Below are positions 1-64,000 of a stretch of 64,000 bases of DNA, one piece after another. Each line of letters opens with the position of its first letter. Position 1 is the first letter of the stretch. The notes beneath the pieces were generated by a model that searched no databases, had not been told where the DNA came from, and saw only the letters and a program-made list of their open reading frames with translations. The stretch is from positions 10,039-74,038 of the forward strand of contig JASJDM010000030.1 of assembly GCA_030065125.1 (NCBI GenBank), in the 5' to 3' direction. A program made the position numbers and the translations under genes. This DNA comes from Lysobacterales bacterium (GTDB lineage: Bacteria > Pseudomonadota > Gammaproteobacteria > Xanthomonadales > SZUA-38).

Positions 1-921
1 CAGCGCCTGGCGCAGGTCAGGTCCGGCCTCTGCCCCGGCGAGTTTCAGCAGGTCAGCGGCAAAGCCGCGCATCTCATCCCGGGCATTGGCGGCGTGGGCG
101 GCCAGGGCAGTGCGTCCGAAATCGCTGCGCAGCAGGCCGGCGATCCGGCTCGCCCCCATGCCCGCGGGTATCCAGCGCATCAGGTTCAGGCCCCGAGGCA
201 GGATGGGAAAACCCGCCTGCCTAATAGCGGTGAGGCCCTGGGCGGTGGCGCGCATCACCTGTTTCAAAAGTCTGCGATCTGAAGTTGCCACGTCCAGGTT
301 GCTGTCGTGGTGGTACACGGCGGCGGCCAGGGGCAGAACCAGTCCGATGTGGCACCAGTGCCACGCCATGATGGGCACGTGGCGTTCAATGTTCATTCCC
401 AAAGGCTCCAGGTGTTCCTGCACGGCCGTGGCGGCAGCAGCGGCATCGGCGTGGGCCTCACCAACAATCAGCCGGTCGAAGGGTTTTTGTCGGGGTTTTT
501 CACGATCGGCGAATACCAGTTCATCACCCTCCCAGAAGCCGCCAACTCCTGGAAAGCCGCCCAACACGCGGTCGCTTCCCAGTTGATCCATGGCCGCTTC
601 GTATCCCCGGGTGGTGTTGCCCAGAAACCATATCGCTGGATTGCCAGGAAGGTCCTGGAGTTGCGGCATCAGCGATTCGCGCTGGGTGGCCTGAACACAA
701 ACCATGGCGACATCGAAGGTGTCCTCGACAGGAGCGCGAACAATATTGAGAGCTGCGGTGGCGCGCTCATTGCTGATGGCGTCGCGCATCAGCAGTCCGC
801 GTTGCTCGAGCCGGTCGGCTTTGTCACCGCGGGCAAGCAGCGTGACATCAGCGCCTTTCCCGGACAGGCGCGCTGCCGTGAAGCAGCCCGTCACACCGGC
901 GCCGATAATAAGGAATTTCAT
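1..921 (-). CDS. Ketopantoate reductase (PanE/ApbA) family oxidoreductase, 3' end runs off the window
   Basis: Manual translation from ATG at 921: MKFLIIGAGVTGCFTAARLSGKGADVTLLARGDKADRLEQRGL...FDVAMVCVQ...WFLGN...LGGFPGVGG. Rossmann GAGxxG followed by VTLLARG is typical of ApbA. The frame is open to base 1, so it is absent from the ORF track (no stop inside the window). Confidence 0.8.
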   Translation of the reverse strand, partial: MKFLIIGAGVTGCFTAARLSGKGADVTLLARGDKADRLEQRGLLMRDAISNERATAALNIVRAPVEDTFDVAMVCVQATQRESLMPQLQDLPGNPAIWFLGNTTRGYEAAMDQLGSDRVLGGFPGVGGFWEGDELVFADREKPRQKPFDRLIVGEAHADAAAAATAVQEHLEPLGMNIERHVPIMAWHWCHIGLVLPLAAAVYHHDSNLDVATSDRRLLKQVMRATAQGLTAIRQAGFPILPRGLNLMRWIPAGMGASRIAGLLRSDFGRTALAAHAANARDEMRGFAADLLKLAGAEAGPDLRQAL

Positions 922-1098
922 TGGTCTGGACGGCGCCTTCAGCGGAGCCACCATGACAAAAACCCCCGGATTAGCTGAGATTGCTCCTGATCTTGGGGCA
1001 AATCGGCCGGGAGTGAATAAGGGAAAACCGGATTGTGTGCCGGCCCGAGGGCATCGTGGCGTTGTTTTGCCTGTGCGGGGCGGGAATTGCCGGAGGGG

Positions 1099-1500
1099 TC
1101 ATTGGCTGGCGCCAAGCAATTTGTCTGGCAGCAGAAACTGCCGCCGTGCCCTGGCGGAGGTGAGACGCTCCCGGGTATACCAGGCACCAAGTACGTCTGT
1201 ATCCAACAGGTCCGGATTGGCTCGAAGGAATGACTCGAGTCCGGCGCCTTCGGTGTGGTCTCTGCGTTCCGCGATCAAGCTCATGAAGGCAAAGGTGATA
1301 GTGGTATTGAATTTTTCCGGCACGCCGACTTGCTCCGCCATGGCGCGAATGGTTGCTGCGTAGCGCGAGCAGGCTTCTACGAAGTCGTACTTTTCCAGCA
1401 TGGCATAAGCGACCTGGACATGCTCCGCGTGATGAAAATCGGGTGCGGGAATCTCGAGTCGTTCGAATCGTTCCAGCAGATTGCCGTGGGTACTATTCAT
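1099..1500 (-). CDS. Conserved hypothetical protein (133 aa; FHHAEHVQVA...FNTTITFAF...YTRERL...ARRQFLLPD)
   Basis: ATG at 1500 overlaps the stop of the upstream gene (1493-1500), suggesting translational coupling. The motifs match a widespread uncharacterised family. Confidence 0.7.
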   Translation of the reverse strand: MNSTHGNLLERFERLEIPAPDFHHAEHVQVAYAMLEKYDFVEACSRYAATIRAMAEQVGVPEKFNTTITFAFMSLIAERRDHTEGAGLESFLRANPDLLDTDVLGAWYTRERLTSARARRQFLLPDKLLGASQ

Positions 1501-1750
1501 CGGTTTGTGCCTCCTCCAGTCTGTGGCTGTCCTCTGCGACCAGGTCCAGCCCGTAGACTTCCTTGAGCAGCGCAATCTTGCGCAGGGTTTCCTCCTGGAA
1601 CGGGGTTTTCCCTTCGAAACAATGCAGGGCCATGCCCTCCAGCAGGTCGCCCAGCGACATGTCCAGCTGCTCGGCCAGGGCTTTCAGGACCTTCAACAGG
1701 CGTTTTTCGATGCGCACGCCGGTCTGAACGCGTTGGATTGACTTGCTCAT
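1493..1750 (-). CDS. Small ribbon-helix-helix-like DNA-binding protein (85 aa)
   Basis: MSKSIQRVQTGVRIEKRLLKVLKALAEQLDMSLGDLLEGMALHCFEGKTPF: alternating beta-strand (QTGVRI) followed by two helices with xSLGDLL, the RHH pattern. Confidence 0.7.
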   Translation of the reverse strand: MSKSIQRVQTGVRIEKRLLKVLKALAEQLDMSLGDLLEGMALHCFEGKTPFQEETLRKIALLKEVYGLDLVAEDSHRLEEAQTDE

Positions 1751-1757
1751 TGTTGTT

Positions 1758-1786
1758 ATTTTGGTACCAAGGTACCCATATGTCAA
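1758..1786 (-). promoter_or_regulatory. Sigma70-like promoter (TTGACA-17-CAAAAT) with tandem GGTACC operator-like palindromes
   Basis: Minus strand reads TTGACA tatgggtaccttggtac CAAAAT aacaaca ATG. TTGGTACCAA (1761-1770) and GGTACC (1771-1776) lie in the spacer. Confidence 0.55.
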
Positions 1787-2088
1787 CAGCAAAACGGACG
1801 CGCGGAGTTGTTCCGCGTCCAGATTTAACGGCTGGGATGTTCAGTCCGGCCTGTCACCGGTTCCCGGCGCCGAGTCAATCTATTCACGACACCACGCCGG
1901 TCGCGCGGCCGCCGCAGCCTTCTCGGACTTGGACACGGACTGGGAATAATTCCAGTTAGCGGCATAGCCACCATCATCGCAGTCATCGGATAGCGCCCAC
2001 CTCCCCGGTACCGATCGGAATCCGCGTATTCAGCACCTCCGAATTCGGTGGCATGTTGGATGGGTGGGAACCTTGGGAGGCCCGGAAC

Positions 2089-2538
2089 ATGCAGCCATCA
2101 TGGGTGACCTGGGCGCTGGTCATTTTTGGCGTGGTAACCCTGGTCCCGCTGATAGCGGCGCAATGGGCCATGCTGCTGCAACCGGACCGTCAGAAAACCC
2201 GGGAACTGCTCATTGGCAAGGGGGAAGACTGGCGGGACCAGACCCATTTCAGGCTGTCGCTGGGCGCCGCCTGGGCGGATTGGTTGTTTTTTGGCCCGCT
2301 TTTTGTGCTCGGCAGCGCCGGCGTGCTGATTGGCCATGGGTGGGGATACGTGCTGTTTGGGGCGGCCGGGGCGTGCAGCCTCTATATCAATATCATTCTC
2401 TGGTTTACCGAGAAAGAGTACGTTTACCCCAGCCGTGGGCCGCTCAGGTACTACACCTATTACTGGGGATTCTTCGTCTTGTGGGGCGCACTGGCCCTGG
2501 CGTACTCCGCGATGCGGATCGCTGGCGCAGGGCTGTAA
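2089..2538 (+). CDS. Hypothetical integral membrane protein (~4 TM)
   Basis: GGAGG 8 nt before ATG 2089; several hydrophobic segments; GC3-rich codon usage. Confidence 0.75.
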   Translation: MQPSWVTWALVIFGVVTLVPLIAAQWAMLLQPDRQKTRELLIGKGEDWRDQTHFRLSLGAAWADWLFFGPLFVLGSAGVLIGHGWGYVLFGAAGACSLYINIILWFTEKEYVYPSRGPLRYYTYYWGFFVLWGALALAYSAMRIAGAGL

Positions 2539-2616
2539 TCTCCTTCGAATGTTGAGCTGATTCCTGCAGTGGTAACATCTCGGTCCCCGCCACCGTCGCG
2601 CGCCCATCCATACTGA

Positions 2617-4944
2617 ATGACCGAAGGCCTCGCCAGTCAGTCCACCCAGAGCCTTCAGCAGTTCCTGCAGGAAGTGGGTTGCTCACTGCTGGTCTCCACC
2701 TACCAGGCCGGCAAGATCGTGCTGGTGCGGGCCCAGGCCCAGGGCGTCAACACCCACTTTGTCAATTTTGGAAAGCCCATGGGCATGGCCTGGCGAGATG
2801 GACAGCTGGCCGTGGGCGGCGCCGCCCAGGTGGTGACCTATCGCAACCTGCCGGCGGTAGGGCCCAGGACCGACCAGGGTCAGCCCGCCGACGCCTGCTA
2901 CCTGCCACGGCAGGTCCACAATACCGGCGCCATTGATATCCACGAGATGGGTTATGACGCAGAAGGCCGGCTGTGGTTCATCAATACCCGCATGTCCTGC
3001 CTGGCCACGGCCGAAGTGGATTTCAGCTTCACGCCACGGTGGCGGCCTCCGTTTATCACCGAGTATGACCTGACCGACCGCTGCCATCTCAATGGCCTGG
3101 GATTCCGCGACGGGCGCCCCCGCTACGTGTCCATGCTGGGCGCTACCGATACGCCGGGCGGCTGGCGCAAGAACAAGGTATCCGGCGGTCAGATCATGGA
3201 TGTCAGCAACAACGAGGTCCTGGCCGCCAGCCTGTGCATGCCACACTCGCCAAGGTGGCATGAAGGCAGGCTTTGGTTCCTGTCATCCGGCGCCGGCCAG
3301 CTGATGTGTACTGTTCCCGGGGACTCGCCCCAGGTGGTGGCGGAGGTGCCGGGTTTTGCCCGCGGGCTGAGTTTCGTTGGCCGCTACGCGCTGATCGGAC
3401 TGTCCCAGGTGCGGGAAAGCGCGGTGTTTGCAGGTTTGCCGCTGACCCGGCGGGTGACCCAGCGCAAGAGCGGCGTCTGGGTGGTAGACACCACCACCGG
3501 GCAAACCGTTGCCTTCCTGGAGTTCACCGGATCAGTGCAGGAAGTCTTCGAGGTGCTGGTGGTGCCCCATCGCTGGCCGGTCATGCTGGATGCCGACGAC
3601 CCGCTGGTGGCAACGTCCTATGAATTGCCCAATGAAGTAATCCAGAACCTGGCGCCGCCGGACCCGGTGCAGGAGTCCCTGGACGAAGCCACTCGCCTGC
3701 ACGTGTCCGGTAAGGTTGGGGAAGCCATCCAGGGATACCGCCAGATCCTGCAGCAGCATACCGGCCACCCGGTGGCGGCCTACCAGCTGGGTCTGGCACT
3801 GGTGGACCACGAGCAGTGGGCCGAGGCGGTGGAGCAGCTGGAGGGTGTGGTCCAGGACCAGCCGGACAACGCCGAAGCCATGAACAGTCTGGGCCTGGCC
3901 CACGCCCGGCTGGGACGGCTGGACACCGCCATCGACTGGTTCGACCGGTCTATTGCGACCGACGGCCAGTACGCACAGGCTCATTTCAACCGCGGCCTGA
4001 TTCTGCTCAAGCAGGGTCGCTACGCCGAGGGCTGGGAGGGATACGACTGGCGCTGGCAGACGCCCCAATTCGTGCCGTTCCAGTGCAGCCAGCCCCAGTG
4101 GGGCGGGGAAGACATCAGCAACAAGCGTCTTCTCGTGCACAGCGAGCAGGGCAACGGCGACCAGGTGCAGTTCGCCCGCTTCCTGCCCATGGCCGCTGAG
4201 CGCTGCAGGGAGCTGATCTACGTGGGCCCGGAATCCCTGGCGCCGCTGATTGCCGAGATCGAGGGCGTGGCCGAAAGCCGGCTCCCCGGACAGATCCCCG
4301 CTGATCGCTTCGATGTTTACTGTCCGCTGATGAGCCTGACCCGCTGTCTAGGCATTACCATGGACAACCTGCCGGCGCCAGAGCGTTACCTGACCGTCCC
4401 GCCCCAGGTGACGGTCAGCCAGCTGCGGGGCCAGAAACAGGGAGACCTCATGGTGGGCATCAGCTGGGCGGGATCACCCACCCAGCGTGATGACCGGCAT
4501 CGTTCCATGGCGCTGGACACCCTGATCCCACTGCTCGACCTGCCGGGCGTATCATTCTTCAGCCTGCAGATGCCCGTCAGCGCTGAGGAGCGGGAACGGC
4601 TCAACCGCCTCGGTGTCCAGGACCTGGAGCCGGAGCTGCCGGGCTATGCCCGGACTGCGGCACTGATGGATCAGCTGGATGCCGTCATTTCGGTGTGCAC
4701 GGCCACCGCCCACGTGGCTGCCGCCCTGGGCAAACCCACTGCCATCCTGCTCCCCCACGACCCGGACTGGCGCTGGCTGCTGGACGGGACAACGTCACCC
4801 TGGTATCCGACCGCAACCCTGATCCGGCAATCCGAGCCCGGCGACTGGAAACCGGTGTTGGAGCGGGCCCGGACCTGGCTGTCCGGACTTGCTGCGGAGT
4901 CAACCGCAGCCACCAATCGCTCCGCGACACCGCCATCATGCTGA
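2617..4944 (+). CDS. TIGR03032 (DUF4915) domain + TPR repeats + C-terminal GT-B glycosyltransferase-like domain fusion protein
   Basis: N-term SLLVSTYQAGK, DRCHLNGL, MPHSPRW, PGFARGL, LSQVRES (TIGR03032). TPRs AAYQLGLAL, AMNSLGLAH, AHFNRGLILL. C-term EQGNGDQVQFARFLP, GISWAGSP, DAVISVCTATAHVAAALGKP, DWRW. Confidence 0.85.
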   Translation: MTEGLASQSTQSLQQFLQEVGCSLLVSTYQAGKIVLVRAQAQGVNTHFVNFGKPMGMAWRDGQLAVGGAAQVVTYRNLPAVGPRTDQGQPADACYLPRQVHNTGAIDIHEMGYDAEGRLWFINTRMSCLATAEVDFSFTPRWRPPFITEYDLTDRCHLNGLGFRDGRPRYVSMLGATDTPGGWRKNKVSGGQIMDVSNNEVLAASLCMPHSPRWHEGRLWFLSSGAGQLMCTVPGDSPQVVAEVPGFARGLSFVGRYALIGLSQVRESAVFAGLPLTRRVTQRKSGVWVVDTTTGQTVAFLEFTGSVQEVFEVLVVPHRWPVMLDADDPLVATSYELPNEVIQNLAPPDPVQESLDEATRLHVSGKVGEAIQGYRQILQQHTGHPVAAYQLGLALVDHEQWAEAVEQLEGVVQDQPDNAEAMNSLGLAHARLGRLDTAIDWFDRSIATDGQYAQAHFNRGLILLKQGRYAEGWEGYDWRWQTPQFVPFQCSQPQWGGEDISNKRLLVHSEQGNGDQVQFARFLPMAAERCRELIYVGPESLAPLIAEIEGVAESRLPGQIPADRFDVYCPLMSLTRCLGITMDNLPAPERYLTVPPQVTVSQLRGQKQGDLMVGISWAGSPTQRDDRHRSMALDTLIPLLDLPGVSFFSLQMPVSAEERERLNRLGVQDLEPELPGYARTAALMDQLDAVISVCTATAHVAAALGKPTAILLPHDPDWRWLLDGTTSPWYPTATLIRQSEPGDWKPVLERARTWLSGLAAESTAATNRSATPPSC

Positions 4945-4987
4945 ATCAATCCCGGATCGGGGTCCGGCACATGGTTCAGGATGACGG
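4933..4987. repeat. REP-like nested inverted repeat
   Basis: Outer arms CCATCATGCTGAA / TTCAGGATGACGG (11/13 complementary) enclose an inner hairpin CCGGATC-gg-GGTCCGG. It resembles proteobacterial GTCATCCTGAA/CCGGATC REP-type palindromes and overlaps the stop of the upstream CDS. Confidence 0.45.
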
Positions 4988-5087
4988 AAGAAGGAAGAAC
5001 AGGCCTGGGACATGGAGAACACGTGACATCCCCTACACGAATCATTCACTATGCTCGCCCTCCATTTGAACAGGCTGAGTGCCCGGC

Positions 5088-6668
5088 ATGACTGATATTG
5101 CAACCATCGGCGCCCGCAAGGGCTGGTTCCGGCGTTTCCTGGATACCGTGGAGTGGCTGGGCAACCTGCTGCCACACCCCGTGACCCTGTTTGCCATCCT
5201 GTGTGCGGCAGTGGTGTTGTTCAGCGGCCTGGCTGGGATGATTGGTTTGTCTGTGCCGGATGTGCGGCCCACCGCTGCACCGGATGCCCGCATCGAGGCC
5301 ATCAGCCTGCTCAATGCCGAGGGGCTGCGCCGGATCGTGACCAACCTGGTGACCAACTTCACCGGTTTTGTGCCCCTGGGTACGGTGCTCGTGGCACTGC
5401 TGGGCGTGGGGGTAGCCGACCGCTCGGGCCTGTTGTCGGCGGTGGTGCAGACGGTGGTCATGCGCGCGCCGAAGCACCTGGTCACCGTTGCCGTGGTGTT
5501 TGCCGGCGTGCTCTCCAACACCGCGTCTGAAATGGGCTACGTGGTGCTGGTGCCACTGGCTGGTGTGATCTTTTATTCCCTGGGGCGACATCCCCTGGCG
5601 GGCATGGCGGCGGCCTTCGCCGGAGTCTCCGGTGGGTACAGCGCCAACCTGCTGATCGGCACTGTAGACCCGCTGCTGTCGGGTATCACCGAGGCCGCGG
5701 CCCAGCTGATCGATCCGGAGTACACGGTTCACGCGGCGGTGAACTGGTACTTCATGATCATCAGCACTTTCCTGATTACCGGGATCGGCTCGCTGGTCAC
5801 CATTTTCATCGTCGAACCCAAACTGGGCGAGTACGACCCGGCTGACGCCCAGGAGGGCGCCATTGCTGAAGCCAAGCTGGAGGCGCTGACGCCCACCGAG
5901 AAGAAAGGCCTGAAGTGGGCGGCCATTTCCGCCCTGGTCATCTCCGCCGTGCTGGCCCTGACCGTGGTGCCGGAAAACGGCATCCTGCGCAACCCGGAGA
6001 CCGGCGCTGTGCTGCGCTCGCCCTTCCTCCAGGGCATCGTGGCCCTGATCTTCGTGTTCTTCCTGGTGCCCGGCGTGGTCTACGGCAAGATTGTCGGCAC
6101 CATCAACAACGACCGGGACCTGATCAAGGCAATGTCCGACACCATGGGGTCCCTGGGTCTTTATATCGTTCTGGTGTTTTTTGCCGCCCAGTTCGTGGCC
6201 TTTTTCGGCTGGACCAATCTCGGCGCCATCATCGCCGTGACGGGAGCCCAGTTCCTCCAGGCCATCGGCCTCACTGGGCCCCTGGTGTTTGTGCCCTTCA
6301 TCATGATGTGCAGCTTCATCAACCTGATGCTGGGCAGCGCTTCTGCCCAGTGGGCGGTGACGGCGCCAATCTTCGTGCCCATGCTGATGCTGGTGGGCTA
6401 CAGCCCCGAGGTGATCCAGGCGGCCTACCGGATCGGCGATTCCACCACCAACATCATCACCCCCATGATGAGCTACTTCGGCCTGATCCTGGCCTTTGCC
6501 ACCCGCTATAACCGCAACTTAGGGATAGGCACCCTGATCGCCACCATGCTGCCCTACAGCATCTGCTTCTGGGTGTCCTGGGTGGCGCTGTTCTTCCTGT
6601 GGGTGTTCGGATTGGGCATGCCGGTAGGGCCGGCCACCACAACCTTTTATCCCTCTGCCGTGGGTTGA
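5088..6668 (+). CDS. abgT: AbgT family transporter (p-aminobenzoyl-glutamate / MtrF-YdaH type)
   Basis: FLDTVEWLGNLLPHPVTLF, NFTGFVPLGTVLV, RHPLAGMAAAFAGVSGGYSANLL, NWYF, SASAQW, AYRIGDSTTNIITPMMSYF. Confidence 0.93.
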   Translation: MTDIATIGARKGWFRRFLDTVEWLGNLLPHPVTLFAILCAAVVLFSGLAGMIGLSVPDVRPTAAPDARIEAISLLNAEGLRRIVTNLVTNFTGFVPLGTVLVALLGVGVADRSGLLSAVVQTVVMRAPKHLVTVAVVFAGVLSNTASEMGYVVLVPLAGVIFYSLGRHPLAGMAAAFAGVSGGYSANLLIGTVDPLLSGITEAAAQLIDPEYTVHAAVNWYFMIISTFLITGIGSLVTIFIVEPKLGEYDPADAQEGAIAEAKLEALTPTEKKGLKWAAISALVISAVLALTVVPENGILRNPETGAVLRSPFLQGIVALIFVFFLVPGVVYGKIVGTINNDRDLIKAMSDTMGSLGLYIVLVFFAAQFVAFFGWTNLGAIIAVTGAQFLQAIGLTGPLVFVPFIMMCSFINLMLGSASAQWAVTAPIFVPMLMLVGYSPEVIQAAYRIGDSTTNIITPMMSYFGLILAFATRYNRNLGIGTLIATMLPYSICFWVSWVALFFLWVFGLGMPVGPATTTFYPSAVG

Positions 6669-6708
6669 TTGGAGTCGCGGCGGTCGCTGATGAAGTGCTG
6701 GCCATCGC

Positions 6709-6800
6709 CCAGCCGAGGTGCTCGAAGTTCCGGACGCCGGACATTACAAGATGCACACGAGATCGTGATTCCGGCACTGTTGAAGCACCTAAAAAACTAG
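6709..6800 (+). pseudogene. Remnant of an alpha/beta-hydrolase C-terminus
   Basis: PAEVLEVPDAGHYKMH (6709-6756), then after a frameshift EIVIPALLKHLKN* (6759-6800). This matches the hydrolase catalytic-His loop and last helix; there is no upstream gene body. Confidence 0.4.
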
Positions 6801-6815
6801 TTTGGCGGTCGACCC

Positions 6816-6953
6816 TCAGGGCGTTGGCCGGCTCAACTCGTAACTTTCGTCAAGCCACTGGGTCCAGCGTTTTTCAGGCATGGGCTGTTCGGAGGAAAAC
6901 CGTGCTGTGATCCAGACCCCGGAGCCCACCTGGTAGTCATCGGGGTGTTGCTT
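6816..6953 (-). pseudogene. 3' remnant of an MmcQ/YjbR-family gene
   Basis: The frame reads KQHPDDYQVGSGVWITARFSSEQPMPEKRWTQWLDESYELSRPTP*, resembling the YjbR C-terminus (W-I-T/S...L-D-E-S-Y-E-L). No start codon; it is joined out of frame to the upstream fragment. Confidence 0.5.
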
Positions 6954-7231
6954 TAAAAAGCGGGGGGAAACTGGCCACCCTGGGTGAGCGTCGCGGCCAC
7001 GTCGATACGGTCTTCGACGATGTCCCCGATGCCGGTCAACCAGTACGGTTCGCCACTGTTATCGAAAACGAACCAGGCCACCCAGGCCTGCTCGTTGGGG
7101 AGAATCTCGATGAAGAATCCATGACCCGACTGTTCGGGGTTGTAGTAGGAGCCTGACCAGGTCGCATCGATCTGGAGCTGGGCCAGGGCTGTTCCACAAA
7201 GCAGGCAGCCGGCCGCAAATATGCCGCCCAT
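6953..7231 (-). pseudogene. Truncated secreted protein (N-terminal SGSxYxPxQSGHGF beta-domain)
   Basis: Signal peptide ...GTALA-Q, then WSGSYYNPEQSGHGFFIEIL...WFVFDNSGEPYWLTGIG...GGQFPPAF*. It stops mid-domain, where homologues I recall continue (..DV...WG). Confidence 0.55.
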
Positions 7232-7266
7232 GCTGTCGCCCCGGTTGGACCTTGTTGAAAAAAGCT

Positions 7267-8493
7267 TCAGGGCTGAAATTCCCCAGCATGTTGCGTCTCG
7301 CTTTGCGCGTTGCCTGGCAGCTTCTGATAGTCGAAAAGCTGCAGATCCACCCCGCCGCCATTCATGGAGCGTCCGATCTTCAGGGAAGCCAATGCATCGG
7401 CGTCCTGTTTCAGGTAGGCATTAAAAAACAACAGCTCCCAGGCGTTGCGATCTTCCCAGGAGCCGCCTTCGAAGACGTGGGTCTGGTCCACCAGTTCCAC
7501 CACGTAGGTAGGGCCGGACAACTGTTGCATGGCCGGCAGGATGAAATCTGATCGGGTTACCGTGTCCGCCGTGCCAAAGGCGCACAGCACCGGGGTCGTG
7601 ACCCGGTTCAATTCGACATTGTTCCTGCCGAACGCGAAGTGGTCCCAGATCAGTCGCTTGTGGCCGACCCAGGGCGCGGCCAGCACGGCGGCCTTGACCC
7701 GGGGGTCCACGGCGGTGGCGGAATGGCCCTGGAAACGGCCGCCCGCAGCAGCCAGCGCGGTGAATCCGCCGAAGCTGTGACCGGACACGCCGATATTGTC
7801 AGCATCGATGTGTGGACCGAAGGTTCTGCTCTCCAGCAGTGAGTCCACCAGGGCCCGGGTCAGCAGGGGCCTGAGAAAGGCAACGTGATCGTTATCCAGG
7901 CCGGCCACCCGGGTGCGGTCGTCGCCGTAGATGGGCACGGCCACGATGTAGCCATGGCGGGACAGGTCCTGGGCGTGGCCGATATCGAAGATGCCGTGGG
8001 CATCATTGCCGTGGGCCAGAACGATCAGGGGATACTTTTTCTCCGGGTCAGCAAAAACCGGGGATTCTCCCGGGGCCAGCATGTCCTCAAACCTTCCGTA
8101 TTGACCGCCATGGTAGGGGAAATCGTACGGGCTGGTTTCCTGGTCTGCCCTGGCAGGCCAGGTGACGAACGCGGCCACGGGCAGGCTGGTTCCTGCGGTG
8201 GGCCCATACACTGCGGGCTGGTTGGGAACAGGCGCTTCCACGATCCAGGCCGACTCCGGGTGCTGTAGAACTTCGGTGATGAAGCGATAGCGGCCTTCCG
8301 GGTCCCGCTTACCCAGCAGGATATCGTGCATGGCGTCGTCACCCAGGTCCCGGAATTCGGCTGCCACCGCCATGTTGGTGGACCCTACGGCATGGGGGCC
8401 GCGTCCCAGAGGCTCAAGTTCCCTGTGTCCGTTTTCCTTTCCGTAGCAGCTTAGGGAACCCGTCAACATCAACAGCGTGAAAATTCTGATCAT
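7267..8493 (-). CDS. Exported alpha/beta hydrolase (dienelactone hydrolase/PAF-AH-like)
   Basis: Signal/lipoprotein-like N-term, GPHAVG, YPLIVLAHG, nucleophile GHSFGG, DPRVKAAV, FGTADT (Asp), QTHVF (His). Confidence 0.8.
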   Translation of the reverse strand: MIRIFTLLMLTGSLSCYGKENGHRELEPLGRGPHAVGSTNMAVAAEFRDLGDDAMHDILLGKRDPEGRYRFITEVLQHPESAWIVEAPVPNQPAVYGPTAGTSLPVAAFVTWPARADQETSPYDFPYHGGQYGRFEDMLAPGESPVFADPEKKYPLIVLAHGNDAHGIFDIGHAQDLSRHGYIVAVPIYGDDRTRVAGLDNDHVAFLRPLLTRALVDSLLESRTFGPHIDADNIGVSGHSFGGFTALAAAGGRFQGHSATAVDPRVKAAVLAAPWVGHKRLIWDHFAFGRNNVELNRVTTPVLCAFGTADTVTRSDFILPAMQQLSGPTYVVELVDQTHVFEGGSWEDRNAWELLFFNAYLKQDADALASLKIGRSMNGGGVDLQLFDYQKLPGNAQSETQHAGEFQP

Positions 8494-8706
8494 CTCAACC
8501 CGCTCAGCCAGAGTCCGTGAAAGTAAAGATCACGCTGCCGGTGCTGTCAAAGTGAAATTAGTTGGGCCGACCCATTCCGCTCTGGGTTGGCTGCACTGAA
8601 TCGTTTGTTTATGGCCAGCCGTGCCCGAAAATCCGGTCGCGACGGGACCTGGCTCAGGGCAATCTCCGCGCCTGAAAGCGCATTTGAGGCGGGAGCCTGA
8701 AACCCC

Positions 8707-8904
8707 TCAGATCATTCGGCTCTGTCCGAACCCCAGCACCTTCATGCAGTGCGGACAGAAGTACAGCACGTTTTTTCCTTCGATGAAGCCAACCCCTTTG
8801 GTCTTGGAGTACACCTCGGTCAGTCCCTTGTCGCAGTGGCAGCAGATGGGGGTCAGGTCGTTCCGGTTGATGATATTCAGGGGTACGGCGTTGGCTTTGC
8901 TCAT
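8707..8904 (-). CDS. Small zinc-ribbon protein (65 aa)
   Basis: MSKANAVPLNIINRNDLTPICCHCDKGLTEVY...LYFCPHCMKVLG: two CxxC knuckles; AGGTG RBS-like sequence upstream. Confidence 0.65.
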   Translation of the reverse strand: MSKANAVPLNIINRNDLTPICCHCDKGLTEVYSKTKGVGFIEGKNVLYFCPHCMKVLGFGQSRMI

Positions 8905-9034
8905 GGCTGGCACCTGTAGTTCAGGCCTTAATCAACAGTCGGCCTGAAATGCCTCGCCGTCAATCGGTAGTTTCCAGTCTTGGGTGGAAGATTCGCCGAG
9001 GATGCCGTCGTGCAAGAAGGGCGGGGTGGTCAAG

Positions 9035-10291
9035 CTATCGGCTGACGATGGGCGGAAACATGGCGCTGGGTCGGTCGAAAGAAACCTGCCTGATGTCACT
9101 CCAGGACACGTAGCTTGGCGATTCATCATTGCGCCCCAGGACCAGCATGCCGGCATTGCCGGGTCCCAGGTCGTCCCGGCGCTCCAGGTTCAGGCTTTCA
9201 CCGCTGTGCAGGGTCACGCCCACGTAGTCCCGCCCGGCGTCCCCGCCGCCCTGTTGTATCGACTCGATCATGCCGAAGGGAATGGTGTAGTGAATGCCCC
9301 GGGACGGGGCGTCCAGGGTTTCGACGGAAAGGTGCTCATCCAGGTCGAACACCAGCCGGCCGTTGAGGCGCCGGCCATCGGTCAAAGTCACGCTGCCGGA
9401 CAGTTCCTGGGCGACGGGAAAGTCTCCATAGCCCGGGCCGCTATGCGGGGCGGGGTTGAGATCCAGGCGCTGAAACGCGCCCCAGGAAACCAGCACGCGG
9501 CCGAAGCGAGGGTCGTCCACGTAAATTCCTCGGTTGTTTTCGCCAGCCTCCCGGGTGCCAGACAGTACTACGGTGCTGCCGTCGTTCCGGGTGACTTGTG
9601 AACTCTCGCCGAATCGCTTTTCGATGGACTGGATGGTGTCAAACCGGAGGCTGGTTTTGCTTTTGTTGGCGTGGCCGTCCAGGGTGTCGGTGGCCAGGCA
9701 GGCTTCGCGGTTCCACTGGATATAGCCGGTGAATGCGCCCTCCGCCGTGAACACCGTGCCGTGCAGTCGATCAGGCGCTTCAGCCAGAACCGGCGTCGGG
9801 CGGAACTCGATGCTGCGAATCTTCCACTCGTCAAACCTGTGTTGCTCGTGCCCGTCCCAAAGCTGCAGGCCGTCGGCGAAGTCATCCGCTTCGAATCGGT
9901 CCAGGTTGAATACCAGGTTATTCTTGAGCGTCACGGTCAGGTCGCGGCCGTTGGCTTCGATGGTGGCGATGTCGCCAAAGCGGACCATCAGCGGCCGCGC
10001 CAGGTTCATGGACCGTTCACCGAGTTTCAATCCGAGAATGTGTACCGGACGCTTCTCTACCAGCTGCTCCTGGGGGACCAGTTCAGCCCAGGCATTCCCG
10101 GTTTTGCGGCTGTTGAAGTAGTGGCCCCAGAATGCCTCTTCGGCCTCTCCAAAACGAAGTCGCCCCTGGTGGGTGGTCCCGTCGGTCAAGGTGACGGTGC
10201 CGTAAAGAAACCCCTGGCCGTCGTCTGCCCGCGTGGAGGTCACCAGCAGGAGGCCTGTCAGGAGGGTGAGGATGCAGGAAAGTGTTTTCAT
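9035..10291 (-). CDS. Secreted hypothetical protein with three internal repeats
   Basis: Signal peptide MKTLSCILTLLTGLLLVTSTRA. Repeats start YGTVTLTDGTTHQGRL, HGTVFTAEGAFTGYI and SGSVTLTDGRRLNGRL, each followed by FxxIxS/TIE-like and W...F motifs. Confidence 0.75.
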   Translation of the reverse strand: MKTLSCILTLLTGLLLVTSTRADDGQGFLYGTVTLTDGTTHQGRLRFGEAEEAFWGHYFNSRKTGNAWAELVPQEQLVEKRPVHILGLKLGERSMNLARPLMVRFGDIATIEANGRDLTVTLKNNLVFNLDRFEADDFADGLQLWDGHEQHRFDEWKIRSIEFRPTPVLAEAPDRLHGTVFTAEGAFTGYIQWNREACLATDTLDGHANKSKTSLRFDTIQSIEKRFGESSQVTRNDGSTVVLSGTREAGENNRGIYVDDPRFGRVLVSWGAFQRLDLNPAPHSGPGYGDFPVAQELSGSVTLTDGRRLNGRLVFDLDEHLSVETLDAPSRGIHYTIPFGMIESIQQGGGDAGRDYVGVTLHSGESLNLERRDDLGPGNAGMLVLGRNDESPSYVSWSDIRQVSFDRPSAMFPPIVSR

Positions 10292-10358
10292 TGGACCCAT
10301 GGTTGCCTTTGATTGTAGCAACCAGGTGGCGGAGTTGAGTCAAATCCGGGGCGGCAGG

Positions 10359-11705
10359 TCAGCTCACCTCTGCGCCGGCCCGCTCCAGCATGCGATCCAC
10401 ACATTTCCCACTCTGCTCCACGCAGTCGTTGACGCCAATGCCACGGTAGGCATTGCAGTTCAGGAACAGCCCGGGCAGTTGATCAGCGGATTGGAAAAGA
10501 TTTTCCACCAGGGCCAGGTGGCCGACTCGATAATTCGGAATGCCCCGGGGCCAGGGTTGAACGAATGTGGTGTCCGGGGTTTCAGTGATGCCCATGGTTT
10601 GCTGCACGCCCCGCCGGGCGATCTCCACCAGTTCGTCCGGCTCCTTCAGGGCCAGCTCGGGATTGCGCTGGCCGCCGATCATGACCCGGACGGATTTGCT
10701 GCCCTCGGGGGCCCGGTCGCCGAAGATGGCGCTGTCCCATAACACCCCGAGGATATCCAGCCCGGCCGAGGCCGTGGTAAGCAGGCCAAACCCGTTCAGA
10801 GGATGTGTCAGCTTGTGATAGCCAAAGCCCACCACGGAAATGGGCGAATAGTTGATATGCTCCAGCTGTCCCGCCAGGCCGGCATCAACGGATCGCAGCA
10901 GGTCCGCGCTGACATAGGCGGGAGTCGCCAGCACCACGTTGTCGTAGGGCGCCTCGTCCGATATGCCCTGCAGGCGCCAGCGACCGTCGGCCAGGTCCAG
11001 GGCGGTGACGCTGGCGGACAGCCGCAGGTCATCCCCCATAAGTCCCGCCAGGTGATCGACAAAGCTGCTGACGCCGCCGACAAAGCTCATCAGCACGCCG
11101 CCGGGGCCGGCCTCTTTTTTGCGCTTGGCCAGCATGCCGCGGAACAGCCCGCCATGCTCCCGCTCCAGCTTCACCACCAGCGGGAACGCCGCGTTGACGC
11201 TGAGCTGTTCGGGTGTCGAGCCGAAAATGCCGGCGGACATGGCGTTGAGGAACACGTCGGTGAACTGCGGCCCCAGCCGCCGATCACCAAAACTCTTGAG
11301 GGTCTCTTCTTCGTCGGACTGCCGCGGCTTGATCCAGAATTCCCGGGCCACCCTCAGCTTGCCGCCCAGGGTCAGCAGTTTCGTCTTCAGAAATGCGCCC
11401 GGGCCATCGGGCAAACGATGGATGGCATCGGTGTAGACATAGCGGATTCTGGCCGCATCATTGCTGCGCAGCAGCAGGTGCTCAGCCCCGGCCGCCCGCA
11501 CCAGTTCGCCGGTGGCGGGTTTGTTGTCCAGGTAGCCGTTGCTGCCGCGCTCGAAGATAAAGCCGTCCTGGTGCACGGACCGCATGGTGCCGCCGGGCTG
11601 GGCTTCGCGCTCGTACACGTGGACCGTCCAGTCCGGCTGCTTCTGCCTGAGGAGAAAGGCGGTGGCCAGGCCGCTGATGCCGCCGCCGATAATGGCTGTT
11701 CTCAT
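10359..11705 (-). CDS. hemY: FAD-dependent protoporphyrinogen/coproporphyrinogen oxidase (HemY type)
   Basis: IIGGGISGLATA, ERGSNGYL, GFGLL, LGVLWDSAIFGDRAPEG, RVMIGG, WPRGIPNYRVGH, NAYRGIGVNDC. Confidence 0.88.
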   Translation of the reverse strand: MRTAIIGGGISGLATAFLLRQKQPDWTVHVYEREAQPGGTMRSVHQDGFIFERGSNGYLDNKPATGELVRAAGAEHLLLRSNDAARIRYVYTDAIHRLPDGPGAFLKTKLLTLGGKLRVAREFWIKPRQSDEEETLKSFGDRRLGPQFTDVFLNAMSAGIFGSTPEQLSVNAAFPLVVKLEREHGGLFRGMLAKRKKEAGPGGVLMSFVGGVSSFVDHLAGLMGDDLRLSASVTALDLADGRWRLQGISDEAPYDNVVLATPAYVSADLLRSVDAGLAGQLEHINYSPISVVGFGYHKLTHPLNGFGLLTTASAGLDILGVLWDSAIFGDRAPEGSKSVRVMIGGQRNPELALKEPDELVEIARRGVQQTMGITETPDTTFVQPWPRGIPNYRVGHLALVENLFQSADQLPGLFLNCNAYRGIGVNDCVEQSGKCVDRMLERAGAEVS

Positions 11706-11833
11706 GGCGCAGTTTATCGTCGAACTACGTAACTAATTCAAGTAGTGCAATATACGGCGTTACCATGGCCCTGCTTGCTCTGAATTGTTGGGCGGGTACG
11801 GGCGCGGTGGAAGTTCAGATATTGGGAGTGGTA

Positions 11834-12757
11834 ATGATTCGATTTCTAGCCGGATTCTTGATGCTGTTGATGCTGCTGTCCATTGCGGGGGCCTTTTACC
11901 AGTCCAGCAGTGAATCCAGTGACCTTGCGACGTTCCCGCCACCGGGCCAATTCGTGGATGTGGGTGGCCATCGGCTGCACCTGGTGTGCCAGGGGAGCGG
12001 TGGACCCACCGTGGTACTGGAATCCGGGCTGGGTAATGACGTCAATTTCTGGTCAGAGGTCATACCCCCGGTGGCGAAGTTCACCCGGGTTTGCGCCTAT
12101 GACCGGGCTGGATTGGGCTGGAGCGACGCCGGGCCAATGCCGCGCTCGGCACCTCGAATTGTCGATGAGCTTTCAATTCTGTTGAAGAATTCTGGCGAAG
12201 CACCGCCCTATATCCTGGCCGGCCATTCCAATGGTGGCCCATACGTGCGGTTGTATGCATCAAGCTATCCGGATCGCGTTGCCGGTCTGGTACTGGTGGA
12301 CCCAAACCCGGAGACCAAACCGGGCTGCAGTCCGCTGCCGCAGCCGGCCAGGACAATCTACGGCGTGCTGGTGACCATGGCACCTCTCGGCGCACCCCGG
12401 CTGGCACTGCCGATGCTGTTTCCCCTGGATAACTCACCGCTGAAGCCTGCTGGCAGAAAAGCCCACGGTGCGCTGCGCGCAAGAACCAGCGCGTTGCGGG
12501 CTGTGTGGTCCGAGACGAAACAGACGTGCGACATGCTGGACGCGGTGCGTGCCGCTTCAGCACCGGCGATTCCTACCATCGTGCTTGTGGACCAGCCGGA
12601 TGGGGACTCTGCCCAGTGGCAGCGAGAGATGGCGGACCAGATTGGGGCCCAGGAGGTCATTGTTGCTGACAACACGACACACTGGATACAGCTGGACCGG
12701 CCGGAGCTGGTGGTCGACTCGATCCGCCGCCTGGTTGAACGGGCTGCGCCCCCGTGA
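11834..12757 (+). CDS. Alpha/beta fold hydrolase with N-terminal membrane anchor
   Basis: PPPGQFVDVGGHRLHLVCQGSGGPTVVLESG, YDRAGLGWSD, GHSNGG nucleophile, THWIQLDRPE His motif. Confidence 0.88.
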   Translation: MIRFLAGFLMLLMLLSIAGAFYQSSSESSDLATFPPPGQFVDVGGHRLHLVCQGSGGPTVVLESGLGNDVNFWSEVIPPVAKFTRVCAYDRAGLGWSDAGPMPRSAPRIVDELSILLKNSGEAPPYILAGHSNGGPYVRLYASSYPDRVAGLVLVDPNPETKPGCSPLPQPARTIYGVLVTMAPLGAPRLALPMLFPLDNSPLKPAGRKAHGALRARTSALRAVWSETKQTCDMLDAVRAASAPAIPTIVLVDQPDGDSAQWQREMADQIGAQEVIVADNTTHWIQLDRPELVVDSIRRLVERAAPP

Positions 12758-12764
12758 TGAGCAA

Positions 12765-15700
12765 CTAGGGCTGGATCACCAGTGCCGGATCACCCAGCAG
12801 GGCGTAACCCAGGATCACGTCTTCCCGGCCGGGGTGAGCCGCGGCCATGGTCTGCTTGGCCTGGAGGATCGCTTCACCCAGGGTGACGCCGGGGGTCAGC
12901 ACCAGGGGCAGGCTGAGGTTGCTCAGCAGCTGCTCCGAGGACAGGCGGGTCAGGGATACCGGGCCCAGTACTGCAGCGGCGCCGTAGTCACCACCCACCA
13001 GGAATCGATGGGACAGGGTGTCCGCCTGGGGCGACACGTAGTACGTGTTCCAGCAGCCCCACTGGTTGACCACTGTGGGCAGCCCCGCGTTGGACAGCGT
13101 ATCGATGTCGTTGGACGTCAACAGCCGGTCGGTGCGTCCCCATTCGGTGAATCCGGAATGGCCGAAGTAGTTGGTCAGGGCCGCTCCGGCCTCAATGCCC
13201 GACAGGATCTGCTGCTGAGCCTGGGCCGGCGTGATCTCGTCCAGGTAGGCGCTGGTGATTTCCCAGCCCTGGAGCAGTTCCGTGGCAATGTCGTCGCTGA
13301 TGGCGCTGAAAGGCGTCAGCGGCTCGGCCTTGTCAGCGGCAAACACCGCGGTCAGGTCGTATTCCTTGGTGGCGTATTGCAGGGTCTTGCTGATCATCCA
13401 GTCCAGTTCCTGCAGGGTTCGCACCGGGAAGCGACCGATGGCAACGTCGGGCACCATGTCGCCGGTGTAGTCAGCCAGCACCGCGTCCAGCGGGGCGTAG
13501 CGCACCACCTCGTGGACCTGGCCGTAGACCGAGGGGATGAAGCTCAGCGACCCAAGGCCCAGGTAATCCTGGTAGTCGTAGGAGTCGCCGCCCACCAGCA
13601 GCACGAAACGCGCGCCCAGGTGCCCGGCCGCCACGGTGATGTAGCGCTTGATGGCCAGAGGATCCACCATGCCGTGACCGTAGCGCTGGTACAGGTCATT
13701 GACGTTGACCACCTTGACGCTCAGGCCGTTCCGGGTGTGGTGGTCGACCAGCGGCGACAGCCCGTTGGTGAAGGCCGGGTGGGTGATGACCAGGTAGTCT
13801 GCCGACTCGGTGTCCAGGCTCTGGTCGAACACCACGGGCGTCGGCTGGACAGGAACCAGGGCATCCGCCTGGGAGATCACGTAGGACCTCGCATCCAGCC
13901 CCCCCGGAACCTGCAGGTCGTAGCCCGCGCCATCCGGCGAAGTGGTGGCGTCGGGCAGCCAGACTGGTCCGGTTTCGGTGATGGCGTAGGCCACCACGTC
14001 GCTGGACGTCAGGCCGCTGACCACGAACGAGGCGTCGGGCAGGTCCTCGAAGGTCGCCCGGAACAGGGTATCGGGAGAAGGTGTCGGCGCTTCCGCGCGC
14101 CAGTCGCCGGCGGTATTTACGTCCAGTTCCCCGGCACCATCGATGGTCAGGTCAGTGGTGTAACTCAGGGCAACCGATTCAACGTTGACCAGGTCGAACA
14201 GGGCACCGGTATCTCCCGGCAGGCGAACCGTGACGGTGTTGTCGCCGTCCAGCAGCAGCCCCTCGGCCACGCTGGCTTCGATAGTCGCCGGGGTCAGGCC
14301 GTCCAGGAACAGCTCGGCCACCTGGGTGCCGTTGACCAGGACCTCCACGTGGTGGTCTGGGTTTTCGGCCAGGTCCGTGACGCCCCACAGTTCCACGGTC
14401 AGGGTGGCGCCGCCGCTGCTGCGATCGCTCAAGTCCAGCGCAAACTCGGCCTGGTCGGGCCCGCCGAAGGAGAACAGATCTTCCAGGAACCAGGGGTCAC
14501 CATTGGGCGAGGCAAAACTGTACTGCCGGTTATGGTCCATGACCAGGCTGCGCGTCTGGCTGGCCTCGGCATCTGGCGTGGTGGCCAGGGATTCCAGCGT
14601 GTCCATGCGGGCCGCCATACCAGGATCCAGCAAGACCCGGTAGACGTTGTCGCTGCTGTACAGGCTGTCCCGCGGCTGACCGATAAACTCGATGAATTCA
14701 CCGGGGCCGAAGGAGTTCCCGGAAAGGCGCAGCGGGATCGGTTTTCCGGCCAGGGTCACGGCCAGCTGATCGACGCTGGCGCCATTGACGGGCAGGCCGG
14801 CAGACTCCAGCTGCTCATAGCTGACCCGGACCACGCCGCGCTGATTCACCGACAGGTTGACCGCGTCCGCGCTGCCGGGCAATCCCAGCGGTACCTCTTC
14901 AAGCTGCGTGCGTTCCAGGCTGTCCCGGATGCTGCTCCAGTCAATGGTCGCCGGCGGTCGGTCATCGCCGTACAGCCGGCCCAGCTCGAAAGGCCCGTGC
15001 AGTGTTTCATTGCCCTTGATGTCGATGTCCGACAGCCAGAGCTGATCGTTCAGGATGCCCGGAAGTTCCAGGCTGTACTGCTGCCACTCGGTGGAATCCA
15101 CCACCCGGGAGGGCACCAGGCTGTGCAGGCGTCGCATGCCGGTGCCGTCGGCTCCGTAGATGAAGAATCCGACATTGCCGGTTTCCGTGGCCGTGCCCCA
15201 GCGCAGGCTCAAGCCGCCGCCTGATACCTCGGCCCGGAAGTAGGCCAGGGTCACGGGAGTGGTGGTGACGCCGCCGTTGTAGAACCCGAAGTCCAGTTCG
15301 GTGACGGCCGTTCCGGCAACGCTGCTGCCGGCCGGCTGCACGCCCAGGGTCAGGGCCTGGGTCGTCTGGAAATAGCCCTCCAGCCTCGAGCCGGTGGCAT
15401 CGGTTCCCAGGATGTAGTCGCCGGGCGGCAGATTGTCGAACAGGTAGTCACCGCCGGCGTCGGTCACCGTCATGCCGAACACCGGGTCGTCCGGATCCAG
15501 CAGGCCGTCACCATCCAGGTCACGATACAGCACAACGGCCACGCCGCCCACGTCCGGCTCTCCGGGGTTGTCCACACCGTCGTTGCTGATGTCTTCGAAC
15601 ACGGTGCCCGCCAGGCTGATGGCCGCCGGGGCGGTCACCCCAAAGTCGGCATACAGCGGGTTCTGGTTGGCCGGGGTGATGGACAGCGGCAGGGGACTGG

Positions 15701-18700
15701 GCTGGGCGTTATCGTTCAGCCCTGGCGTGCCGGCGGTGGGCACGGTGCCTTCCAGGACGGATCCGGCGCCGAAATCGGCCGGGGCCAGCCGCACCAGGTA
15801 ATCCTCCTGGGCCACGCCGCCAAACTCGTACTCGCCGTTGACGTCGGTGGTTTCGGTGCGGATCAGGTTGTCGATACCCGGGGTGATGATGTTGTCGTTG
15901 TTGACGTCCAGCCACAGCTCCACCGTTACGCCCTCGATGCCGGACTCGCCGGTCTCGCGGACACCATTGCCGTTGACGTCATGGAACACCTGGTCTCCGA
16001 TGGACCCCTGGTCGGATGCCGGTGAGAAGCCGAAGTCCGCGCCGTTGAAATCCTGTCCCGACGCCAGGCTGATGGTGCCCGGGGCAGTAGCGGTGGGGTT
16101 GAGGCCGGACAGTACGCCGCCGGTGTCGGACAGGCGAACCTGGTAGTCGCCCGGACCCAGGCCGGTAAAGTCATACTGACCGTTGCCGTCGGTGACAGCG
16201 CTGGCGGACACCACGTCATCGGCAGTTCCGAACACGCCGTCAACACCAGGTTCCACGAGGTCTACGGTGACGCCGCCGATGCCTCCCTCGCCGGCATCCT
16301 GGGTGCCGTCGCCATCACTGTCGAGGAACACAGTGTCGCCGATGGAACCCAGCGGGCTCAGAGGCTGGAATCCCCAGTCCAGCAGCACGTAGGCAGTATC
16401 CGACAGGGCGGTAAGCTGGTAGGTCTCCAGGGCGTTGGTGGGGGCGGTGTTGAATCCGGCCGGCAGCGTGGATACATCCACCGTCACGAAGTAATCATCA
16501 GCGGGCAGTCCGGTAAAGGCATAGTTGCCGTTGCCGTCGGTCACCGCGCCGACTTCCAGGTCGTCACCGGTGCCCAGCTGGCCGTCCGCTCCGGCGCCCA
16601 CCAGGTTGATGGTGACACCGGCCAGCCCGGCCTCGCCGGGGTCTTCCACGCCGTCGCCGTCGGCGTCGATCCACACACGGTCACCGATCAGCGCAGTCGC
16701 CGTATCAGGCCGGTAGCCGAAATCCACCGTGTCCACGTTATCTCCGGCGCCCAGAGCAATCACCGCGCTGGGATCGGTCAGGCCGGTGGTCAGCGAGAGA
16801 CCCGCCGGAACACTGGCGTCTGCCACGTCCACGAAGTAACGTCCCGCCGGCAGATTCTTGAAATCGAAGTTGCCCAGCTGATCGGTCACCGTAGTGTCGA
16901 AGAGCAGGTCGTCACCGGTGCCGGCCAGGCCGTCAGGGCCGGCGTCGAACAGCTGCAGGGTAACCCCGCCAATACCGGGTTCGCCGGCTTCCTGAACGCC
17001 GTCGCCGTCTGCGTCCAGCCAGACAAAGTCACCCAGGCTGGCGCTGCCGCGGAAAGGGGCATAGCCAAAATCCAGGTCGGTGATATCGTTTCCGGCGCTG
17101 ACCGAGACGTTGATGTTGTCCAGACCGCTGGTCAGCCGGTAGTCGCCCAGCACGTTGTCACGGTCCGTAACCTCAACGCGGAAATCCCCATCCGGCACGT
17201 CCGGGAACTGATAGTCGCCATTGGCGTCCGTGATGGCGGTCGCGATGAGCAGGTCGTCGGCGGTTCCAAGGATGCCGTCGGGTCCGGCCGCATACAGTTC
17301 GATGGTGACGCCCGGGAAACCGCCTTCACCGGCGCCGTCATCGACGCCATCCCGGTCCAGATCCTCGAACACGTTGCCAGAGATGTCGGCCAGCGCGCTG
17401 TTCTGGAATCCGTAGTCCGCGGTGAGAACGCCGCCGTTGCCGCCGCTGAGCACCACGTCGATCTGGGCACCGCTGGCGTTGGCCCCGCCCTGGGAGTCAC
17501 CGGTGGTGAGGACCGCGCCGGCCAGTGCAGGCTGGGCCGGATCCAGCGAGGTGAAGTAGGTGCCGAATGGCAGGCCGCGGAAGCCGTAGATGCCGCCGCC
17601 GTCGGTCTGGGCATTGTTCACCGGGGTATCGACCGTGCTGTCGAAGACGAAGTCGCCGTTGTCGCGGAACAGGCTGACATCGACGCCGGGAATCAGCGAC
17701 TCACCGGGGTCGCGCACGCCGTTGCCGTTGGCGTCGGAGAACACCTCGTCGCCGATCAGGCCGGGCTGGTTGAAGCCAAAGCTGTCGTTGTCCACGTCAA
17801 AGCCGGCCACGGTGACGCTGGTGACCCGGTTACGGGCGGCGGTGGTGGTGCCGCCGCGGCCGGACAGGTTGCCCAGCAGGTCGCTCAGCACGATCTGGTA
17901 GTCGCCGTCGGGCACGCCGCTGAACGTGATGTTGCCGTCCGGGTCGGTCACGGTGGTGGCCACCACGTTGCCGGAGCTGTCCACCAGGTTCACGGTAATC
18001 CCGGCAATGCCCTCCTCGGTGGACTCGCGCAGGCCGTTGCCGTCGGGGTCGAACCAGATACTGTCGGTGATTGTGGCCAGGAAAGGGTTGTTATAACCGA
18101 AGTCCACCTCGGTGAGGGTGTCGCCAGCATTGACGGTAAACGGCAAGCTCAGGTTGCCACCGGTGGTGGAGCTGTATCCCGCCAGGGCGCCGCCGGTGTC
18201 GGTGACCGCCACGGTATAGGTGCCAGGCGGAACGCCGGTGAACAGGTAGCTGCCGTCCGGGCCTGTAGTGGTGGTCGCTATCACCGCACCGGTATCGGCA
18301 TTGCGCAGTTCCAGGGTGACGCCGGCAATGCCGGGTTCGCCCGGATCCTGGATGCCGTCCCCATCGGCATCCGAGAACACCTGGTCTCCAACCACCGCAG
18401 TACCCGCCTGGGGCACGTAGCCGAAGTCGGCGTTCAGGAACTGCTCGGTGCCGGTGACCAGGAAAGGTCCAGCCGGGTTGCTGCTGGCAGGACCAGCCTG
18501 CAGCCCAGCGGGCAAGGTGGAGACGCCCACCCGGGTCTGGTAGCTGCCCGTGGGAAGGTTGGCGAACAGGTAGCCGCCGTTGAGGTCGGTCTGCTGGCTG
18601 TCCAGCACCACGTCATCGCCGTTGCCGAAGATGCCGTCCGGGCCCGGCCCCACCAGTTCCACGGTAACGTTGGGCAGGCCGGCCTCACCCAGGTCGAAAA

Positions 18701-21700
18701 TGCCGTCGCCGTCGGCGTCGAGCCAGACGCTGTCTCCGATCTGGCCGCCGAAGGGCCGCACCGGATCCAGCACCTCGGCCACCGTGGGCACGCTCTGGTC
18801 GGAGTCGGCTGAGGCCAGGTTGCGGATGGCCAGGATGTTGGAATCCAGCGGGTCGTTGACCTGGACATCGAAGGTAACGGTCATCGTCTGGCCGGGATCC
18901 AGCACCAGGTTGTCCAGGGTGGTGACCAGGTTGGCCGGGTCACCGTCATCCAGTTCGTTGGTGCCGACGCCATCGTTGTCCAGGGTGACGGGGCCGGTCG
19001 TGGCGCCCTCTATCCGTACGTTGTCAATGCTGACGCTTTCTGTGCCGCGGAATCCGGCCGCGCGGAAGCGGACCAGGGTGGAGGAGGTCAGGAATGCCGC
19101 GGGTATGGGTACGGTAATGGTGCCGTTGTTGTTATCCGGGTCACCGCCCACCGGCAGGGTACCGCCAGGCGTGGTATCCAGCTCCACGTAGCTGCTGCCG
19201 CCATCGTTGGAGACGTCCACCCACAGGCAGTCGTCCACGTTGCCGAAGTCCTCGCCGTTCGTGCCGGGGGTGCAGGCCTCGGTGTTACCGTCAAAGTCAA
19301 AGTCGAAGGTCACCGTGGCGCTGTCCAGCCCGGCCAGGTTCACCTCGCGAATCAGGGCGTCGAAGTCCTCAATGCCGTCATCCGAATCCGGCCGGTCGAA
19401 GTTGAGCTCGCCGCCAGCGATAAAGACGTCACCCGCGGTTGGGCCGTTGGTGGTCACAGTAAACGGTGGCCCACCATTGCGCTCTTCCTCGGTCCAGCTG
19501 TCACCCCCGAGCCCCCCGGGGCTCCCGGCTCCCCAGGTGGAGGCGCACAACGGTTGCGAGCCGTTGTTGGTGTTGCCGTAGGACTGGGTGGTGAAGTCGT
19601 CGCAGTACTCCACCGCCACCGAGCGGAAGCCTTCCACCACCGTGGAGTTCGCTATGTAGCTGGTGCCCAGGGGCAGGGGGTCCAGGATCCGGATGCCGGT
19701 ATGGCGGACGATGTCGTTGTTGGTCAGGGTCAGCGTGTAGGTAATGGTCTCGCCCGGGGTAACCTCGGCGTTGGCGCTGGAAGTCTTGACCAGGCTGAGT
19801 GGACCCATGACCACGGGAACGGCGGCGGTATCGGAGACAATGAAGTCTTCGCCATCGCCGGTGGTGCCACTGACCTCGGCGACGTTGATGACGCTGCCGG
19901 GGAAATCACTGGCCTGGACGGTGTAGCTGGCGTTGATGGTGACCGTTTCGCCGGGCGCCAGCAGCCGATTGCCGCTGGCATCGGTTTCGCTCCCGAGTTC
20001 GAACAGGCTGAGCGCATCCTCTGCCCTCACAGTGTCACAGTAGACCGCAGCCTTGTAATACTTGCCCTGCCAGTCCTGGGTGGTATCCGTGGGCAGGACA
20101 GCCGTGCTGAGCTGATTGCCGAAGCCGAACCGGTAGTTGGTGCTCCAGTCGCTGAAGCCTCCAGTCGCACCGAGGCTGGCGGTGTCCACCGCGATGCCAT
20201 CCTGGTACAGGGTGACGGCACCGGATTCTTCCACCACGGCCAGCAGGTGAGTCAGGTCGGTGGAAACCGAGGCGGCGCCGGTGGTCAGGGTTCCCGTGGT
20301 GCCGCCGGTGGTGCTGATCTCGAAGCCAAACTGGTCGTTATCCTGGTAAAGGCTGAAAAACACATCATTATTGCCGCCATCGGACAGGGTCATGATTCGC
20401 GCCGGTCCGCTCTGGAAGGCGCCCGGTGCCTGGACCCAGGCCTCCACGGCCAGCCTGCCTTCGGCCTGGCACTCGCCGGCGATCTTGGCGGTCGATGAGC
20501 TGTCGCCTGAGATCCGGGTAGCCGCGCCGCTGATGTCAATACGCTCGGGATCCAGTTCGTAAGTCACCGGTGAGGGATCTTCGATGGTGAGATCCTGGGC
20601 GGTCAGGAAACCGGACCGGTCGCGAATAACCAACGGATCCGGGCCCTGGCTGAAATCGTACAGCGCCACCGCATCCGGGAACTGGTCGGGGAAGCTGAAC
20701 ATTCCGATCTTGTCGTCTACCAGCTGGTTCAGGATCACCGGCTCGGGGGAAATGTTGGTGACGTCGTAGGTGTAGTTGATCACACCGCCCACGGGGGCCT
20801 CGGTGACGTCGGGCGTTTTGACCACCGACAGCGGCAGCACGCTGAACGTGGTTTCGGTGGTGGTGGTGTTATAGCTGCCCACCTCCCAGCTGTCGGTGTA
20901 ATCGGCCCGCACCGTGTTGGTGAACGGGAAGCTGGCCAGCGGATCGATGGTCACCGATAGCTGCACGCTGCCGGACTCGCCCGCCAGCACCGTCTGGTCG
21001 ATATTGAAGGTCACCACGCCGCCGGTTTCCGAGCAGGTGCCGGTGTATGGCGCGTCGATCTGGCAGGACACGTAGTTCAGGTCCGCCGGCAGGGTGTCGG
21101 TGAGGACCAGGTTGCGTGCGGCGCCCGGCTTCAGGTCATCGTCCGAGATGTTTTCGAAGGAAATGCTGTAGGTTAGCGGATCGCCGGGAGCGGCGGCCAC
21201 GACCTGGTCATCCTTGATCAGCTCGATCACCGGAATCGGTGGGATCTGGTTGAACTGCGGCACGTCCTCCTGGCCGTCCTGGGCCAGCTGGTTGTTGGAG
21301 CTCAGGCAGGACACGATGGCCCACCACCCGGCATCGGGGTTGTCGATGATGTCGCCGTCCCGGGTGGTCTGGGTGCCGTTATTGTTCCAGGTGGTGCCTC
21401 CGGACACGGTACCGGCGATGCCGCCGATCAGGCCGTTGGGGTCCACCGGACTCAGCGGCGGGTAGTAGGTCACCCGGGTGTTGCCGTCCATGTCGAAGTT
21501 GTTGAACATGATGGATGGCTCACCCTCAGGGACAAACTCATACAGGGTGTTGCACTGAACGCCGCCGGTATCCTGCTGGAACGAGTACTGGTACAGGCCC
21601 ACCAGCAGCTCATCGTCGGATCCGGGGACCAGGTCGGGATCGTCCCAGTTGGCCGGGAACGGATTATTGGGGTCGGCGTCATTATCCAGGCCCACCCGCA

Positions 21701-22259
21701 GGCGCCAGGAGTTCTGGTCGTCCTGGCGGGATTCCGATCGCAACACGTACTCGCCACACTGCACCGGAGCGGGCAGGGTGAAAGCACGCACCCACTGCTC
21801 CGGGGTCGACAGCACCGGAAAGTCCAGGCTGGAGATTGATCCCGCGGCACCCGGGGCAGGTGTTGCCGGGCTGACCACCGCGGTGCCTGCGTCGTAAAGC
21901 TCAAAGGTGGTCGTGCCGCGGCCCGAGCCGTTGGGTTCATCCAGCGGCAGGTTGTTGGTGTTCATCTCCGGGCTGAAGATGTCGATATGCAGGTCTTCCG
22001 AGGCTGGCCAGCTGCAGGGCACGTAGATGCCCACGTAGTGGAAGCCGCCGCCAACGCCGTTGGCCGAGGAGGTATACCAGTCGCCCAGGCCGATGGCTGC
22101 GTCCGACGAGTTGGTCTGGATAAAGAACGGGTCGCCGGGTGGAGGAATCTCCACGGCACGGGCAGACACCGCCCAACCCACCAGGGCGGACAGCGCGAGA
22201 CACGACGCAATGTTATGCAGGCGTCTGATGATTGAAGACTTCCTTGAACTCAAGTCCAT
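12765..22259 (-). CDS. Giant secreted adhesin-peptidase: signal peptide, unknown N-domain, DUF11-type domains with inserted LamG and beta-sandwich domains, 10 SdrD B-like repeats, C-terminal C25 (gingipain-like) cysteine peptidase
   Basis: 3170-aa ORF (ATG 22259 preferred; TTG 22277 possible). Signal ...VGWAVSARA. DUF11 motifs (PGDPLTYSISFEN, LTDTLP); LamG (AVEAWV, LTHLLAV); ten IGDxVWxDxDGDG...DFGY repeats. C25 motifs ADYLVIT, FVLLVGGD, PDVAIGRFPVRT, NYFGHSG (His 13158-60), QWGCWN (Cys 13053-55), LLGDPAL. Confidence 0.9.
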   Translation of the reverse strand: MDLSSRKSSIIRRLHNIASCLALSALVGWAVSARAVEIPPPGDPFFIQTNSSDAAIGLGDWYTSSANGVGGGFHYVGIYVPCSWPASEDLHIDIFSPEMNTNNLPLDEPNGSGRGTTTFELYDAGTAVVSPATPAPGAAGSISSLDFPVLSTPEQWVRAFTLPAPVQCGEYVLRSESRQDDQNSWRLRVGLDNDADPNNPFPANWDDPDLVPGSDDELLVGLYQYSFQQDTGGVQCNTLYEFVPEGEPSIMFNNFDMDGNTRVTYYPPLSPVDPNGLIGGIAGTVSGGTTWNNNGTQTTRDGDIIDNPDAGWWAIVSCLSSNNQLAQDGQEDVPQFNQIPPIPVIELIKDDQVVAAAPGDPLTYSISFENISDDDLKPGAARNLVLTDTLPADLNYVSCQIDAPYTGTCSETGGVVTFNIDQTVLAGESGSVQLSVTIDPLASFPFTNTVRADYTDSWEVGSYNTTTTETTFSVLPLSVVKTPDVTEAPVGGVINYTYDVTNISPEPVILNQLVDDKIGMFSFPDQFPDAVALYDFSQGPDPLVIRDRSGFLTAQDLTIEDPSPVTYELDPERIDISGAATRISGDSSSTAKIAGECQAEGRLAVEAWVQAPGAFQSGPARIMTLSDGGNNDVFFSLYQDNDQFGFEISTTGGTTGTLTTGAASVSTDLTHLLAVVEESGAVTLYQDGIAVDTASLGATGGFSDWSTNYRFGFGNQLSTAVLPTDTTQDWQGKYYKAAVYCDTVRAEDALSLFELGSETDASGNRLLAPGETVTINASYTVQASDFPGSVINVAEVSGTTGDGEDFIVSDTAAVPVVMGPLSLVKTSSANAEVTPGETITYTLTLTNNDIVRHTGIRILDPLPLGTSYIANSTVVEGFRSVAVEYCDDFTTQSYGNTNNGSQPLCASTWGAGSPGGLGGDSWTEEERNGGPPFTVTTNGPTAGDVFIAGGELNFDRPDSDDGIEDFDALIREVNLAGLDSATVTFDFDFDGNTEACTPGTNGEDFGNVDDCLWVDVSNDGGSSYVELDTTPGGTLPVGGDPDNNNGTITVPIPAAFLTSSTLVRFRAAGFRGTESVSIDNVRIEGATTGPVTLDNDGVGTNELDDGDPANLVTTLDNLVLDPGQTMTVTFDVQVNDPLDSNILAIRNLASADSDQSVPTVAEVLDPVRPFGGQIGDSVWLDADGDGIFDLGEAGLPNVTVELVGPGPDGIFGNGDDVVLDSQQTDLNGGYLFANLPTGSYQTRVGVSTLPAGLQAGPASSNPAGPFLVTGTEQFLNADFGYVPQAGTAVVGDQVFSDADGDGIQDPGEPGIAGVTLELRNADTGAVIATTTTGPDGSYLFTGVPPGTYTVAVTDTGGALAGYSSTTGGNLSLPFTVNAGDTLTEVDFGYNNPFLATITDSIWFDPDGNGLRESTEEGIAGITVNLVDSSGNVVATTVTDPDGNITFSGVPDGDYQIVLSDLLGNLSGRGGTTTAARNRVTSVTVAGFDVDNDSFGFNQPGLIGDEVFSDANGNGVRDPGESLIPGVDVSLFRDNGDFVFDSTVDTPVNNAQTDGGGIYGFRGLPFGTYFTSLDPAQPALAGAVLTTGDSQGGANASGAQIDVVLSGGNGGVLTADYGFQNSALADISGNVFEDLDRDGVDDGAGEGGFPGVTIELYAAGPDGILGTADDLLIATAITDANGDYQFPDVPDGDFRVEVTDRDNVLGDYRLTSGLDNINVSVSAGNDITDLDFGYAPFRGSASLGDFVWLDADGDGVQEAGEPGIGGVTLQLFDAGPDGLAGTGDDLLFDTTVTDQLGNFDFKNLPAGRYFVDVADASVPAGLSLTTGLTDPSAVIALGAGDNVDTVDFGYRPDTATALIGDRVWIDADGDGVEDPGEAGLAGVTINLVGAGADGQLGTGDDLEVGAVTDGNGNYAFTGLPADDYFVTVDVSTLPAGFNTAPTNALETYQLTALSDTAYVLLDWGFQPLSPLGSIGDTVFLDSDGDGTQDAGEGGIGGVTVDLVEPGVDGVFGTADDVVSASAVTDGNGQYDFTGLGPGDYQVRLSDTGGVLSGLNPTATAPGTISLASGQDFNGADFGFSPASDQGSIGDQVFHDVNGNGVRETGESGIEGVTVELWLDVNNDNIITPGIDNLIRTETTDVNGEYEFGGVAQEDYLVRLAPADFGAGSVLEGTVPTAGTPGLNDNAQPSPLPLSITPANQNPLYADFGVTAPAAISLAGTVFEDISNDGVDNPGEPDVGGVAVVLYRDLDGDGLLDPDDPVFGMTVTDAGGDYLFDNLPPGDYILGTDATGSRLEGYFQTTQALTLGVQPAGSSVAGTAVTELDFGFYNGGVTTTPVTLAYFRAEVSGGGLSLRWGTATETGNVGFFIYGADGTGMRRLHSLVPSRVVDSTEWQQYSLELPGILNDQLWLSDIDIKGNETLHGPFELGRLYGDDRPPATIDWSSIRDSLERTQLEEVPLGLPGSADAVNLSVNQRGVVRVSYEQLESAGLPVNGASVDQLAVTLAGKPIPLRLSGNSFGPGEFIEFIGQPRDSLYSSDNVYRVLLDPGMAARMDTLESLATTPDAEASQTRSLVMDHNRQYSFASPNGDPWFLEDLFSFGGPDQAEFALDLSDRSSGGATLTVELWGVTDLAENPDHHVEVLVNGTQVAELFLDGLTPATIEASVAEGLLLDGDNTVTVRLPGDTGALFDLVNVESVALSYTTDLTIDGAGELDVNTAGDWRAEAPTPSPDTLFRATFEDLPDASFVVSGLTSSDVVAYAITETGPVWLPDATTSPDGAGYDLQVPGGLDARSYVISQADALVPVQPTPVVFDQSLDTESADYLVITHPAFTNGLSPLVDHHTRNGLSVKVVNVNDLYQRYGHGMVDPLAIKRYITVAAGHLGARFVLLVGGDSYDYQDYLGLGSLSFIPSVYGQVHEVVRYAPLDAVLADYTGDMVPDVAIGRFPVRTLQELDWMISKTLQYATKEYDLTAVFAADKAEPLTPFSAISDDIATELLQGWEITSAYLDEITPAQAQQQILSGIEAGAALTNYFGHSGFTEWGRTDRLLTSNDIDTLSNAGLPTVVNQWGCWNTYYVSPQADTLSHRFLVGGDYGAAAVLGPVSLTRLSSEQLLSNLSLPLVLTPGVTLGEAILQAKQTMAAAHPGREDVILGYALLGDPALVIQP
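15285..18750 (-). repeat. Ten tandem SdrD B-like (Cna-B/Ig) domain repeats, ~105-130 aa each
   Basis: Repeat starts QIGDSVWLD, VVGDQVFSD, TITDSIWFD, LIGDEVFSD, DISGNVFED, SLGDFVWLD, LIGDRVWID, SIGDTVFLD, SIGDQVFHD, SLAGTVFED; each ends in a D(F/W/Y)G(Y/F/V)-like motif. Confidence 0.85.
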
Positions 22260-22391
22260 ATTATTATCGGCCGGCAACGCATTAATTATAGGGGGATTTG
22301 CCTCTGGGACGCATTCCGGGCGATAAACAACTGTGAATTCTTGATGGCCGGTCGATGGATGGATTTTCCGGCCTGGGCGGATCTTTCCAGC

Positions 22392-22874
22392 TTATGGCTC
22401 AACACCATGCCGGCGGACACTCTGCTCCACGGCCTCCCAGGTCGCCAGAATGGGTTCAGTGGCAGCTTCGAACGCTTGGCTGTGTTGGCCACCCATTTTC
22501 TCGATCGCCGCCCAGATCTGGTGCAATTCCCCGCGCATGGAGTCGAATTCCCTGAAGAAGCGGACGCTGTCGGCCCAGGCATCCCGATGCTGGCGGAAAG
22601 CCTGGGTGAAATCGTCCGGACAATGGCTGAAGTCCAGCTGATCCAGCGCGTCTACATACTGGCGAATGCTGTCTGCCAGACTGACCGTCCTCGAGGCCTG
22701 GTTGCGCGTTGCGCCCAGTTTCCGGTCAAGGGAGAGGATGGCCCGGATGGCTTCGGCATGCGCGGAATCCTGGTCCGCAACCACCGGATTGTGCGCCAGC
22801 GCTATCCCCGCACCGCACCAGGCGGAAACAGAAACCGCCAGGGCAAGGGCAGGCAGGAGTCGGGAGTAGTCCAT
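22392..22874 (-). CDS. Secreted helical hypothetical protein
   Basis: Signal peptide ...GIALA-H; CPDDFTQAFRQHRDAW motif; TATAAT 7 nt before the ATG. Confidence 0.7.
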   Translation of the reverse strand: MDYSRLLPALALAVSVSAWCGAGIALAHNPVVADQDSAHAEAIRAILSLDRKLGATRNQASRTVSLADSIRQYVDALDQLDFSHCPDDFTQAFRQHRDAWADSVRFFREFDSMRGELHQIWAAIEKMGGQHSQAFEAATEPILATWEAVEQSVRRHGVEP

Positions 22875-22951
22875 GAGCCCGATTATAAGCGCACGGCAAT
22901 CGGCACAGCTGATGATCTACGATGCCAGGGCGTGGCTCGCTGATTCGCCCT

Positions 22952-23305
22952 TCAGGATTTCAGCCATCGCCGGGCCTCCTCGCGGTCATAGAAGATCCTG
23001 TACTCAGGGGCATCCCTGCCGGAGGATTCGCGGTAGGACCTAAACATGTTGCCCATGCCGAAGCCGACCTTGTCCGAATTGACCAGGGCCACCCGCGATC
23101 CCGGTTTGGGCTTCAGGGTGGGTGGTTTCCGCGCAACCTTTTTGACCTGATCCGACGTCACGTCCCAGGCAACCCTGAATTCATAGAGACGCAGGTGGCT
23201 GGTCAACTGCTTGAGCATCCTGAGAAATTCCTCGGCCGGAAACGGCTCAAACACTGTCACCTCGTCGATGCCATCGATGTGTTCAATGATGTATTTCGGT
23301 GACAT
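22952..23305 (-). CDS. SpoIIAA-like (STAS/SEC14-type) small protein
   Basis: SRVALVNSDKVGFGMGNMF...YRIFYDREEARRWL C-terminal pattern typical of this family. Confidence 0.7.
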   Translation of the reverse strand: MSPKYIIEHIDGIDEVTVFEPFPAEEFLRMLKQLTSHLRLYEFRVAWDVTSDQVKKVARKPPTLKPKPGSRVALVNSDKVGFGMGNMFRSYRESSGRDAPEYRIFYDREEARRWLKS

Positions 23306-23447
23306 GTCTCTGGTGTGGATGGATGATCGTTTTCGCCGAAGACCGATTATTATTGTTACCCCGTAGCGGGTGAAAAGCACGTGTCGGGCAAGCCTGCGAG
23401 AGGCCCGGGGGTGCGAGTCAGGGGTGAAAACCGGCACGCCGCGGCCG

Positions 23448-23484
23448 ATCGATTTTCTCTATCGTGACGATTCAATTTATTCAT
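23448..23484 (+). promoter_or_regulatory. OxyR-type binding site upstream of katG
   Basis: ATCG-N7-CTAT-N7-ATTC-N7-TCAT matches the spacing of the ATAG-N7-CTAT-N7-ATAG-N7-CTAT consensus; ~105 nt upstream of katG. Confidence 0.7.
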
Positions 23485-23531
23485 TTCACAGCCCGCGTCG
23501 CCTCCGCTAAGGTTTGTGTCACTCCCGCTGA

Positions 23532-25817
<2,286 letters not shown>

Positions 25818-25842
25818 TCGCCAAAGCCCCAGGGCAGAACCC

Positions 25843-25879
25843 AAACGGCGGCGTGGATGTCACGCCGCCGTTTCTTTTT
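25843..25879 (+). terminator. Rho-independent terminator after katG
   Basis: AAACGGCGGCGTG-gatgt-CACGCCGCCGTTT followed by CTTTTT. Confidence 0.85.
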
Positions 25880-25904
25880 GCAGCAGGCTGTTCGGTTGAC
25901 GGGA

Positions 25905-26843
25905 TCAGTTAAAGTCTGGGTTCTTCCAACCGAGGGGTGCCCGTAGCTCTTCAGCCGGCTGCAGTCGGGATACGTAGTCCATCAGCGCGCTGACGTCGCG
26001 CTCGTCGAAGCCCTGAATCCGGGATACCATTTTGGCGTTGGCGTTGCCGCGTTTTCCATCCCGGATCCACTCGAACTGGCGCACCAGGTAGCGGAAATGC
26101 TGGGCCTGGATGCGGGGCATCAGTTCTTCATTGCCGCCTTCGCCCGTGGCGCCATGGCAGCTCGCGCAGTACTCGGTGTACAGCGACTCTCCGTGCTGGA
26201 GGTTGTCGCCCGGGCCCTTGCCGTTGTCGACGCTGATCTCCAGGCTCTCGATGTAGGCGGCTACGTCAGCCATGGCCTGGGCGCCGCCAATGTTTTCCGA
26301 GGCGGCGTAGGGAATCATGACCACGGATTCGCGGTGGCCGGCCCGGATGTCAGCCAGCTGACGGATGATGACTTTTCGGTGCTGGCCGGCGATCTGGGGC
26401 ACGCTGCCGGTCTTGCGGCCCCAGCCCTCAGCATTGTGGCAGGCCGCGCATTCACGGTAGATCTCCAGGCCGCTGGTGGCGTCCGGCGTCAGCGTCATGG
26501 CCTTTTTGTATTCCCTGTCCGCCTTGGATTTCAGCTGCCCCTGAGAAACCTGCACGATCTCCTCGGCGCTCATATCGTCGGGTATTTCCAGCGCGTCAAA
26601 GCAGAACTTCAGGGCGCGGCGGGCTCGGGTCTCCATGCCCATGTGATAGAGCTTGACGGCGTAGCCCTGCTGTTGACGGCAGGAGTCCAGGGTATTGGGC
26701 AGGGCCCGACCAGGGTTGGTGCGCAGGGCTTCTTCGACCCGTTCAAGTTCGTCCTCGAAACTGCGTTCCTCTTCGGCATTGACCACGGCGCAGACGGACA
26801 GCAGCACCAGAATGGTGATGGATGACCTGAGGATTGAACCCAT
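25905..26843 (-). CDS. Diheme c-type cytochrome (c4/c553-like) with N-terminal helical extension
   Basis: Signal peptide, CAACH and CASCH heme motifs, PQIAGQH / PRIQAQHFRYLVRQ, candidate distal Met in each domain. Confidence 0.85.
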   Translation of the reverse strand: MGSILRSSITILVLLSVCAVVNAEEERSFEDELERVEEALRTNPGRALPNTLDSCRQQQGYAVKLYHMGMETRARRALKFCFDALEIPDDMSAEEIVQVSQGQLKSKADREYKKAMTLTPDATSGLEIYRECAACHNAEGWGRKTGSVPQIAGQHRKVIIRQLADIRAGHRESVVMIPYAASENIGGAQAMADVAAYIESLEISVDNGKGPGDNLQHGESLYTEYCASCHGATGEGGNEELMPRIQAQHFRYLVRQFEWIRDGKRGNANAKMVSRIQGFDERDVSALMDYVSRLQPAEELRAPLGWKNPDFN

Positions 26844-26943
26844 CGCTGTTCCCTCTACCGCCTTGTTTTTACTGATCTTACGCCGATTGGACGGACCCGG
26901 GCGATAAGGAGATACCACCAGTGGCTGCGGTATCCCGGGATGA

Positions 26944-28149
26944 TCAGCCGTCTGGCCAGGGATCTCCGGCGGCGGTGGAAACTCCGACTGACGCGGCGCT
27001 GGCACGGGCGTTTTCCCGGGCCTGTTCAATGGTTTCGGCCCGGGCCAGACTCACGCCCATGCGCCGCCGCCCTTTCACTTCCGGCTTGCCGAACAGGCGC
27101 AGGTCCGTGTCGGCCCGGGCCAGGGCCTGGTCGAGGCCGGAAAACACGGGGGCCTGTCCGTCACCCTCCACCAGGATCACCGCCGACGCTGCCGGGCCGA
27201 GCTGGCGGATGGCGGGGACCGGGAGACCCAGTATGGCGCGCACGTGGAGGGCGAACTCGGACAAGTCCTGGGATATCAGCGTGACCAGGCCGGTATCGTG
27301 GGGCCTGGGCGACACTTCGGAAAACAGGACGTCGTCGCCCCGGATGAACAGCTCCACGCCGAACAGGCCCCGACCCCCAAGTGCTTCGGTAATGGTCCGG
27401 GCGATCTCTTCAGCCCGGGCCGCTGCGGCGTCGGTCATGGGCTGTGGCTGCCAGGATTCCCGGTAGTCGCCCAGTTCCTGGCGGTGCCCAATGGGCGCAC
27501 AAAAGCTGGTGCCGTCCCGGTGGCGGATGGTCAGCAGGGTGATCTCGTAGTCAAACGCCACGAACCCCTCGACGATGCAGCGACCGGCGCCAGCGCGCCC
27601 GCCGCTCTGGGCATACTCCCAGGCGGTATGAACCTGGTCTTCGCTGCGCACGGTGGACTGTCCCTTGCCCGAGGAGCTCATCACCGGCTTGATCACAAAG
27701 GGCAAACCGAGTGCTTCAACCGCGGCCAGGTATTCTTCCTCGGTATCCACAAACCGGTACGGAGAGGTGGGCAGCTGCAGTTGTTCGGCGGCCAGCCGCC
27801 GGATGCCCTCCCGATCCATGGTCAGCCGGGTTGTCCGGGCGGTGGGAATCACGGTGTGGCCTTCCTGTTCCAGCTCCAGCAGGGTGGGGGTGTGGATGGC
27901 CTCGATTTCGGGCACGATGAGGTCCGGTTTCTCGCTCTCGATCACCTCGCGCAGTGCGCTGGGGTCCAGCATGTCGATGACGTGGTGGCGATGGGCCACC
28001 TGCATGGCGGGCGCTGCTGCGTACCGGTCCACGGCAATGACCTCAACTCCCAGGCGTTGCGCCTCGATGACCACTTCTTTGCCCAGCTCTCCCGCTCCCA
28101 GCAGCAGCAGGCGGACAGCACCCGACGATCCAGGGGTTCCAATGTTCAT
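26944..28149 (-). CDS. purT: Formate-dependent phosphoribosylglycinamide formyltransferase
   Basis: [68 protein letters not shown]...RRMGV. The real start is MNIGTPG at 28149. Confidence 0.97.
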
Positions 28150-28309
28150 TCGCTTTTTTCCGTGTTCGAGTTGGCGGTTGAGCCGCGTATTTTGCCGGGC
28201 GTCTGCAACAAGTTCACCTTGGATGTGATACAACTCATGGAGTTTTGCACTGAAAGGGCCAAGACGGTGGCCGTCCGTGCCCACGATTACTGCCGTACCC
28301 CGCGCTTCA

Positions 28310-29461
28310 ATGACCACTGAAACAAAACCTAACAAGGCAAGACAATGGCTGACCGTAATCCTGATCTGCGCCGCCACCGTGGGCCTGCTGGGTTTCGTCA
28401 AGTTCAGCCAGATCAGTTCCGCCATTGCCTTTGCCGAGTCCTTTCCTGAGCCTTCCGAGACCGTGACGGCCGCGGCCGCGGAGGAGACCGTATTTGTGCC
28501 TCGCGCCCGGGTGGTCGGCGAGGTCGTTCCCCTGCGGTCGGTTCTGATCAGCAATGAGCTGGCCGGTTCCATTGTCCAGGTCGGCTTTGAGCCCGGCGCA
28601 TCGGTGGCGGCGGGACAGCTGCTGCTGCAGCTGGATATCTCCGAGGAACAGGCGCTGCTGGCGGCCGCCCGGGCCCGGGTGGCGCTGGCCGAGCGGACCC
28701 TTGCCAGGAACGAAAGCCTGGTCAATCGCAGCGCCGCCTCTCAGCAGGCCCAGGACACCGCGCTGGCGGACCGGGACGTGGCGCTGGCTGAGACCGCCAG
28801 GATCCAGGCCGTCATCGACAAGAAAACCCTCCGCGCCCCGTTTGACGCCCGCGCCGGACTTGAGCGATGGGAAGTGAGCGGCTATCTGCCAGCAGCAACG
28901 CCGGTGACGACACTCGTCGGCAGGGGCCCGGAAGTATGGGTGGACTTTTCACTACCCCAGCAGGACGCGGAACTGGCTGACGGCGACCCGGTTCGAATCC
29001 AGGCCGAGGGCAATCGGATGCTGCAGGCCCGCGTGATTGCACGGTCCCCGGGCGTGGACCCGGCCTCCCGCTCGGTGACCTACCGGGCGGCGGTGGAAGA
29101 CCAGCGGCTGGCCTCGCTGCCCGGGGCCATCGTTTCGGTATGGGTTGCCGTGGGTCCGCCCCAACCCGCCCTGGCGGTGCCGGCAGTGGCGCTGCGCCAG
29201 GATACCTTCGGACGGCACGTATTCACCCTTGCCGAGGCTGAGCCAGCTGCCGACGCCCGCTATCGGGCCGTGCGACGGCCGGTGCGGTTGCTGCATCGGG
29301 AGGCCGAGACGGCTTACCTGGCCCTGGACCTCAAACCGGGTGAGCAGGTTGTTGCGGATGGCGCCTTCAAGCTGCGCGACGGGATTCTGGTCAACCTGGA
29401 TGACCGCCGGCGCATCGCGGCGGATGCCCCCGCCAGCGGGCCAGAGGCCGGCCGACAGTAG
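28310..29461 (+). CDS. RND efflux periplasmic adaptor (membrane fusion protein)
   Basis: N-terminal [29 protein letters not shown] lipoyl half-motif, [25 protein letters not shown]. Confidence 0.9.
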
Positions 29462-29475
29462 GCCGTGTAACATCC

Positions 29476-32400
29476 GTGAACCAGGACCCTGCGTCGGACA
29501 TCCTCGCTACTGCTGCGGCCCGGCGGCCCCGGGTCACCGACATATTCGTACAGCGGCCGGTGGTCTCCCTGGTGCTGTGCGTGGCGCTGCTGTTGTTCGG
29601 TGCGCGCGCGGCCGTGGACCTGCCGGTACAGCAATACCCAAAGATAGAAAGCGCCTCTCTGGAAATCGTTACGCCTTACGTTGGCGCGTCGGCTGAGATT
29701 GTCCAGGGGTTCATCACCGAGCCCATCGAGCGCGTGGCATCATCCATGCCCGGGATCGACTACATCGATTCCATCACCACCTCGGGGTTGAGCACCGTGC
29801 GGGTGTGGCTGAATATGAATGAAGACAGCAGCAGCGCCCTGGCCGAACTGACGGCGCGGCTGAACCAGATTGCCTTCGAGCTGCCGGCCGGGGCGCAGGA
29901 TCCGGCGGTGACCGTCGTCCGCGCGGACCGGCCTTACGCCGCGATCTACCTGGACGTGGTGATCCGTCCGCCGTTCACCCGAGCGTCCATTACCGACTAC
30001 CTGACTCGCGAGATCAATCCCCAGCTTTCCGCGATTCCAGGTGTCCAGCGCATCGGCCTGGAGGGTGGCCGCCAGCCGGCCATGCGGGTATGGCTCGATC
30101 CGGAGCGGCTGGCCCAGTTCGATCTAAGTACGCTGGATGTCCAGCAGGCCATGACTCGCAATAATGTCATCTCCACCCTCGGGCGCAGCGAAAGCCGGGA
30201 TCAGCGCATCAACCTGTTGTCCAACACGGCTCTGAAAAGCGAGGAAGATTTCCGCTCCATGGTGGTGCGGGACCGGGACGGGGTTCAGGTCCGACTGGGC
30301 CAGGTGGCGCGCATCGAGCGTGGCGAGCAGGAGGGCACCACGGTTGCCCGGGTGACCGAGTCCGATACCGTTTTCATCTCGGTCTGGCCGCTGCCCGGGG
30401 CCAACGAGATCGAAATTGGTGACGCCCTGTACCAGGTACTGGACGAGTTGGAAGGCCGGCTGCCGGAGGGTATTTCCATTGGCATGGGCTACGACGGCAC
30501 CCTGTACATGCGCGATGCCTTGCGGGAAATCTTCATCACCCTGGGTGAGACTATCCTGCTGGTCGGGCTGGTGGTGGTGCTGTTCATGGGCTCGCCACGG
30601 ACCGCCCTGGTGCCGCTGATCGCGATCCCTATCTCCTTGCTGGGCGCCATGGCCGCCATGTCGTTGTTCGGGTTTTCCCTGAACCTGCTGACGGTTCTGG
30701 CCATCGTACTGTCGGTGGGCCTGGTGGTGGACGACGCCATCGTGGTGGTGGAAAACGTGGCCCGCTACATGCGCGAAGGCCGACCCAGCCGGGACGCCGC
30801 CCTGGCCAGCTCCCGCCAGCTGCTGACGCCCATCATCGGTATGACGCTGACCCTGGCCGCGGTGTATGCACCCATCGGTTTCGTATCCGGTCTGACCGGC
30901 GTGCTGTTCCGGGAATTTGCGTTTGCCCTGGCCACGGCGGTGCTGGTGTCTGGAGTGGTGGCCATCACCCTGTCCCCCATCATGAGCGCATCGCTGGTTC
31001 CGCCAGGGGGCAGCGAAGGGACATTCACCCGCCGGGTAAATGCCGCGTTTCAGCGTCTCCAGGACGCTTACACCCGCGCCCTGGACGCGACCCTTGACGC
31101 TCGCGGTCCGATTATTGCGCTGGCCGTATTCTTTACCCTGCTGGTCATTCCTTTTTACCTGTTTTCCCAGAAGGAGCTGGCGCCGACTGAGGACCAGAGC
31201 TCCATCGAGGTGGTCATCGAGTCAGCGCCGGAGGCGTCGCTGCCGTATACCCTGAGCTATACCCGTGACGCGGTGAAAACTCTGGGCGAGCTGCCGGGCG
31301 CCGAGGATATGTGGCACATCATGAACCCCGAAGGCGGCTTTGGCGGCCAGATTCTCACTGACCCGGGAGAGCGTGATGAATCGGTGTTTGACCTGCTGCA
31401 AACCGCTTTCCATCGGCTGTCGCAAATCACCGGCATCAAGCCGTTCCCTTTCCTGGCCTCTGCCCTGCCGACCGCAGGCAACTTTGACGTAGAGCTGGTG
31501 GTCCGCTCCCCGGAGGAGCCCGCTGACATGCTCCCCGTGGCCCAGGCCATGGTGGATGCCGCCGTAGCCAGCGGCCGGTTCCTGTATGCCCAGACCGACC
31601 TGAAGATCGACCTGCCGGAGGCGCGTCTGATCTTCGACCGGGAGCGGATCAGCGACCTGGGTCTGGATCTGGCCTCGGTCAGCGACCAGCTGGGGCTGTT
31701 GATGTCGGGCGACTACGTTAACCGGTTCGATGACAACGGTCGGGCATTCCAGGTTGTGCCGATGCTGGAGCTGAGCGATCGAGCCGAGCCCGCGGCCATG
31801 CTCAACCTGAACATCAGGACCTCCGCCGGAGATCTGGTGCCGGTACGGTCAATCGCCGCCATCGAGGATCGCGTTGCGCCCCGGGCGCTGACCCGGTTTG
31901 AGCAGAGCAATTCATTCCGGATCTACGGCGCCGCCATGCCTGGATCAACCAAGGAGCAGGCCCTGTCCGCGCTGGAACGGGCCGCCGCGGATATTCTGCC
32001 GGCCAGCTTCAACGTCGACTATGCCGGCGAGTCCCGCCAGCTGCGCAAGGAAGGCAACACCATGTTCGGAGTGCTGGTGATTTCGCTGGTGACGGTCTTC
32101 CTGGTGCTGGCGCTGCAGTTCAACAGCCTGCGCGACCCTATGGTGGTCCTGGTGGGCTCGGTACCCCTGGCCCTCAGCGGCGCCATGGTGGTGTGTTTCC
32201 TCGATCTGACCACCATCAATATCTACGCCCAGGTGGGGCTGATCACCCTGGTGGGCCTGGTGTCCAAGAATGCCATCCTGGTGGTGGAGTTTGCCGGCCA
32301 GATGCGGGAGGAGGGTTATTCCCGGCTGGATGCCATCCGGGCATCAGCGGTGACGCGGCTGCGCCCTGTGCTGATGACTACCGGCGCTACCGTGCTGGGT

Positions 32401-32601
32401 CATTTTCCGCTGGTGCTGGTCACCGGCGCCGGTGCCGAAGCCCGCAACTCCATTGGACTGATCCTGGTCATCGGCATGCTGATAGGCACACTGTTCACCC
32501 TGTTCGTGCTGCCCCAGGTTTACCTGTTGCTGGCCGCGCCGGACAGTGCAAGGGACGACACGCCTGCTGCGCGCGGCACTGAGGCGCTCGCCCCGGTCTG
32601 A
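29476..32601 (+). CDS. RND efflux permease (AcrB/MexI-MexW type)
   Basis: DIFVQRPVVSLV, GLVVDDAIVVVENV, LFREFAFALA, SKNAILVVEFA, RLRPVLMTT; 1041 aa. Confidence 0.95.
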   Translation: MNQDPASDILATAAARRPRVTDIFVQRPVVSLVLCVALLLFGARAAVDLPVQQYPKIESASLEIVTPYVGASAEIVQGFITEPIERVASSMPGIDYIDSITTSGLSTVRVWLNMNEDSSSALAELTARLNQIAFELPAGAQDPAVTVVRADRPYAAIYLDVVIRPPFTRASITDYLTREINPQLSAIPGVQRIGLEGGRQPAMRVWLDPERLAQFDLSTLDVQQAMTRNNVISTLGRSESRDQRINLLSNTALKSEEDFRSMVVRDRDGVQVRLGQVARIERGEQEGTTVARVTESDTVFISVWPLPGANEIEIGDALYQVLDELEGRLPEGISIGMGYDGTLYMRDALREIFITLGETILLVGLVVVLFMGSPRTALVPLIAIPISLLGAMAAMSLFGFSLNLLTVLAIVLSVGLVVDDAIVVVENVARYMREGRPSRDAALASSRQLLTPIIGMTLTLAAVYAPIGFVSGLTGVLFREFAFALATAVLVSGVVAITLSPIMSASLVPPGGSEGTFTRRVNAAFQRLQDAYTRALDATLDARGPIIALAVFFTLLVIPFYLFSQKELAPTEDQSSIEVVIESAPEASLPYTLSYTRDAVKTLGELPGAEDMWHIMNPEGGFGGQILTDPGERDESVFDLLQTAFHRLSQITGIKPFPFLASALPTAGNFDVELVVRSPEEPADMLPVAQAMVDAAVASGRFLYAQTDLKIDLPEARLIFDRERISDLGLDLASVSDQLGLLMSGDYVNRFDDNGRAFQVVPMLELSDRAEPAAMLNLNIRTSAGDLVPVRSIAAIEDRVAPRALTRFEQSNSFRIYGAAMPGSTKEQALSALERAAADILPASFNVDYAGESRQLRKEGNTMFGVLVISLVTVFLVLALQFNSLRDPMVVLVGSVPLALSGAMVVCFLDLTTINIYAQVGLITLVGLVSKNAILVVEFAGQMREEGYSRLDAIRASAVTRLRPVLMTTGATVLGHFPLVLVTGAGAEARNSIGLILVIGMLIGTLFTLFVLPQVYLLLAAPDSARDDTPAARGTEALAPV

Positions 32602-32800
32602 TCCGGCTTGAACCGGCCGACCCGTCACTGCCGCGATAAAGTCAGGCGCCGGTCTGTCTAGCCCCGTAAGAGCCAGAGTTTCGCCCGCACCTTGTCGGCA
32701 ACAACCCCTCGGGGTCGTGATCGTGGACGAAACACGGGGAAACCATCTCAACCGGCACATGGGCATAGTGTATTCACGCCGCTTGAGGTAGGTTTTCAGC

Positions 32801-34045
32801 ATGGAAACCACAACTCCCGATATCCTGGTCAACCTGCCCCGGGCTGCAGAGCTGATGGCACGCCGCGGTGTGGACGGGCTGGTGGCCCGGCTACCCTACA
32901 ACGTGTACTACCTCAGTGGTTACTGGGGCCTGCTGATGAATGCGGCTCATTTCGACGCCGCGTTCTTTGCCGTGTTGCCGGCGCGGCCGGATCAGCCCGC
33001 GGCCCTGGTGATGCCCAGCATGGAACTGCGACGCCTGGTGACCCAGGGCGGGACCTGGATGCCGGAGACGTTTATCTACTCCAGCCCCGAGGACGAGCAG
33101 GACCAGATCTCTATTGACGGCAAACCTTATGGCGGATGGCCCGTGCGGCAAGATGCCGAGCTGACCAGGCTGGAGCAGCGCTGGATCGAGGCCACCCGCG
33201 AACAGGCTGGCCGGGTGGCGGGCAATGCCCGGGGTGCGCTGGTGCGAGCGGTCCGCGGCGCCGGTCTGGAGGGTGGGCAACTGGTCAGTGATGACGCACG
33301 GATAGGCCCGTGGCTGGACTCTGCCGGGGTGCGCGCGGACTGTCACACCGATCCCGAGCTGTTCAATCACATCCGCCTGGTGAAGACTCCGGCAGAGTTG
33401 CACCTGATGCGCACGGCTGCCCGGATCAACGAAGAGTCAGCCCGGGAAGCGGCTGCAGCCTTTCGCGAGGGTGCCCACTGGGCGGAAATTGAGAGCGTCT
33501 ACTTTGCGGCCATGGCCCGGCGCGGCGGCCGGGGCAGCTACCTCATGTGTGGGGCAGGTGGCCCGCCGGCCGGGGTCATCCGCCAGAGCGAGCCCATGTT
33601 TATCGATGCCCTGGGCACCTGGCAGCAATATCACGGTGACTTTGGGCGATGCGTGGTGGTAGGGGAGCCCAGCGACCTGATGCGCCAGCGCCACGCCGCC
33701 CTGGTGGCTGGATGGGAAGCGGCACAGCCACTGCTGAAACCCGGCGTCCAGTTCAGTGAAGTGGCTGAAGCCGCGGTGCATGCTGTGCGGCGCAGCGGAT
33801 TGCCCGAATTCGTTTACGCCACACCCCACGCCGTGGGCCTTGAACACTCCGAAGATCCACGCCCTCCGGGCAGTCAGCAGGGCCTGCGCCAGGACCTGCA
33901 GCTGGAAGCCGGCATGGTCCTTAACATCGATATGCCATTCACCGAGATCGGCTGGGGCTCGGTGCACATCGAAGACACCGTTCACATCACCCCGGATGGA
34001 TTCGAAACCCTGACCAGCGCCGATCTCGACATCATCTGCGTTTGA
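32801..34045 (+). CDS. M24B (Xaa-Pro peptidase/creatinase-like) family protein
   Basis: Creatinase N-domain (NVYYLSGY), IRLVKTPAELHLMR, FIDALG..YHGDFGR, PHAVGLEH, NIDMP, HIEDTVHIT. Confidence 0.85.
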   Translation: METTTPDILVNLPRAAELMARRGVDGLVARLPYNVYYLSGYWGLLMNAAHFDAAFFAVLPARPDQPAALVMPSMELRRLVTQGGTWMPETFIYSSPEDEQDQISIDGKPYGGWPVRQDAELTRLEQRWIEATREQAGRVAGNARGALVRAVRGAGLEGGQLVSDDARIGPWLDSAGVRADCHTDPELFNHIRLVKTPAELHLMRTAARINEESAREAAAAFREGAHWAEIESVYFAAMARRGGRGSYLMCGAGGPPAGVIRQSEPMFIDALGTWQQYHGDFGRCVVVGEPSDLMRQRHAALVAGWEAAQPLLKPGVQFSEVAEAAVHAVRRSGLPEFVYATPHAVGLEHSEDPRPPGSQQGLRQDLQLEAGMVLNIDMPFTEIGWGSVHIEDTVHITPDGFETLTSADLDIICV

Positions 34046-34063
34046 GCGTGACGAGCCGGTGTC

Positions 34064-34852
34064 TCAGAACCGCAGGGACATGCATGACAGTCCGCCATCC
34101 AGCCGGGCTGCCTCGGAATTCGGGACTTGCTCGATGGGCAGGGCCAGGGCGTCCAGGGCCTCGGCCGTCTGGCCGTAGCCCTCGGCCATGATTATCGTGT
34201 CGTTGACACGCAAGGCGTTGGCGGCGGCGTCCTCGCCCTCGGCAACCTGGATCACCAGGTACTCTTCGAACAGGCCGGACGCCACCAGCCTGGGGGTGCT
34301 CAAAACAATCCCGCAGCCCAGGGACGCACAGTCTGATTTCAGGTGCAGAACGCTGCCGGGCGAGTGGGTGATACGGGTGGGATAACCCCAATGCTCAAGG
34401 ATGGTCTTCAGGCTCGATGCGCCCGCGGCGCTGGTGCGAGACGATACACCGATAAGGACCTCCCGCTCGGTTACCAGAACGTCGCCGCCATCGACCTGGC
34501 CGTCCGGCGGCAGGAATCGCACTTCTCCATCAAAGTGCTGCTGCAACACGGGCTCAATGGCTGCGGTTTCACCGCGTCGGCTGGGCGCTCCGGGCCGCAG
34601 CACGACAGCTCCCTCGGGCAGGCACAGGGCGGTGTCCTCGACGAACACGGAATCGGGAAAGTCCTCGTCGGGTGGCAGTACGGTGACGTCGACGCCGGCC
34701 CGCACCAGGACGTCCAGGTAGACCCGGTGCTGGTTGCGGAATCGGTCGGGGTCGGGTGCTCCCGATTCCTGGTTCCGCAACCCATCAACGCAGCTGTCGC
34801 CGGGGGTTCGGGCAATGGCCCGGGTGAAACGGTAGCAGCTCTGGCCGTCCAC
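34064..34852 (-). CDS. Dimethylarginine dimethylaminohydrolase (DDAH, amidinotransferase superfamily)
   Basis: FPDSVFVEDTA, PGAPSRRGE, DGGDVL, LHLKS, AANALRVND, DGGLSCMSLRF (catalytic Cys). Confidence 0.9.
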   Translation of the reverse strand: MDGQSCYRFTRAIARTPGDSCVDGLRNQESGAPDPDRFRNQHRVYLDVLVRAGVDVTVLPPDEDFPDSVFVEDTALCLPEGAVVLRPGAPSRRGETAAIEPVLQQHFDGEVRFLPPDGQVDGGDVLVTEREVLIGVSSRTSAAGASSLKTILEHWGYPTRITHSPGSVLHLKSDCASLGCGIVLSTPRLVASGLFEEYLVIQVAEGEDAAANALRVNDTIIMAEGYGQTAEALDALALPIEQVPNSEAARLDGGLSCMSLRF

Positions 34853-35673
34853 TAGCCCTCGCGACGCTCGAACGCATCGGCGTAGCGGTGGATGCCCCGG
34901 GTTCCCACCTTGTCGCCATTCTCAAATTCAGGGATGCGGGCCGTGACCTCCAGCATGGCCTGGCCAATCTGGGTGGCCTTGACCGCGGCGCCCACCGGGG
35001 CGAAGAAACCGTACAGCAGGGTCTGGCCCAGGTGGGCTTGTTCGCTGGTGGGACCGATGTAATCGGGCCGATAGGCGATCACCTTGAGCCGGTTGCTGCT
35101 GGCGAACTCAAACAGCGCATTTTCCGCCGCCACTTTTTCCCGGGCCCACATCCAGCGGGAGTCCGCTGAGATATCGCTGGAACTGATGTAGTGGAAGCTC
35201 ACGGTTTCTCTGGTGCTGATTTCCATCCACTCAACAACGAACCGGAGGGGAAAATCCAGGTGGATTCTGCGATAGGCGGGCTGGTCCATGCCGGCGGAGC
35301 TGGCGCCGATAGCCCAGTACACCGCGTCCGCCTGGGCCACCTGGGGCAGCACGGCGGCGTAATCCAGGTAGTCCATGTGTGAGGTGACCTGAACCTTGCC
35401 GGCGGCAACACCCTGTTCCATGCGTGGTGTGACCCGGCGCGTGATCACCTGGATGGTCTGCACGGCGGGATCCGCCATGGCCGCTTTGAGGATACCGTCG
35501 CCGGCGGTGCCGCTGGCGCCAAAGATAGCAACGGTCTGCCGTGGCGACAGGGGGCCGGCAAAGTCATCGACGTTGTCATTGCTGGTGGCCACCATGACCA
35601 CGCTGACCAGGTAGAACGCCACAAACAGCCCCACTGGCACCAGCAGCAGGGTTCTCAGTCGGGGAAATTTCAT
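34852..35673 (-). CDS. Membrane-anchored atypical SDR / NAD(P)-binding protein (TIP30/YraR-like)
   Basis: N-terminal TM, IFGASGTAGDG, ITRR, YWAIG, WAREKVAAE, YRPDYI, IGQAML. Confidence 0.75.
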   Translation of the reverse strand: MKFPRLRTLLLVPVGLFVAFYLVSVVMVATSNDNVDDFAGPLSPRQTVAIFGASGTAGDGILKAAMADPAVQTIQVITRRVTPRMEQGVAAGKVQVTSHMDYLDYAAVLPQVAQADAVYWAIGASSAGMDQPAYRRIHLDFPLRFVVEWMEISTRETVSFHYISSSDISADSRWMWAREKVAAENALFEFASSNRLKVIAYRPDYIGPTSEQAHLGQTLLYGFFAPVGAAVKATQIGQAMLEVTARIPEFENGDKVGTRGIHRYADAFERREG

Positions 35674-35735
35674 AGGCCGCTGATGTTAGCAGTTCTTTGC
35701 TGGTAGCCTTGGCCCTTTAGTCACGGGGACCGGCC

Positions 35736-36587
35736 ATGCTGATCGAGACTGCGGAACTGGAAGCCCGGTTGGGTGAAGCAGCCCTGCGCATCATCGACTG
35801 CAACATGGTGTTCCAGCCAAGACCGGACGGCGGCTATGAGTTCGAGTCCGGCCAGTCCCAGTGGCGGGATGGGCACATCCCGGGGTCGGTGTACCTGGAT
35901 TTTGAGCGGCACCTGTCGGCGCCCCATCCCACCCTGCGATTTATGATGCCGTCCGCTGAGCGGTTTGCGCGAATCCTTGGTGAGCACGGCATCGGCGATG
36001 ATCACCAGGTCGTGGTGTATTCCCGGGGCGGCAACTTCTGGGCCACGCGGCTGTACCTGATGTTCCGGGAGTACGGATGCGACCGGGTGTCGGTGCTGAA
36101 CGGCGGCTGGGACCGCTGGCAAGCTGAAGGCCGCGTGGTGTCACAGGCGGCTCCGGATTGGCCGCCGGCAGTCTTTTCCCCCGGGCCGCCCCGCGGACTG
36201 TTCGTCAACCGCGACGCGGTAGCGGCCGCCATGGATGATCCGGACACCTGCCTGATCAACGCGCTTTCCCCGGAACTGCACAGCGGCGCGAAATTCAACC
36301 CGGCCTACGGCCGTCGCGGACACATCCCCGGCAGCTGCAACCTGTATTGCATGGAGTTGATAGACCCGGACACCAGGCGCTTCCTGGATCGGGATCAGCT
36401 GGCCGATCGCTTTGGCCCGTCCCGTGCCCTGCAGGCCGCGCGTGTCATCACCTATTGCGGCGGCGGCATCTCCGCCACCACCGACGCCTTTGCCCTGCTG
36501 CTGCTGGGTCACCCCCAGGTTCATGTGTACGACGGTTCGCTGACGGATTGGGGTAATCACCCTGACTTGCCCATGGCAACGGATTGA
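35736..36587 (+). CDS. Two-domain rhodanese / sulfurtransferase (SseA-like)
   Basis: GHIPGSVYLD, VLNGGWDRW, GHIPGSCN, active loop YCGGGISA, VYDGSLTDW. Confidence 0.92.
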   Translation: MLIETAELEARLGEAALRIIDCNMVFQPRPDGGYEFESGQSQWRDGHIPGSVYLDFERHLSAPHPTLRFMMPSAERFARILGEHGIGDDHQVVVYSRGGNFWATRLYLMFREYGCDRVSVLNGGWDRWQAEGRVVSQAAPDWPPAVFSPGPPRGLFVNRDAVAAAMDDPDTCLINALSPELHSGAKFNPAYGRRGHIPGSCNLYCMELIDPDTRRFLDRDQLADRFGPSRALQAARVITYCGGGISATTDAFALLLLGHPQVHVYDGSLTDWGNHPDLPMATD

Positions 36588-36688
36588 CCAAAAGCGCCTG
36601 ATTCGAACACGCAAACCGAAATTTGACCAACCTTTTCTTAACCCGCTGGTAATAACCAGTAACAACGCACTTACTGGGATCGAGCAAC

Positions 36689-36895
36689 GTGAAAAACATC
36701 AACACCATCATGAGCGTTATCGTCGGAATCGTCGCCAGCGTCTATGACCTGTGGATGGTTTACACGGGCCAACTGCCTGCCATCACCTTGCTGGCCCTGG
36801 TGGGCTGGATGGCGCTGCTGCTGGCGGTGTGTGCCAAATCGAGCCGGAAGCCGGGATCCGGCCACGCGCCCCGGCCACTAACCGTAGTCGCCTGA
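36689..36895 (+). CDS. Small two-TM membrane protein
   Basis: GTG start, two hydrophobic helices and a basic tail; fills the gap before a convergent gene. Confidence 0.45.
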   Translation: MKNINTIMSVIVGIVASVYDLWMVYTGQLPAITLLALVGWMALLLAVCAKSSRKPGSGHAPRPLTVVA

Positions 36896-36903
36896 AGGGA
36901 GCG

Positions 36904-38220
36904 TCAGTCCTCAAAGCTGTCTGAAAAGACGGCCTCATTGACGTAGACGTAGGCGCGGCCTGCGTCGTCATCCACGCCGTCGTCCAGTTGGGCGCCAGCG
37001 ACAACCAGCCCGCCGTGGATGGCTACCCTGCGCCCGTAGCTGTTGTTGCCGTCCACGTCGTCCGTGAGGCGCTGGGTTTCGGTAATGATTCCCTGCCAGC
37101 CGCCCGCCGGCCGGGTAAACACGTAAACCGATTCACGGGCGTCGGTTCCATCCTTGTCGGTGGCGGCGACAACGGTGTTGCCGTCCATGGCCACCTTGAA
37201 GCCCAGTTTTTCGCTGGAAACAGGATCGCTGGAGAGCAATTGTGCGGATTCGAACAGCGCGCCAGACCAGCCCCCTGGTGGCTCTTCAAAGATGTAAACG
37301 GCACCACCGTTTCCGGTATTCGACCCCTCCGGCTCCCAACCGCTGGCGCCGAGTGCTACGGTGGCGCCACTGATGGCGACGCCCCTCCCAAGATAGTCCA
37401 ATCGACGGCCGTCGCTGGCGAACAGTTCTGCCGTTTCGGTCAGGGTTCCGCTCCAGCCAGACTCCGGCTTGACGAAAACCATGCCTCGGCCCTGGTCGTC
37501 GTTGTCACCGACGATACCCAGGTGCAGGCCGGAGACGACAACATCCCCATCGATATCGACGCTCCAGCCCAGGTAGCCGTTATTGCCCGGATCGAAGCTC
37601 GGGATCAGCTTGGCGTCTTCTTCCAGGATGCCGTTCCAGCCGCCCAAAGGTTCTTCGAAAACGTAAAGTGCCCCGGCTTGGCCACCGGCTTCGTCCTCGC
37701 CGTAGGCGCCGACGACAATCGTGCCGTTGTCGATGGCCACGCTGTGCCCGAACTCATCGCGGGAACCCCGATTGCTGGCGCGAAGCTGTGCCGACTCTGC
37801 AATCAGCCCGGCCCAGCCGCCTTCGGGTTCCTCGTATACATAGGCTCGGCCAAGGTAGTTGCTGGTGTAGGCTTTGCTGGCGCCAACCACAATGGTGTCG
37901 CCATCAATGGCCACGGAATAACCCAGCCAGTCATTGACGGTTCCATCAGAGACCACCAGCTTGGCGATTTCGCTCAGGGTTCCTGATTGACCTTCAACTC
38001 GGAAAACATACGCCGCCCCGGAGTTGGAGTCGTTGACGTCCCCTTTGTACGCACCCACCACCACCAGGTTGCCCTGCACGGCCACGGAAGATCCGAATTC
38101 ATCACCGGCCACGCCATCGCTGGCCGAAAGCTGGTGCAGCTCGGTCAGGTCGACGGTCTGGGCAGCGAGGGGCTGTCCTCCCAGGGACAGAATCATCAGG
38201 CCGATCAAAATGGTTCTCAT
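36904..38220 (-). CDS. Secreted FG-GAP repeat beta-propeller protein with C-terminal VFSDSFED motif
   Basis: Signal MRTILIGLMILSLGGQPLAA; seven repeats of type FGSSVAVQGNLVVVGA...GAAYVF; ends YVYVNEAVFSDSFED*. ATG 38220 overlaps the upstream stop (ATGA). Confidence 0.9.
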   Translation of the reverse strand: MRTILIGLMILSLGGQPLAAQTVDLTELHQLSASDGVAGDEFGSSVAVQGNLVVVGAYKGDVNDSNSGAAYVFRVEGQSGTLSEIAKLVVSDGTVNDWLGYSVAIDGDTIVVGASKAYTSNYLGRAYVYEEPEGGWAGLIAESAQLRASNRGSRDEFGHSVAIDNGTIVVGAYGEDEAGGQAGALYVFEEPLGGWNGILEEDAKLIPSFDPGNNGYLGWSVDIDGDVVVSGLHLGIVGDNDDQGRGMVFVKPESGWSGTLTETAELFASDGRRLDYLGRGVAISGATVALGASGWEPEGSNTGNGGAVYIFEEPPGGWSGALFESAQLLSSDPVSSEKLGFKVAMDGNTVVAATDKDGTDARESVYVFTRPAGGWQGIITETQRLTDDVDGNNSYGRRVAIHGGLVVAGAQLDDGVDDDAGRAYVYVNEAVFSDSFED

Positions 38221-38645
38221 TGCATTTTTCCTTTGGGTTTGACGGGTGCGCCAGGCCCGGAGGTGTCGCGCGCATTGGAGTTCCAGCACCATCGATTGTT
38301 GTGGGGATTGGGGTCTGAGGGGTCCTGGTCGCCCAGGCGAAGTACGCCTACATCCACACAGAATGGGGTCTGTGCTGTCTCTGGGCGGCACAGCAGCAGC
38401 AGGACGGATCCGCCAGCAGCCAGGGGAGCGGACAGCCGCCGCTGAAATGTCGGAGCAGCCTCGGGTTTGCCGGCGCGGACCGAAATGGCCCAGGCGTCGC
38501 TGGTACCCTGGTTGGCCACGTCAAGCAACACCTGGCGCCGGCAGGATTCTCCCGAGAGATCAACCCACGGACGTTCTTCCAGGCGCAGGTCCGGGCCGGT
38601 TTGCAGGACCGCCAGCAGTGGCAGTATCAGGGACAGCTGATTCAT
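38217..38645 (-). CDS. Small secreted CARDB/DUF11-like Ig-fold protein with four Cys
   Basis: PDLRL...VANQGTSDA...LAAGGS...DPNPHNN are CARDB/DUF11-like motifs; coupled to the FG-GAP gene. Confidence 0.6.
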   Translation of the reverse strand: MNQLSLILPLLAVLQTGPDLRLEERPWVDLSGESCRRQVLLDVANQGTSDAWAISVRAGKPEAAPTFQRRLSAPLAAGGSVLLLLCRPETAQTPFCVDVGVLRLGDQDPSDPNPHNNRWCWNSNARDTSGPGAPVKPKGKMQ

Positions 38646-38676
38646 GCCGCCAGTGTGGCAACGGGCTTATCGGGAT

Positions 38677-38710
38677 GCTTGACGAAACCTTCCCGAAAGC
38701 ATGATGAAAC
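38677..38710 (-). promoter_or_regulatory. Phased direct repeats, candidate winged-helix activator site
   Basis: GCTTGACGAAAC (38677) and GCATGATGAAAC (38699) lie 22 bp apart, with a degenerate TCCCGAAAG between them (11-bp period), just upstream of the -35 position of a weak CACACT -10 (38652-38657). Confidence 0.5.
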
Positions 38711-38713
38711 GCT

Positions 38714-40495
38714 TCAGGAAGGGTCGAAAGCCCTCAATTCGGGGTCATTTCTGACGCAGGGGGTGCAATTGAAGCCGCGCTGCCGGGCCAGCTGCAGGGC
38801 GGTTCGGGCATGGTCCATCCGGCCCGCCCTGGCCAGCAGCTGGGCCAGTTTGAAGTCCATTTCACCGTCCATGGCGTCGGCGGCATTACGACGGGCCAGC
38901 ATCAGGTCGAGCAAGGGCAGGGCCTCTTCAGACCGGTCGCTCAAGATCAACTGCAGCACCCGGCCGAACTGCTCGAAGCGGTCCCGAGGCAGCGGATCCT
39001 GCATTGCGGAAAGGGTCTTTCGGGCCCCGGCGGTGTCACCCTGGCTCATTAGCGCCCAGGCGGTGTAGTAGCGATCCACCGCCGCGCCGCCGGAGGGTGT
39101 CACCGCGAGGAACCGCTGATATTGCCCAAGGTGAAGGAACAGGGTCGGTACCAGGCCGGTTTCCCGCTCCAGAACCAGGGGGTCCAACTCGAGGGCTCGA
39201 TCGATCTGAGCCGCGGCCTCGGTCAGTTCGCCGGTGAAGGTCAGGGCATAAGCCAGTGAGGTCCGGCCCACGGCGCTGTCCGGATGGTCTTCCAGGAAGG
39301 ATCGAGCCAATGTGACGCCATCGTTGGCGCGCCCCATCTCCGTGGCCAGGGACACCTCCAGGAACAGGGTCAGCTCCATGCCTGGATCGATGGCCTTGGC
39401 GCGACCGGCTGCCGCCAGGGCGAGGTTGGCCTCTTCCCGGCCACCTTCGCAGGCCCAGATGGCGTTGTAGTGGCTGTAGCCCAGGGCCACCCAGGCCAGA
39501 CCGAATTCGGGATCGATTTCCACCGCCCGCTCCAGCAGGCTGCGGGCGCCTTCGGCACCGCAATCCAGGGACTGGAGCTGTTCCCGGGCCAGCAGATAAA
39601 GCCGCCACGCATCCGCATTGCCCGTGGTGTCCGCCGCACCAGACATTCCGGCAGCGTTGGCAACCAGGTCTGCCAGCACCCCGTCGCGCACCCGAAGAAA
39701 CTCGGTCAGGCCTGGGTCACTTTCCAGGGCGGGCAGGCTGAACCGGCCCAGCGGGGTGGTGCGTGGTTGGTTTTCGGCAAACTGGATCAGCTCTGCCGAA
39801 AGCTGGTACTCGTTGCTGTCGGCCGGCCGCCCCAGGGTCAGGGACAGGATGGTTTCGGCAGCATTGTCGCGGGCGAATTGCGCCATGGAGGTGTCGCTGC
39901 CCATGTAAGAGGTGGTGGCCGGCGTGCGAACCTGCAGCCCGCCGGCCTCCCGCAGGCGGACCCACAGCATGTCGGTCAGGGTCACCAGCGCCAGGCGGCC
40001 AGCCTCGTCCGCACCCGGTGCCAGTCCCCCCAGCAGCACGATGCGGCCCAGATCGTTGCCTGGTGCATCCGCTGCCGGGCGCCAGTTCAGGCCAATGGCC
40101 ACGATGAGAGCCGCCGCGGCCGCTGCCAGCCAGGGCATCAACCGGCGCGGCGATGACGCCGGATTTGCGGCATCGGCAGGCGCCTCGGAAGTCGTTATGT
40201 CGCCAACAAACTGCAGTCCCCGCCGGGGCACAGTCCGGACGAAGCGGGGGTTGGCGGCGTCGTCGTCCAATGCCTGGCGCAGGGCATACACAAGTCGCGC
40301 CAGGGCGCTGTCGCTGACAAGCTGCGATGGCCACAAATGATCAAACAGTTCCTCCTTGCTGATGACCCGGCTGCGCTCCTCGATCAGCAGGGCCAGCAGC
40401 TCCGCCACCCGGGGCTCGAGCGGAATGGTTTGCCCATTTCGCTCAAGTCGATAGGCGTCCTGGTCGAATATGTACTGGTCGAACCGATAAACCAT
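38714..40495 (-). CDS. CadC/ToxR-like transcriptional regulator: OmpR-type winged helix, TM helix, TPR domain
   Basis: MVYRFDQYIFD...LEPRVAELLALLIEERSRVISKEELFDHLWP...LRQALDD...FVRTVPRRGLQF; TM WLAAAAAALIVAIGLNW; TPRs LERAVEIDPEFGLAW, DRALELDPL. Confidence 0.9.
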   Translation of the reverse strand: MVYRFDQYIFDQDAYRLERNGQTIPLEPRVAELLALLIEERSRVISKEELFDHLWPSQLVSDSALARLVYALRQALDDDAANPRFVRTVPRRGLQFVGDITTSEAPADAANPASSPRRLMPWLAAAAAALIVAIGLNWRPAADAPGNDLGRIVLLGGLAPGADEAGRLALVTLTDMLWVRLREAGGLQVRTPATTSYMGSDTSMAQFARDNAAETILSLTLGRPADSNEYQLSAELIQFAENQPRTTPLGRFSLPALESDPGLTEFLRVRDGVLADLVANAAGMSGAADTTGNADAWRLYLLAREQLQSLDCGAEGARSLLERAVEIDPEFGLAWVALGYSHYNAIWACEGGREEANLALAAAGRAKAIDPGMELTLFLEVSLATEMGRANDGVTLARSFLEDHPDSAVGRTSLAYALTFTGELTEAAAQIDRALELDPLVLERETGLVPTLFLHLGQYQRFLAVTPSGGAAVDRYYTAWALMSQGDTAGARKTLSAMQDPLPRDRFEQFGRVLQLILSDRSEEALPLLDLMLARRNAADAMDGEMDFKLAQLLARAGRMDHARTALQLARQRGFNCTPCVRNDPELRAFDPS

Positions 40496-40712
40496 GAAAG
40501 GAGGGGCCACGCCGTCCGCTGGCCGCAGAAATGTTACCGCTCCACTGCAGCCAGGACCAGCTTGAAATCTACCGTCAACCCGGTGACTTTTGTTTTCAGA
40601 AAAAAGTCCGGATACGGTGTAGACTGCGGCGCCATGCTTTTGCCCTGCACCGCCACAGATCTTCGGTTCAGTGATGTGCTCCTGCCGTTCCACAAACCCC
40701 GGATGCTTCCTT

Positions 40713-43700
40713 ATGTCCCGTTTTGCTAAGCCTCTTGTTCATTCCGCAGCCGCGGTTCTGTTTGCCCTGATTTCCCTCCCCGCTACAGCCCAGTTGCCGC
40801 CGCCCCAGGAGGAAGCCTACTGCTGGGCGGTCGCAGACGGCGGCGATTCCCTGATTTTCGTCAACAAGGACGGCGATGGATTCAACAATCGCGGGCCCGT
40901 CGGCGTTCCCAACATTGAGGCAGTGGCCTTCAATCCCGGCGATGGAAGGCTCTACACGGCCGACAACGATCAGTTTGGTTATCTGGACTACGACGACGCT
41001 TTCGATGGTGACACTAACGATTCCGAGTTTGTGCCCCTCGGCAATGGTGTGGATTCGGTAACCTTGCCCAGCGGTGCTACGGTTGATATTAACGACATCG
41101 ACGGCCTGCAATTCGACCTGACCCGAATCGACGCCTCCACCGGGACCTTTGTGCTCTGGGCGACGGACCGGGAGGGTGGAGCCGACGACATTCTGTTCCA
41201 GATTGATCCCACCACCGGCGAGCTGGACACCACACCGACGCCGGGGTTCAGCAACGGCGCCACCGGCGTACGTATGAGCGGGGTAGGCTCCCTGCTGGAT
41301 ATCGACGATATTGCCGTGGATCCGCTGACCGGCATTCTCTACGGCATCAACAATGCCGGTGGCATCGACGACCAATTTGGCACCATCGATCCGGTGACCG
41401 GCGTTTTCGGGTTTATCTCCGTCTTTCGCAACACCGCCAGCGGCGCGCTGGTGATCGACATGGAAGGCTTTTCTTTCTCCGTGACCGGGCAACTCTATGG
41501 CACCACCGGTACCGGGGGAAATGCGACCAACGAGGATCATATCTGGCGCATTGATAAGGAAACTGGCGACACTACCGCCGTGCTGGATTTCCCGTCGCTG
41601 TCAGATTACGAGTCGGTGGGATGTCTCACCGACAACGTGATCAGCGGAGCGGTGTATTTCGACCTGGACGCAGACAACAGCTTTGAGCCCGCAGACGGTG
41701 AGAACGGGTTTTCCAACGCCACCGTTCGAATTTACATCGACAACAACAATAACAACCTGGTAGACGCCGGGGATACACAGCTGTGTAACAACTCGGGCGA
41801 TAACTACAACCTGCCCTGTCCGGTCACCGACAGCAACGGGCTCTATCGCTTTCCGGTGGGCCAGGGCAATTTTGTCGCTGATGTGGACGTGGCCACGGTG
41901 CCGTCAGGATCCACCCTGACCCACCCCACCAACTCCGAGGAAGCCGATTTTGGCGTGACCGACTTCGGCCAGGAGGACCCCAACAACAACTTCGGCTTTA
42001 CCCTGCCGACCGGCAGTGGCGACCTGACGTTGACCAAGACGTCCAACGTCCCCGCCAACGCGGTGCAGGGCCAGACCATCAGCTACACCCTGACCATTGC
42101 CAACCCCACCAGCGAGCTGCAGACCGGCATCGAGCTGACCGACGCATTGCCCGTTGGGGTCAGCTATGTGCCTGGTTCCACCACGGCCACCGGTCCCGCC
42201 GAGGTGTTCCTGCTGGACCGTTTTGACAGCAGCGCCTTCGACGGAAACAACGGCACGCGTAATTTCGCCGGACCCTGGGTCGAATCCAATGAACAGGGCG
42301 GCGGCGGTGGCCCAGGCGCCGGACAAATCCAGGTGACGGCCAGCGGCATGCGCCTGGATGATGAGCCGGATACCGCCGGCGATCCGGCGGTGGAACGGCT
42401 GGCGGACCTGACCGGATTCATCCGGGCATTCCTGGCCTTTGACTTCGGGACCACACCCGGCGTGGATGCCGCTGACGCCGTCCGTGTCGAAGTATCCAAC
42501 GGTGGCCCGTTCACCACCCTGGAGGACATCACCGGCATCAGCGGCGCCGTGGCCGGCAGCCGGGTGTACGACGTGACGTCTTTCATTTCCGCCACCACCA
42601 CGGTGCGCTTCACGGTGCTGGATTCCTACCACGAGGCTGACGAGTTCTTTACCTTCGACAACTTCGAAATCCGGGAAGGTGCCAACTGGCTCGACCGCTG
42701 GGATACTCAGGCATTCAATAACAGCGACGGCGCCCCCGATCCCTGGGCCACGGACTGGCTGGAGACGGGTGAGGCTGATGGTGCGGCTCTGGGCGACGTG
42801 GTGCAGACCACCGACGGTGCTGACAGCGTGCTGCGTATCCAGGGACCGGACAACGGTGTGGAGCGCGAGATCGACTTGTCCGCCTATGCCTCGGCCCGGC
42901 TCAGCCTTGAATTCCGGCGCCAGGGGCTGAACAGCTTCAACGATATCGTGTCGGTGGAAGTGTCCAGAAATGGCGGCGGCAACTGGACCGAGCTGGCGCG
43001 CCTGCGCGGCGCCCCCCCGAGCGTAACGGACACCGATTATCAGCCGCTGAGCTTCGATATCAGTGACTTCATTTCTGCCAACACCCGGATCCGATTCCTC
43101 TCGAGCTCCAACCTGAACGTCGCGGAACAGGTGTTCATCGACAACGTTCAGGTGGACGTGCGCTCCCGCCAGACCCTGACCAAGGACAACGTAACGGGGG
43201 GCGCCAACGCCGACCTGGTCGACGGTTCGCCACCTTCGCTGATTGATGCCTCGGATCGCTTTGTGCTGGATAACGGGGAGTCCGTGACGTTGACCTTCGA
43301 TGTCACCGTGGATGATCCCTTGAGCCCGGCCATCAACGACCTGACCAACTCTGCCCTGGTCTCCAGCGAACAGGACCCGCTGCCCACCACGGCCAGCGTC
43401 ACCGATCCCGTGGTGCGCGGCTCCATCGGTGATTTTGTCTGGAACGACCTCAACGGCAATGGTCTCCAGGACGGCGGCGCCGAGGTGGGGATTGCCAATG
43501 TGACGCTGGAGCTGGACGACGGCAGCTGCACCCTGGGGGTGGACTGCCGCACGGTGATCACCGATGGCGCTGGCGCCTACCTGTTCGACAACCTGGCGCC
43601 CGGAACCTACGCCGTCAACGTGGTGGACGCCACGCTGCCGCCGGGGTCGGTCCTTTCCCCCGGCCTGGCTGACCCCGTTTCCGGGCTGGTGATTACCGCC

Positions 43701-45257
43701 GCTGAGAACATCCTGACCGCGGACTTCGGCTACGTCCCCACCGGCACGGTATCGGGCCACCTGTACCTGGACAGCAACAACAACGGTACCCAGGACGCCG
43801 GCGAACCGGACCTGGCCAATGTGGATGTGATCATCACCGACAGCAGTGGCGGCATGCAGACCGTGACCTCCGACGCCAACGGCGACTGGACGGCCACGGT
43901 GATCGCGGGCAGCACCACGGCGGACGTGGACGAGAGCGACCCGGATTACCCGACCGGTGCCACCCAGACCGAGGGCACCGATCCCACCGTGGTGACGGCG
44001 GTTGCCGGCACCAACGTGGATGCGGGCAATGACGGATACTTCCTGCCTCCCACCGGCACCGTGTCTGGCCACCTGTACCTGGACAGAAACAACAATGGCA
44101 CCCAGGACGCGGTTGAGCCGGACCTGGCCAATGTGGATGTGGTCGTCACCGACAGCGGCGGCGGCATGCAGACCGTGACCTCAGACGCCAACGGCGACTG
44201 GACGGCCACGGTGATCGCGGGCAGCACCACGGCGGACGTGGACGAGACCGATCCAGATTTCCCCACGGGCGCCACCCAGACCGAAGGGACTGACCCAACC
44301 ACTGTCACGGCGGTAGCCGGCACCAACGTGGACGCGGGCAACGATGGTTACTTTGTTCCCGCCACCGTCACCGTGCACCTGTTTATCGACACCAACGGAA
44401 ACGGTACCCAGGACGCCGGTGAACCGGACCTGGCCGGTGTCGATGTCACCATTACCGACAGCGGCGGCGGCATGCAGACCGTGCCCAGCGATCCCGGCGG
44501 CGATGTTTCGGTCAGCGTCCCTCCTGGCACCACCACGATCGACGTGGTTGACGGCACAGTACCGCCCGGGCTGACCCTGACCACGGCGAATGATCCACAG
44601 ACTGTCACGGCGGTCAGCGGCAGCACCGTCCCGGGAACCGATATTGGCTACCAGCCTGCGGAGAACCCGGTCATCGGACTGGCCAAACGCGTGCTTTCGC
44701 TGACCGATACCGGTACCGGTTCCTGGGATGTGGTGTACCGGTTTGAGCTGGAAAACCTGGGTGACGTGGACCTGTCCAGCGTCCAGGTGACTGATGATCT
44801 TGGAGTGACCTTTCCGTCACCGGTGACCTTTACGGTCCAGGTGGCGCCCACGACTACCGGAACACTGGCGGCGAACTCGATGTTCAACGGCGGAACCGAT
44901 CAGAACCTGCTGGCGCCGGCGTCCTCCAGCCTGACCGTGGGCGCAACGGCCAGCATTACCATCACGGTCCGCATCGATCCGGCCGGCCTGACGGGTCCGT
45001 TCAACAACAGCGCCGTGGCCAGCGGCACCAGCCCGACCACCACGGTGGTCACCGACATCTCGGACGACGGCGTGGATCCGGACACCAACAGCAACAGTGA
45101 TCCGACGGAGCCGTCGGAGAACGATCCCACACCGGTGGTCATTCCCACGGGGACGCCCGCGGCGTTACCGGTACCCACCCTGGGGGCGTGGGGTCTGCTG
45201 CTGATGAGCCTGCTGCTGATGGCCGCGGCAGGCCGCGCCCTGAGGGGCAGCCGTTAA
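40713..45257 (+). CDS. Large surface adhesin: beta-propeller-like N-domain, SdrD B-like repeats, DUF11 domains, C-terminal IPTL-CTERM sorting signal
   Basis: Signal MSRFAKPLVHSAAAVLFALISLPATA. Propeller blades NIEAVAFNP, DIDDIAVDP, DMEGFSFS. SIGDFVWNDLNGNG and SGHLYLDSNNNG repeats. Ends VPTLGAWGLLLMSLLLMAAAGRALRGSR. Confidence 0.9.
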   Translation: MSRFAKPLVHSAAAVLFALISLPATAQLPPPQEEAYCWAVADGGDSLIFVNKDGDGFNNRGPVGVPNIEAVAFNPGDGRLYTADNDQFGYLDYDDAFDGDTNDSEFVPLGNGVDSVTLPSGATVDINDIDGLQFDLTRIDASTGTFVLWATDREGGADDILFQIDPTTGELDTTPTPGFSNGATGVRMSGVGSLLDIDDIAVDPLTGILYGINNAGGIDDQFGTIDPVTGVFGFISVFRNTASGALVIDMEGFSFSVTGQLYGTTGTGGNATNEDHIWRIDKETGDTTAVLDFPSLSDYESVGCLTDNVISGAVYFDLDADNSFEPADGENGFSNATVRIYIDNNNNNLVDAGDTQLCNNSGDNYNLPCPVTDSNGLYRFPVGQGNFVADVDVATVPSGSTLTHPTNSEEADFGVTDFGQEDPNNNFGFTLPTGSGDLTLTKTSNVPANAVQGQTISYTLTIANPTSELQTGIELTDALPVGVSYVPGSTTATGPAEVFLLDRFDSSAFDGNNGTRNFAGPWVESNEQGGGGGPGAGQIQVTASGMRLDDEPDTAGDPAVERLADLTGFIRAFLAFDFGTTPGVDAADAVRVEVSNGGPFTTLEDITGISGAVAGSRVYDVTSFISATTTVRFTVLDSYHEADEFFTFDNFEIREGANWLDRWDTQAFNNSDGAPDPWATDWLETGEADGAALGDVVQTTDGADSVLRIQGPDNGVEREIDLSAYASARLSLEFRRQGLNSFNDIVSVEVSRNGGGNWTELARLRGAPPSVTDTDYQPLSFDISDFISANTRIRFLSSSNLNVAEQVFIDNVQVDVRSRQTLTKDNVTGGANADLVDGSPPSLIDASDRFVLDNGESVTLTFDVTVDDPLSPAINDLTNSALVSSEQDPLPTTASVTDPVVRGSIGDFVWNDLNGNGLQDGGAEVGIANVTLELDDGSCTLGVDCRTVITDGAGAYLFDNLAPGTYAVNVVDATLPPGSVLSPGLADPVSGLVITAAENILTADFGYVPTGTVSGHLYLDSNNNGTQDAGEPDLANVDVIITDSSGGMQTVTSDANGDWTATVIAGSTTADVDESDPDYPTGATQTEGTDPTVVTAVAGTNVDAGNDGYFLPPTGTVSGHLYLDRNNNGTQDAVEPDLANVDVVVTDSGGGMQTVTSDANGDWTATVIAGSTTADVDETDPDFPTGATQTEGTDPTTVTAVAGTNVDAGNDGYFVPATVTVHLFIDTNGNGTQDAGEPDLAGVDVTITDSGGGMQTVPSDPGGDVSVSVPPGTTTIDVVDGTVPPGLTLTTANDPQTVTAVSGSTVPGTDIGYQPAENPVIGLAKRVLSLTDTGTGSWDVVYRFELENLGDVDLSSVQVTDDLGVTFPSPVTFTVQVAPTTTGTLAANSMFNGGTDQNLLAPASSSLTVGATASITITVRIDPAGLTGPFNNSAVASGTSPTTTVVTDISDDGVDPDTNSNSDPTEPSENDPTPVVIPTGTPAALPVPTLGAWGLLLMSLLLMAAAGRALRGSR
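43737..44360 (+). repeat. Near-identical 312-bp tandem duplication (two SdrD B-like domains) followed by a diverged third copy
   Basis: PTGTVSGHLYLD...DAGNDGYF at 43737 and 44049, with long identical DNA stretches (e.g. gacgccaacggcgactggacggccacggtgatcgcgggcagcaccacggcggacgtggacgaga). Confidence 0.9.
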
Positions 45258-45263
45258 GACAAT

Positions 45264-45289
45264 GAGGGCGTGCCGGGTGGCACGCCCTC
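45264..45289. terminator. Hairpin between convergent genes (likely bidirectional terminator)
   Basis: GAGGGCGTGCC-gggt-GGCACGCCCTC perfect 11-bp stem. Confidence 0.7.
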
Positions 45290-45302
45290 GATTTCAAGGC
45301 TC

Positions 45303-47366
45303 TTAGAAGAAGGTCCGGAATCCCAGCACCAGGTTGCGGCCGGGGCGCAGCACCCGGTCCTTGAGGAAGGACGTGTGGTTGCGCGCTTCTTCGTCACCCA
45401 GGTTGCGGCCCCGGGCGAAAAATTCCCAGCTGGCTCCGCCGGCAGTTTCCAGCGTGTAGGCCAGGTCAGCGTTGACCAGAGTGTAGCCGTCTGTGGGCAT
45501 CTCGAAGCTGGCCACCTCGTCCTGGTCGTCGTAGCGGATCACGTCCAGTGACGCTGACCAGTTGCCGGCGTCCCAGTTCAGCCCCGCGCCGATCCGGGCC
45601 GGAGCCAGGCGGGGCAGGTTGGAACCGTCATCCAGTTCGGCATCCACGGTGTCGAAAAACCCGCGCACAACCCAGTGACCCAGTTCAGTGTCACCGATGT
45701 CGTAGCTGAGTTCGCCTTCAAAGCCATAGAACTCGGCGTCCTGCTGGGTCCACTGCCGAACGGGGAAGCCGTCTTCCTCGCTGCCGACATCCATCAGGTA
45801 AATGAAGTCGGAGAAATCATTGCGGAAAAAGGTCAGGGCGCCGGTGAAGGCACCGGCATGGCGGCGCAGCGAAATCTCCAGGCTGGTGGACGCTTCTTCA
45901 TCCAGGGTGGCGTCGCCGATCTCGAAGGTCTGGGTGGCGATGTGAGGACCGTTGGCAAAAAGTTCTTCTTCTGCCGGAGCGCGCTCCGCCCGGCTCAGGT
46001 TGAAGGCCAGGTGAGAGGAAGGATCAAAGTGCCAGACGGCGCCAGCGCTCACCGAGAACGGCGAATGACCTGCCGACTGACCATCTGCGGTGGTGACATC
46101 ACGGTCTTCCAGTCGGGCACCGACTTCCACTCGCCAGTCGCCAAACTCCCGCTCTTCCAGCAGGAACAGGGCCAGACTGTCGGTTTCGCTGGGTGGCACA
46201 AAAGCCTCTTCACCAATGGCTGAAAACTCCCGGTCAGCCGCTTGCAGGCCAATGACGCCACGCCAGCCGCCGACGGGATTGTGAACAAACTCCGCCCGGG
46301 CCTCGGTGGTCTGAGTATCGAACTGAGTGCCGATTTCGGCGCCCTCAAGTTCCACGTGGGCATAGTCACTGTCGGAGACCAGGAACCGGAGCCGCTCGAA
46401 ACCGCCGAAGGGGTTTTCGACCTGCAGATCAAAGTCTACGCGGTCGTTCTCCAGGTCGATACTGACCAGCTCCTCTTCTTCCTCCTCGTGCTCTTCCTCT
46501 TCGTGTTCCTCGCCTTCATGTTCGTGTCCTTCTTCATGAGCGTGTCCGGGCACGCCGTACAGGGTCTCGAACCGGGACCAGGCAAAGCCCATGGTCCAGC
46601 CGTCGCCGATGTAGGAAGCGCCCACGGCGCCGCCGCGGGTGTCCACGGCGCTGTTTTCCAACAGGCCGGTGAACTCCTCTTCCTCGTGCTCTTCCTCCTC
46701 GTGTTCATCCTCATCGTGCAGTTCGGCCGGACCGGGGATTTCATAGTCGTCGCTGTCGCGCCGGAAGGCGTCTACGTGGAAGGCCCAGTTGCCGCTGCCG
46801 AAGTCCAGTTCGACCCCGGCAAAGCGCTCGTCAGCCACGGTGTCTCCGCTGAGGACAATTTCCCCGTCGAGGCCGTCAGCCACCCGCGGCGGGATGCGGT
46901 GAGTGCGGACGTTGACCACGCCGCCGATGGTGTCTGAGCCGTACAGGAGGGTGGCGGGGCCGCGCAGCACCTCGATCTGTTCCGCCAGGAAGGGTTCAAT
47001 GGAGACCGCGTGGTCGGCGCTGACGTTGGACACGTCATTGGAGCTGACGTTGTTCTCCAGGATGTCGATTCTGGCGCCGTCCAGCCCGCGGATGACGGGG
47101 CGGCCCACGCCGGGGCCAAAGCTGGCGTTTTGCACGCCTGGCAGCCCCTCCACCGTGTCGCCAATGGTCCCTTTCAGAGCACGATCCAGTTCTTCCGCGG
47201 TCAGTACGCTGGAAGACTGGGTCATTTCCAGGGCGCTGGCGCCCAGGGGGGATGCGGTGACGACAACGGTCTCAAGAGACTCGTGGTCGTGATCAGAGTC
47301 TTGGGCAACTGCAGACTGGGCGCAGATTGCCAGCGCAATTGCAGCGGATAATTTGTTGCTGTTCAT
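45303..47366 (-). CDS. TonB-dependent receptor, ZnuD-like (His/Glu-rich loops)
   Basis: TonB box ETVVVTAS, PGVQNASFGPGVGRPVIRG, SADHAVSIEP, EVLRGPATLLYGS, ELFANGPHIAT, RNHTSFLKD, C-terminal F; loops HDEDEHEEEEHEEEE and HAHEEGHEHEGEEHEEEEHEEEEE. Confidence 0.9.
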   Translation of the reverse strand: MNSNKLSAAIALAICAQSAVAQDSDHDHESLETVVVTASPLGASALEMTQSSSVLTAEELDRALKGTIGDTVEGLPGVQNASFGPGVGRPVIRGLDGARIDILENNVSSNDVSNVSADHAVSIEPFLAEQIEVLRGPATLLYGSDTIGGVVNVRTHRIPPRVADGLDGEIVLSGDTVADERFAGVELDFGSGNWAFHVDAFRRDSDDYEIPGPAELHDEDEHEEEEHEEEEFTGLLENSAVDTRGGAVGASYIGDGWTMGFAWSRFETLYGVPGHAHEEGHEHEGEEHEEEEHEEEEEELVSIDLENDRVDFDLQVENPFGGFERLRFLVSDSDYAHVELEGAEIGTQFDTQTTEARAEFVHNPVGGWRGVIGLQAADREFSAIGEEAFVPPSETDSLALFLLEEREFGDWRVEVGARLEDRDVTTADGQSAGHSPFSVSAGAVWHFDPSSHLAFNLSRAERAPAEEELFANGPHIATQTFEIGDATLDEEASTSLEISLRRHAGAFTGALTFFRNDFSDFIYLMDVGSEEDGFPVRQWTQQDAEFYGFEGELSYDIGDTELGHWVVRGFFDTVDAELDDGSNLPRLAPARIGAGLNWDAGNWSASLDVIRYDDQDEVASFEMPTDGYTLVNADLAYTLETAGGASWEFFARGRNLGDEEARNHTSFLKDRVLRPGRNLVLGFRTFF

Positions 47367-47444
47367 TTCGATTCCGATTCAATACGGTCGCGCAGCTGTT
47401 GGCGCGGCCGTGCCAAAAGTTATTCGGCCCCGGGGCCGGCAAGG

Positions 47445-47759
47445 TCAAGGCAGTGATGGAATCGCAGCAGGCGGTGCGCGCTGGCCGGGCAGGGCGCAGG
47501 CCGACGCTAAATGAGTCGAGCGTCCGGGTAGATCCCGGGCTGGCTCCACCGAAAGCGGGTTAACCAGCGGGGAATCCGCTGCGGGGCAGGCATGGTCGAG
47601 CTGTTTCCCGACCAGGCAGACCGTGCAGTGTTCACCGAACTGTTCGCCGTAATCCAGGTGGTCCAGCAGGTGGGTGGAGGCCGTGACCTGGGCGCACAGC
47701 ATGATCGATGCCAGCAGCAGCTGCCATCGAAGTGCACGCTTATGGCGTCCAGAGATCAT
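47445..47759 (-). CDS. DUF2946-like leader protein with CxxC and RAPP arrest motif
   Basis: N-terminal hydrophobic segment, THLLDH, EHCTVC, Pro-rich linker, QRAPPA near the C-terminus (RAPP 47469-47480); directly upstream of the TonB receptor. Confidence 0.75.
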   Translation of the reverse strand: MISGRHKRALRWQLLLASIMLCAQVTASTHLLDHLDYGEQFGEHCTVCLVGKQLDHACPAADSPLVNPLSVEPARDLPGRSTHLASACALPGQRAPPAAIPSLP

Positions 47760-47819
47760 CCCGACAGTATAACGCTGATTTCGGTAACGAAACACGTCAC
47801 AAGTCCCGCCCGGCGTGGG

Positions 47820-49229
47820 CTACACCCGCAGGGTCAGGCCATCGGCCAGGGTATTGCGGTAGGCGCGCCACGCGGGCCACAGCGCCAGCAATGTGGCGGC
47901 CAGCACCACCGCGAGCACCACCATCAGCTCAAACGGACCTGGCCAGTGCCACTGCAGCACCAATCCCAGGCGGGTTTCCATAAAGCCGCCCGCAATGCCC
48001 ACCAGGGCCGCCTGCAGGGCAACTCCCAGCATTGCGCCGGCGCCGGCGATCAGCCCGGCTTCTGACAGCATCAGGAAAAAGATGTGGGATGGCCTTGCGC
48101 CGACGGATCGCAGTATGGCCATCTCCCGACGGCGCTCGTTCAGGCTGGTCAGGATCGAGGCCAGCAATCCCAGCAGGCCAGCAACGATGACAAATCCGCT
48201 GATGGTCAGCAGGGCCAGTTCCACCATGCCCACCAGCCCCCAGAGTTCCTGCAGGGTCTGGCCGGGGATGATGGCGAGCAGCGCTTCTCCCGGCAGCTGG
48301 TTGATGGCGCGTTGCACCTTCAGGGTATCCACCCGGTTTGTCAGTCCGACAAGAAAGGCGGTGATGGACTCAGGGTCGCCAAGCTGTTCCGCGGCATCAT
48401 GACCATCGTGCTCATGGGTTTCACCGCCATGATCATCATGCTCATGGGTTTCATCACCATGATCTGCGTGATCATGACCTTCATGATCATTATTCGTCTG
48501 GTCGTGGTTGTCATGGCCGCCATCCGCGCGACTATGGGCCTCACCCTGGTGGGCGTGGGAGTCTGGCGGGGTGCCGGGCTGCTGGTGGATCAGGTCGCTG
48601 GCAGCCAGGGGTACGTGGACGGTCTGGTCCACTGGCGTACCGGTGGGGTGGAGGATGCCAACGACGGTAAACGGGTATTCGTCATGGGTATGGAAGCTGG
48701 TGGCGCCGATGCCGTGGGAAATCTCGATGGGCGTACCCACGGGATAGCCCAGGGCCGCTGCCACCTCGGATCCGATGACCGCCTGCTGGACCTCGCCGCC
48801 AAACGCCGTACCCGAGGCCAGGGCAAGGCTGCGGCCCGACCCGTACCGGTAGTGCTCAAAATACGCCGGGGTGGTGCCCAGTACCCGGTAACCACGGTGG
48901 GAATCGCCCAGGGAAATGGGAACGGTCCATTTCACCAGCGGGCTTGCGGCGATCTTCTGGTAGCTCTCCCAGGACAGGTTGTTGGTGGGGCTGCCCATGC
49001 GGAATACCGAATAGAGCAGCAGCTGCAGGGGGCCGGAGCGGGCGCCGACGATGAGGTCGGTGTCAGATATGGTGCTGGCAAAGCTGTTGCGCGCTTCTTT
49101 GCGGATGTGCTCCACACCCAGCAGCAGGGAAACGCTGACCGCGATGGAAAACAGGGTCAGTGCCGCCGTGCCGCGTCGGTTCAGCAGGCTTTTGGCGGCC
49201 AGCCGCAAAATGGTGCCCTGGTCAGACAT
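47820..49229 (-). CDS. MacB/FtsX-type ABC permease with His-rich periplasmic loop (ZrgC-like)
   Basis: AKSLLNRR, DLIVGARSGPLQLLLYSVFRMG, PISLGDSHRGYRVLGT, SLNERRREMAILRSVGA; HAHQGEAH...HDHADHGDETHEHDDHGGETHEHDGHD insert. Confidence 0.88.
   Translation of the reverse strand: MSDQGTILRLAAKSLLNRRGTAALTLFSIAVSVSLLLGVEHIRKEARNSFASTISDTDLIVGARSGPLQLLLYSVFRMGSPTNNLSWESYQKIAASPLVKWTVPISLGDSHRGYRVLGTTPAYFEHYRYGSGRSLALASGTAFGGEVQQAVIGSEVAAALGYPVGTPIEISHGIGATSFHTHDEYPFTVVGILHPTGTPVDQTVHVPLAASDLIHQQPGTPPDSHAHQGEAHSRADGGHDNHDQTNNDHEGHDHADHGDETHEHDDHGGETHEHDGHDAAEQLGDPESITAFLVGLTNRVDTLKVQRAINQLPGEALLAIIPGQTLQELWGLVGMVELALLTISGFVIVAGLLGLLASILTSLNERRREMAILRSVGARPSHIFFLMLSEAGLIAGAGAMLGVALQAALVGIAGGFMETRLGLVLQWHWPGPFELMVVLAVVLAATLLALWPAWRAYRNTLADGLTLRV
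48398..48457 (-). repeat. Two 30-bp tandem repeats encoding the His-rich loop
   Basis: catgaccatcgtgctcatgggtttcaccgc / catgatcatcatgctcatgggtttcatcac. Confidence 0.75.
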
Positions 49230-49935
49230 GCTCCACCGCGACTTCATTCAGGGTACGCATGTCCAGCTGTCGGTCGAAGTTGTCGGCCAGGGACCGGTCA
49301 TGGCTCACGAACAGCAGCGTCGTCCCGGCGCGACGGCATTCACCCTGCAGCAGATCAAGAAAGTCTCCACGCACGTCGTGGTCCAGTGCCGAGGTGGGTT
49401 CATCGGCAACCAGCAGTTCCGGATGACCGATCAACGCCCGGGCCGCGGCGACCCGCTGCTGCTGACCGATGCTGAGGGCGTTGACCGGTCGAGTGAGCAG
49501 CTTGCCCCGGACCCCGAGGGTGTCCAGCAGGTGGCGTGCCGCGTCGGTCACCGAACCGGACGTCGCGGCCCGCTGTGCGCGTCGGCCCGAAAACCGGCAG
49601 GCCAGGCTGACGTTCTCCAGCACAGACAGGTAGGGCAGCAGGTTGAACTGCTGAAAAATGAACCCGACGTGCTCCGCCCGGAACCGGTCCCGGGCGGCCT
49701 GGCGCATGGCCGCCAGGTCCTGCCCCAGGATCCGGATGCTGCCGCTGTCGGCCTGAAGCACACCGCCGATCAGGGCCAGCAGCGTACTCTTGCCGCTGCC
49801 GCTGGCGCCGCCCAGGAACACCTGCTCGCCCGCCCCGATGCCGAGGTTTTCGACATGCAGCAGCGGGTGCCCGGGGTCCCAGGCAAATCTCAGTTCTTTC
49901 AGGGCGACGGCGACGTCGCCGGCCGGCTCATTCAT
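49222..49935 (-). CDS. ABC transporter ATP-binding protein (LolD/ZrgB-like)
   Basis: GASGSGKST, GFIFQQFNLLPYL, LSIGQQQRVA, LVADEPTSALD, VSHD. Confidence 0.93.
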   Translation of the reverse strand: MNEPAGDVAVALKELRFAWDPGHPLLHVENLGIGAGEQVFLGGASGSGKSTLLALIGGVLQADSGSIRILGQDLAAMRQAARDRFRAEHVGFIFQQFNLLPYLSVLENVSLACRFSGRRAQRAATSGSVTDAARHLLDTLGVRGKLLTRPVNALSIGQQQRVAAARALIGHPELLVADEPTSALDHDVRGDFLDLLQGECRRAGTTLLFVSHDRSLADNFDRQLDMRTLNEVAVEHV

Positions 49936-50007
49936 TGTTCACTGCAGGATGCGGCAGGCCGGAGATTGTAACCACTAAGCTGTGGAGGCCCTATTCACAA
50001 TTCGGCC

Positions 50008-50631
50008 TCACGCCGGCTTCCGTGCCACGATAAAGACCCCCTGTTTTCGCTCGGGCTGCCAGGCATGCTCGATGGTAAATCCGGCGTTGCTCAGGCTGTC
50101 GTCCAGTTCCTTCCGGGTGAATACCTTGACCATGGGTATGACGCCAAAGAAGTGGCCTACAGGTCCCACCAGCTTGAACAGTTTGAACCAGTCGCCCAGG
50201 CACGGCGTGCTGCTGACGAAATAGCCGCCGGGCCTGAGCATGTCCCAGACCTTGGTGATGGCCGCGTCCCGGTCTTCCAGCAGGTGCAGGATGCTCAGCC
50301 CCAGGACCAGGTCCACGGATTCAGCAGCCACCGCCAGCTCCTCCACCGATGACACCTCGAACCGGACGTTGTCGATGCCAGCGGCCGCGGCTTTGCCTCG
50401 AGCGATCTCCATCATCCTGGGTGAGACATCGGTCGCCAGGATGTGTCGGACGTGGGGGGCGTGGGCCAGCGCTGTGGACCCGGTTCCGGCCCCGAATTCA
50501 ACCACTTCCATATTCGGGTGCATCAATTGCCGGGTGATCTTCAGCTTTTGCTGGTAGATGGTTTCATCGGGTACCGGCTTCCTGGAATAGCGGTCGGCAA
50601 TGCGGTCCCAGAATCGGGCAGATGTTGTCAT
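50008..50631 (-). CDS. Class I SAM-dependent methyltransferase
   Basis: FWDRIADRYS, VVEFGAGTGS motif I, DVSPRM, LRPGGYFVSST; GGAGG RBS upstream of ATG 50631. Confidence 0.9.
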   Translation of the reverse strand: MTTSARFWDRIADRYSRKPVPDETIYQQKLKITRQLMHPNMEVVEFGAGTGSTALAHAPHVRHILATDVSPRMMEIARGKAAAAGIDNVRFEVSSVEELAVAAESVDLVLGLSILHLLEDRDAAITKVWDMLRPGGYFVSSTPCLGDWFKLFKLVGPVGHFFGVIPMVKVFTRKELDDSLSNAGFTIEHAWQPERKQGVFIVARKPA

Positions 50632-50855
50632 CGGGTTATTCCTCCAAGCTGGCTGATCAATGATTCCACGTGGCAGGCACCGGACTGATCGATTCCAGTC
50701 CAGTCCCCGCCGTATCCGGCCCAGCCGGCGACAAGCGACAGCAGGTCCGGGCTGAGCCACACCAGGGCCAGGCAGGCTACTGCCAACCTGACAGCGGTGC
50801 TGAGCGCCAGTTCCAGCGAACCGGCCCAGCGTCTGATGATTGCGTTACGTCGCAT
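50628..50855 (-). CDS. Small hypothetical membrane protein coupled to the methyltransferase
   Basis: ATG 50855, one hydrophobic helix; the stop overlaps the methyltransferase ATG (ATGA). Confidence 0.45.
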   Translation of the reverse strand: MRRNAIIRRWAGSLELALSTAVRLAVACLALVWLSPDLLSLVAGWAGYGGDWTGIDQSGACHVESLISQLGGITR

Positions 50856-50896
50856 GTGAGTCTCGTGGGCTTTGTTGAAAACTCGGTGCCTAGTTT

Positions 50897-50960
50897 ATCC
50901 ATGCGAAAAACGAAGTAGAATGCCAATAGATGTATTATTAATATGCGTAAACGCATGGAT
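50897..50960. promoter_or_regulatory. LysR divergent promoter region with inverted repeats
   Basis: ATGCG-TAAA-CGCAT at 50943-50956 overlaps the LysR start. ATCCATGCG (50897) is inverted relative to CGCATGGAT (50952). AT-rich core between them. Confidence 0.5.
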
Positions 50961-51848
50961 TGGCGATCGGTAAAATTTGACTGGAACCGGGCCCGGGCCT
51001 TCCTGGTGACCGCCGAGGAAGGGTCCCTGTCGGCCGCGGCCCGCGCCCTGGGCATGACTCAGCCCACCCTGGGTCGCCAGGTCAGTTCCCTGGAGTCAGA
51101 ACTGGGCGTGGCCCTGTTTGAGCGGGGCGGCCGGGGGCTGGAGCTCACGCCCAGCGGGCTGGATCTGCTGGAGCATGTCCGAGCCATGGGGGCTGCCGCC
51201 ACCCGGCTTTCCCTGACAGCCTCGGGACAGTCGCAAACCCTGGAAGGCAACATCTGCATCACCGCTACCGAGGCCGTGGCCGCCTTCATTCTTCCAGACA
51301 TCATTGGACGGCTGCGACAGGCGGAACCCGGCATCCAGGTGGAACTGATTGCCTCCAACGCCACCAGTGACCTGAAGCGGCGGGAGGCGGATATCGCCGT
51401 GCGCGCTTTCCGACCCACCCAGCCTGAGCTGATCGCAAAGAGACTGGGGAATTTCGAGCACTATCTGTACGCCAGTCCGGCCTACCTGGAACGACTGGGC
51501 AATCCGACCCGGAAGGCGGACCTGGGTCGGGCTCAATTTGTCGGCTTCAGTGCCACCGAAGAATATCTGGCCGGGCTCAACGGCCTGGGACTGTCGCTGA
51601 CCATGGACAACTTCCCCATCAGCACCGACAGCCACCTGGTGCACTGGCGACTGGCCCAGCAGGGGGTGGCCATTGGCATCATGCCAACCTATGTGGGCGA
51701 CCGGGACCCCACGGTGCGCCGGGTGCTGCCCGACATGGAGCCCCTCATGAGCGAGCTGTGGCTGGTGGCGCACCGGGAACTCCGGTCCAGCCGGCGGGTG
51801 CGCACCGTGTTCGATTTTCTGGCGGCGGAGCTGGCGGCCACGCTGTGA
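50955..51848 (+). CDS. LysR family transcriptional regulator
   Basis: FDWNRARAFLVTAEEGSLSAAARALGMTQPTLGRQVSSLESELGVALFER; READIAVR. Confidence 0.95.
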   Translation: MDWRSVKFDWNRARAFLVTAEEGSLSAAARALGMTQPTLGRQVSSLESELGVALFERGGRGLELTPSGLDLLEHVRAMGAAATRLSLTASGQSQTLEGNICITATEAVAAFILPDIIGRLRQAEPGIQVELIASNATSDLKRREADIAVRAFRPTQPELIAKRLGNFEHYLYASPAYLERLGNPTRKADLGRAQFVGFSATEEYLAGLNGLGLSLTMDNFPISTDSHLVHWRLAQQGVAIGIMPTYVGDRDPTVRRVLPDMEPLMSELWLVAHRELRSSRRVRTVFDFLAAELAATL

Positions 51849-51870
51849 TCTCCGGGCCAGGGAAGCGGGG

Positions 51871-52860
51871 CTAGATGTCCCCCCCAGCCCGGATCAGGGT
51901 ACGCCCGATCAGCTCGCGGGATTCCCACGCCCGGTGCGCCTCGGCCAGGTCTGACAAAGGGTAGACCTTTTCAACCGGTATGACCCATTCACCCGACGCC
52001 AGCTTATGATGGGTGGCCTCTTTTTCGGCGCCGCCCGAGCGCATCTGATGGACGTACTGGACAAACCCGGTGACCGAACAGTTCTTGCCGATCAGCATGG
52101 AGACGTTCACGTCCGGGGACTCACCCGCCGTGGCGCCCATGAAGATAACATTGCCGAAGGGGGCAATGGCGTCAAAGTTCTTCATGGCCCGGGGACCGGC
52201 GTTGCCGTCGATGATGAGGTCGGCTCCCTTGCCGTCGGTGGCGTCCTTGACCTGGTCTGGCCAGTCCTCCCGGTTGTAGTCGAACACGTGGTCCGCGCCG
52301 AAGCGGCCGGCGTACTCTACCTTGGCCTCGCCGCCTGTCAGGCCAATGACCCTGGCCCCGGCGGATTTGGCCACCTGTGTGGTCAGGGCCCCCACCGCAC
52401 CCGCCGCTGAGTGAATCACTACGCTCTGGCCGGGACTGACCTGGCCCGCCGAGTGGATCAGCAGCCAGGAGGTGTAGGCGCAGGTTGAGAACACCGACGC
52501 CAGCTGCCAGTCAAACGCGTCCGGCACCGGCACCAGCGACGCCGCTTTGGCCAGGGCGTATTCCGCGTTGCCGCCCCAGCCGGCGTTGGTGGCCACTCTT
52601 GTGCCCACCAGGCTTGTGTCCACGTCGTCGGCAACGGCTTCCACCCGGCCGGCATACTCAAAACCGGGGGTGAACGGAAATCCTGGATGCATCCACTGGA
52701 TGCGGGCGGCCCGGGCGTGATTGTCCAGCGGGTTCAGCGGGGCATAAGCCACCTGGATCAGCACTTCTCCCGGACCGGGCTCCGGCACCGGCACGTCCTG
52801 GATGGTGATGGCCTCGGGCCCGCCGGCGGCTTCGATCACCGCAGCCTGCATGGTCGACAT
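51871..52860 (-). CDS. NADPH:quinone oxidoreductase (Zn-independent MDR family)
   Basis: PEPGPGEVLIQV..LNPLD, PFTPGFEYAG, HSAAGAVG, EAHRAWESRELIGR. Confidence 0.9.
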   Translation of the reverse strand: MSTMQAAVIEAAGGPEAITIQDVPVPEPGPGEVLIQVAYAPLNPLDNHARAARIQWMHPGFPFTPGFEYAGRVEAVADDVDTSLVGTRVATNAGWGGNAEYALAKAASLVPVPDAFDWQLASVFSTCAYTSWLLIHSAGQVSPGQSVVIHSAAGAVGALTTQVAKSAGARVIGLTGGEAKVEYAGRFGADHVFDYNREDWPDQVKDATDGKGADLIIDGNAGPRAMKNFDAIAPFGNVIFMGATAGESPDVNVSMLIGKNCSVTGFVQYVHQMRSGGAEKEATHHKLASGEWVIPVEKVYPLSDLAEAHRAWESRELIGRTLIRAGGDI

Positions 52861-52870
52861 ATGATTCCCT

Positions 52871-53749
52871 CTACATGGATGGTGTGGCTTCACTGTTGGG
52901 CGTCATGAAGCAGGACGCCAACAGCCACTTGAGATTGATTCCAACCCGGTCGGCATAGGGCACGGTGAAGGCATAGCCGTGCTCCTTGCGCTCACCGTCC
53001 ACTTCCTCGCTGACGTATATGACCAGGGAATCCCGGGTGAAGACGCCGTGGTAGTTGTTGATGGGCCAGTCCACCAGGGCCAGGCTGATCCCCAGCTTGC
53101 GCGGCGGCGATTCCCGGGTCTCAAACCAGTGGGCATCCCACTGGTCGTGCAGCTCGATGCCCTCGTAGCGCTCATACGGAATGTCGCGGCCCCCACCCAC
53201 ACCGGGGATATCCACGTAGCAGCTGAAGCTGCGGGACCGGTGCAGCTGGTAGGCGCCGGCAGCCCGGTTGCCGCCGGTTGAAGGCTCTACCCAGAACTGC
53301 CGGGAGCCCAGCACAAACCCCAGGGGCATGGTTTCGCCGCAAGGGGCATCTGGTACTGCACGGAACTGCTGGGCTTCCCGGATCCACGTGTAGAGGCAAT
53401 CCGGCTGGTCTTGCTGGGACAGGGTCATCTTCACCTGGTCCCGGTCAGGCTCTACGGCCAGCGCCATCTGGTATCGGCCCGGTCCGCCGCCGTTCTCCCG
53501 GACTGCAACGTCAAAGCGGTTGTCGCCAGCGGTGGAGATGTCCACCCGCAAACCGCCGTGGCGCAGTTCTTCAGCCACGCCGGTTCGGCGCTCGAAATAA
53601 GCCTGGTTGCCGTTGGCATAGATGCCGGGCAGCAGCTGGGTCACCACCTGCAGGTCCCGCTCTGAGCGAAGGCTGTCTTCCCCCTGGGCGGCCACCTGGA
53701 GGCTCATCAGCAGCGCCCCCAGGCAGACAACAAGTCGATTGATGTTCAT
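52871..53749 (-). CDS. Exported protein with CpcT/CpeT-like N-terminal motif
   Basis: Signal ...LQVAA-Q; LLPGIYANGNQAYF resembles the T-type lyase L-x-G-x-(F/Y)-x-N-x-x-Q motif; CLYTW...F...C...; C-terminal ELHDQ...RVGINLKW domain. Confidence 0.55.
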   Translation of the reverse strand: MNINRLVVCLGALLMSLQVAAQGEDSLRSERDLQVVTQLLPGIYANGNQAYFERRTGVAEELRHGGLRVDISTAGDNRFDVAVRENGGGPGRYQMALAVEPDRDQVKMTLSQQDQPDCLYTWIREAQQFRAVPDAPCGETMPLGFVLGSRQFWVEPSTGGNRAAGAYQLHRSRSFSCYVDIPGVGGGRDIPYERYEGIELHDQWDAHWFETRESPPRKLGISLALVDWPINNYHGVFTRDSLVIYVSEEVDGERKEHGYAFTVPYADRVGINLKWLLASCFMTPNSEATPSM

Positions 53750-53785
53750 TTCAGAATGCTCCCCGAGGCCCGGACGCTCACCATA

Positions 53786-55033
53786 TCACGACCCCCTGGC
53801 GTCACTGCGGGCCAGGAATGCCTCCACCTCTTCCACTTCGAGTCCGGACGGCACCGGGGTGAGAAAGGTATACAACAGTCCCGCGGCCGCCAGGGGCACA
53901 CCCACCAGCACGGCGTAACCCAGGTTCCAGCCCAGACGCTCCACCGCCAGCGCTACCACGAAGGGCCCGCCCGCGGACCCCAGGGTCACAGCGAGCGAGC
54001 CGCAGGTGGACAGTGCGGTGGCGCGAAGGCGCGTGGGAAATACCTCCGCCAGGTAGGCAAACTTCACCGCTGCGCTACCGTAAAAAAACATGCTCATCAC
54101 GGCGTAGGCGATGAGCAGCTCGGTATAGGTCTGGGTGAACCAGACCATGACCTGGAATGTGGCCGCACCCAGCAGCGTCCACAGCACTACGGTGTTGCGC
54201 CGGGTCATCCAGAACTCACCGGTCACCGCTGCCAGGACGTAGCCGATGATACCGATGGCGTTGCCGGCGCCAATCAGCAGCGAGAAATCGAACGCCTCCA
54301 GGTCGCGGTTTTCATTGAGGTAACTGGGAAAAAGGAAGATGGACCCGGCATAGGCCCACACAAACAGAAACTGGGCGCTGAACAGCAGCAGGGTGCGGTG
54401 CCGCACGCCGGGTGCCAGCAGTTCCCGGATGCGCGGTTGTTCCTGCTGCTGGCGGGCCTGGGTAAACCGGGGCGGTTCACGGATGACCCGGCGAACCACC
54501 CATACGAAAGGCAGGGATACCAGCCCGACCAGGAACAGCAGTCGCCAGCCCAGGTCGCTCAGCAGCCAGGCGGCCCATACCGATGCCAGCGCCCAGCCCA
54601 GGGGATAGCCAATCTGCAGCAGACCCATGAACAGGCCCCGCACCCGCGCCTGGAATTCTTCGGCGATGACGGCGCCGGTGACCGGGTAGGTGAGCCCACC
54701 CACGGCAATGCTCAGGCCCCGCAGCACGCTCAGGGACACCGGGTTGGGCACCACGCTGTGCAGGGTGACCAGCAGCGACGACCCCACCAGGGAAAACTGG
54801 AACATGCCCTTGCGGCCCCAGCGGTCGGTCCACAATCCCAGCCAGACGATCAGGATGCCTCCCAGCACGAAGGCGCAGGACACGATGGCCATGACGCCGC
54901 TGAGGGACAGGCCAAATTCTTCCCGGATCGCCGGCGTGGCGTAGCCGAACAGGGCCAGGTCCATCTGGGCCGTGGTGTAGGCCACCAGGCACACCACGAA
55001 GGCCCGGGCCGGGTATCCCCGGAAGCCAGGCAA
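53786..55033 (-). CDS. MFS transporter (aromatic acid:H+ symporter-like)
   Basis: TDRWGRK motif A, AEEFQARVRG, AEVFPTRLRATA, ~12 TM; likely TTG start at 55033 right after the upstream TGA. Confidence 0.88.
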   Translation of the reverse strand: MPGFRGYPARAFVVCLVAYTTAQMDLALFGYATPAIREEFGLSLSGVMAIVSCAFVLGGILIVWLGLWTDRWGRKGMFQFSLVGSSLLVTLHSVVPNPVSLSVLRGLSIAVGGLTYPVTGAVIAEEFQARVRGLFMGLLQIGYPLGWALASVWAAWLLSDLGWRLLFLVGLVSLPFVWVVRRVIREPPRFTQARQQQEQPRIRELLAPGVRHRTLLLFSAQFLFVWAYAGSIFLFPSYLNENRDLEAFDFSLLIGAGNAIGIIGYVLAAVTGEFWMTRRNTVVLWTLLGAATFQVMVWFTQTYTELLIAYAVMSMFFYGSAAVKFAYLAEVFPTRLRATALSTCGSLAVTLGSAGGPFVVALAVERLGWNLGYAVLVGVPLAAAGLLYTFLTPVPSGLEVEEVEAFLARSDARGS

Positions 55034-55034
55034 T

Positions 55035-56105
55035 TCAGGAGCCGTAGCTGTACACCACGACCAGGTTGCCGTCGCGGTCCAGAATGCCGCGCTCATACAC
55101 CGCGCGACCGTCCATGCCTTCAAGGTGATCGTCCCGGTACAGCTTCAGCCCCAGTTTTTCGGCGGCCGTTGCCACTGCGTCCACGTCCTTCACTTCGACC
55201 ACCAGTGCAACCCGGTTGGGTTTCGGAATGGACTTCATGGCCATCCCGCCCACGGCGGTCAGCCCCAGTACCCGGGCCTGGCCGGGGCCGGACAGGTAAG
55301 CCTCGAATACCTCAGCGCCCGGTTCGATTTCAAACACGTCGAAGGAGTAGGAGTCTTTCGCCTGCTGCTGCACCCGGATCAACTCAAAACCCAGGACGTC
55401 GCGGTAGAACGCCAGGGCCTGGTCCATGTCGCGGACCACCAGGTTGGTGCGCTGAACCCGTGGCAAGGTGGGCTTTTCCATCTGGTCGACCTTGGCCAGC
55501 AGTTCATCCGCCAGCAGGCCCACGTAGTAGTCGCCGGCGGATACGGTTTTGGCTTCATTCAGATAAGCCCGCAGGTCATCAGCGGAAAAATCCTGGCCAC
55601 AGGCGTCAAAATCTCCCCGCAGGGTGTGACGCGGCAGCGCCACCAGCGCCGCCAGCCGCCGATAACCGGCGCCGCGCTTCCAGTACTCGAGGGCCTGGCA
55701 GGTGTCCTGCTCGATGGTGGCGCCCAGCAGATGCAGGTAACCGATCACGAACAGCGACTGGGGATAATCAGCAGCCAGGGCTTTCAGGCGATAGGGCATG
55801 GCCTCTTCGCCCCGCCCGGAGTAACCGTAGGCCCGGCCCAGCTGGTAGTTGAGTCGCGGGTTGTCCGGATCCGCCGCCACCGCAGCCCGGCAGGCCTCGA
55901 TGGCGGCCGGTTTGTCCATCTCTGCCCGGGACACCGCCGGTGCCACGTGGCCCGGGTCACGGCCGTGGGACGCCAGCCGGTCGCATTCCGTGACCTCCTG
56001 GGACCAGCGGCCGAATTCGTAGTCTTCAAATTCCACCGCTGTCACCGGGCATCCCAGCAACAGGCCTAGGGCAAGGGTTGAAGTGCTGAGTACTCGAGTC
56101 CGCAT
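55035..56105 (-). CDS. Fusion: signal peptide + Sel1/TPR-like domain + C-terminal VOC (glyoxalase) domain
   Basis: ECDRLASHGRDP...AIEACRAAVAADPDNPRLNYQLGRAY; then RTNLVVRDMDQALAFYRDVLGF...DRDGNLVVV. Confidence 0.8.
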   Translation of the reverse strand: MRTRVLSTSTLALGLLLGCPVTAVEFEDYEFGRWSQEVTECDRLASHGRDPGHVAPAVSRAEMDKPAAIEACRAAVAADPDNPRLNYQLGRAYGYSGRGEEAMPYRLKALAADYPQSLFVIGYLHLLGATIEQDTCQALEYWKRGAGYRRLAALVALPRHTLRGDFDACGQDFSADDLRAYLNEAKTVSAGDYYVGLLADELLAKVDQMEKPTLPRVQRTNLVVRDMDQALAFYRDVLGFELIRVQQQAKDSYSFDVFEIEPGAEVFEAYLSGPGQARVLGLTAVGGMAMKSIPKPNRVALVVEVKDVDAVATAAEKLGLKLYRDDHLEGMDGRAVYERGILDRDGNLVVVYSYGS

Positions 56106-56186
56106 GGGGTATCCTCATTGGCTACGGGCATTAGCCGAATATGCCTGTGCCTCCCCCGCGGGGCAAGTCGGTTGGAGAACAGTCCA

Positions 56187-57056
56187 TTGTTGCAGTCAGT
56201 CAGCGCCGTCACCTTCAGCGTACCGGATCTCGATCGTTCTTCCCGGGCCTTCCAGCAGTGCCTGGGTCACCGGGCGCGCGTCGGGGCAACCCGGGCGGAC
56301 GTGGCGGCGGCCTGGGGTGTGCCGGGCCTGGCGGGGCGGCCCCAGGTGCTGCTGCAGCCGGCCAGCGGAGACGGGACCCGGATTCGTTTGATCCAGGCCC
56401 CGGCAACGACTGGCTATCGGCCCATGGTGACACCCGGCTGGAACGCGGCGGAACTGCACGTGGCGGACGTGATGGGCCTGGCGGAATCCCTGGAGGGGTC
56501 CCCGTTTCAGGTCATTGGCGGGCCGCGGGATCTGCTCGGCGGCGGTGAGGTCGTTGCGCTGCAGGTGCGGGGGCCGGGTGACGAAATCCTCTACCTGACG
56601 GAGATGAAAGATCCCGGGTACCGGAAGACCTACGGCCACGCCCAAAGCCCGGTGGATCGCGTGTTTATCGTGGTGCTGGGCACTGATGACATGGACGGGT
56701 CCCGGCACTTTTACGGCCAGATCAGCCGCGAGCTGACCCCGACCCGGAGCTTTGCCATACGGGTACTGGCCAGCGCCCTGGGCCTGGCAGCGGACACGCC
56801 GTTTTCCATCGCATCGGCGCTGTGTAAAAAGCGCGGTCGCATCGAGCTGGACCAGCTGCCACGGTCCGTGCAGCAGCGCCCGGGGGTGCCGGGCGAACTG
56901 CCTCCGGGGCTGTCCATGGTGAGCTTCACGGTCGCTGATGCGGCCGGCGTCTGCTGGAGCGATGGGCCTGACCAGGCGCCATATTGCGGGCGACCGTTTG
57001 GCATCCTGCGGGGTCCTTGTGGAGAATGGCTGGAGTTGATTCAGGATGACTGTTGA
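56187..57056 (+). CDS. Two-domain VOC (glyoxalase-like) family protein
   Basis: AVTFSVPDLDRS, GWNAAELHVADV, RGPGDEILYLTE, RVFIVVLGTDDMDGSRHFY, GPCGEWLELI. Start uncertain: TTG 56187 after GGAG; the frame is open from 56118. Confidence 0.78.
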   Translation: MLQSVSAVTFSVPDLDRSSRAFQQCLGHRARVGATRADVAAAWGVPGLAGRPQVLLQPASGDGTRIRLIQAPATTGYRPMVTPGWNAAELHVADVMGLAESLEGSPFQVIGGPRDLLGGGEVVALQVRGPGDEILYLTEMKDPGYRKTYGHAQSPVDRVFIVVLGTDDMDGSRHFYGQISRELTPTRSFAIRVLASALGLAADTPFSIASALCKKRGRIELDQLPRSVQQRPGVPGELPPGLSMVSFTVADAAGVCWSDGPDQAPYCGRPFGILRGPCGEWLELIQDDC

Positions 57057-57068
57057 ACGGGGAACGAC

Positions 57069-57920
57069 ATGGGGACCACTGACAAACGCCGCCGGGCAGT
57101 GCTGGGCGCGCTGGCGGCCAGCCCGGTGATGGCCTCGACCGCCGAGTTGACGCCGCCGTCCCAGCCGGCCGCAACCTTTGTGCTCATTCCCGGCACCTGG
57201 CACGGGGGCTGGGTCTGGGCGCCGGTGGCGCGCTGGCTGCGCAGCGCAGGCTGCCAGGCCTACTGCGTCACCTGTACCGGTCTGGGGGAACGCAGCCACC
57301 TGCTGTCGCCGGATGTAGGCCTGCAGACCCACGTGGACGACGTGGTCAACCTGATCGAGTGGGAAGAACTGGAGCGGCCCATCGTGGTGGCGCACTCCTT
57401 CGGCGGGATCACCCTCACCGGCGTGGCTGACCGCTTGCGGGACAGGCTGGGCAGGGTGGTGTTCTACGACGCCTTCGTGCCCACCCGGGACCGGCCCGCC
57501 TGGGTGATGCGGGACGAAAACGGCCATTGGCCGGAGTGGTGGCAGGCGCGTCAGGCCAAATTCATCGATGGCTACAAGATGGATTTCTTCGCCGAATATC
57601 CCATGGAAATGCTGGTGGATCCGGAGCGGTATCCTGACATCGCCGCTTTGCTGCGGCGACGGCTGACGCCGCACCCCGCGCGCCAGTGGACCGAGCCGGT
57701 GTCATTCGCCAATGGCGGCTGGGAGACGCTGCCCCGAACCTACATCCATTGCGTGGGCCAGGAATTCCGCCAGTCCAGTGACGCCATGTACGGACCCGCC
57801 AAACAGCCCGGGTGGCAGTTCCTGGAGGCGGAGACCTCGAGACTGGGCATGCTGACCCACACCCGGGACACCGCGGAGATGCTGCTCAGCCTGGTGAGTC
57901 CGGCACACGCGGAGGCCTGA
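57069..57920 (+). CDS. Alpha/beta hydrolase (methyl salicylate esterase-like) with Tat-like leader
   Basis: KRRRAVLGALAA leader; TFVLIPGTWHGGWVW, TGLGERSHL, VAHSFGG, FYDAFVP, PRTYIHC. Confidence 0.85.
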   Translation: MGTTDKRRRAVLGALAASPVMASTAELTPPSQPAATFVLIPGTWHGGWVWAPVARWLRSAGCQAYCVTCTGLGERSHLLSPDVGLQTHVDDVVNLIEWEELERPIVVAHSFGGITLTGVADRLRDRLGRVVFYDAFVPTRDRPAWVMRDENGHWPEWWQARQAKFIDGYKMDFFAEYPMEMLVDPERYPDIAALLRRRLTPHPARQWTEPVSFANGGWETLPRTYIHCVGQEFRQSSDAMYGPAKQPGWQFLEAETSRLGMLTHTRDTAEMLLSLVSPAHAEA

Positions 57921-59130
57921 GAAACACCAGTGCGCTGGCCGCCACCAGCACCAGGCCGGAGTACACCATGAACACCAGCGCATAGCTGCCGGTGGTGTCG
58001 CTGATGTAGCCGGCCAGGGGCGCACTGGGCGCAGTGATGGGTATGTGCAGCGGATTCATCACCCCCAGGGTGCGGCCGACGCTGCGTGCCCCGAAGCCCC
58101 GGGCCGCCATATTGGTCCACAGCGGGGTGACACCGCCAAAGCCGATCCCCACCAGCAGGCAGGCCCCGATCAATCCGGCGTAACCGTCCAGCCATAGGAA
58201 ACACTGCAGACCGCTGAGCAGGGCCAAGGCGGTGACCCAGCCCGTGACCCGGACTCCCAGGCGGTCAATCAATCCGCCCGAGGCGATCTTGCCGAAAAAG
58301 GAACAGAACGAAATGGTGGTGTATAGCAGCGCGGCCTGCTGCCCCACGTAACCCAGGTCCTTGGCGTGCAGGCTGAGGTTGGCCAGCAGGCCCAGGGTCA
58401 CGGCCAGCAGGCTGCCGGAAATCAGGGTCTGCAGCCAGAACGAGGGCGTGGCCAGGATCTGGCGTACGCTCCAATCCCAGCGGTCCGCCTGGCCCAGGCT
58501 GTGGCCGGCTCCGCTGCTGATACGGTCCGCTTCGGGCTCGGGTTCCAGCCCCACGTCTTCGGGGTAGTTGACCAGAACCCTGTAAAACACCAGCCCCAGG
58601 GCGATGACTGCCAGCCCGGTACCCAGCAGCGCGGAGCGCCAGCCGTAAGCCATGAAAAGATAGGTCAGCAGCGGCGGCGCCAGTGCGCCGCCAATGGAGC
58701 TGCCCGTCACCGAAATACCCAACGCCAGGCCGCGCCGCCTTCTAAACCACCGGGAGATCAGCGCGGTGCTGGGGATGACGCCCAGGGCCAGCGCACCCAG
58801 TGGAATCAACAGGGCGAAAACCAGCCAGATGTGCACCAGGGTTCCGGCTAAGCTGATCAGGATCAGCCCGCTGCCCAGGGCGGTCGTGCCGGTGACCACT
58901 ACGGCCCGGGCCGAGCCCTTGTCCACCCACAGCCCGATCAGCGGGGACATCAGGTTGACCGCCACGGTCAGGAAGGTCTCTATCAGGGTGATCCGCGCCC
59001 GCGGCTGGGAGAACTGGTCCTCGAAGGTCGAGGTGTAGATGCCCATGGACCAGAAGATCAGGCCGCCCTGGAGCACATTGCCCAGGGCACCCCCACCGGT
59101 GATGGCCCACCCGTAGAACGGCTTCTTCAT
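57886..59130 (-). CDS. MFS transporter (OFA/MCT-like)
   Basis: FYGW, ISRWFRRRRGLALGI, GGLIDRLG, GYISDTTGSY; ~12 TM. Confidence 0.9.
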   Translation of the reverse strand: MKKPFYGWAITGGGALGNVLQGGLIFWSMGIYTSTFEDQFSQPRARITLIETFLTVAVNLMSPLIGLWVDKGSARAVVVTGTTALGSGLILISLAGTLVHIWLVFALLIPLGALALGVIPSTALISRWFRRRRGLALGISVTGSSIGGALAPPLLTYLFMAYGWRSALLGTGLAVIALGLVFYRVLVNYPEDVGLEPEPEADRISSGAGHSLGQADRWDWSVRQILATPSFWLQTLISGSLLAVTLGLLANLSLHAKDLGYVGQQAALLYTTISFCSFFGKIASGGLIDRLGVRVTGWVTALALLSGLQCFLWLDGYAGLIGACLLVGIGFGGVTPLWTNMAARGFGARSVGRTLGVMNPLHIPITAPSAPLAGYISDTTGSYALVFMVYSGLVLVAASALVFLRPPRVPDSPG

Positions 59131-59167
59131 GGCTGTACCGGATCCCCTCACAGGTACAATGCCGCCC

Positions 59168-59938
59168 ATGAGACCACACAAGACCACCCGGGGTCACATT
59201 CACTACACCAGCCGCAAGCCTGGGCGGAAAGGACAGGAACGGGGCCGGGAGTACTTCACCATCACCCGCCACGGTGACGGCCGCCGCACCCTGCGGGCCC
59301 ATGCTGAAATCGACGATGAGCCCAACGTTTTGAGGGACGTCATCCTGACCCTGGACCGGGACTGGCTGCCCCGGGACGCGTTTGTCCGCCTTTCGGTGGG
59401 GGACGAGACCTTTGGCAGCAGCTGGTTTCGGTTCACGGATACCTATGCCGAGTGCGAGGGTTGGAACCACGACCGCGGCCGCATCGCCGAGCGGGTGGAC
59501 TACGACCAGCCGCCTCCGCTGTTGGGCACCCATCCCATCCAGGGGGACGCCTGGCACCTCAACTCGGTGGATCGTTCCAGCGGCCCCTGCGTGAAAATTT
59601 TTCCCGCGTTCCTGATGTCCTCACTGGACCACCGCGGCGCCACCGGCCCATCGCTGGTGTGGCATGAACCGGGCATGCGGGTGGAGTATGTCGGCGAAGA
59701 GCGTATCACCGTGGGCGCCGGCACCTTTGACGCGCTGCATTTCTGCTATGGCACCCGCGGCAGCACCGAAGCGGGATCCAATGAAACCGGGGAACACCCG
59801 CCTTATGAGATATGGACTACCGCTGACGGTGAATTCATCTTTCTGAAGGCTTTCGTGACGGGGTACATGATGACGCACTATGAGTTGATGTCCCTGGAGA
59901 CAACGGCGACGTCATCGCCAGATGAGGTCATTCAATGA
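59168..59938 (+). CDS. Conserved hypothetical beta-rich protein
   Basis: GHIHYTS...RGREYF...DGRRTLRAHAEIDD..VLRDV, GTHPIQGDAW, SSLDHRGATGP, VGEERITVGAGTFDALHF, HPPYEIW; strong coding bias. Confidence 0.8.
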   Translation: MRPHKTTRGHIHYTSRKPGRKGQERGREYFTITRHGDGRRTLRAHAEIDDEPNVLRDVILTLDRDWLPRDAFVRLSVGDETFGSSWFRFTDTYAECEGWNHDRGRIAERVDYDQPPPLLGTHPIQGDAWHLNSVDRSSGPCVKIFPAFLMSSLDHRGATGPSLVWHEPGMRVEYVGEERITVGAGTFDALHFCYGTRGSTEAGSNETGEHPPYEIWTTADGEFIFLKAFVTGYMMTHYELMSLETTATSSPDEVIQ

Positions 59939-60968
59939 ATTGCACAATCGCCCCATCCGGCGTCCGCACCGAAAACAGCTCCAATTGTCCGTACGGAGAG
60001 ATCTCTACTGTCTGGGGTTCAGTCTCCAGGGACCAACCCCTGGCCTGGATCTCCTCCGCGGCGGCGTCGGCTGATTCCACCGGAAATCGCACCGCCAGGA
60101 TGCCCAGGTTGGGGGCAGCGCAGCGGTCTGCGTGGTCGCGGCCTTCCAGGTCCATTACCTCGATCATCTCCATCCGGCCAAACTCACCTTCACGGGGATA
60201 GACGATGCCGGCCTGGTAACGCACGGTGGTGGTGAGGTTCAGGGGGATGCCCAGAGGTGTGTGGGTGGGCTCTGCGGCGGTGTAGGGTTTGCCCTTGTAG
60301 AAGGTGGCGAAGCCCAGTACCCGGGTGAAAAAATCATAGGCCGCGTCCCGGTCCCGCACCATCTGCATCATGTTGAACGGCCGGGTCAGGCGCTCGAACT
60401 CCGGGATGGCGTCGGGCAGGGGCGGGGCAAGGCGCTCGTATCCCTGAACCTGTACCCCGTCGGGGCCCCGGAAAATCATCACGTTGAGCCTGGATTCCCC
60501 GAACTCCAGGTAGGTGATGGGCGTCTCCGTCCACCAGCCCAGGGCAATGGCGTCGTCATAGATTGCCGGCATGTCTTTCATGCGCACCATCAGGCTGAAA
60601 TAGCAGCCTGTGTCCCAGGCCCGGGATCCCGGCCGCATGGGCGACCGATCGCCGGCGTTGTCGAACCGTACCAGCCGCAACAGGCCGTCCCGGGCGTCTG
60701 CCGGCCCCAGCAGCAGGGCTTCACCGGAGGCGCTGTCGGCCAGGTTCCATGCTCGAATCCCGGATCGCGTCAGTGGACCCCGCCAGTGCACCTGGTAGCC
60801 GCCAATCTCACGGAAAAACCGCGCACTGCGGTCCAGGTCCGTGACGCTGACCACGGCCTCGCGCCAGACTTCCCGGGTAATGGCCGAGGCGTCTTCCGCT
60901 GCAACAGGCCGTGGCCCCAGCGCGACCAATATGGGCAGGATCAATGACACGGGTTTCCAGATATTCAC
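59928..60968 (-). CDS. Exported two-domain VOC (glyoxalase-like) protein
   Basis: Signal ...GPRPVAA-E; EAVVSVTDLDRSARFF, WDTGCYFSL, RGPDGVQVQGYE, VRDRDAAYDFFTRVLGF, RTPDGAIVQFIE. Confidence 0.82.
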   Translation of the reverse strand: MNIWKPVSLILPILVALGPRPVAAEDASAITREVWREAVVSVTDLDRSARFFREIGGYQVHWRGPLTRSGIRAWNLADSASGEALLLGPADARDGLLRLVRFDNAGDRSPMRPGSRAWDTGCYFSLMVRMKDMPAIYDDAIALGWWTETPITYLEFGESRLNVMIFRGPDGVQVQGYERLAPPLPDAIPEFERLTRPFNMMQMVRDRDAAYDFFTRVLGFATFYKGKPYTAAEPTHTPLGIPLNLTTTVRYQAGIVYPREGEFGRMEMIEVMDLEGRDHADRCAAPNLGILAVRFPVESADAAAEEIQARGWSLETEPQTVEISPYGQLELFSVRTPDGAIVQFIE

Positions 60969-61027
60969 AGGCGACTCCAGGTGTTGCTAGAACCGCGGGA
61001 ACGGTTTCACTTTCCCGCGTGAGCGCT

Positions 61028-61043
61028 TAATGTTATAACATTA
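61028..61043. promoter_or_regulatory. Perfect 16-bp palindrome in the divergent promoter (candidate repressor operator)
   Basis: TAATGTTA|TAACATTA, located between the VOC gene (start 60968) and the TonB receptor (start 61110). Confidence 0.7.
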
Positions 61044-61109
61044 GATCAATATGCTTGCCCCTGGCAGGCATGCACTTCGGCCCGGTGATTTATTTTTTGG
61101 AGGGTAGCC

Positions 61110-63641
61110 ATGGCCCCATTTTCCCGCAGACTCCCGCTCGTTTCCGCCATCATTGCAGGCTTGTTTGCCACTGACCCGGCACTGTCCCAGGACAGCGGGG
61201 ACGACTCCATGATTGAAGAAGTCACGGTGACTGCCCGGAAGCGGGAAGAAAGCCTGCAGGAGATTCCGGTGGCCATCACCGCCCTTTCCGCCCAGGACAT
61301 CAGTGAAGCGGGTATTGCCAGCCTGGAGGACGTGTCTACCCTGGCATCGGGCTTTTATTTCTTCAATCAGGGCCAGTCCCAGCCTGGCCGCTACAACACC
61401 CAGCTGCGTTTCCGCGGTCTCAACCAGGCCCAGTTCTCTCCCAGCTTCGAGACCGGCGCGCTGTTTATCGACGGCGTCTACGTGCTGAATGGCGGTACCT
61501 CCCTGGCGCTGATGGACGTGGAGCGGGTCGAGGTGATCAAGGGCCCGCAATCGGCCTACTTTGGCCGCAACACCTTCGGCGGCGCGGTGAACTTCATCAC
61601 CAAGGATCCGAGCATGGAGCAGTTCCAGGGCACGGCTGATATCTCCTACAGTGATCGGAATCTGCTGGACGGTAACCTGTTCATCGAAGGTCCGCTGGTG
61701 GAAGGCACCCTGTCCGGCAGCCTGGGTCTGCGCATTTACGACAAGGAAGGCCACTACCGGGCCAGCGACGGCGGCCGGCTGGGCGACGAAGAAACCCAGA
61801 CCCTGAATGCCAAGCTGCTGTGGCAGCCCAGTGACACCTTTTCCATGTCCTTCCGTGCCTCCTATTCCGAGGATGATGACGGCGCTCCGGCCCAGGCCTA
61901 CGTGGCGGGCCAGGTGGCGGCCAACGACACCTGCACCGGGCGCACCATTACCACGGGAGCCGGTGAGTCGGTCAATCCCATCAGCTATGTCTGCGGCACG
62001 GTACCGGACGTGGATTCCGCCACCCCGGTCCAGGGCAGCGCGGTAATAGACGGCAACACCATTATTCCGTCGTTTGCGTTTGACGCGCTGACTGGTGGCC
62101 CGCGCCCCAACGGCGCACCGTTCATCGATGAAATCGGCATGCTGCGGGAAACCCTGCGCCTCAGCGCCCAGGCCACCTGGGAACTCGGCGACTACACCCT
62201 GGATTCCATCCTGGGCTTCAATGACCAGGCCACCAACTGGATTCGGGATTTTGACCTCAGCGGGTTTTCCAACGCTTATTCCAACGATCCCCAGGGGCTC
62301 GAGGATCGCAGCTTCGAGATCCGCCTGACATCACCTCAGGACGGACGGCTACGCTGGGCCGTGGGTGCCAATTACTACGACCAGGAGTTCACCTCCTCGG
62401 GTGCCGGCGGCAATTTCGTGTTTGCCTGCTTCGGTACCGGCAATCCGGATTTCCCCTGTGTGCCCAACCTGGCTCTGAACTTCCCCAATTCCCTGACCAA
62501 CTCGGATGAGTCCACGGTGACCGGCATATTCGGCGCCATTGATTTCGACTTCAACGACCAGTGGACGCTGACGGTCGAGGGCCGCTACCAGGAAGACGAG
62601 CTGAACAAGGGTGGCCAGGTGGATGAGGGCGGCCTGGTGGCCGGTGCCCTGCGCATCGAGTCGGACGAGTTTCTGCCCCGGGTGATCCTCCGCTGGCAGC
62701 CCAGCGAGAACACCAACCTGTACGCCAGCTACGCCAAGGGGGTGGTCCCGGGAGACGTCAATCAGCAGTTCATCAACGCTGACGACCGCGAGCGGCCACA
62801 GTACCTGGCGGCATTCCCCGGACTGGGTGAGTCCACTCCCCAGGAAGAGCTGGATGCCATCGAGTTGGGCTGGAAGCAAAGCCTGTGGGACGGCCGCGGC
62901 TACCTGAACGTATCGGCATTCTGGAACGAGTGGATCGGCATCAAGGGCCGCTCTTCGGTGGCGGTCAACGAAACCTGTGACGCGTCGGGCTCCAACGCTA
63001 TCGGCGTGCCGGGCTGTACCTATGACGGCGTCATGGTGGGTGATCCGAAACTGATCGAGGATCCTGCCACCGGCGAACTGATTCCCCTGCTCAATGCCCG
63101 TAATGTGCTGCTGGACGGGGACGCCGATATCCAGGGCCTGGAAATCGATTTTGGTGGAATGATCTCCGATAACTGGAGCTTCGACGCTTCCCTGGCCTAC
63201 GTGGACACCGAGTACACCCGCTACGAGTTCAACTTCGTGCAGCGGATTGCCGGGTTCTCCAATATGCGCGGTAACTCAACCCCGCGGACGCCGGAACTGA
63301 GCGGTAACCTGTCCACCACCTATCGTTTCCCGCTGGCCGGTCGCGACGCCTACATCCGCGGCGACATCGTGTACATGGGTGAGGTGTTCACCGACGAAAC
63401 CAACCTGGCCGAATTGGAGGATTACTTCCTGGCCAACGTTCGCGGCGGCATCGAGTCGGGCAACTACCGGCTTGAACTGTTCATCAAGAACCTGTTCGAC
63501 GAGGACGCCTGGGCCACCGGCGCCCGCTTCTCCGACACGGCGTTTCCCACCGACTTCACCAACTTCTTTGTGCAGCAGGGGTTCAACCTGACGCCCCAGA
63601 ACAAGCGTGAAGTAGGACTGCGCTGGGTTTACAGTTTCTGA
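61110..63641 (+). CDS. TonB-dependent receptor
   Basis: Signal peptide, IEEVTVTARKREESLQEIPVAITA, DVERVEVIKGPQSAYFGRNTFGGAVNFITK, FIKNLFD, C-terminal YSF; GGAGG RBS. Confidence 0.95.
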   Translation: MAPFSRRLPLVSAIIAGLFATDPALSQDSGDDSMIEEVTVTARKREESLQEIPVAITALSAQDISEAGIASLEDVSTLASGFYFFNQGQSQPGRYNTQLRFRGLNQAQFSPSFETGALFIDGVYVLNGGTSLALMDVERVEVIKGPQSAYFGRNTFGGAVNFITKDPSMEQFQGTADISYSDRNLLDGNLFIEGPLVEGTLSGSLGLRIYDKEGHYRASDGGRLGDEETQTLNAKLLWQPSDTFSMSFRASYSEDDDGAPAQAYVAGQVAANDTCTGRTITTGAGESVNPISYVCGTVPDVDSATPVQGSAVIDGNTIIPSFAFDALTGGPRPNGAPFIDEIGMLRETLRLSAQATWELGDYTLDSILGFNDQATNWIRDFDLSGFSNAYSNDPQGLEDRSFEIRLTSPQDGRLRWAVGANYYDQEFTSSGAGGNFVFACFGTGNPDFPCVPNLALNFPNSLTNSDESTVTGIFGAIDFDFNDQWTLTVEGRYQEDELNKGGQVDEGGLVAGALRIESDEFLPRVILRWQPSENTNLYASYAKGVVPGDVNQQFINADDRERPQYLAAFPGLGESTPQEELDAIELGWKQSLWDGRGYLNVSAFWNEWIGIKGRSSVAVNETCDASGSNAIGVPGCTYDGVMVGDPKLIEDPATGELIPLLNARNVLLDGDADIQGLEIDFGGMISDNWSFDASLAYVDTEYTRYEFNFVQRIAGFSNMRGNSTPRTPELSGNLSTTYRFPLAGRDAYIRGDIVYMGEVFTDETNLAELEDYFLANVRGGIESGNYRLELFIKNLFDEDAWATGARFSDTAFPTDFTNFFVQQGFNLTPQNKREVGLRWVYSF

Positions 63642-63705
63642 GTTCATCGTCCCCCAGGACGACGGGTTGGCTTCCGACAGGTAGCCAGCCCTTACTTTTG
63701 CATTC

Positions 63706-64000
63706 ATGAGGGGATACCGCGTCACGGAGTTCGGCGGCACCGAGGTCATGTGCTGGGAGGAACTGGGGGAACTCAGTCCCGGGCCCGGACAGGTCCTGGT
63801 GGCGGTCCGCGCGTCAGCGGTGAACTTCGCTGAAACCCGGATGCGGGCCGGCACCTATACCGGGCAGGAACTGCCGTTTGTCATGGGCATGGAGGCCGCC
63901 GGCATCGTCATCGCACCGGGTGACGGGGTCCAGGATTTTCAGCCGGGAGACCGCGTTTTTGGCCGCGCTCGGGGATCCCACGCCGAGCAGGTGCTGTTTG
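63706..64000 (+). CDS. NADPH:quinone oxidoreductase (MDR family), 3' end runs off the window
   Basis: Manual translation MRGYRVTEFGGTEVM...PGPGQVLVAVRASAVNFAETRMRAGTY...PFVMGMEAAG...FQPGDRV. Confidence 0.85.
   Translation, partial: MRGYRVTEFGGTEVMCWEELGELSPGPGQVLVAVRASAVNFAETRMRAGTYTGQELPFVMGMEAAGIVIAPGDGVQDFQPGDRVFGRARGSHAEQVLF

Follow-up and report, generated by a model that had tools for sequence, protein, structure and literature searches.

The window, i.e., the whole 64,000-nucleotide stretch of DNA analyzed here, derives from a marine-sediment gammaproteobacterium and carries on its minus strand a single open frame (12765..22277) that encodes 3170 residues when counted from a TTG codon at 22277. 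An ATG codon at 22259 is the likely start and delimits a gene (12765..22259) of 3164 codons followed by a stop codon at 12765-12767; the encoded protein has a mass of 330 kDa, and its length from the ATG equals that of an identical database protein (P0002, 3164 residues). Residue numbers given below for the stalk and the C-terminal module refer to the translation from the TTG codon (3170 residues). Read by eye from the ATG, the N terminus comprises a basic and then a hydrophobic segment followed by an A-R-A/VE site, consistent with a predicted Sec signal peptide, MDLSSRKSSIIRRLHNIASCLALSALVGWAVSARA/VE, encoded at 22155..22259 on the minus strand. Judging from the residues around it, the cleavage site looks like the signal peptidase I type rather than a lipobox. 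The gene is flanked by a convergent alpha/beta hydrolase gene at a distance of 8 nucleotides, by genes for an amine oxidase and for KatG, and by small frames without a name. No link between these genes and the adhesin gene was found, they are not common to the orthologous loci L005-L009, and neither flank yielded anything decisive when scanned for promoters and terminators.

Adhesin-type domains fill about 2,300 residues ahead of an 831-residue C-terminal module. The first of them (residues 42-355, 21213..22154, minus strand), which is probably the distal tip of the stalk, could not be assigned to a family by Pfam at an E value of ≤1, and an ESM Atlas query with it returned unnamed clusters only, with low recognition; among 318 other proteins with the module, just 6 contain this domain. 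At the same Pfam threshold, residues 880-1180 and the noncatalytic domains of the module likewise gave no family or chance-level matches only. Downstream of the tip, Pfam and NCBIfam profiles delineate a region (19629..21200, minus strand) containing DUF11/TIGR01451-type repeats (residues 360-462 and 834-883; two DUF11 stretches in Pfam), DUF7507, and a Laminin_G_3 domain (residues 597-749, 20031-20489, minus strand). The stalk itself consists of 10 SdrD B-like repeats at about residues 1179-2335 (15273..18743, minus strand; PF17210, E value of 5.7e-143), and the match to the SdrD model NF012181 begins at residue 1179 as well. The original prediction of a Sec-exported giant adhesin with a C-terminal C25 peptidase was thus borne out by the signal read by eye and by Pfam matches to SdrD_B (10 repeats), DUF11, Laminin_G_3, and Peptidase_C25.

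The C-terminal module (residues 2340-3170, 12768..15260, minus strand) was modeled by AlphaFold2 with a mean pLDDT of 89.9 and a pTM of 0.90. Its first domain (14946..15260, minus strand) is a predicted beta-sandwich that carries a W..T..E..N.GF pattern and opens with T-P-V-T-L-A-Y-F, found at 15237-15260 exactly as had been claimed; the modeled strands start at model residue 3, with pLDDT values of 87-95. This domain is without counterpart in PorU, the alignments to which begin at module residue ~130 according to both the profile and VIA-align. The following segment (13809..14885, minus strand) had been described as a propeptide-like region; alignment to PorU shows it to be homologous instead to the N-terminal beta-sandwich domains of that protein, from about PorU residue 21-38 on. 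It contains a P-D-H-H motif (D, 14355-14357; H, 14352-14354), and 308 of 311 relatives retain H303 of the P-D-H-H part. The region between the TPVTL motif and the catalytic domain showed no match to the gingipain prodomain.

The C25 catalytic domain (12777..13796, minus strand; PF01364, E value of 3.6e-58) completes the module, with Pfam placing Peptidase_C25 at residues 2828-3167, which span all but the last of the 374 profile positions (1-373) at a score of 198 bits, the cut-off being 23. The catalytic His of NYFGHSG lies at 13158-13160 and the catalytic Cys of QWGCWN at 13053-13055. Both had been called intact, a reading strengthened by sequence and profile alignments in which G-H-S-G and G-C-W coincide with the G-H and A-C motifs found in PorU, RgpB, and Kgp. 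A G-R-F-P-V-R-T motif (R at 13431-13433 and 13419-13421) and an F-A-A-D motif (13332-13334) were also identified. When the modeled catalytic domain was compared with solved structures using VIA-align, RgpB was superimposed with a Z score of 40.2 and an rmsd of 2.1 Å over 314 residues and Kgp with a Z score of 37.3, the rmsd ranging from 2.1 to 2.5 Å over 314-316 residues across the two. The model supports assignment of the module as a C25 peptidase with the expected caspase-like fold and an intact His/Cys dyad. PorU was the sole find of a plain sequence search of solved structures (E value of 4.7e-6), the best match of a profile search (2.3e-45, followed by RgpB at 1.7e-25 and Kgp at 9e-15), and the top rank in Foldseek (PorU 6za2, E value of 8.5e-29, 829 columns; the "latent" state of this structure is taken from the PDB entry title). 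VIA-align matched model residues 130-831 to PorU residues 38-789 (Z score of 19.7, 557 residues), while the profile alignment covers PorU residues 21-190 and 275-785. The module is closer to PorU than to gingipains in sequence, domain order, and motifs.

The C terminus, ...LLGDPALVIQP, coincides with the last positions of the C25 profile. The translation contains neither a hydrophobic tail nor an extra domain beyond C25, lacks an LPXTG motif, and is without any other anchor at either end; the sole match to the T9SS-tail profile (18.5 bits, cut-off of 23) falls within an SdrD repeat at 1422-1465, so that the predicted ending without anchor or T9SS C-terminal domain (CTD) stands. SprA (TIGR04189) was not found by a profile search of the window's genome (94.8% complete, 138 contigs), and the same search recovered SprA at 841 bits in a Bacteroidota genome used as a positive control. 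Nor was it found in two of three other module-bearing genomes, one from Thermoanaerobaculia and one from Chloroflexi; the module and SprA do occur together in one Bacteroidota genome. The GldM and GldL profiles gave nothing in the window genome, nor in the SprA-positive control genome, and are thus uninformative, and the Por_Secre_tail profile gave a single marginal match in the window genome (23.4 bits), within another giant frame. A T9SS combined with a CTD-like tail had been named as a competing account of export; with SprA not found and no C-terminal sorting tail, the T9SS independence of the module is supported.

The original prediction treated this architecture as unusual, an impression that did not survive database searches, since 3387 protein clusters match the module at an E value of ≤1e-30 (11004 at ≤1e-3). 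Proteins of this very large family, which extends over Gammaproteobacteria, Acidobacteriota, Chloroflexota, and other phyla, share the module as their constant C terminus: of 271 full-length relatives, 236 stop no more than 5 residues away from the module end. Across the 318 relatives collected, the catalytic His is kept in 314 of 314 sequences and the catalytic Cys in 312 of 314, R610 is kept in 316 of 316, and R614 is kept in 291 of 316. The junction motif is also well conserved (P, 255/266; V, 249/269; T, 242/269; L, 239/272; next residue A or S, 240/272). What precedes it varies, with SdrD_B, DUF11, GEVED, Calx-beta, nuclease, subtilase, and beta-helix families being detected by Pfam as passengers. 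Only 3 of 249 Met-started relatives have 50 or fewer residues ahead of the module (5th percentile, 227 residues); in P0264, the module directly follows a signal sequence, with no passenger. The TPVTL-type domain occurs after the C25 domain in P0193 and between two protease units in P0202. Genomes carry from 1 to 6 copies of the module, often in tandem. A literature search on C25/PorU homologues outside Bacteroidetes, SdrD, and adhesin autoprocessing found no description of this C-terminal-module architecture.

We then considered the gene neighborhoods of relatives, using 77 related loci that represent the best 80 of 362 stretches. One peptide pattern had served to retrieve these stretches, which all stem from metagenome-assembled genomes, so that the sample is biased. 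Among these best-matching stretches, an Asn-synthase-like lasso peptide cyclase lies within 5 kb in 46 of the 66 related loci having at least 2.2 kb of downstream sequence, and in 28 of the 46 linked loci the cyclase frame opens on the same strand no more than 100 nucleotides from the module-gene stop. Within the same sample, this operon-like arrangement of module gene and lasso cluster spans three phyla. The neighbors recognized by NCBIfam and Pfam include the lasso cyclase (360-397 bits, under the NF033535 exception cut-off of 525), a PqqD chaperone, a B2 protease, and a weakly matching HprK-related kinase. A precursor ORF with a Y..P.L...G.....T./G leader and a G-x-[ST]-x-G-x-G-[DE]-S core was detected at 36 of the loci from these 80 best stretches, 31 of them by a strict pattern. 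No lasso gene is adjacent to the module gene in the window or in the five closest orthologous loci, and only 3 of 13 Gammaproteobacteria/Pseudomonadota loci in the sample show the link.

The window's genome nevertheless possesses, on another contig (C131), a kinase-type lasso cluster with the precursor type seen at the linked loci. This precursor ends with ..PYERPQLTHRGDVRDVTM/GPTPGVGESGNPTNFRP and is flanked by Asn_synthase, Transglut_core3, and PqqD genes; the locus displays the features of a lasso cluster, namely a YxxPxL leader, Thr at position -2, Gly1, Asp/Glu at positions 7-9, a cyclase, B1, and B2. In 201 genomes of the same order, module and kinase were both present in 57, the module only in 23, the kinase only in 8, and neither in 113, counts that overstate the association given that related genomes are nonindependent. 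The window's own family has both in 13 genomes and neither in 1, and in family f9, under a stricter module threshold picked after inspection of the data, 8 genomes have both and 16 have neither. The kinase is located 2-4 kb from a module gene in at least 13 genomes of the order, and several genomes with this spacing are assembled in 1-10 contigs. Of 80 module-positive genomes, 23 lack a kinase hit, the numbers falling to 11 of 66 under the stricter threshold, and 8-10 genomes are kinase only; weak kinase hits (E values of 1e-8 to 1e-10, partial coverage) may represent other P-loop proteins. The module family is genetically tied to the lasso cluster, by synteny elsewhere and by co-occurrence in the order, and the existence of module-only and kinase-only genomes indicates that this tie is not obligatory. 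No paper linking lasso clusters to C25 peptidases was found in a literature search. PMC13635244, retrieved as a candidate lasso/C25 paper, was dropped, as "c25" is a sample label there.

Taken together, we favor, with a probability of roughly 0.5, a reading in which a Sec-exported stalk carries an active, T9SS-free PorU-type C25 module whose job is tied to the lasso peptide. The protein would be exported via Sec, its long adhesin-type stalk bearing the PorU-type module as the last 831 residues, and the stalk would place the enzyme on a surface or particle. Outside the cytoplasm, the module may act as an endopeptidase or transpeptidase without any T9SS. The lasso peptide, probably phosphorylated on Ser/Thr3, would be exported as well and could be a substrate of the module (by tail trimming or transfer), an acceptor, or a regulator. 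Lasso peptides mature in the cytoplasm, from which the module is exported, so that the two could be in direct contact only once both have left it. A bolder form, which we regard as quite improbable, is that the 831-residue module is a T9SS-free sorting device that cuts at T-P-V-T-L and passes the passenger to an acceptor, with the exported phosphorylated lasso peptide of the coinherited cluster serving as this acceptor or as a licensing switch. A sortase-like enzyme would then have a ribosomal peptide natural product as its partner, and this new sorting system would serve many secreted proteins across Acidobacteriota, Chloroflexota, and Gammaproteobacteria.

The family matters beyond this locus. 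A T9SS review (PMC5445135) describes PorU as the first sortase to be recognized among Gram-negative bacteria and as part of a system confined to some Bacteroidetes; here, the same enzyme type forms the constant end-piece of thousands of uncharacterized secreted proteins in phyla without a T9SS. Should the module sort or process proteins, it would represent a major unrecognized surface-protein route in sediment, soil, and wastewater bacteria. The lasso tie also offers a possible physiological partner for a conserved class of lasso peptides and makes the function testable with one enzyme, one peptide, and same-order relatives assembled in 1-3 contigs.

Part of the same evidence could be explained by self-sorting, although we judge this unlikely. 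The exported C25 domain would cut its own chain at or just before T-P-V-T-L, and the stalk would either be released or, in a sortase-like reaction, be joined by its new C terminus to a surface acceptor, each module being used once, like a CTD and PorU built into a single protein. Such a role would fit the position of the module at the extreme C terminus behind unrelated passengers, the near-invariant junction, the rarity of passenger-free modules, and the lack of any other anchor at either end of the window protein. Self-cutting clan CD domains within giant proteins are known from MARTX and large clostridial toxins, where they belong to family C80. In addition, PorU is presented as a transpeptidase in the T9SS review (PMC5445135). 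However, TPVTL forms the first beta-strand of a well-folded domain, a poor place to cut, and the TPVTL-type domain behaves as an ordinary mobile domain in P0193 and P0202. The module of P0264, placed directly behind the signal sequence, the multiple and often tandem copies per genome, and the lack of a known acceptor also speak against self-sorting, and the tie to the lasso pathway indicates another substrate or partner, in line with our preferred reading of a lasso-linked enzyme.

Also doubtful is a plain degradative role, in which the C25 protease would digest environmental proteins as food in marine sediment while the stalk grips particles or prey, and the lasso cluster would be a coregulated antimicrobial or a passive companion. 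The window sequence does occur in marine-sediment metagenome runs: two runs from a single study contain no less than half of the sampled words, and the source sample may be one of the two; no RNA run was listed as containing the sequence. In some relatives, moreover, the module is joined to hydrolases of the nuclease and subtilase Pfam families. C25 peptidases are discussed as extracellular sediment peptidases (PMC6752024), and gingipains likewise join a protease to adhesin domains (PMC5445135). Nonetheless, the module is PorU-like rather than gingipain-like. The Asp of G-E-S-D in RgpB, which we take to be the Arg-binding S1 residue setting Arg/Lys specificity, has no conserved acidic equivalent in the family according to the profile-to-RgpB sequence alignment. 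A degradative role would, in addition, leave the strict C-terminal position, the invariant junction, and the three-phyla lasso operon-like arrangement unexplained.

Two further proposals fare worse. It is highly improbable that the module is the missing sorting enzyme of IPTL-CTERM proteins. The idea stems from another SdrD/DUF11 protein, encoded at 40671-45257 of the window, which ends with ...VPTLGAWG, a hydrophobic helix, and a basic tail; this sequence resembles T-P-V-T-L-A-x-F, both directly follow similar passengers, and the window genome has two IPTL-CTERM matches above the cut-off. We rejected it on distribution: of the 201 genomes of the order, 128 have IPTL-CTERM, among them members of families in which the module was not found (f5, 3/4; f6, 2/2; f12, 8/24; versus module counts of 0/4, 0/2, and 0/24). 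Moreover, the window genome contains an exosortase-family gene, and the tail of the 40671-45257 protein matches the exosortase-substrate model NF033207, if weakly (27 bits, cut-off of 45). Finally, the window protein is almost certainly not an ordinary T9SS part or cargo, i.e., a PorU orthologue or gingipain whose T9SS was missed by the draft assembly: although its best family-level matches are the PorU models NF033707 and NF052324, the assembly is a draft, and module and SprA coexist in one Bacteroidota genome, these matches are far below the cut-offs (127.2 bits versus 420 and 98.1 bits versus 450), the protein lacks the further PorU domains and CTD, SprA was not found in the window genome and two of the three other module-bearing genomes, and the only Por_Secre_tail match is marginal.

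How the lasso-linked reading relates to known systems can be judged for each of its parts. On the peptide side, the linked clusters resemble kinase-containing clusters such as bsf of Bradymonas sediminis (PMC10368454) in having a cyclase, a discrete PqqD (B1), a B2 protease, an HprK-like kinase, often a PF14907 nucleotidyltransferase, and a precursor with a YxxPxL leader. The Ser/Thr conserved at core position 3 corresponds to the site reported to be phosphorylated by BsfK (PMC10368454). They differ at leader position -2, where the linked clusters have the customary Thr and not Ile, and in their surroundings, bsf being described as bounded by an FG-GAP protein and ribosomal genes, without a C25 gene (PMC10368454).

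On the enzyme side, PorU (Porphyromonas gingivalis, the T9SS C-terminal signal peptidase/sortase, PDB 6ZA2) has, like the module, N-terminal beta-sandwiches followed by a C25 domain. The two share the G-R-F-P-V-R-T, F-A-A-D, G-H, and C motifs and an L-x-G-D-P ending, at about 16-17% identity. The window protein stops at PorU residue 785 in a PorU chain of 1156, and the equivalent of residues 786-1158, including the CTD, is missing; unlike PorU, it has the extra TPVTL domain in front and a 2,300-residue adhesin fused ahead. The review describes PorU as a separate protein that PorV retains on the surface and attributes to it a sortase-like Arg that gingipains lack (PMC5445135).

The gingipains RgpB and Kgp (PDB 1CVR, 4IEF, and 4RBM) have the same catalytic fold as the module, with His and Cys aligned, and they too combine a protease and adhesin-type domains on one polypeptide. 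The order is reversed: gingipains have an N-terminal prodomain, adhesin domains after the protease, and a T9SS CTD at the end, according to the review (PMC5445135), whereas in the window protein the adhesin comes first and the protease last. In addition, RgpB has G-R-F-S-C-E-S and A-S-A-E where PorU and the module have G-R-x-P-V-R-T and F-A-A-D. On the stalk side, Gram-positive MSCRAMM adhesins of the SdrD type (LPXTG, sortase A) share B-type repeats with the window protein, which scores 286.6 bits against the SdrD model NF012181 (cut-off of 2500) and, unlike them, is without LPXTG and a membrane-spanning tail. By analogy, a similar logic may apply in both, in that the C-terminal end of an adhesin would be handled by a Cys/His transpeptidase, with the enzyme of the window being a C25 fold inside the same polypeptide and the MSCRAMM sortase a C60 fold.

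The adhesin gene is a single open frame on the reverse strand running from 22277 to 12765, and translation from the ATG at 22259 yields 3164 residues, the length of an identical protein in the public collection (P0002). Counted from this ATG, the N terminus carries a predicted Sec signal with an A-R-A/VE cleavage site, as judged by eye from the translation. A Pfam profile search recovered ten SdrD B-like repeats, two DUF11 stretches, DUF7507, Laminin_G_3, and a full-length Peptidase_C25 domain (residues 2828 to 3167, E = 3.6e-58), in agreement with the original prediction of a giant adhesin built from SdrD_B, DUF11, and LamG-type domains and carrying its own C25 peptidase. The TPVTLAYF, NYFGHSG, and QWGCWN motifs had likewise been placed correctly, as verified on the translation and its coordinates. 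The protein terminates at the final positions of the Peptidase_C25 profile and therefore has no hydrophobic tail, LPXTG motif, or T9SS tail, none of which was seen at its C terminus in the translation or with family profiles. An exported adhesin with a C-terminal C25 domain and nothing behind it is thus real and was correctly described.

The constant C-terminal 831 residues (2340 to 3170, numbered from the TTG start), referred to here as the module, place this adhesin in a very large and so far unstudied family, and it is no singular oddity. A complete HMMER search against 1.84 billion representative proteins returned 11004 clusters at an E value of ≤1e-3, and the best 150 clusters listed were all below 1e-151. 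The survey suggested by the original prediction found the module, behind SdrD-B or another passenger, to be common, with 3387 clusters matching it at ≤1e-30. We collected 318 relatives, picked by their likeness to the module, so that the counts hold for its top-scoring members and not for the family as a whole: 271 of the 318 cover the entire module, 236 of these 271 terminate within 5 residues of its end, and the catalytic His (314/314), the catalytic Cys (312/314), and the first Arg of the G-R-F-P-V-R-T motif (316/316) are retained. The junction consensus is T-P-V-T-L-[A/S]-x-F (P in 255/266, V in 249/269, T in 242/269, and L in 239/272). Ahead of it, passengers are varied and include SdrD_B, DUF11, GEVED, Calx-beta, nucleases, subtilase, beta-helix, or no known family; the tip domain of the window adhesin recurs in just 6 of the 318 relatives. 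Passenger-free modules are rare, an example being P0264, which consists of a signal sequence followed by the module. In one relative (P0202, 1554 residues), a TPVTL domain sits between two tandem protease units, and in another (P0193) a TPVTL-like domain lies behind the C25 domain; because of these placements, the TPVTL domain is mobile and more than a junction piece. Nine relatives (P0025, P0035, P0039, P0048, P0055, P0057, P0063, P0080, and P0160) have a short extra tail behind the module with a conserved D-G-F-E-S-G-D-x-S-A-W-S, and a similar F-E-D stretch lies within the low-confidence loop of the window module (model residues 383 to 405).

A species-level genome collection contained 362 matching stretches. 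The best 80 of the 362 were all on metagenome-assembled genomes; these belong to Lysobacterales and other Gammaproteobacteria, to Acidobacteriota (mainly Thermoanaerobaculia), to Chloroflexota (Anaerolineae), and to a small number of further groups. The closest among these 80 (54 to 55% identity) were titled Lysobacterales, Pseudomonadota, or uncultured Gammaproteobacteria. Within the window's order, a module match at ≤1e-20 was present in 80 of 201 genomes and 34 of 74 genera, with 1 to 6 matches per positive genome, often in tandem. The window's genome (G000) encodes a second module protein of 1276 residues on contig C89 (6661 to 10491 of locus L083, G000:C89:30000-46000), with a TPVTL-type module, an unrelated 430-residue front part, and a TonB-dependent receptor gene following it. 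It also encodes a stand-alone PorU-like protein of 810 residues with a signal peptide and without the TPVTL domain (contig C124, L001 1234 to 3666), and a weak, partial C25 match of 533 residues with no evident signal peptide (contig C74, L004 769 to 2370).

The original prediction envisaged anchoring without a T9SS. The SprA translocon model had no match in the window's genome, an assembly of 6.5 Mb in 138 contigs with 94.8% completeness, nor in one module-bearing Thermoanaerobaculia genome and one module-bearing Chloroflexi genome. The search works, because a Bacteroidota genome also carrying the module scored 841 bits as a positive control. The GldM and GldL models matched neither the window's genome nor the SprA-positive control and carry no weight. 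The sole Por_Secre_tail match of the genome (23.4 bits, just above the cut-off; G000:C51:8050-8226, forward strand) sits in another giant open frame of 3192 residues, probably inside an adhesin repeat, like an 18.5-bit match in the window's protein.

Open frames within 5 kb of a module gene were clustered for 77 related loci and the window, and linkage was counted where downstream sequence extended for 2.2 kb or more, which was the case in 66 loci. A conserved gene of about 640 residues adjoins the module gene in 46 of the 66: its frame opens within 100 nt of the module stop codon on the same strand in 28 loci, lies further downstream in 13, and is found only upstream in 5. NCBIfam identifies it as a lasso-peptide isopeptide-forming cyclase (360 to 397 bits, against an exception cut-off of 525 for this model). 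Past it lie genes for an HprK-related kinase, which was matched weakly, and for a PqqD-type lasso chaperone and a lasso B2 protease. Between cyclase and kinase, a small frame is conserved in 36 loci (31 by strict pattern), with a leader of classical lasso type (..P-Y-x-x-P-x-L-x-x-x-G-D-x-R-x-x-T-[LM]) and a core reading G-[GPA]-[ST]-x-G-x-G-[DE]-S-G, in which Gly1 and Asp/Glu8 are consistent with an 8-residue ring. In Bradymonas, the related kinase BsfK phosphorylates core position 3 (PMC10368454), matching the conserved Ser/Thr3. Many cores have a basic residue 1 to 4 positions ahead of the C terminus, as would be in keeping with trimming by a C25 peptidase, but the profile alignment of the module family has no conserved acid at the S1 position of RgpB. 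Cyclase linkage was found in 25/29 loci of Acidobacteriota, 15/19 of Chloroflexota, and 3/13 of Gammaproteobacteria/Pseudomonadota, and no lasso cluster adjoins the module gene at the window locus or its five closest orthologues. Tandem arrays of 2 to 4 module genes often adjoin one lasso cluster (L030 and L063 on one contig; G015:C7, G055:C5, G022:C45, and G136:C236). We found no description in the literature of a lasso-peptide cluster tied to C25 peptidases, and of the new leads on the module this link is the most useful.

A complete kinase-type lasso cluster of the same type does occur in the window's genome, apart from the window, on contig C131 (7256 to 15293 of locus L082, G000:C131:172000-190000). 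Its genes are, in order, a PF14907 nucleotidyltransferase, the cyclase (8386 to 10164), a 60-residue precursor (10196 to 10375) ending in VTM/GPTPGVGESGNPTNFRP, the kinase (10382 to 11302), B2 (11292 to 11687), PqqD (11684 to 11974), and ABC transporter genes; it adjoins UDP-sugar dehydrogenase and epimerase genes and a second Asn synthase. With the C131 kinase as query against the 201 genomes of the order, which are related and hence not independent, module and kinase were both present in 57, the module only in 23, the kinase only in 8, and neither in 113. A stricter module threshold (≤1e-90), set after the data were seen and removing generic C25 matches, gave 55, 11, 10, and 125, respectively. 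The pattern holds within families at this threshold: both or neither in 8 and 16 genomes of family f9, and in 13 and 1 of the window's own family; family f4 had 14 with both, 4 with the module only, 1 with the kinase only, and 6 with neither. Kinase-positive genomes had one kinase match in 63 of 65 cases and two in 2, but several module genes. The weakest kinase matches may be other P-loop proteins, and a quarter of module-bearing genomes had no kinase match. Among the matches listed, kinase and module gene are 2 to 4 kb apart in at least 13 genomes of the order.

The window protein is exported and has an intact PorU-type active site in a constant end-module, its genome gave no match to the T9SS translocon, and its family is co-inherited with a lasso-peptide pathway. 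We infer that the module may be a peptidase or transpeptidase that is active outside the cytoplasm and that would have the exported lasso peptide as its substrate, its partner, or its regulator. Several module genes to a single lasso cluster point to a peptide in the service of the module proteins, and not to a module that is a mere tailoring enzyme of the cluster. The C25 domain may anchor its own adhesin stalk, as originally proposed: the strictly C-terminal module, the invariant junction, and the scarcity of modules without a passenger speak for it, but a cut within TPVTL is disfavored by the folded state of that strand in the structural model and by the occurrence of this type of domain after C25 in P0193 and P0202. 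For a marine-sediment organism, a simple protease for nutrition, held on an adhesive stalk, is possible as well, yet it leaves the junction and the operon unexplained.

Elsewhere in the window, a second adhesin-like protein of 1528 residues (40671 to 45257, forward strand) carries SdrD_B, DUF11, and DUF7507 and no C25 domain. It ends in PVPTLGAWGLLLMSLLLMAAAGRALRGSR, an IPTL-CTERM-type tail (VPTLGAWG, a helix, and basic residues). Against TIGR04174 this tail scored 19 bits with hmmscan and 25.3 bits when the genome was searched, and it also weakly matches an exosortase-substrate model. The likeness of VPTLGAWG to T-P-V-T-L-A-x-F prompted the idea of the module as an IPTL-CTERM sorting enzyme, which was dropped because IPTL-CTERM, found in 128 of the 201 genomes, occurs in families where no module was found. 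Four genomes of the window's family have a frame with a strong IPTL-CTERM match (416 to 449 residues) on the contig that carries the lasso kinase, about 20 to 26 kb away from it (G000:C131:208449-208526, G020:C5, G030:C6, and G067:C19), probably as plain conserved gene order. Unrelated forward-strand neighbors encode a DUF4915 and TPR protein (2617 to 4944), the catalase-peroxidase KatG (23541 to 25817), and an RND efflux pair of HlyD-type adaptor and AcrB-type pump (28277 to 32601).

Residues 2340 to 3170 were folded from an alignment of 62 sequences (mean pLDDT 89.9, pTM 0.90). Foldseek ranked the latent PorU crystal structure (6za2) first (E = 8.5e-29, 829 columns), followed by RgpB and Kgp. 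The expected C25 fold was borne out by VIA-align, which superposed model residues 487 to 831 on RgpB (Z = 40.2, rmsd 2.1 Å, 314 residues) and residues 130 to 831 on PorU residues 38 to 789 (Z = 19.7 over 557 residues). PorU was also the sole match of a single-query sequence search among solved proteins (E = 4.7e-6) and the best of a family-profile search (2.3e-45; RgpB, 1.7e-25; Kgp, 9e-15). In alignments with known C25 proteins, the catalytic His and Cys are correctly positioned, and G-R-F-P-V-R-T and F-A-A-D are common to the module and PorU, whereas RgpB lacks both and reads G-R-F-S-C-E-S in place of the former. A T9SS review (PMC5445135) describes a sortase-like Arg in PorU that is missing from gingipains; the second Arg of G-R-F-P-V-R-T may be that residue. 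No conserved S1 acid was found at the RgpB position in the profile alignment of the module family. The first part of the module, a beta-sandwich starting at T-P-V-T-L, has no PorU counterpart, and the second corresponds to PorU from its mature N terminus through the end of the catalytic domain; the remaining 370 residues of PorU, including its own CTD, are absent from the module. Because the NCBIfam PorU model gives the window adhesin 127 bits against a cut-off of 420, the module is a relative of PorU and not a PorU; the protein is most aptly described as an adhesin fused to a PorU-like C25 module that is independent of a T9SS.
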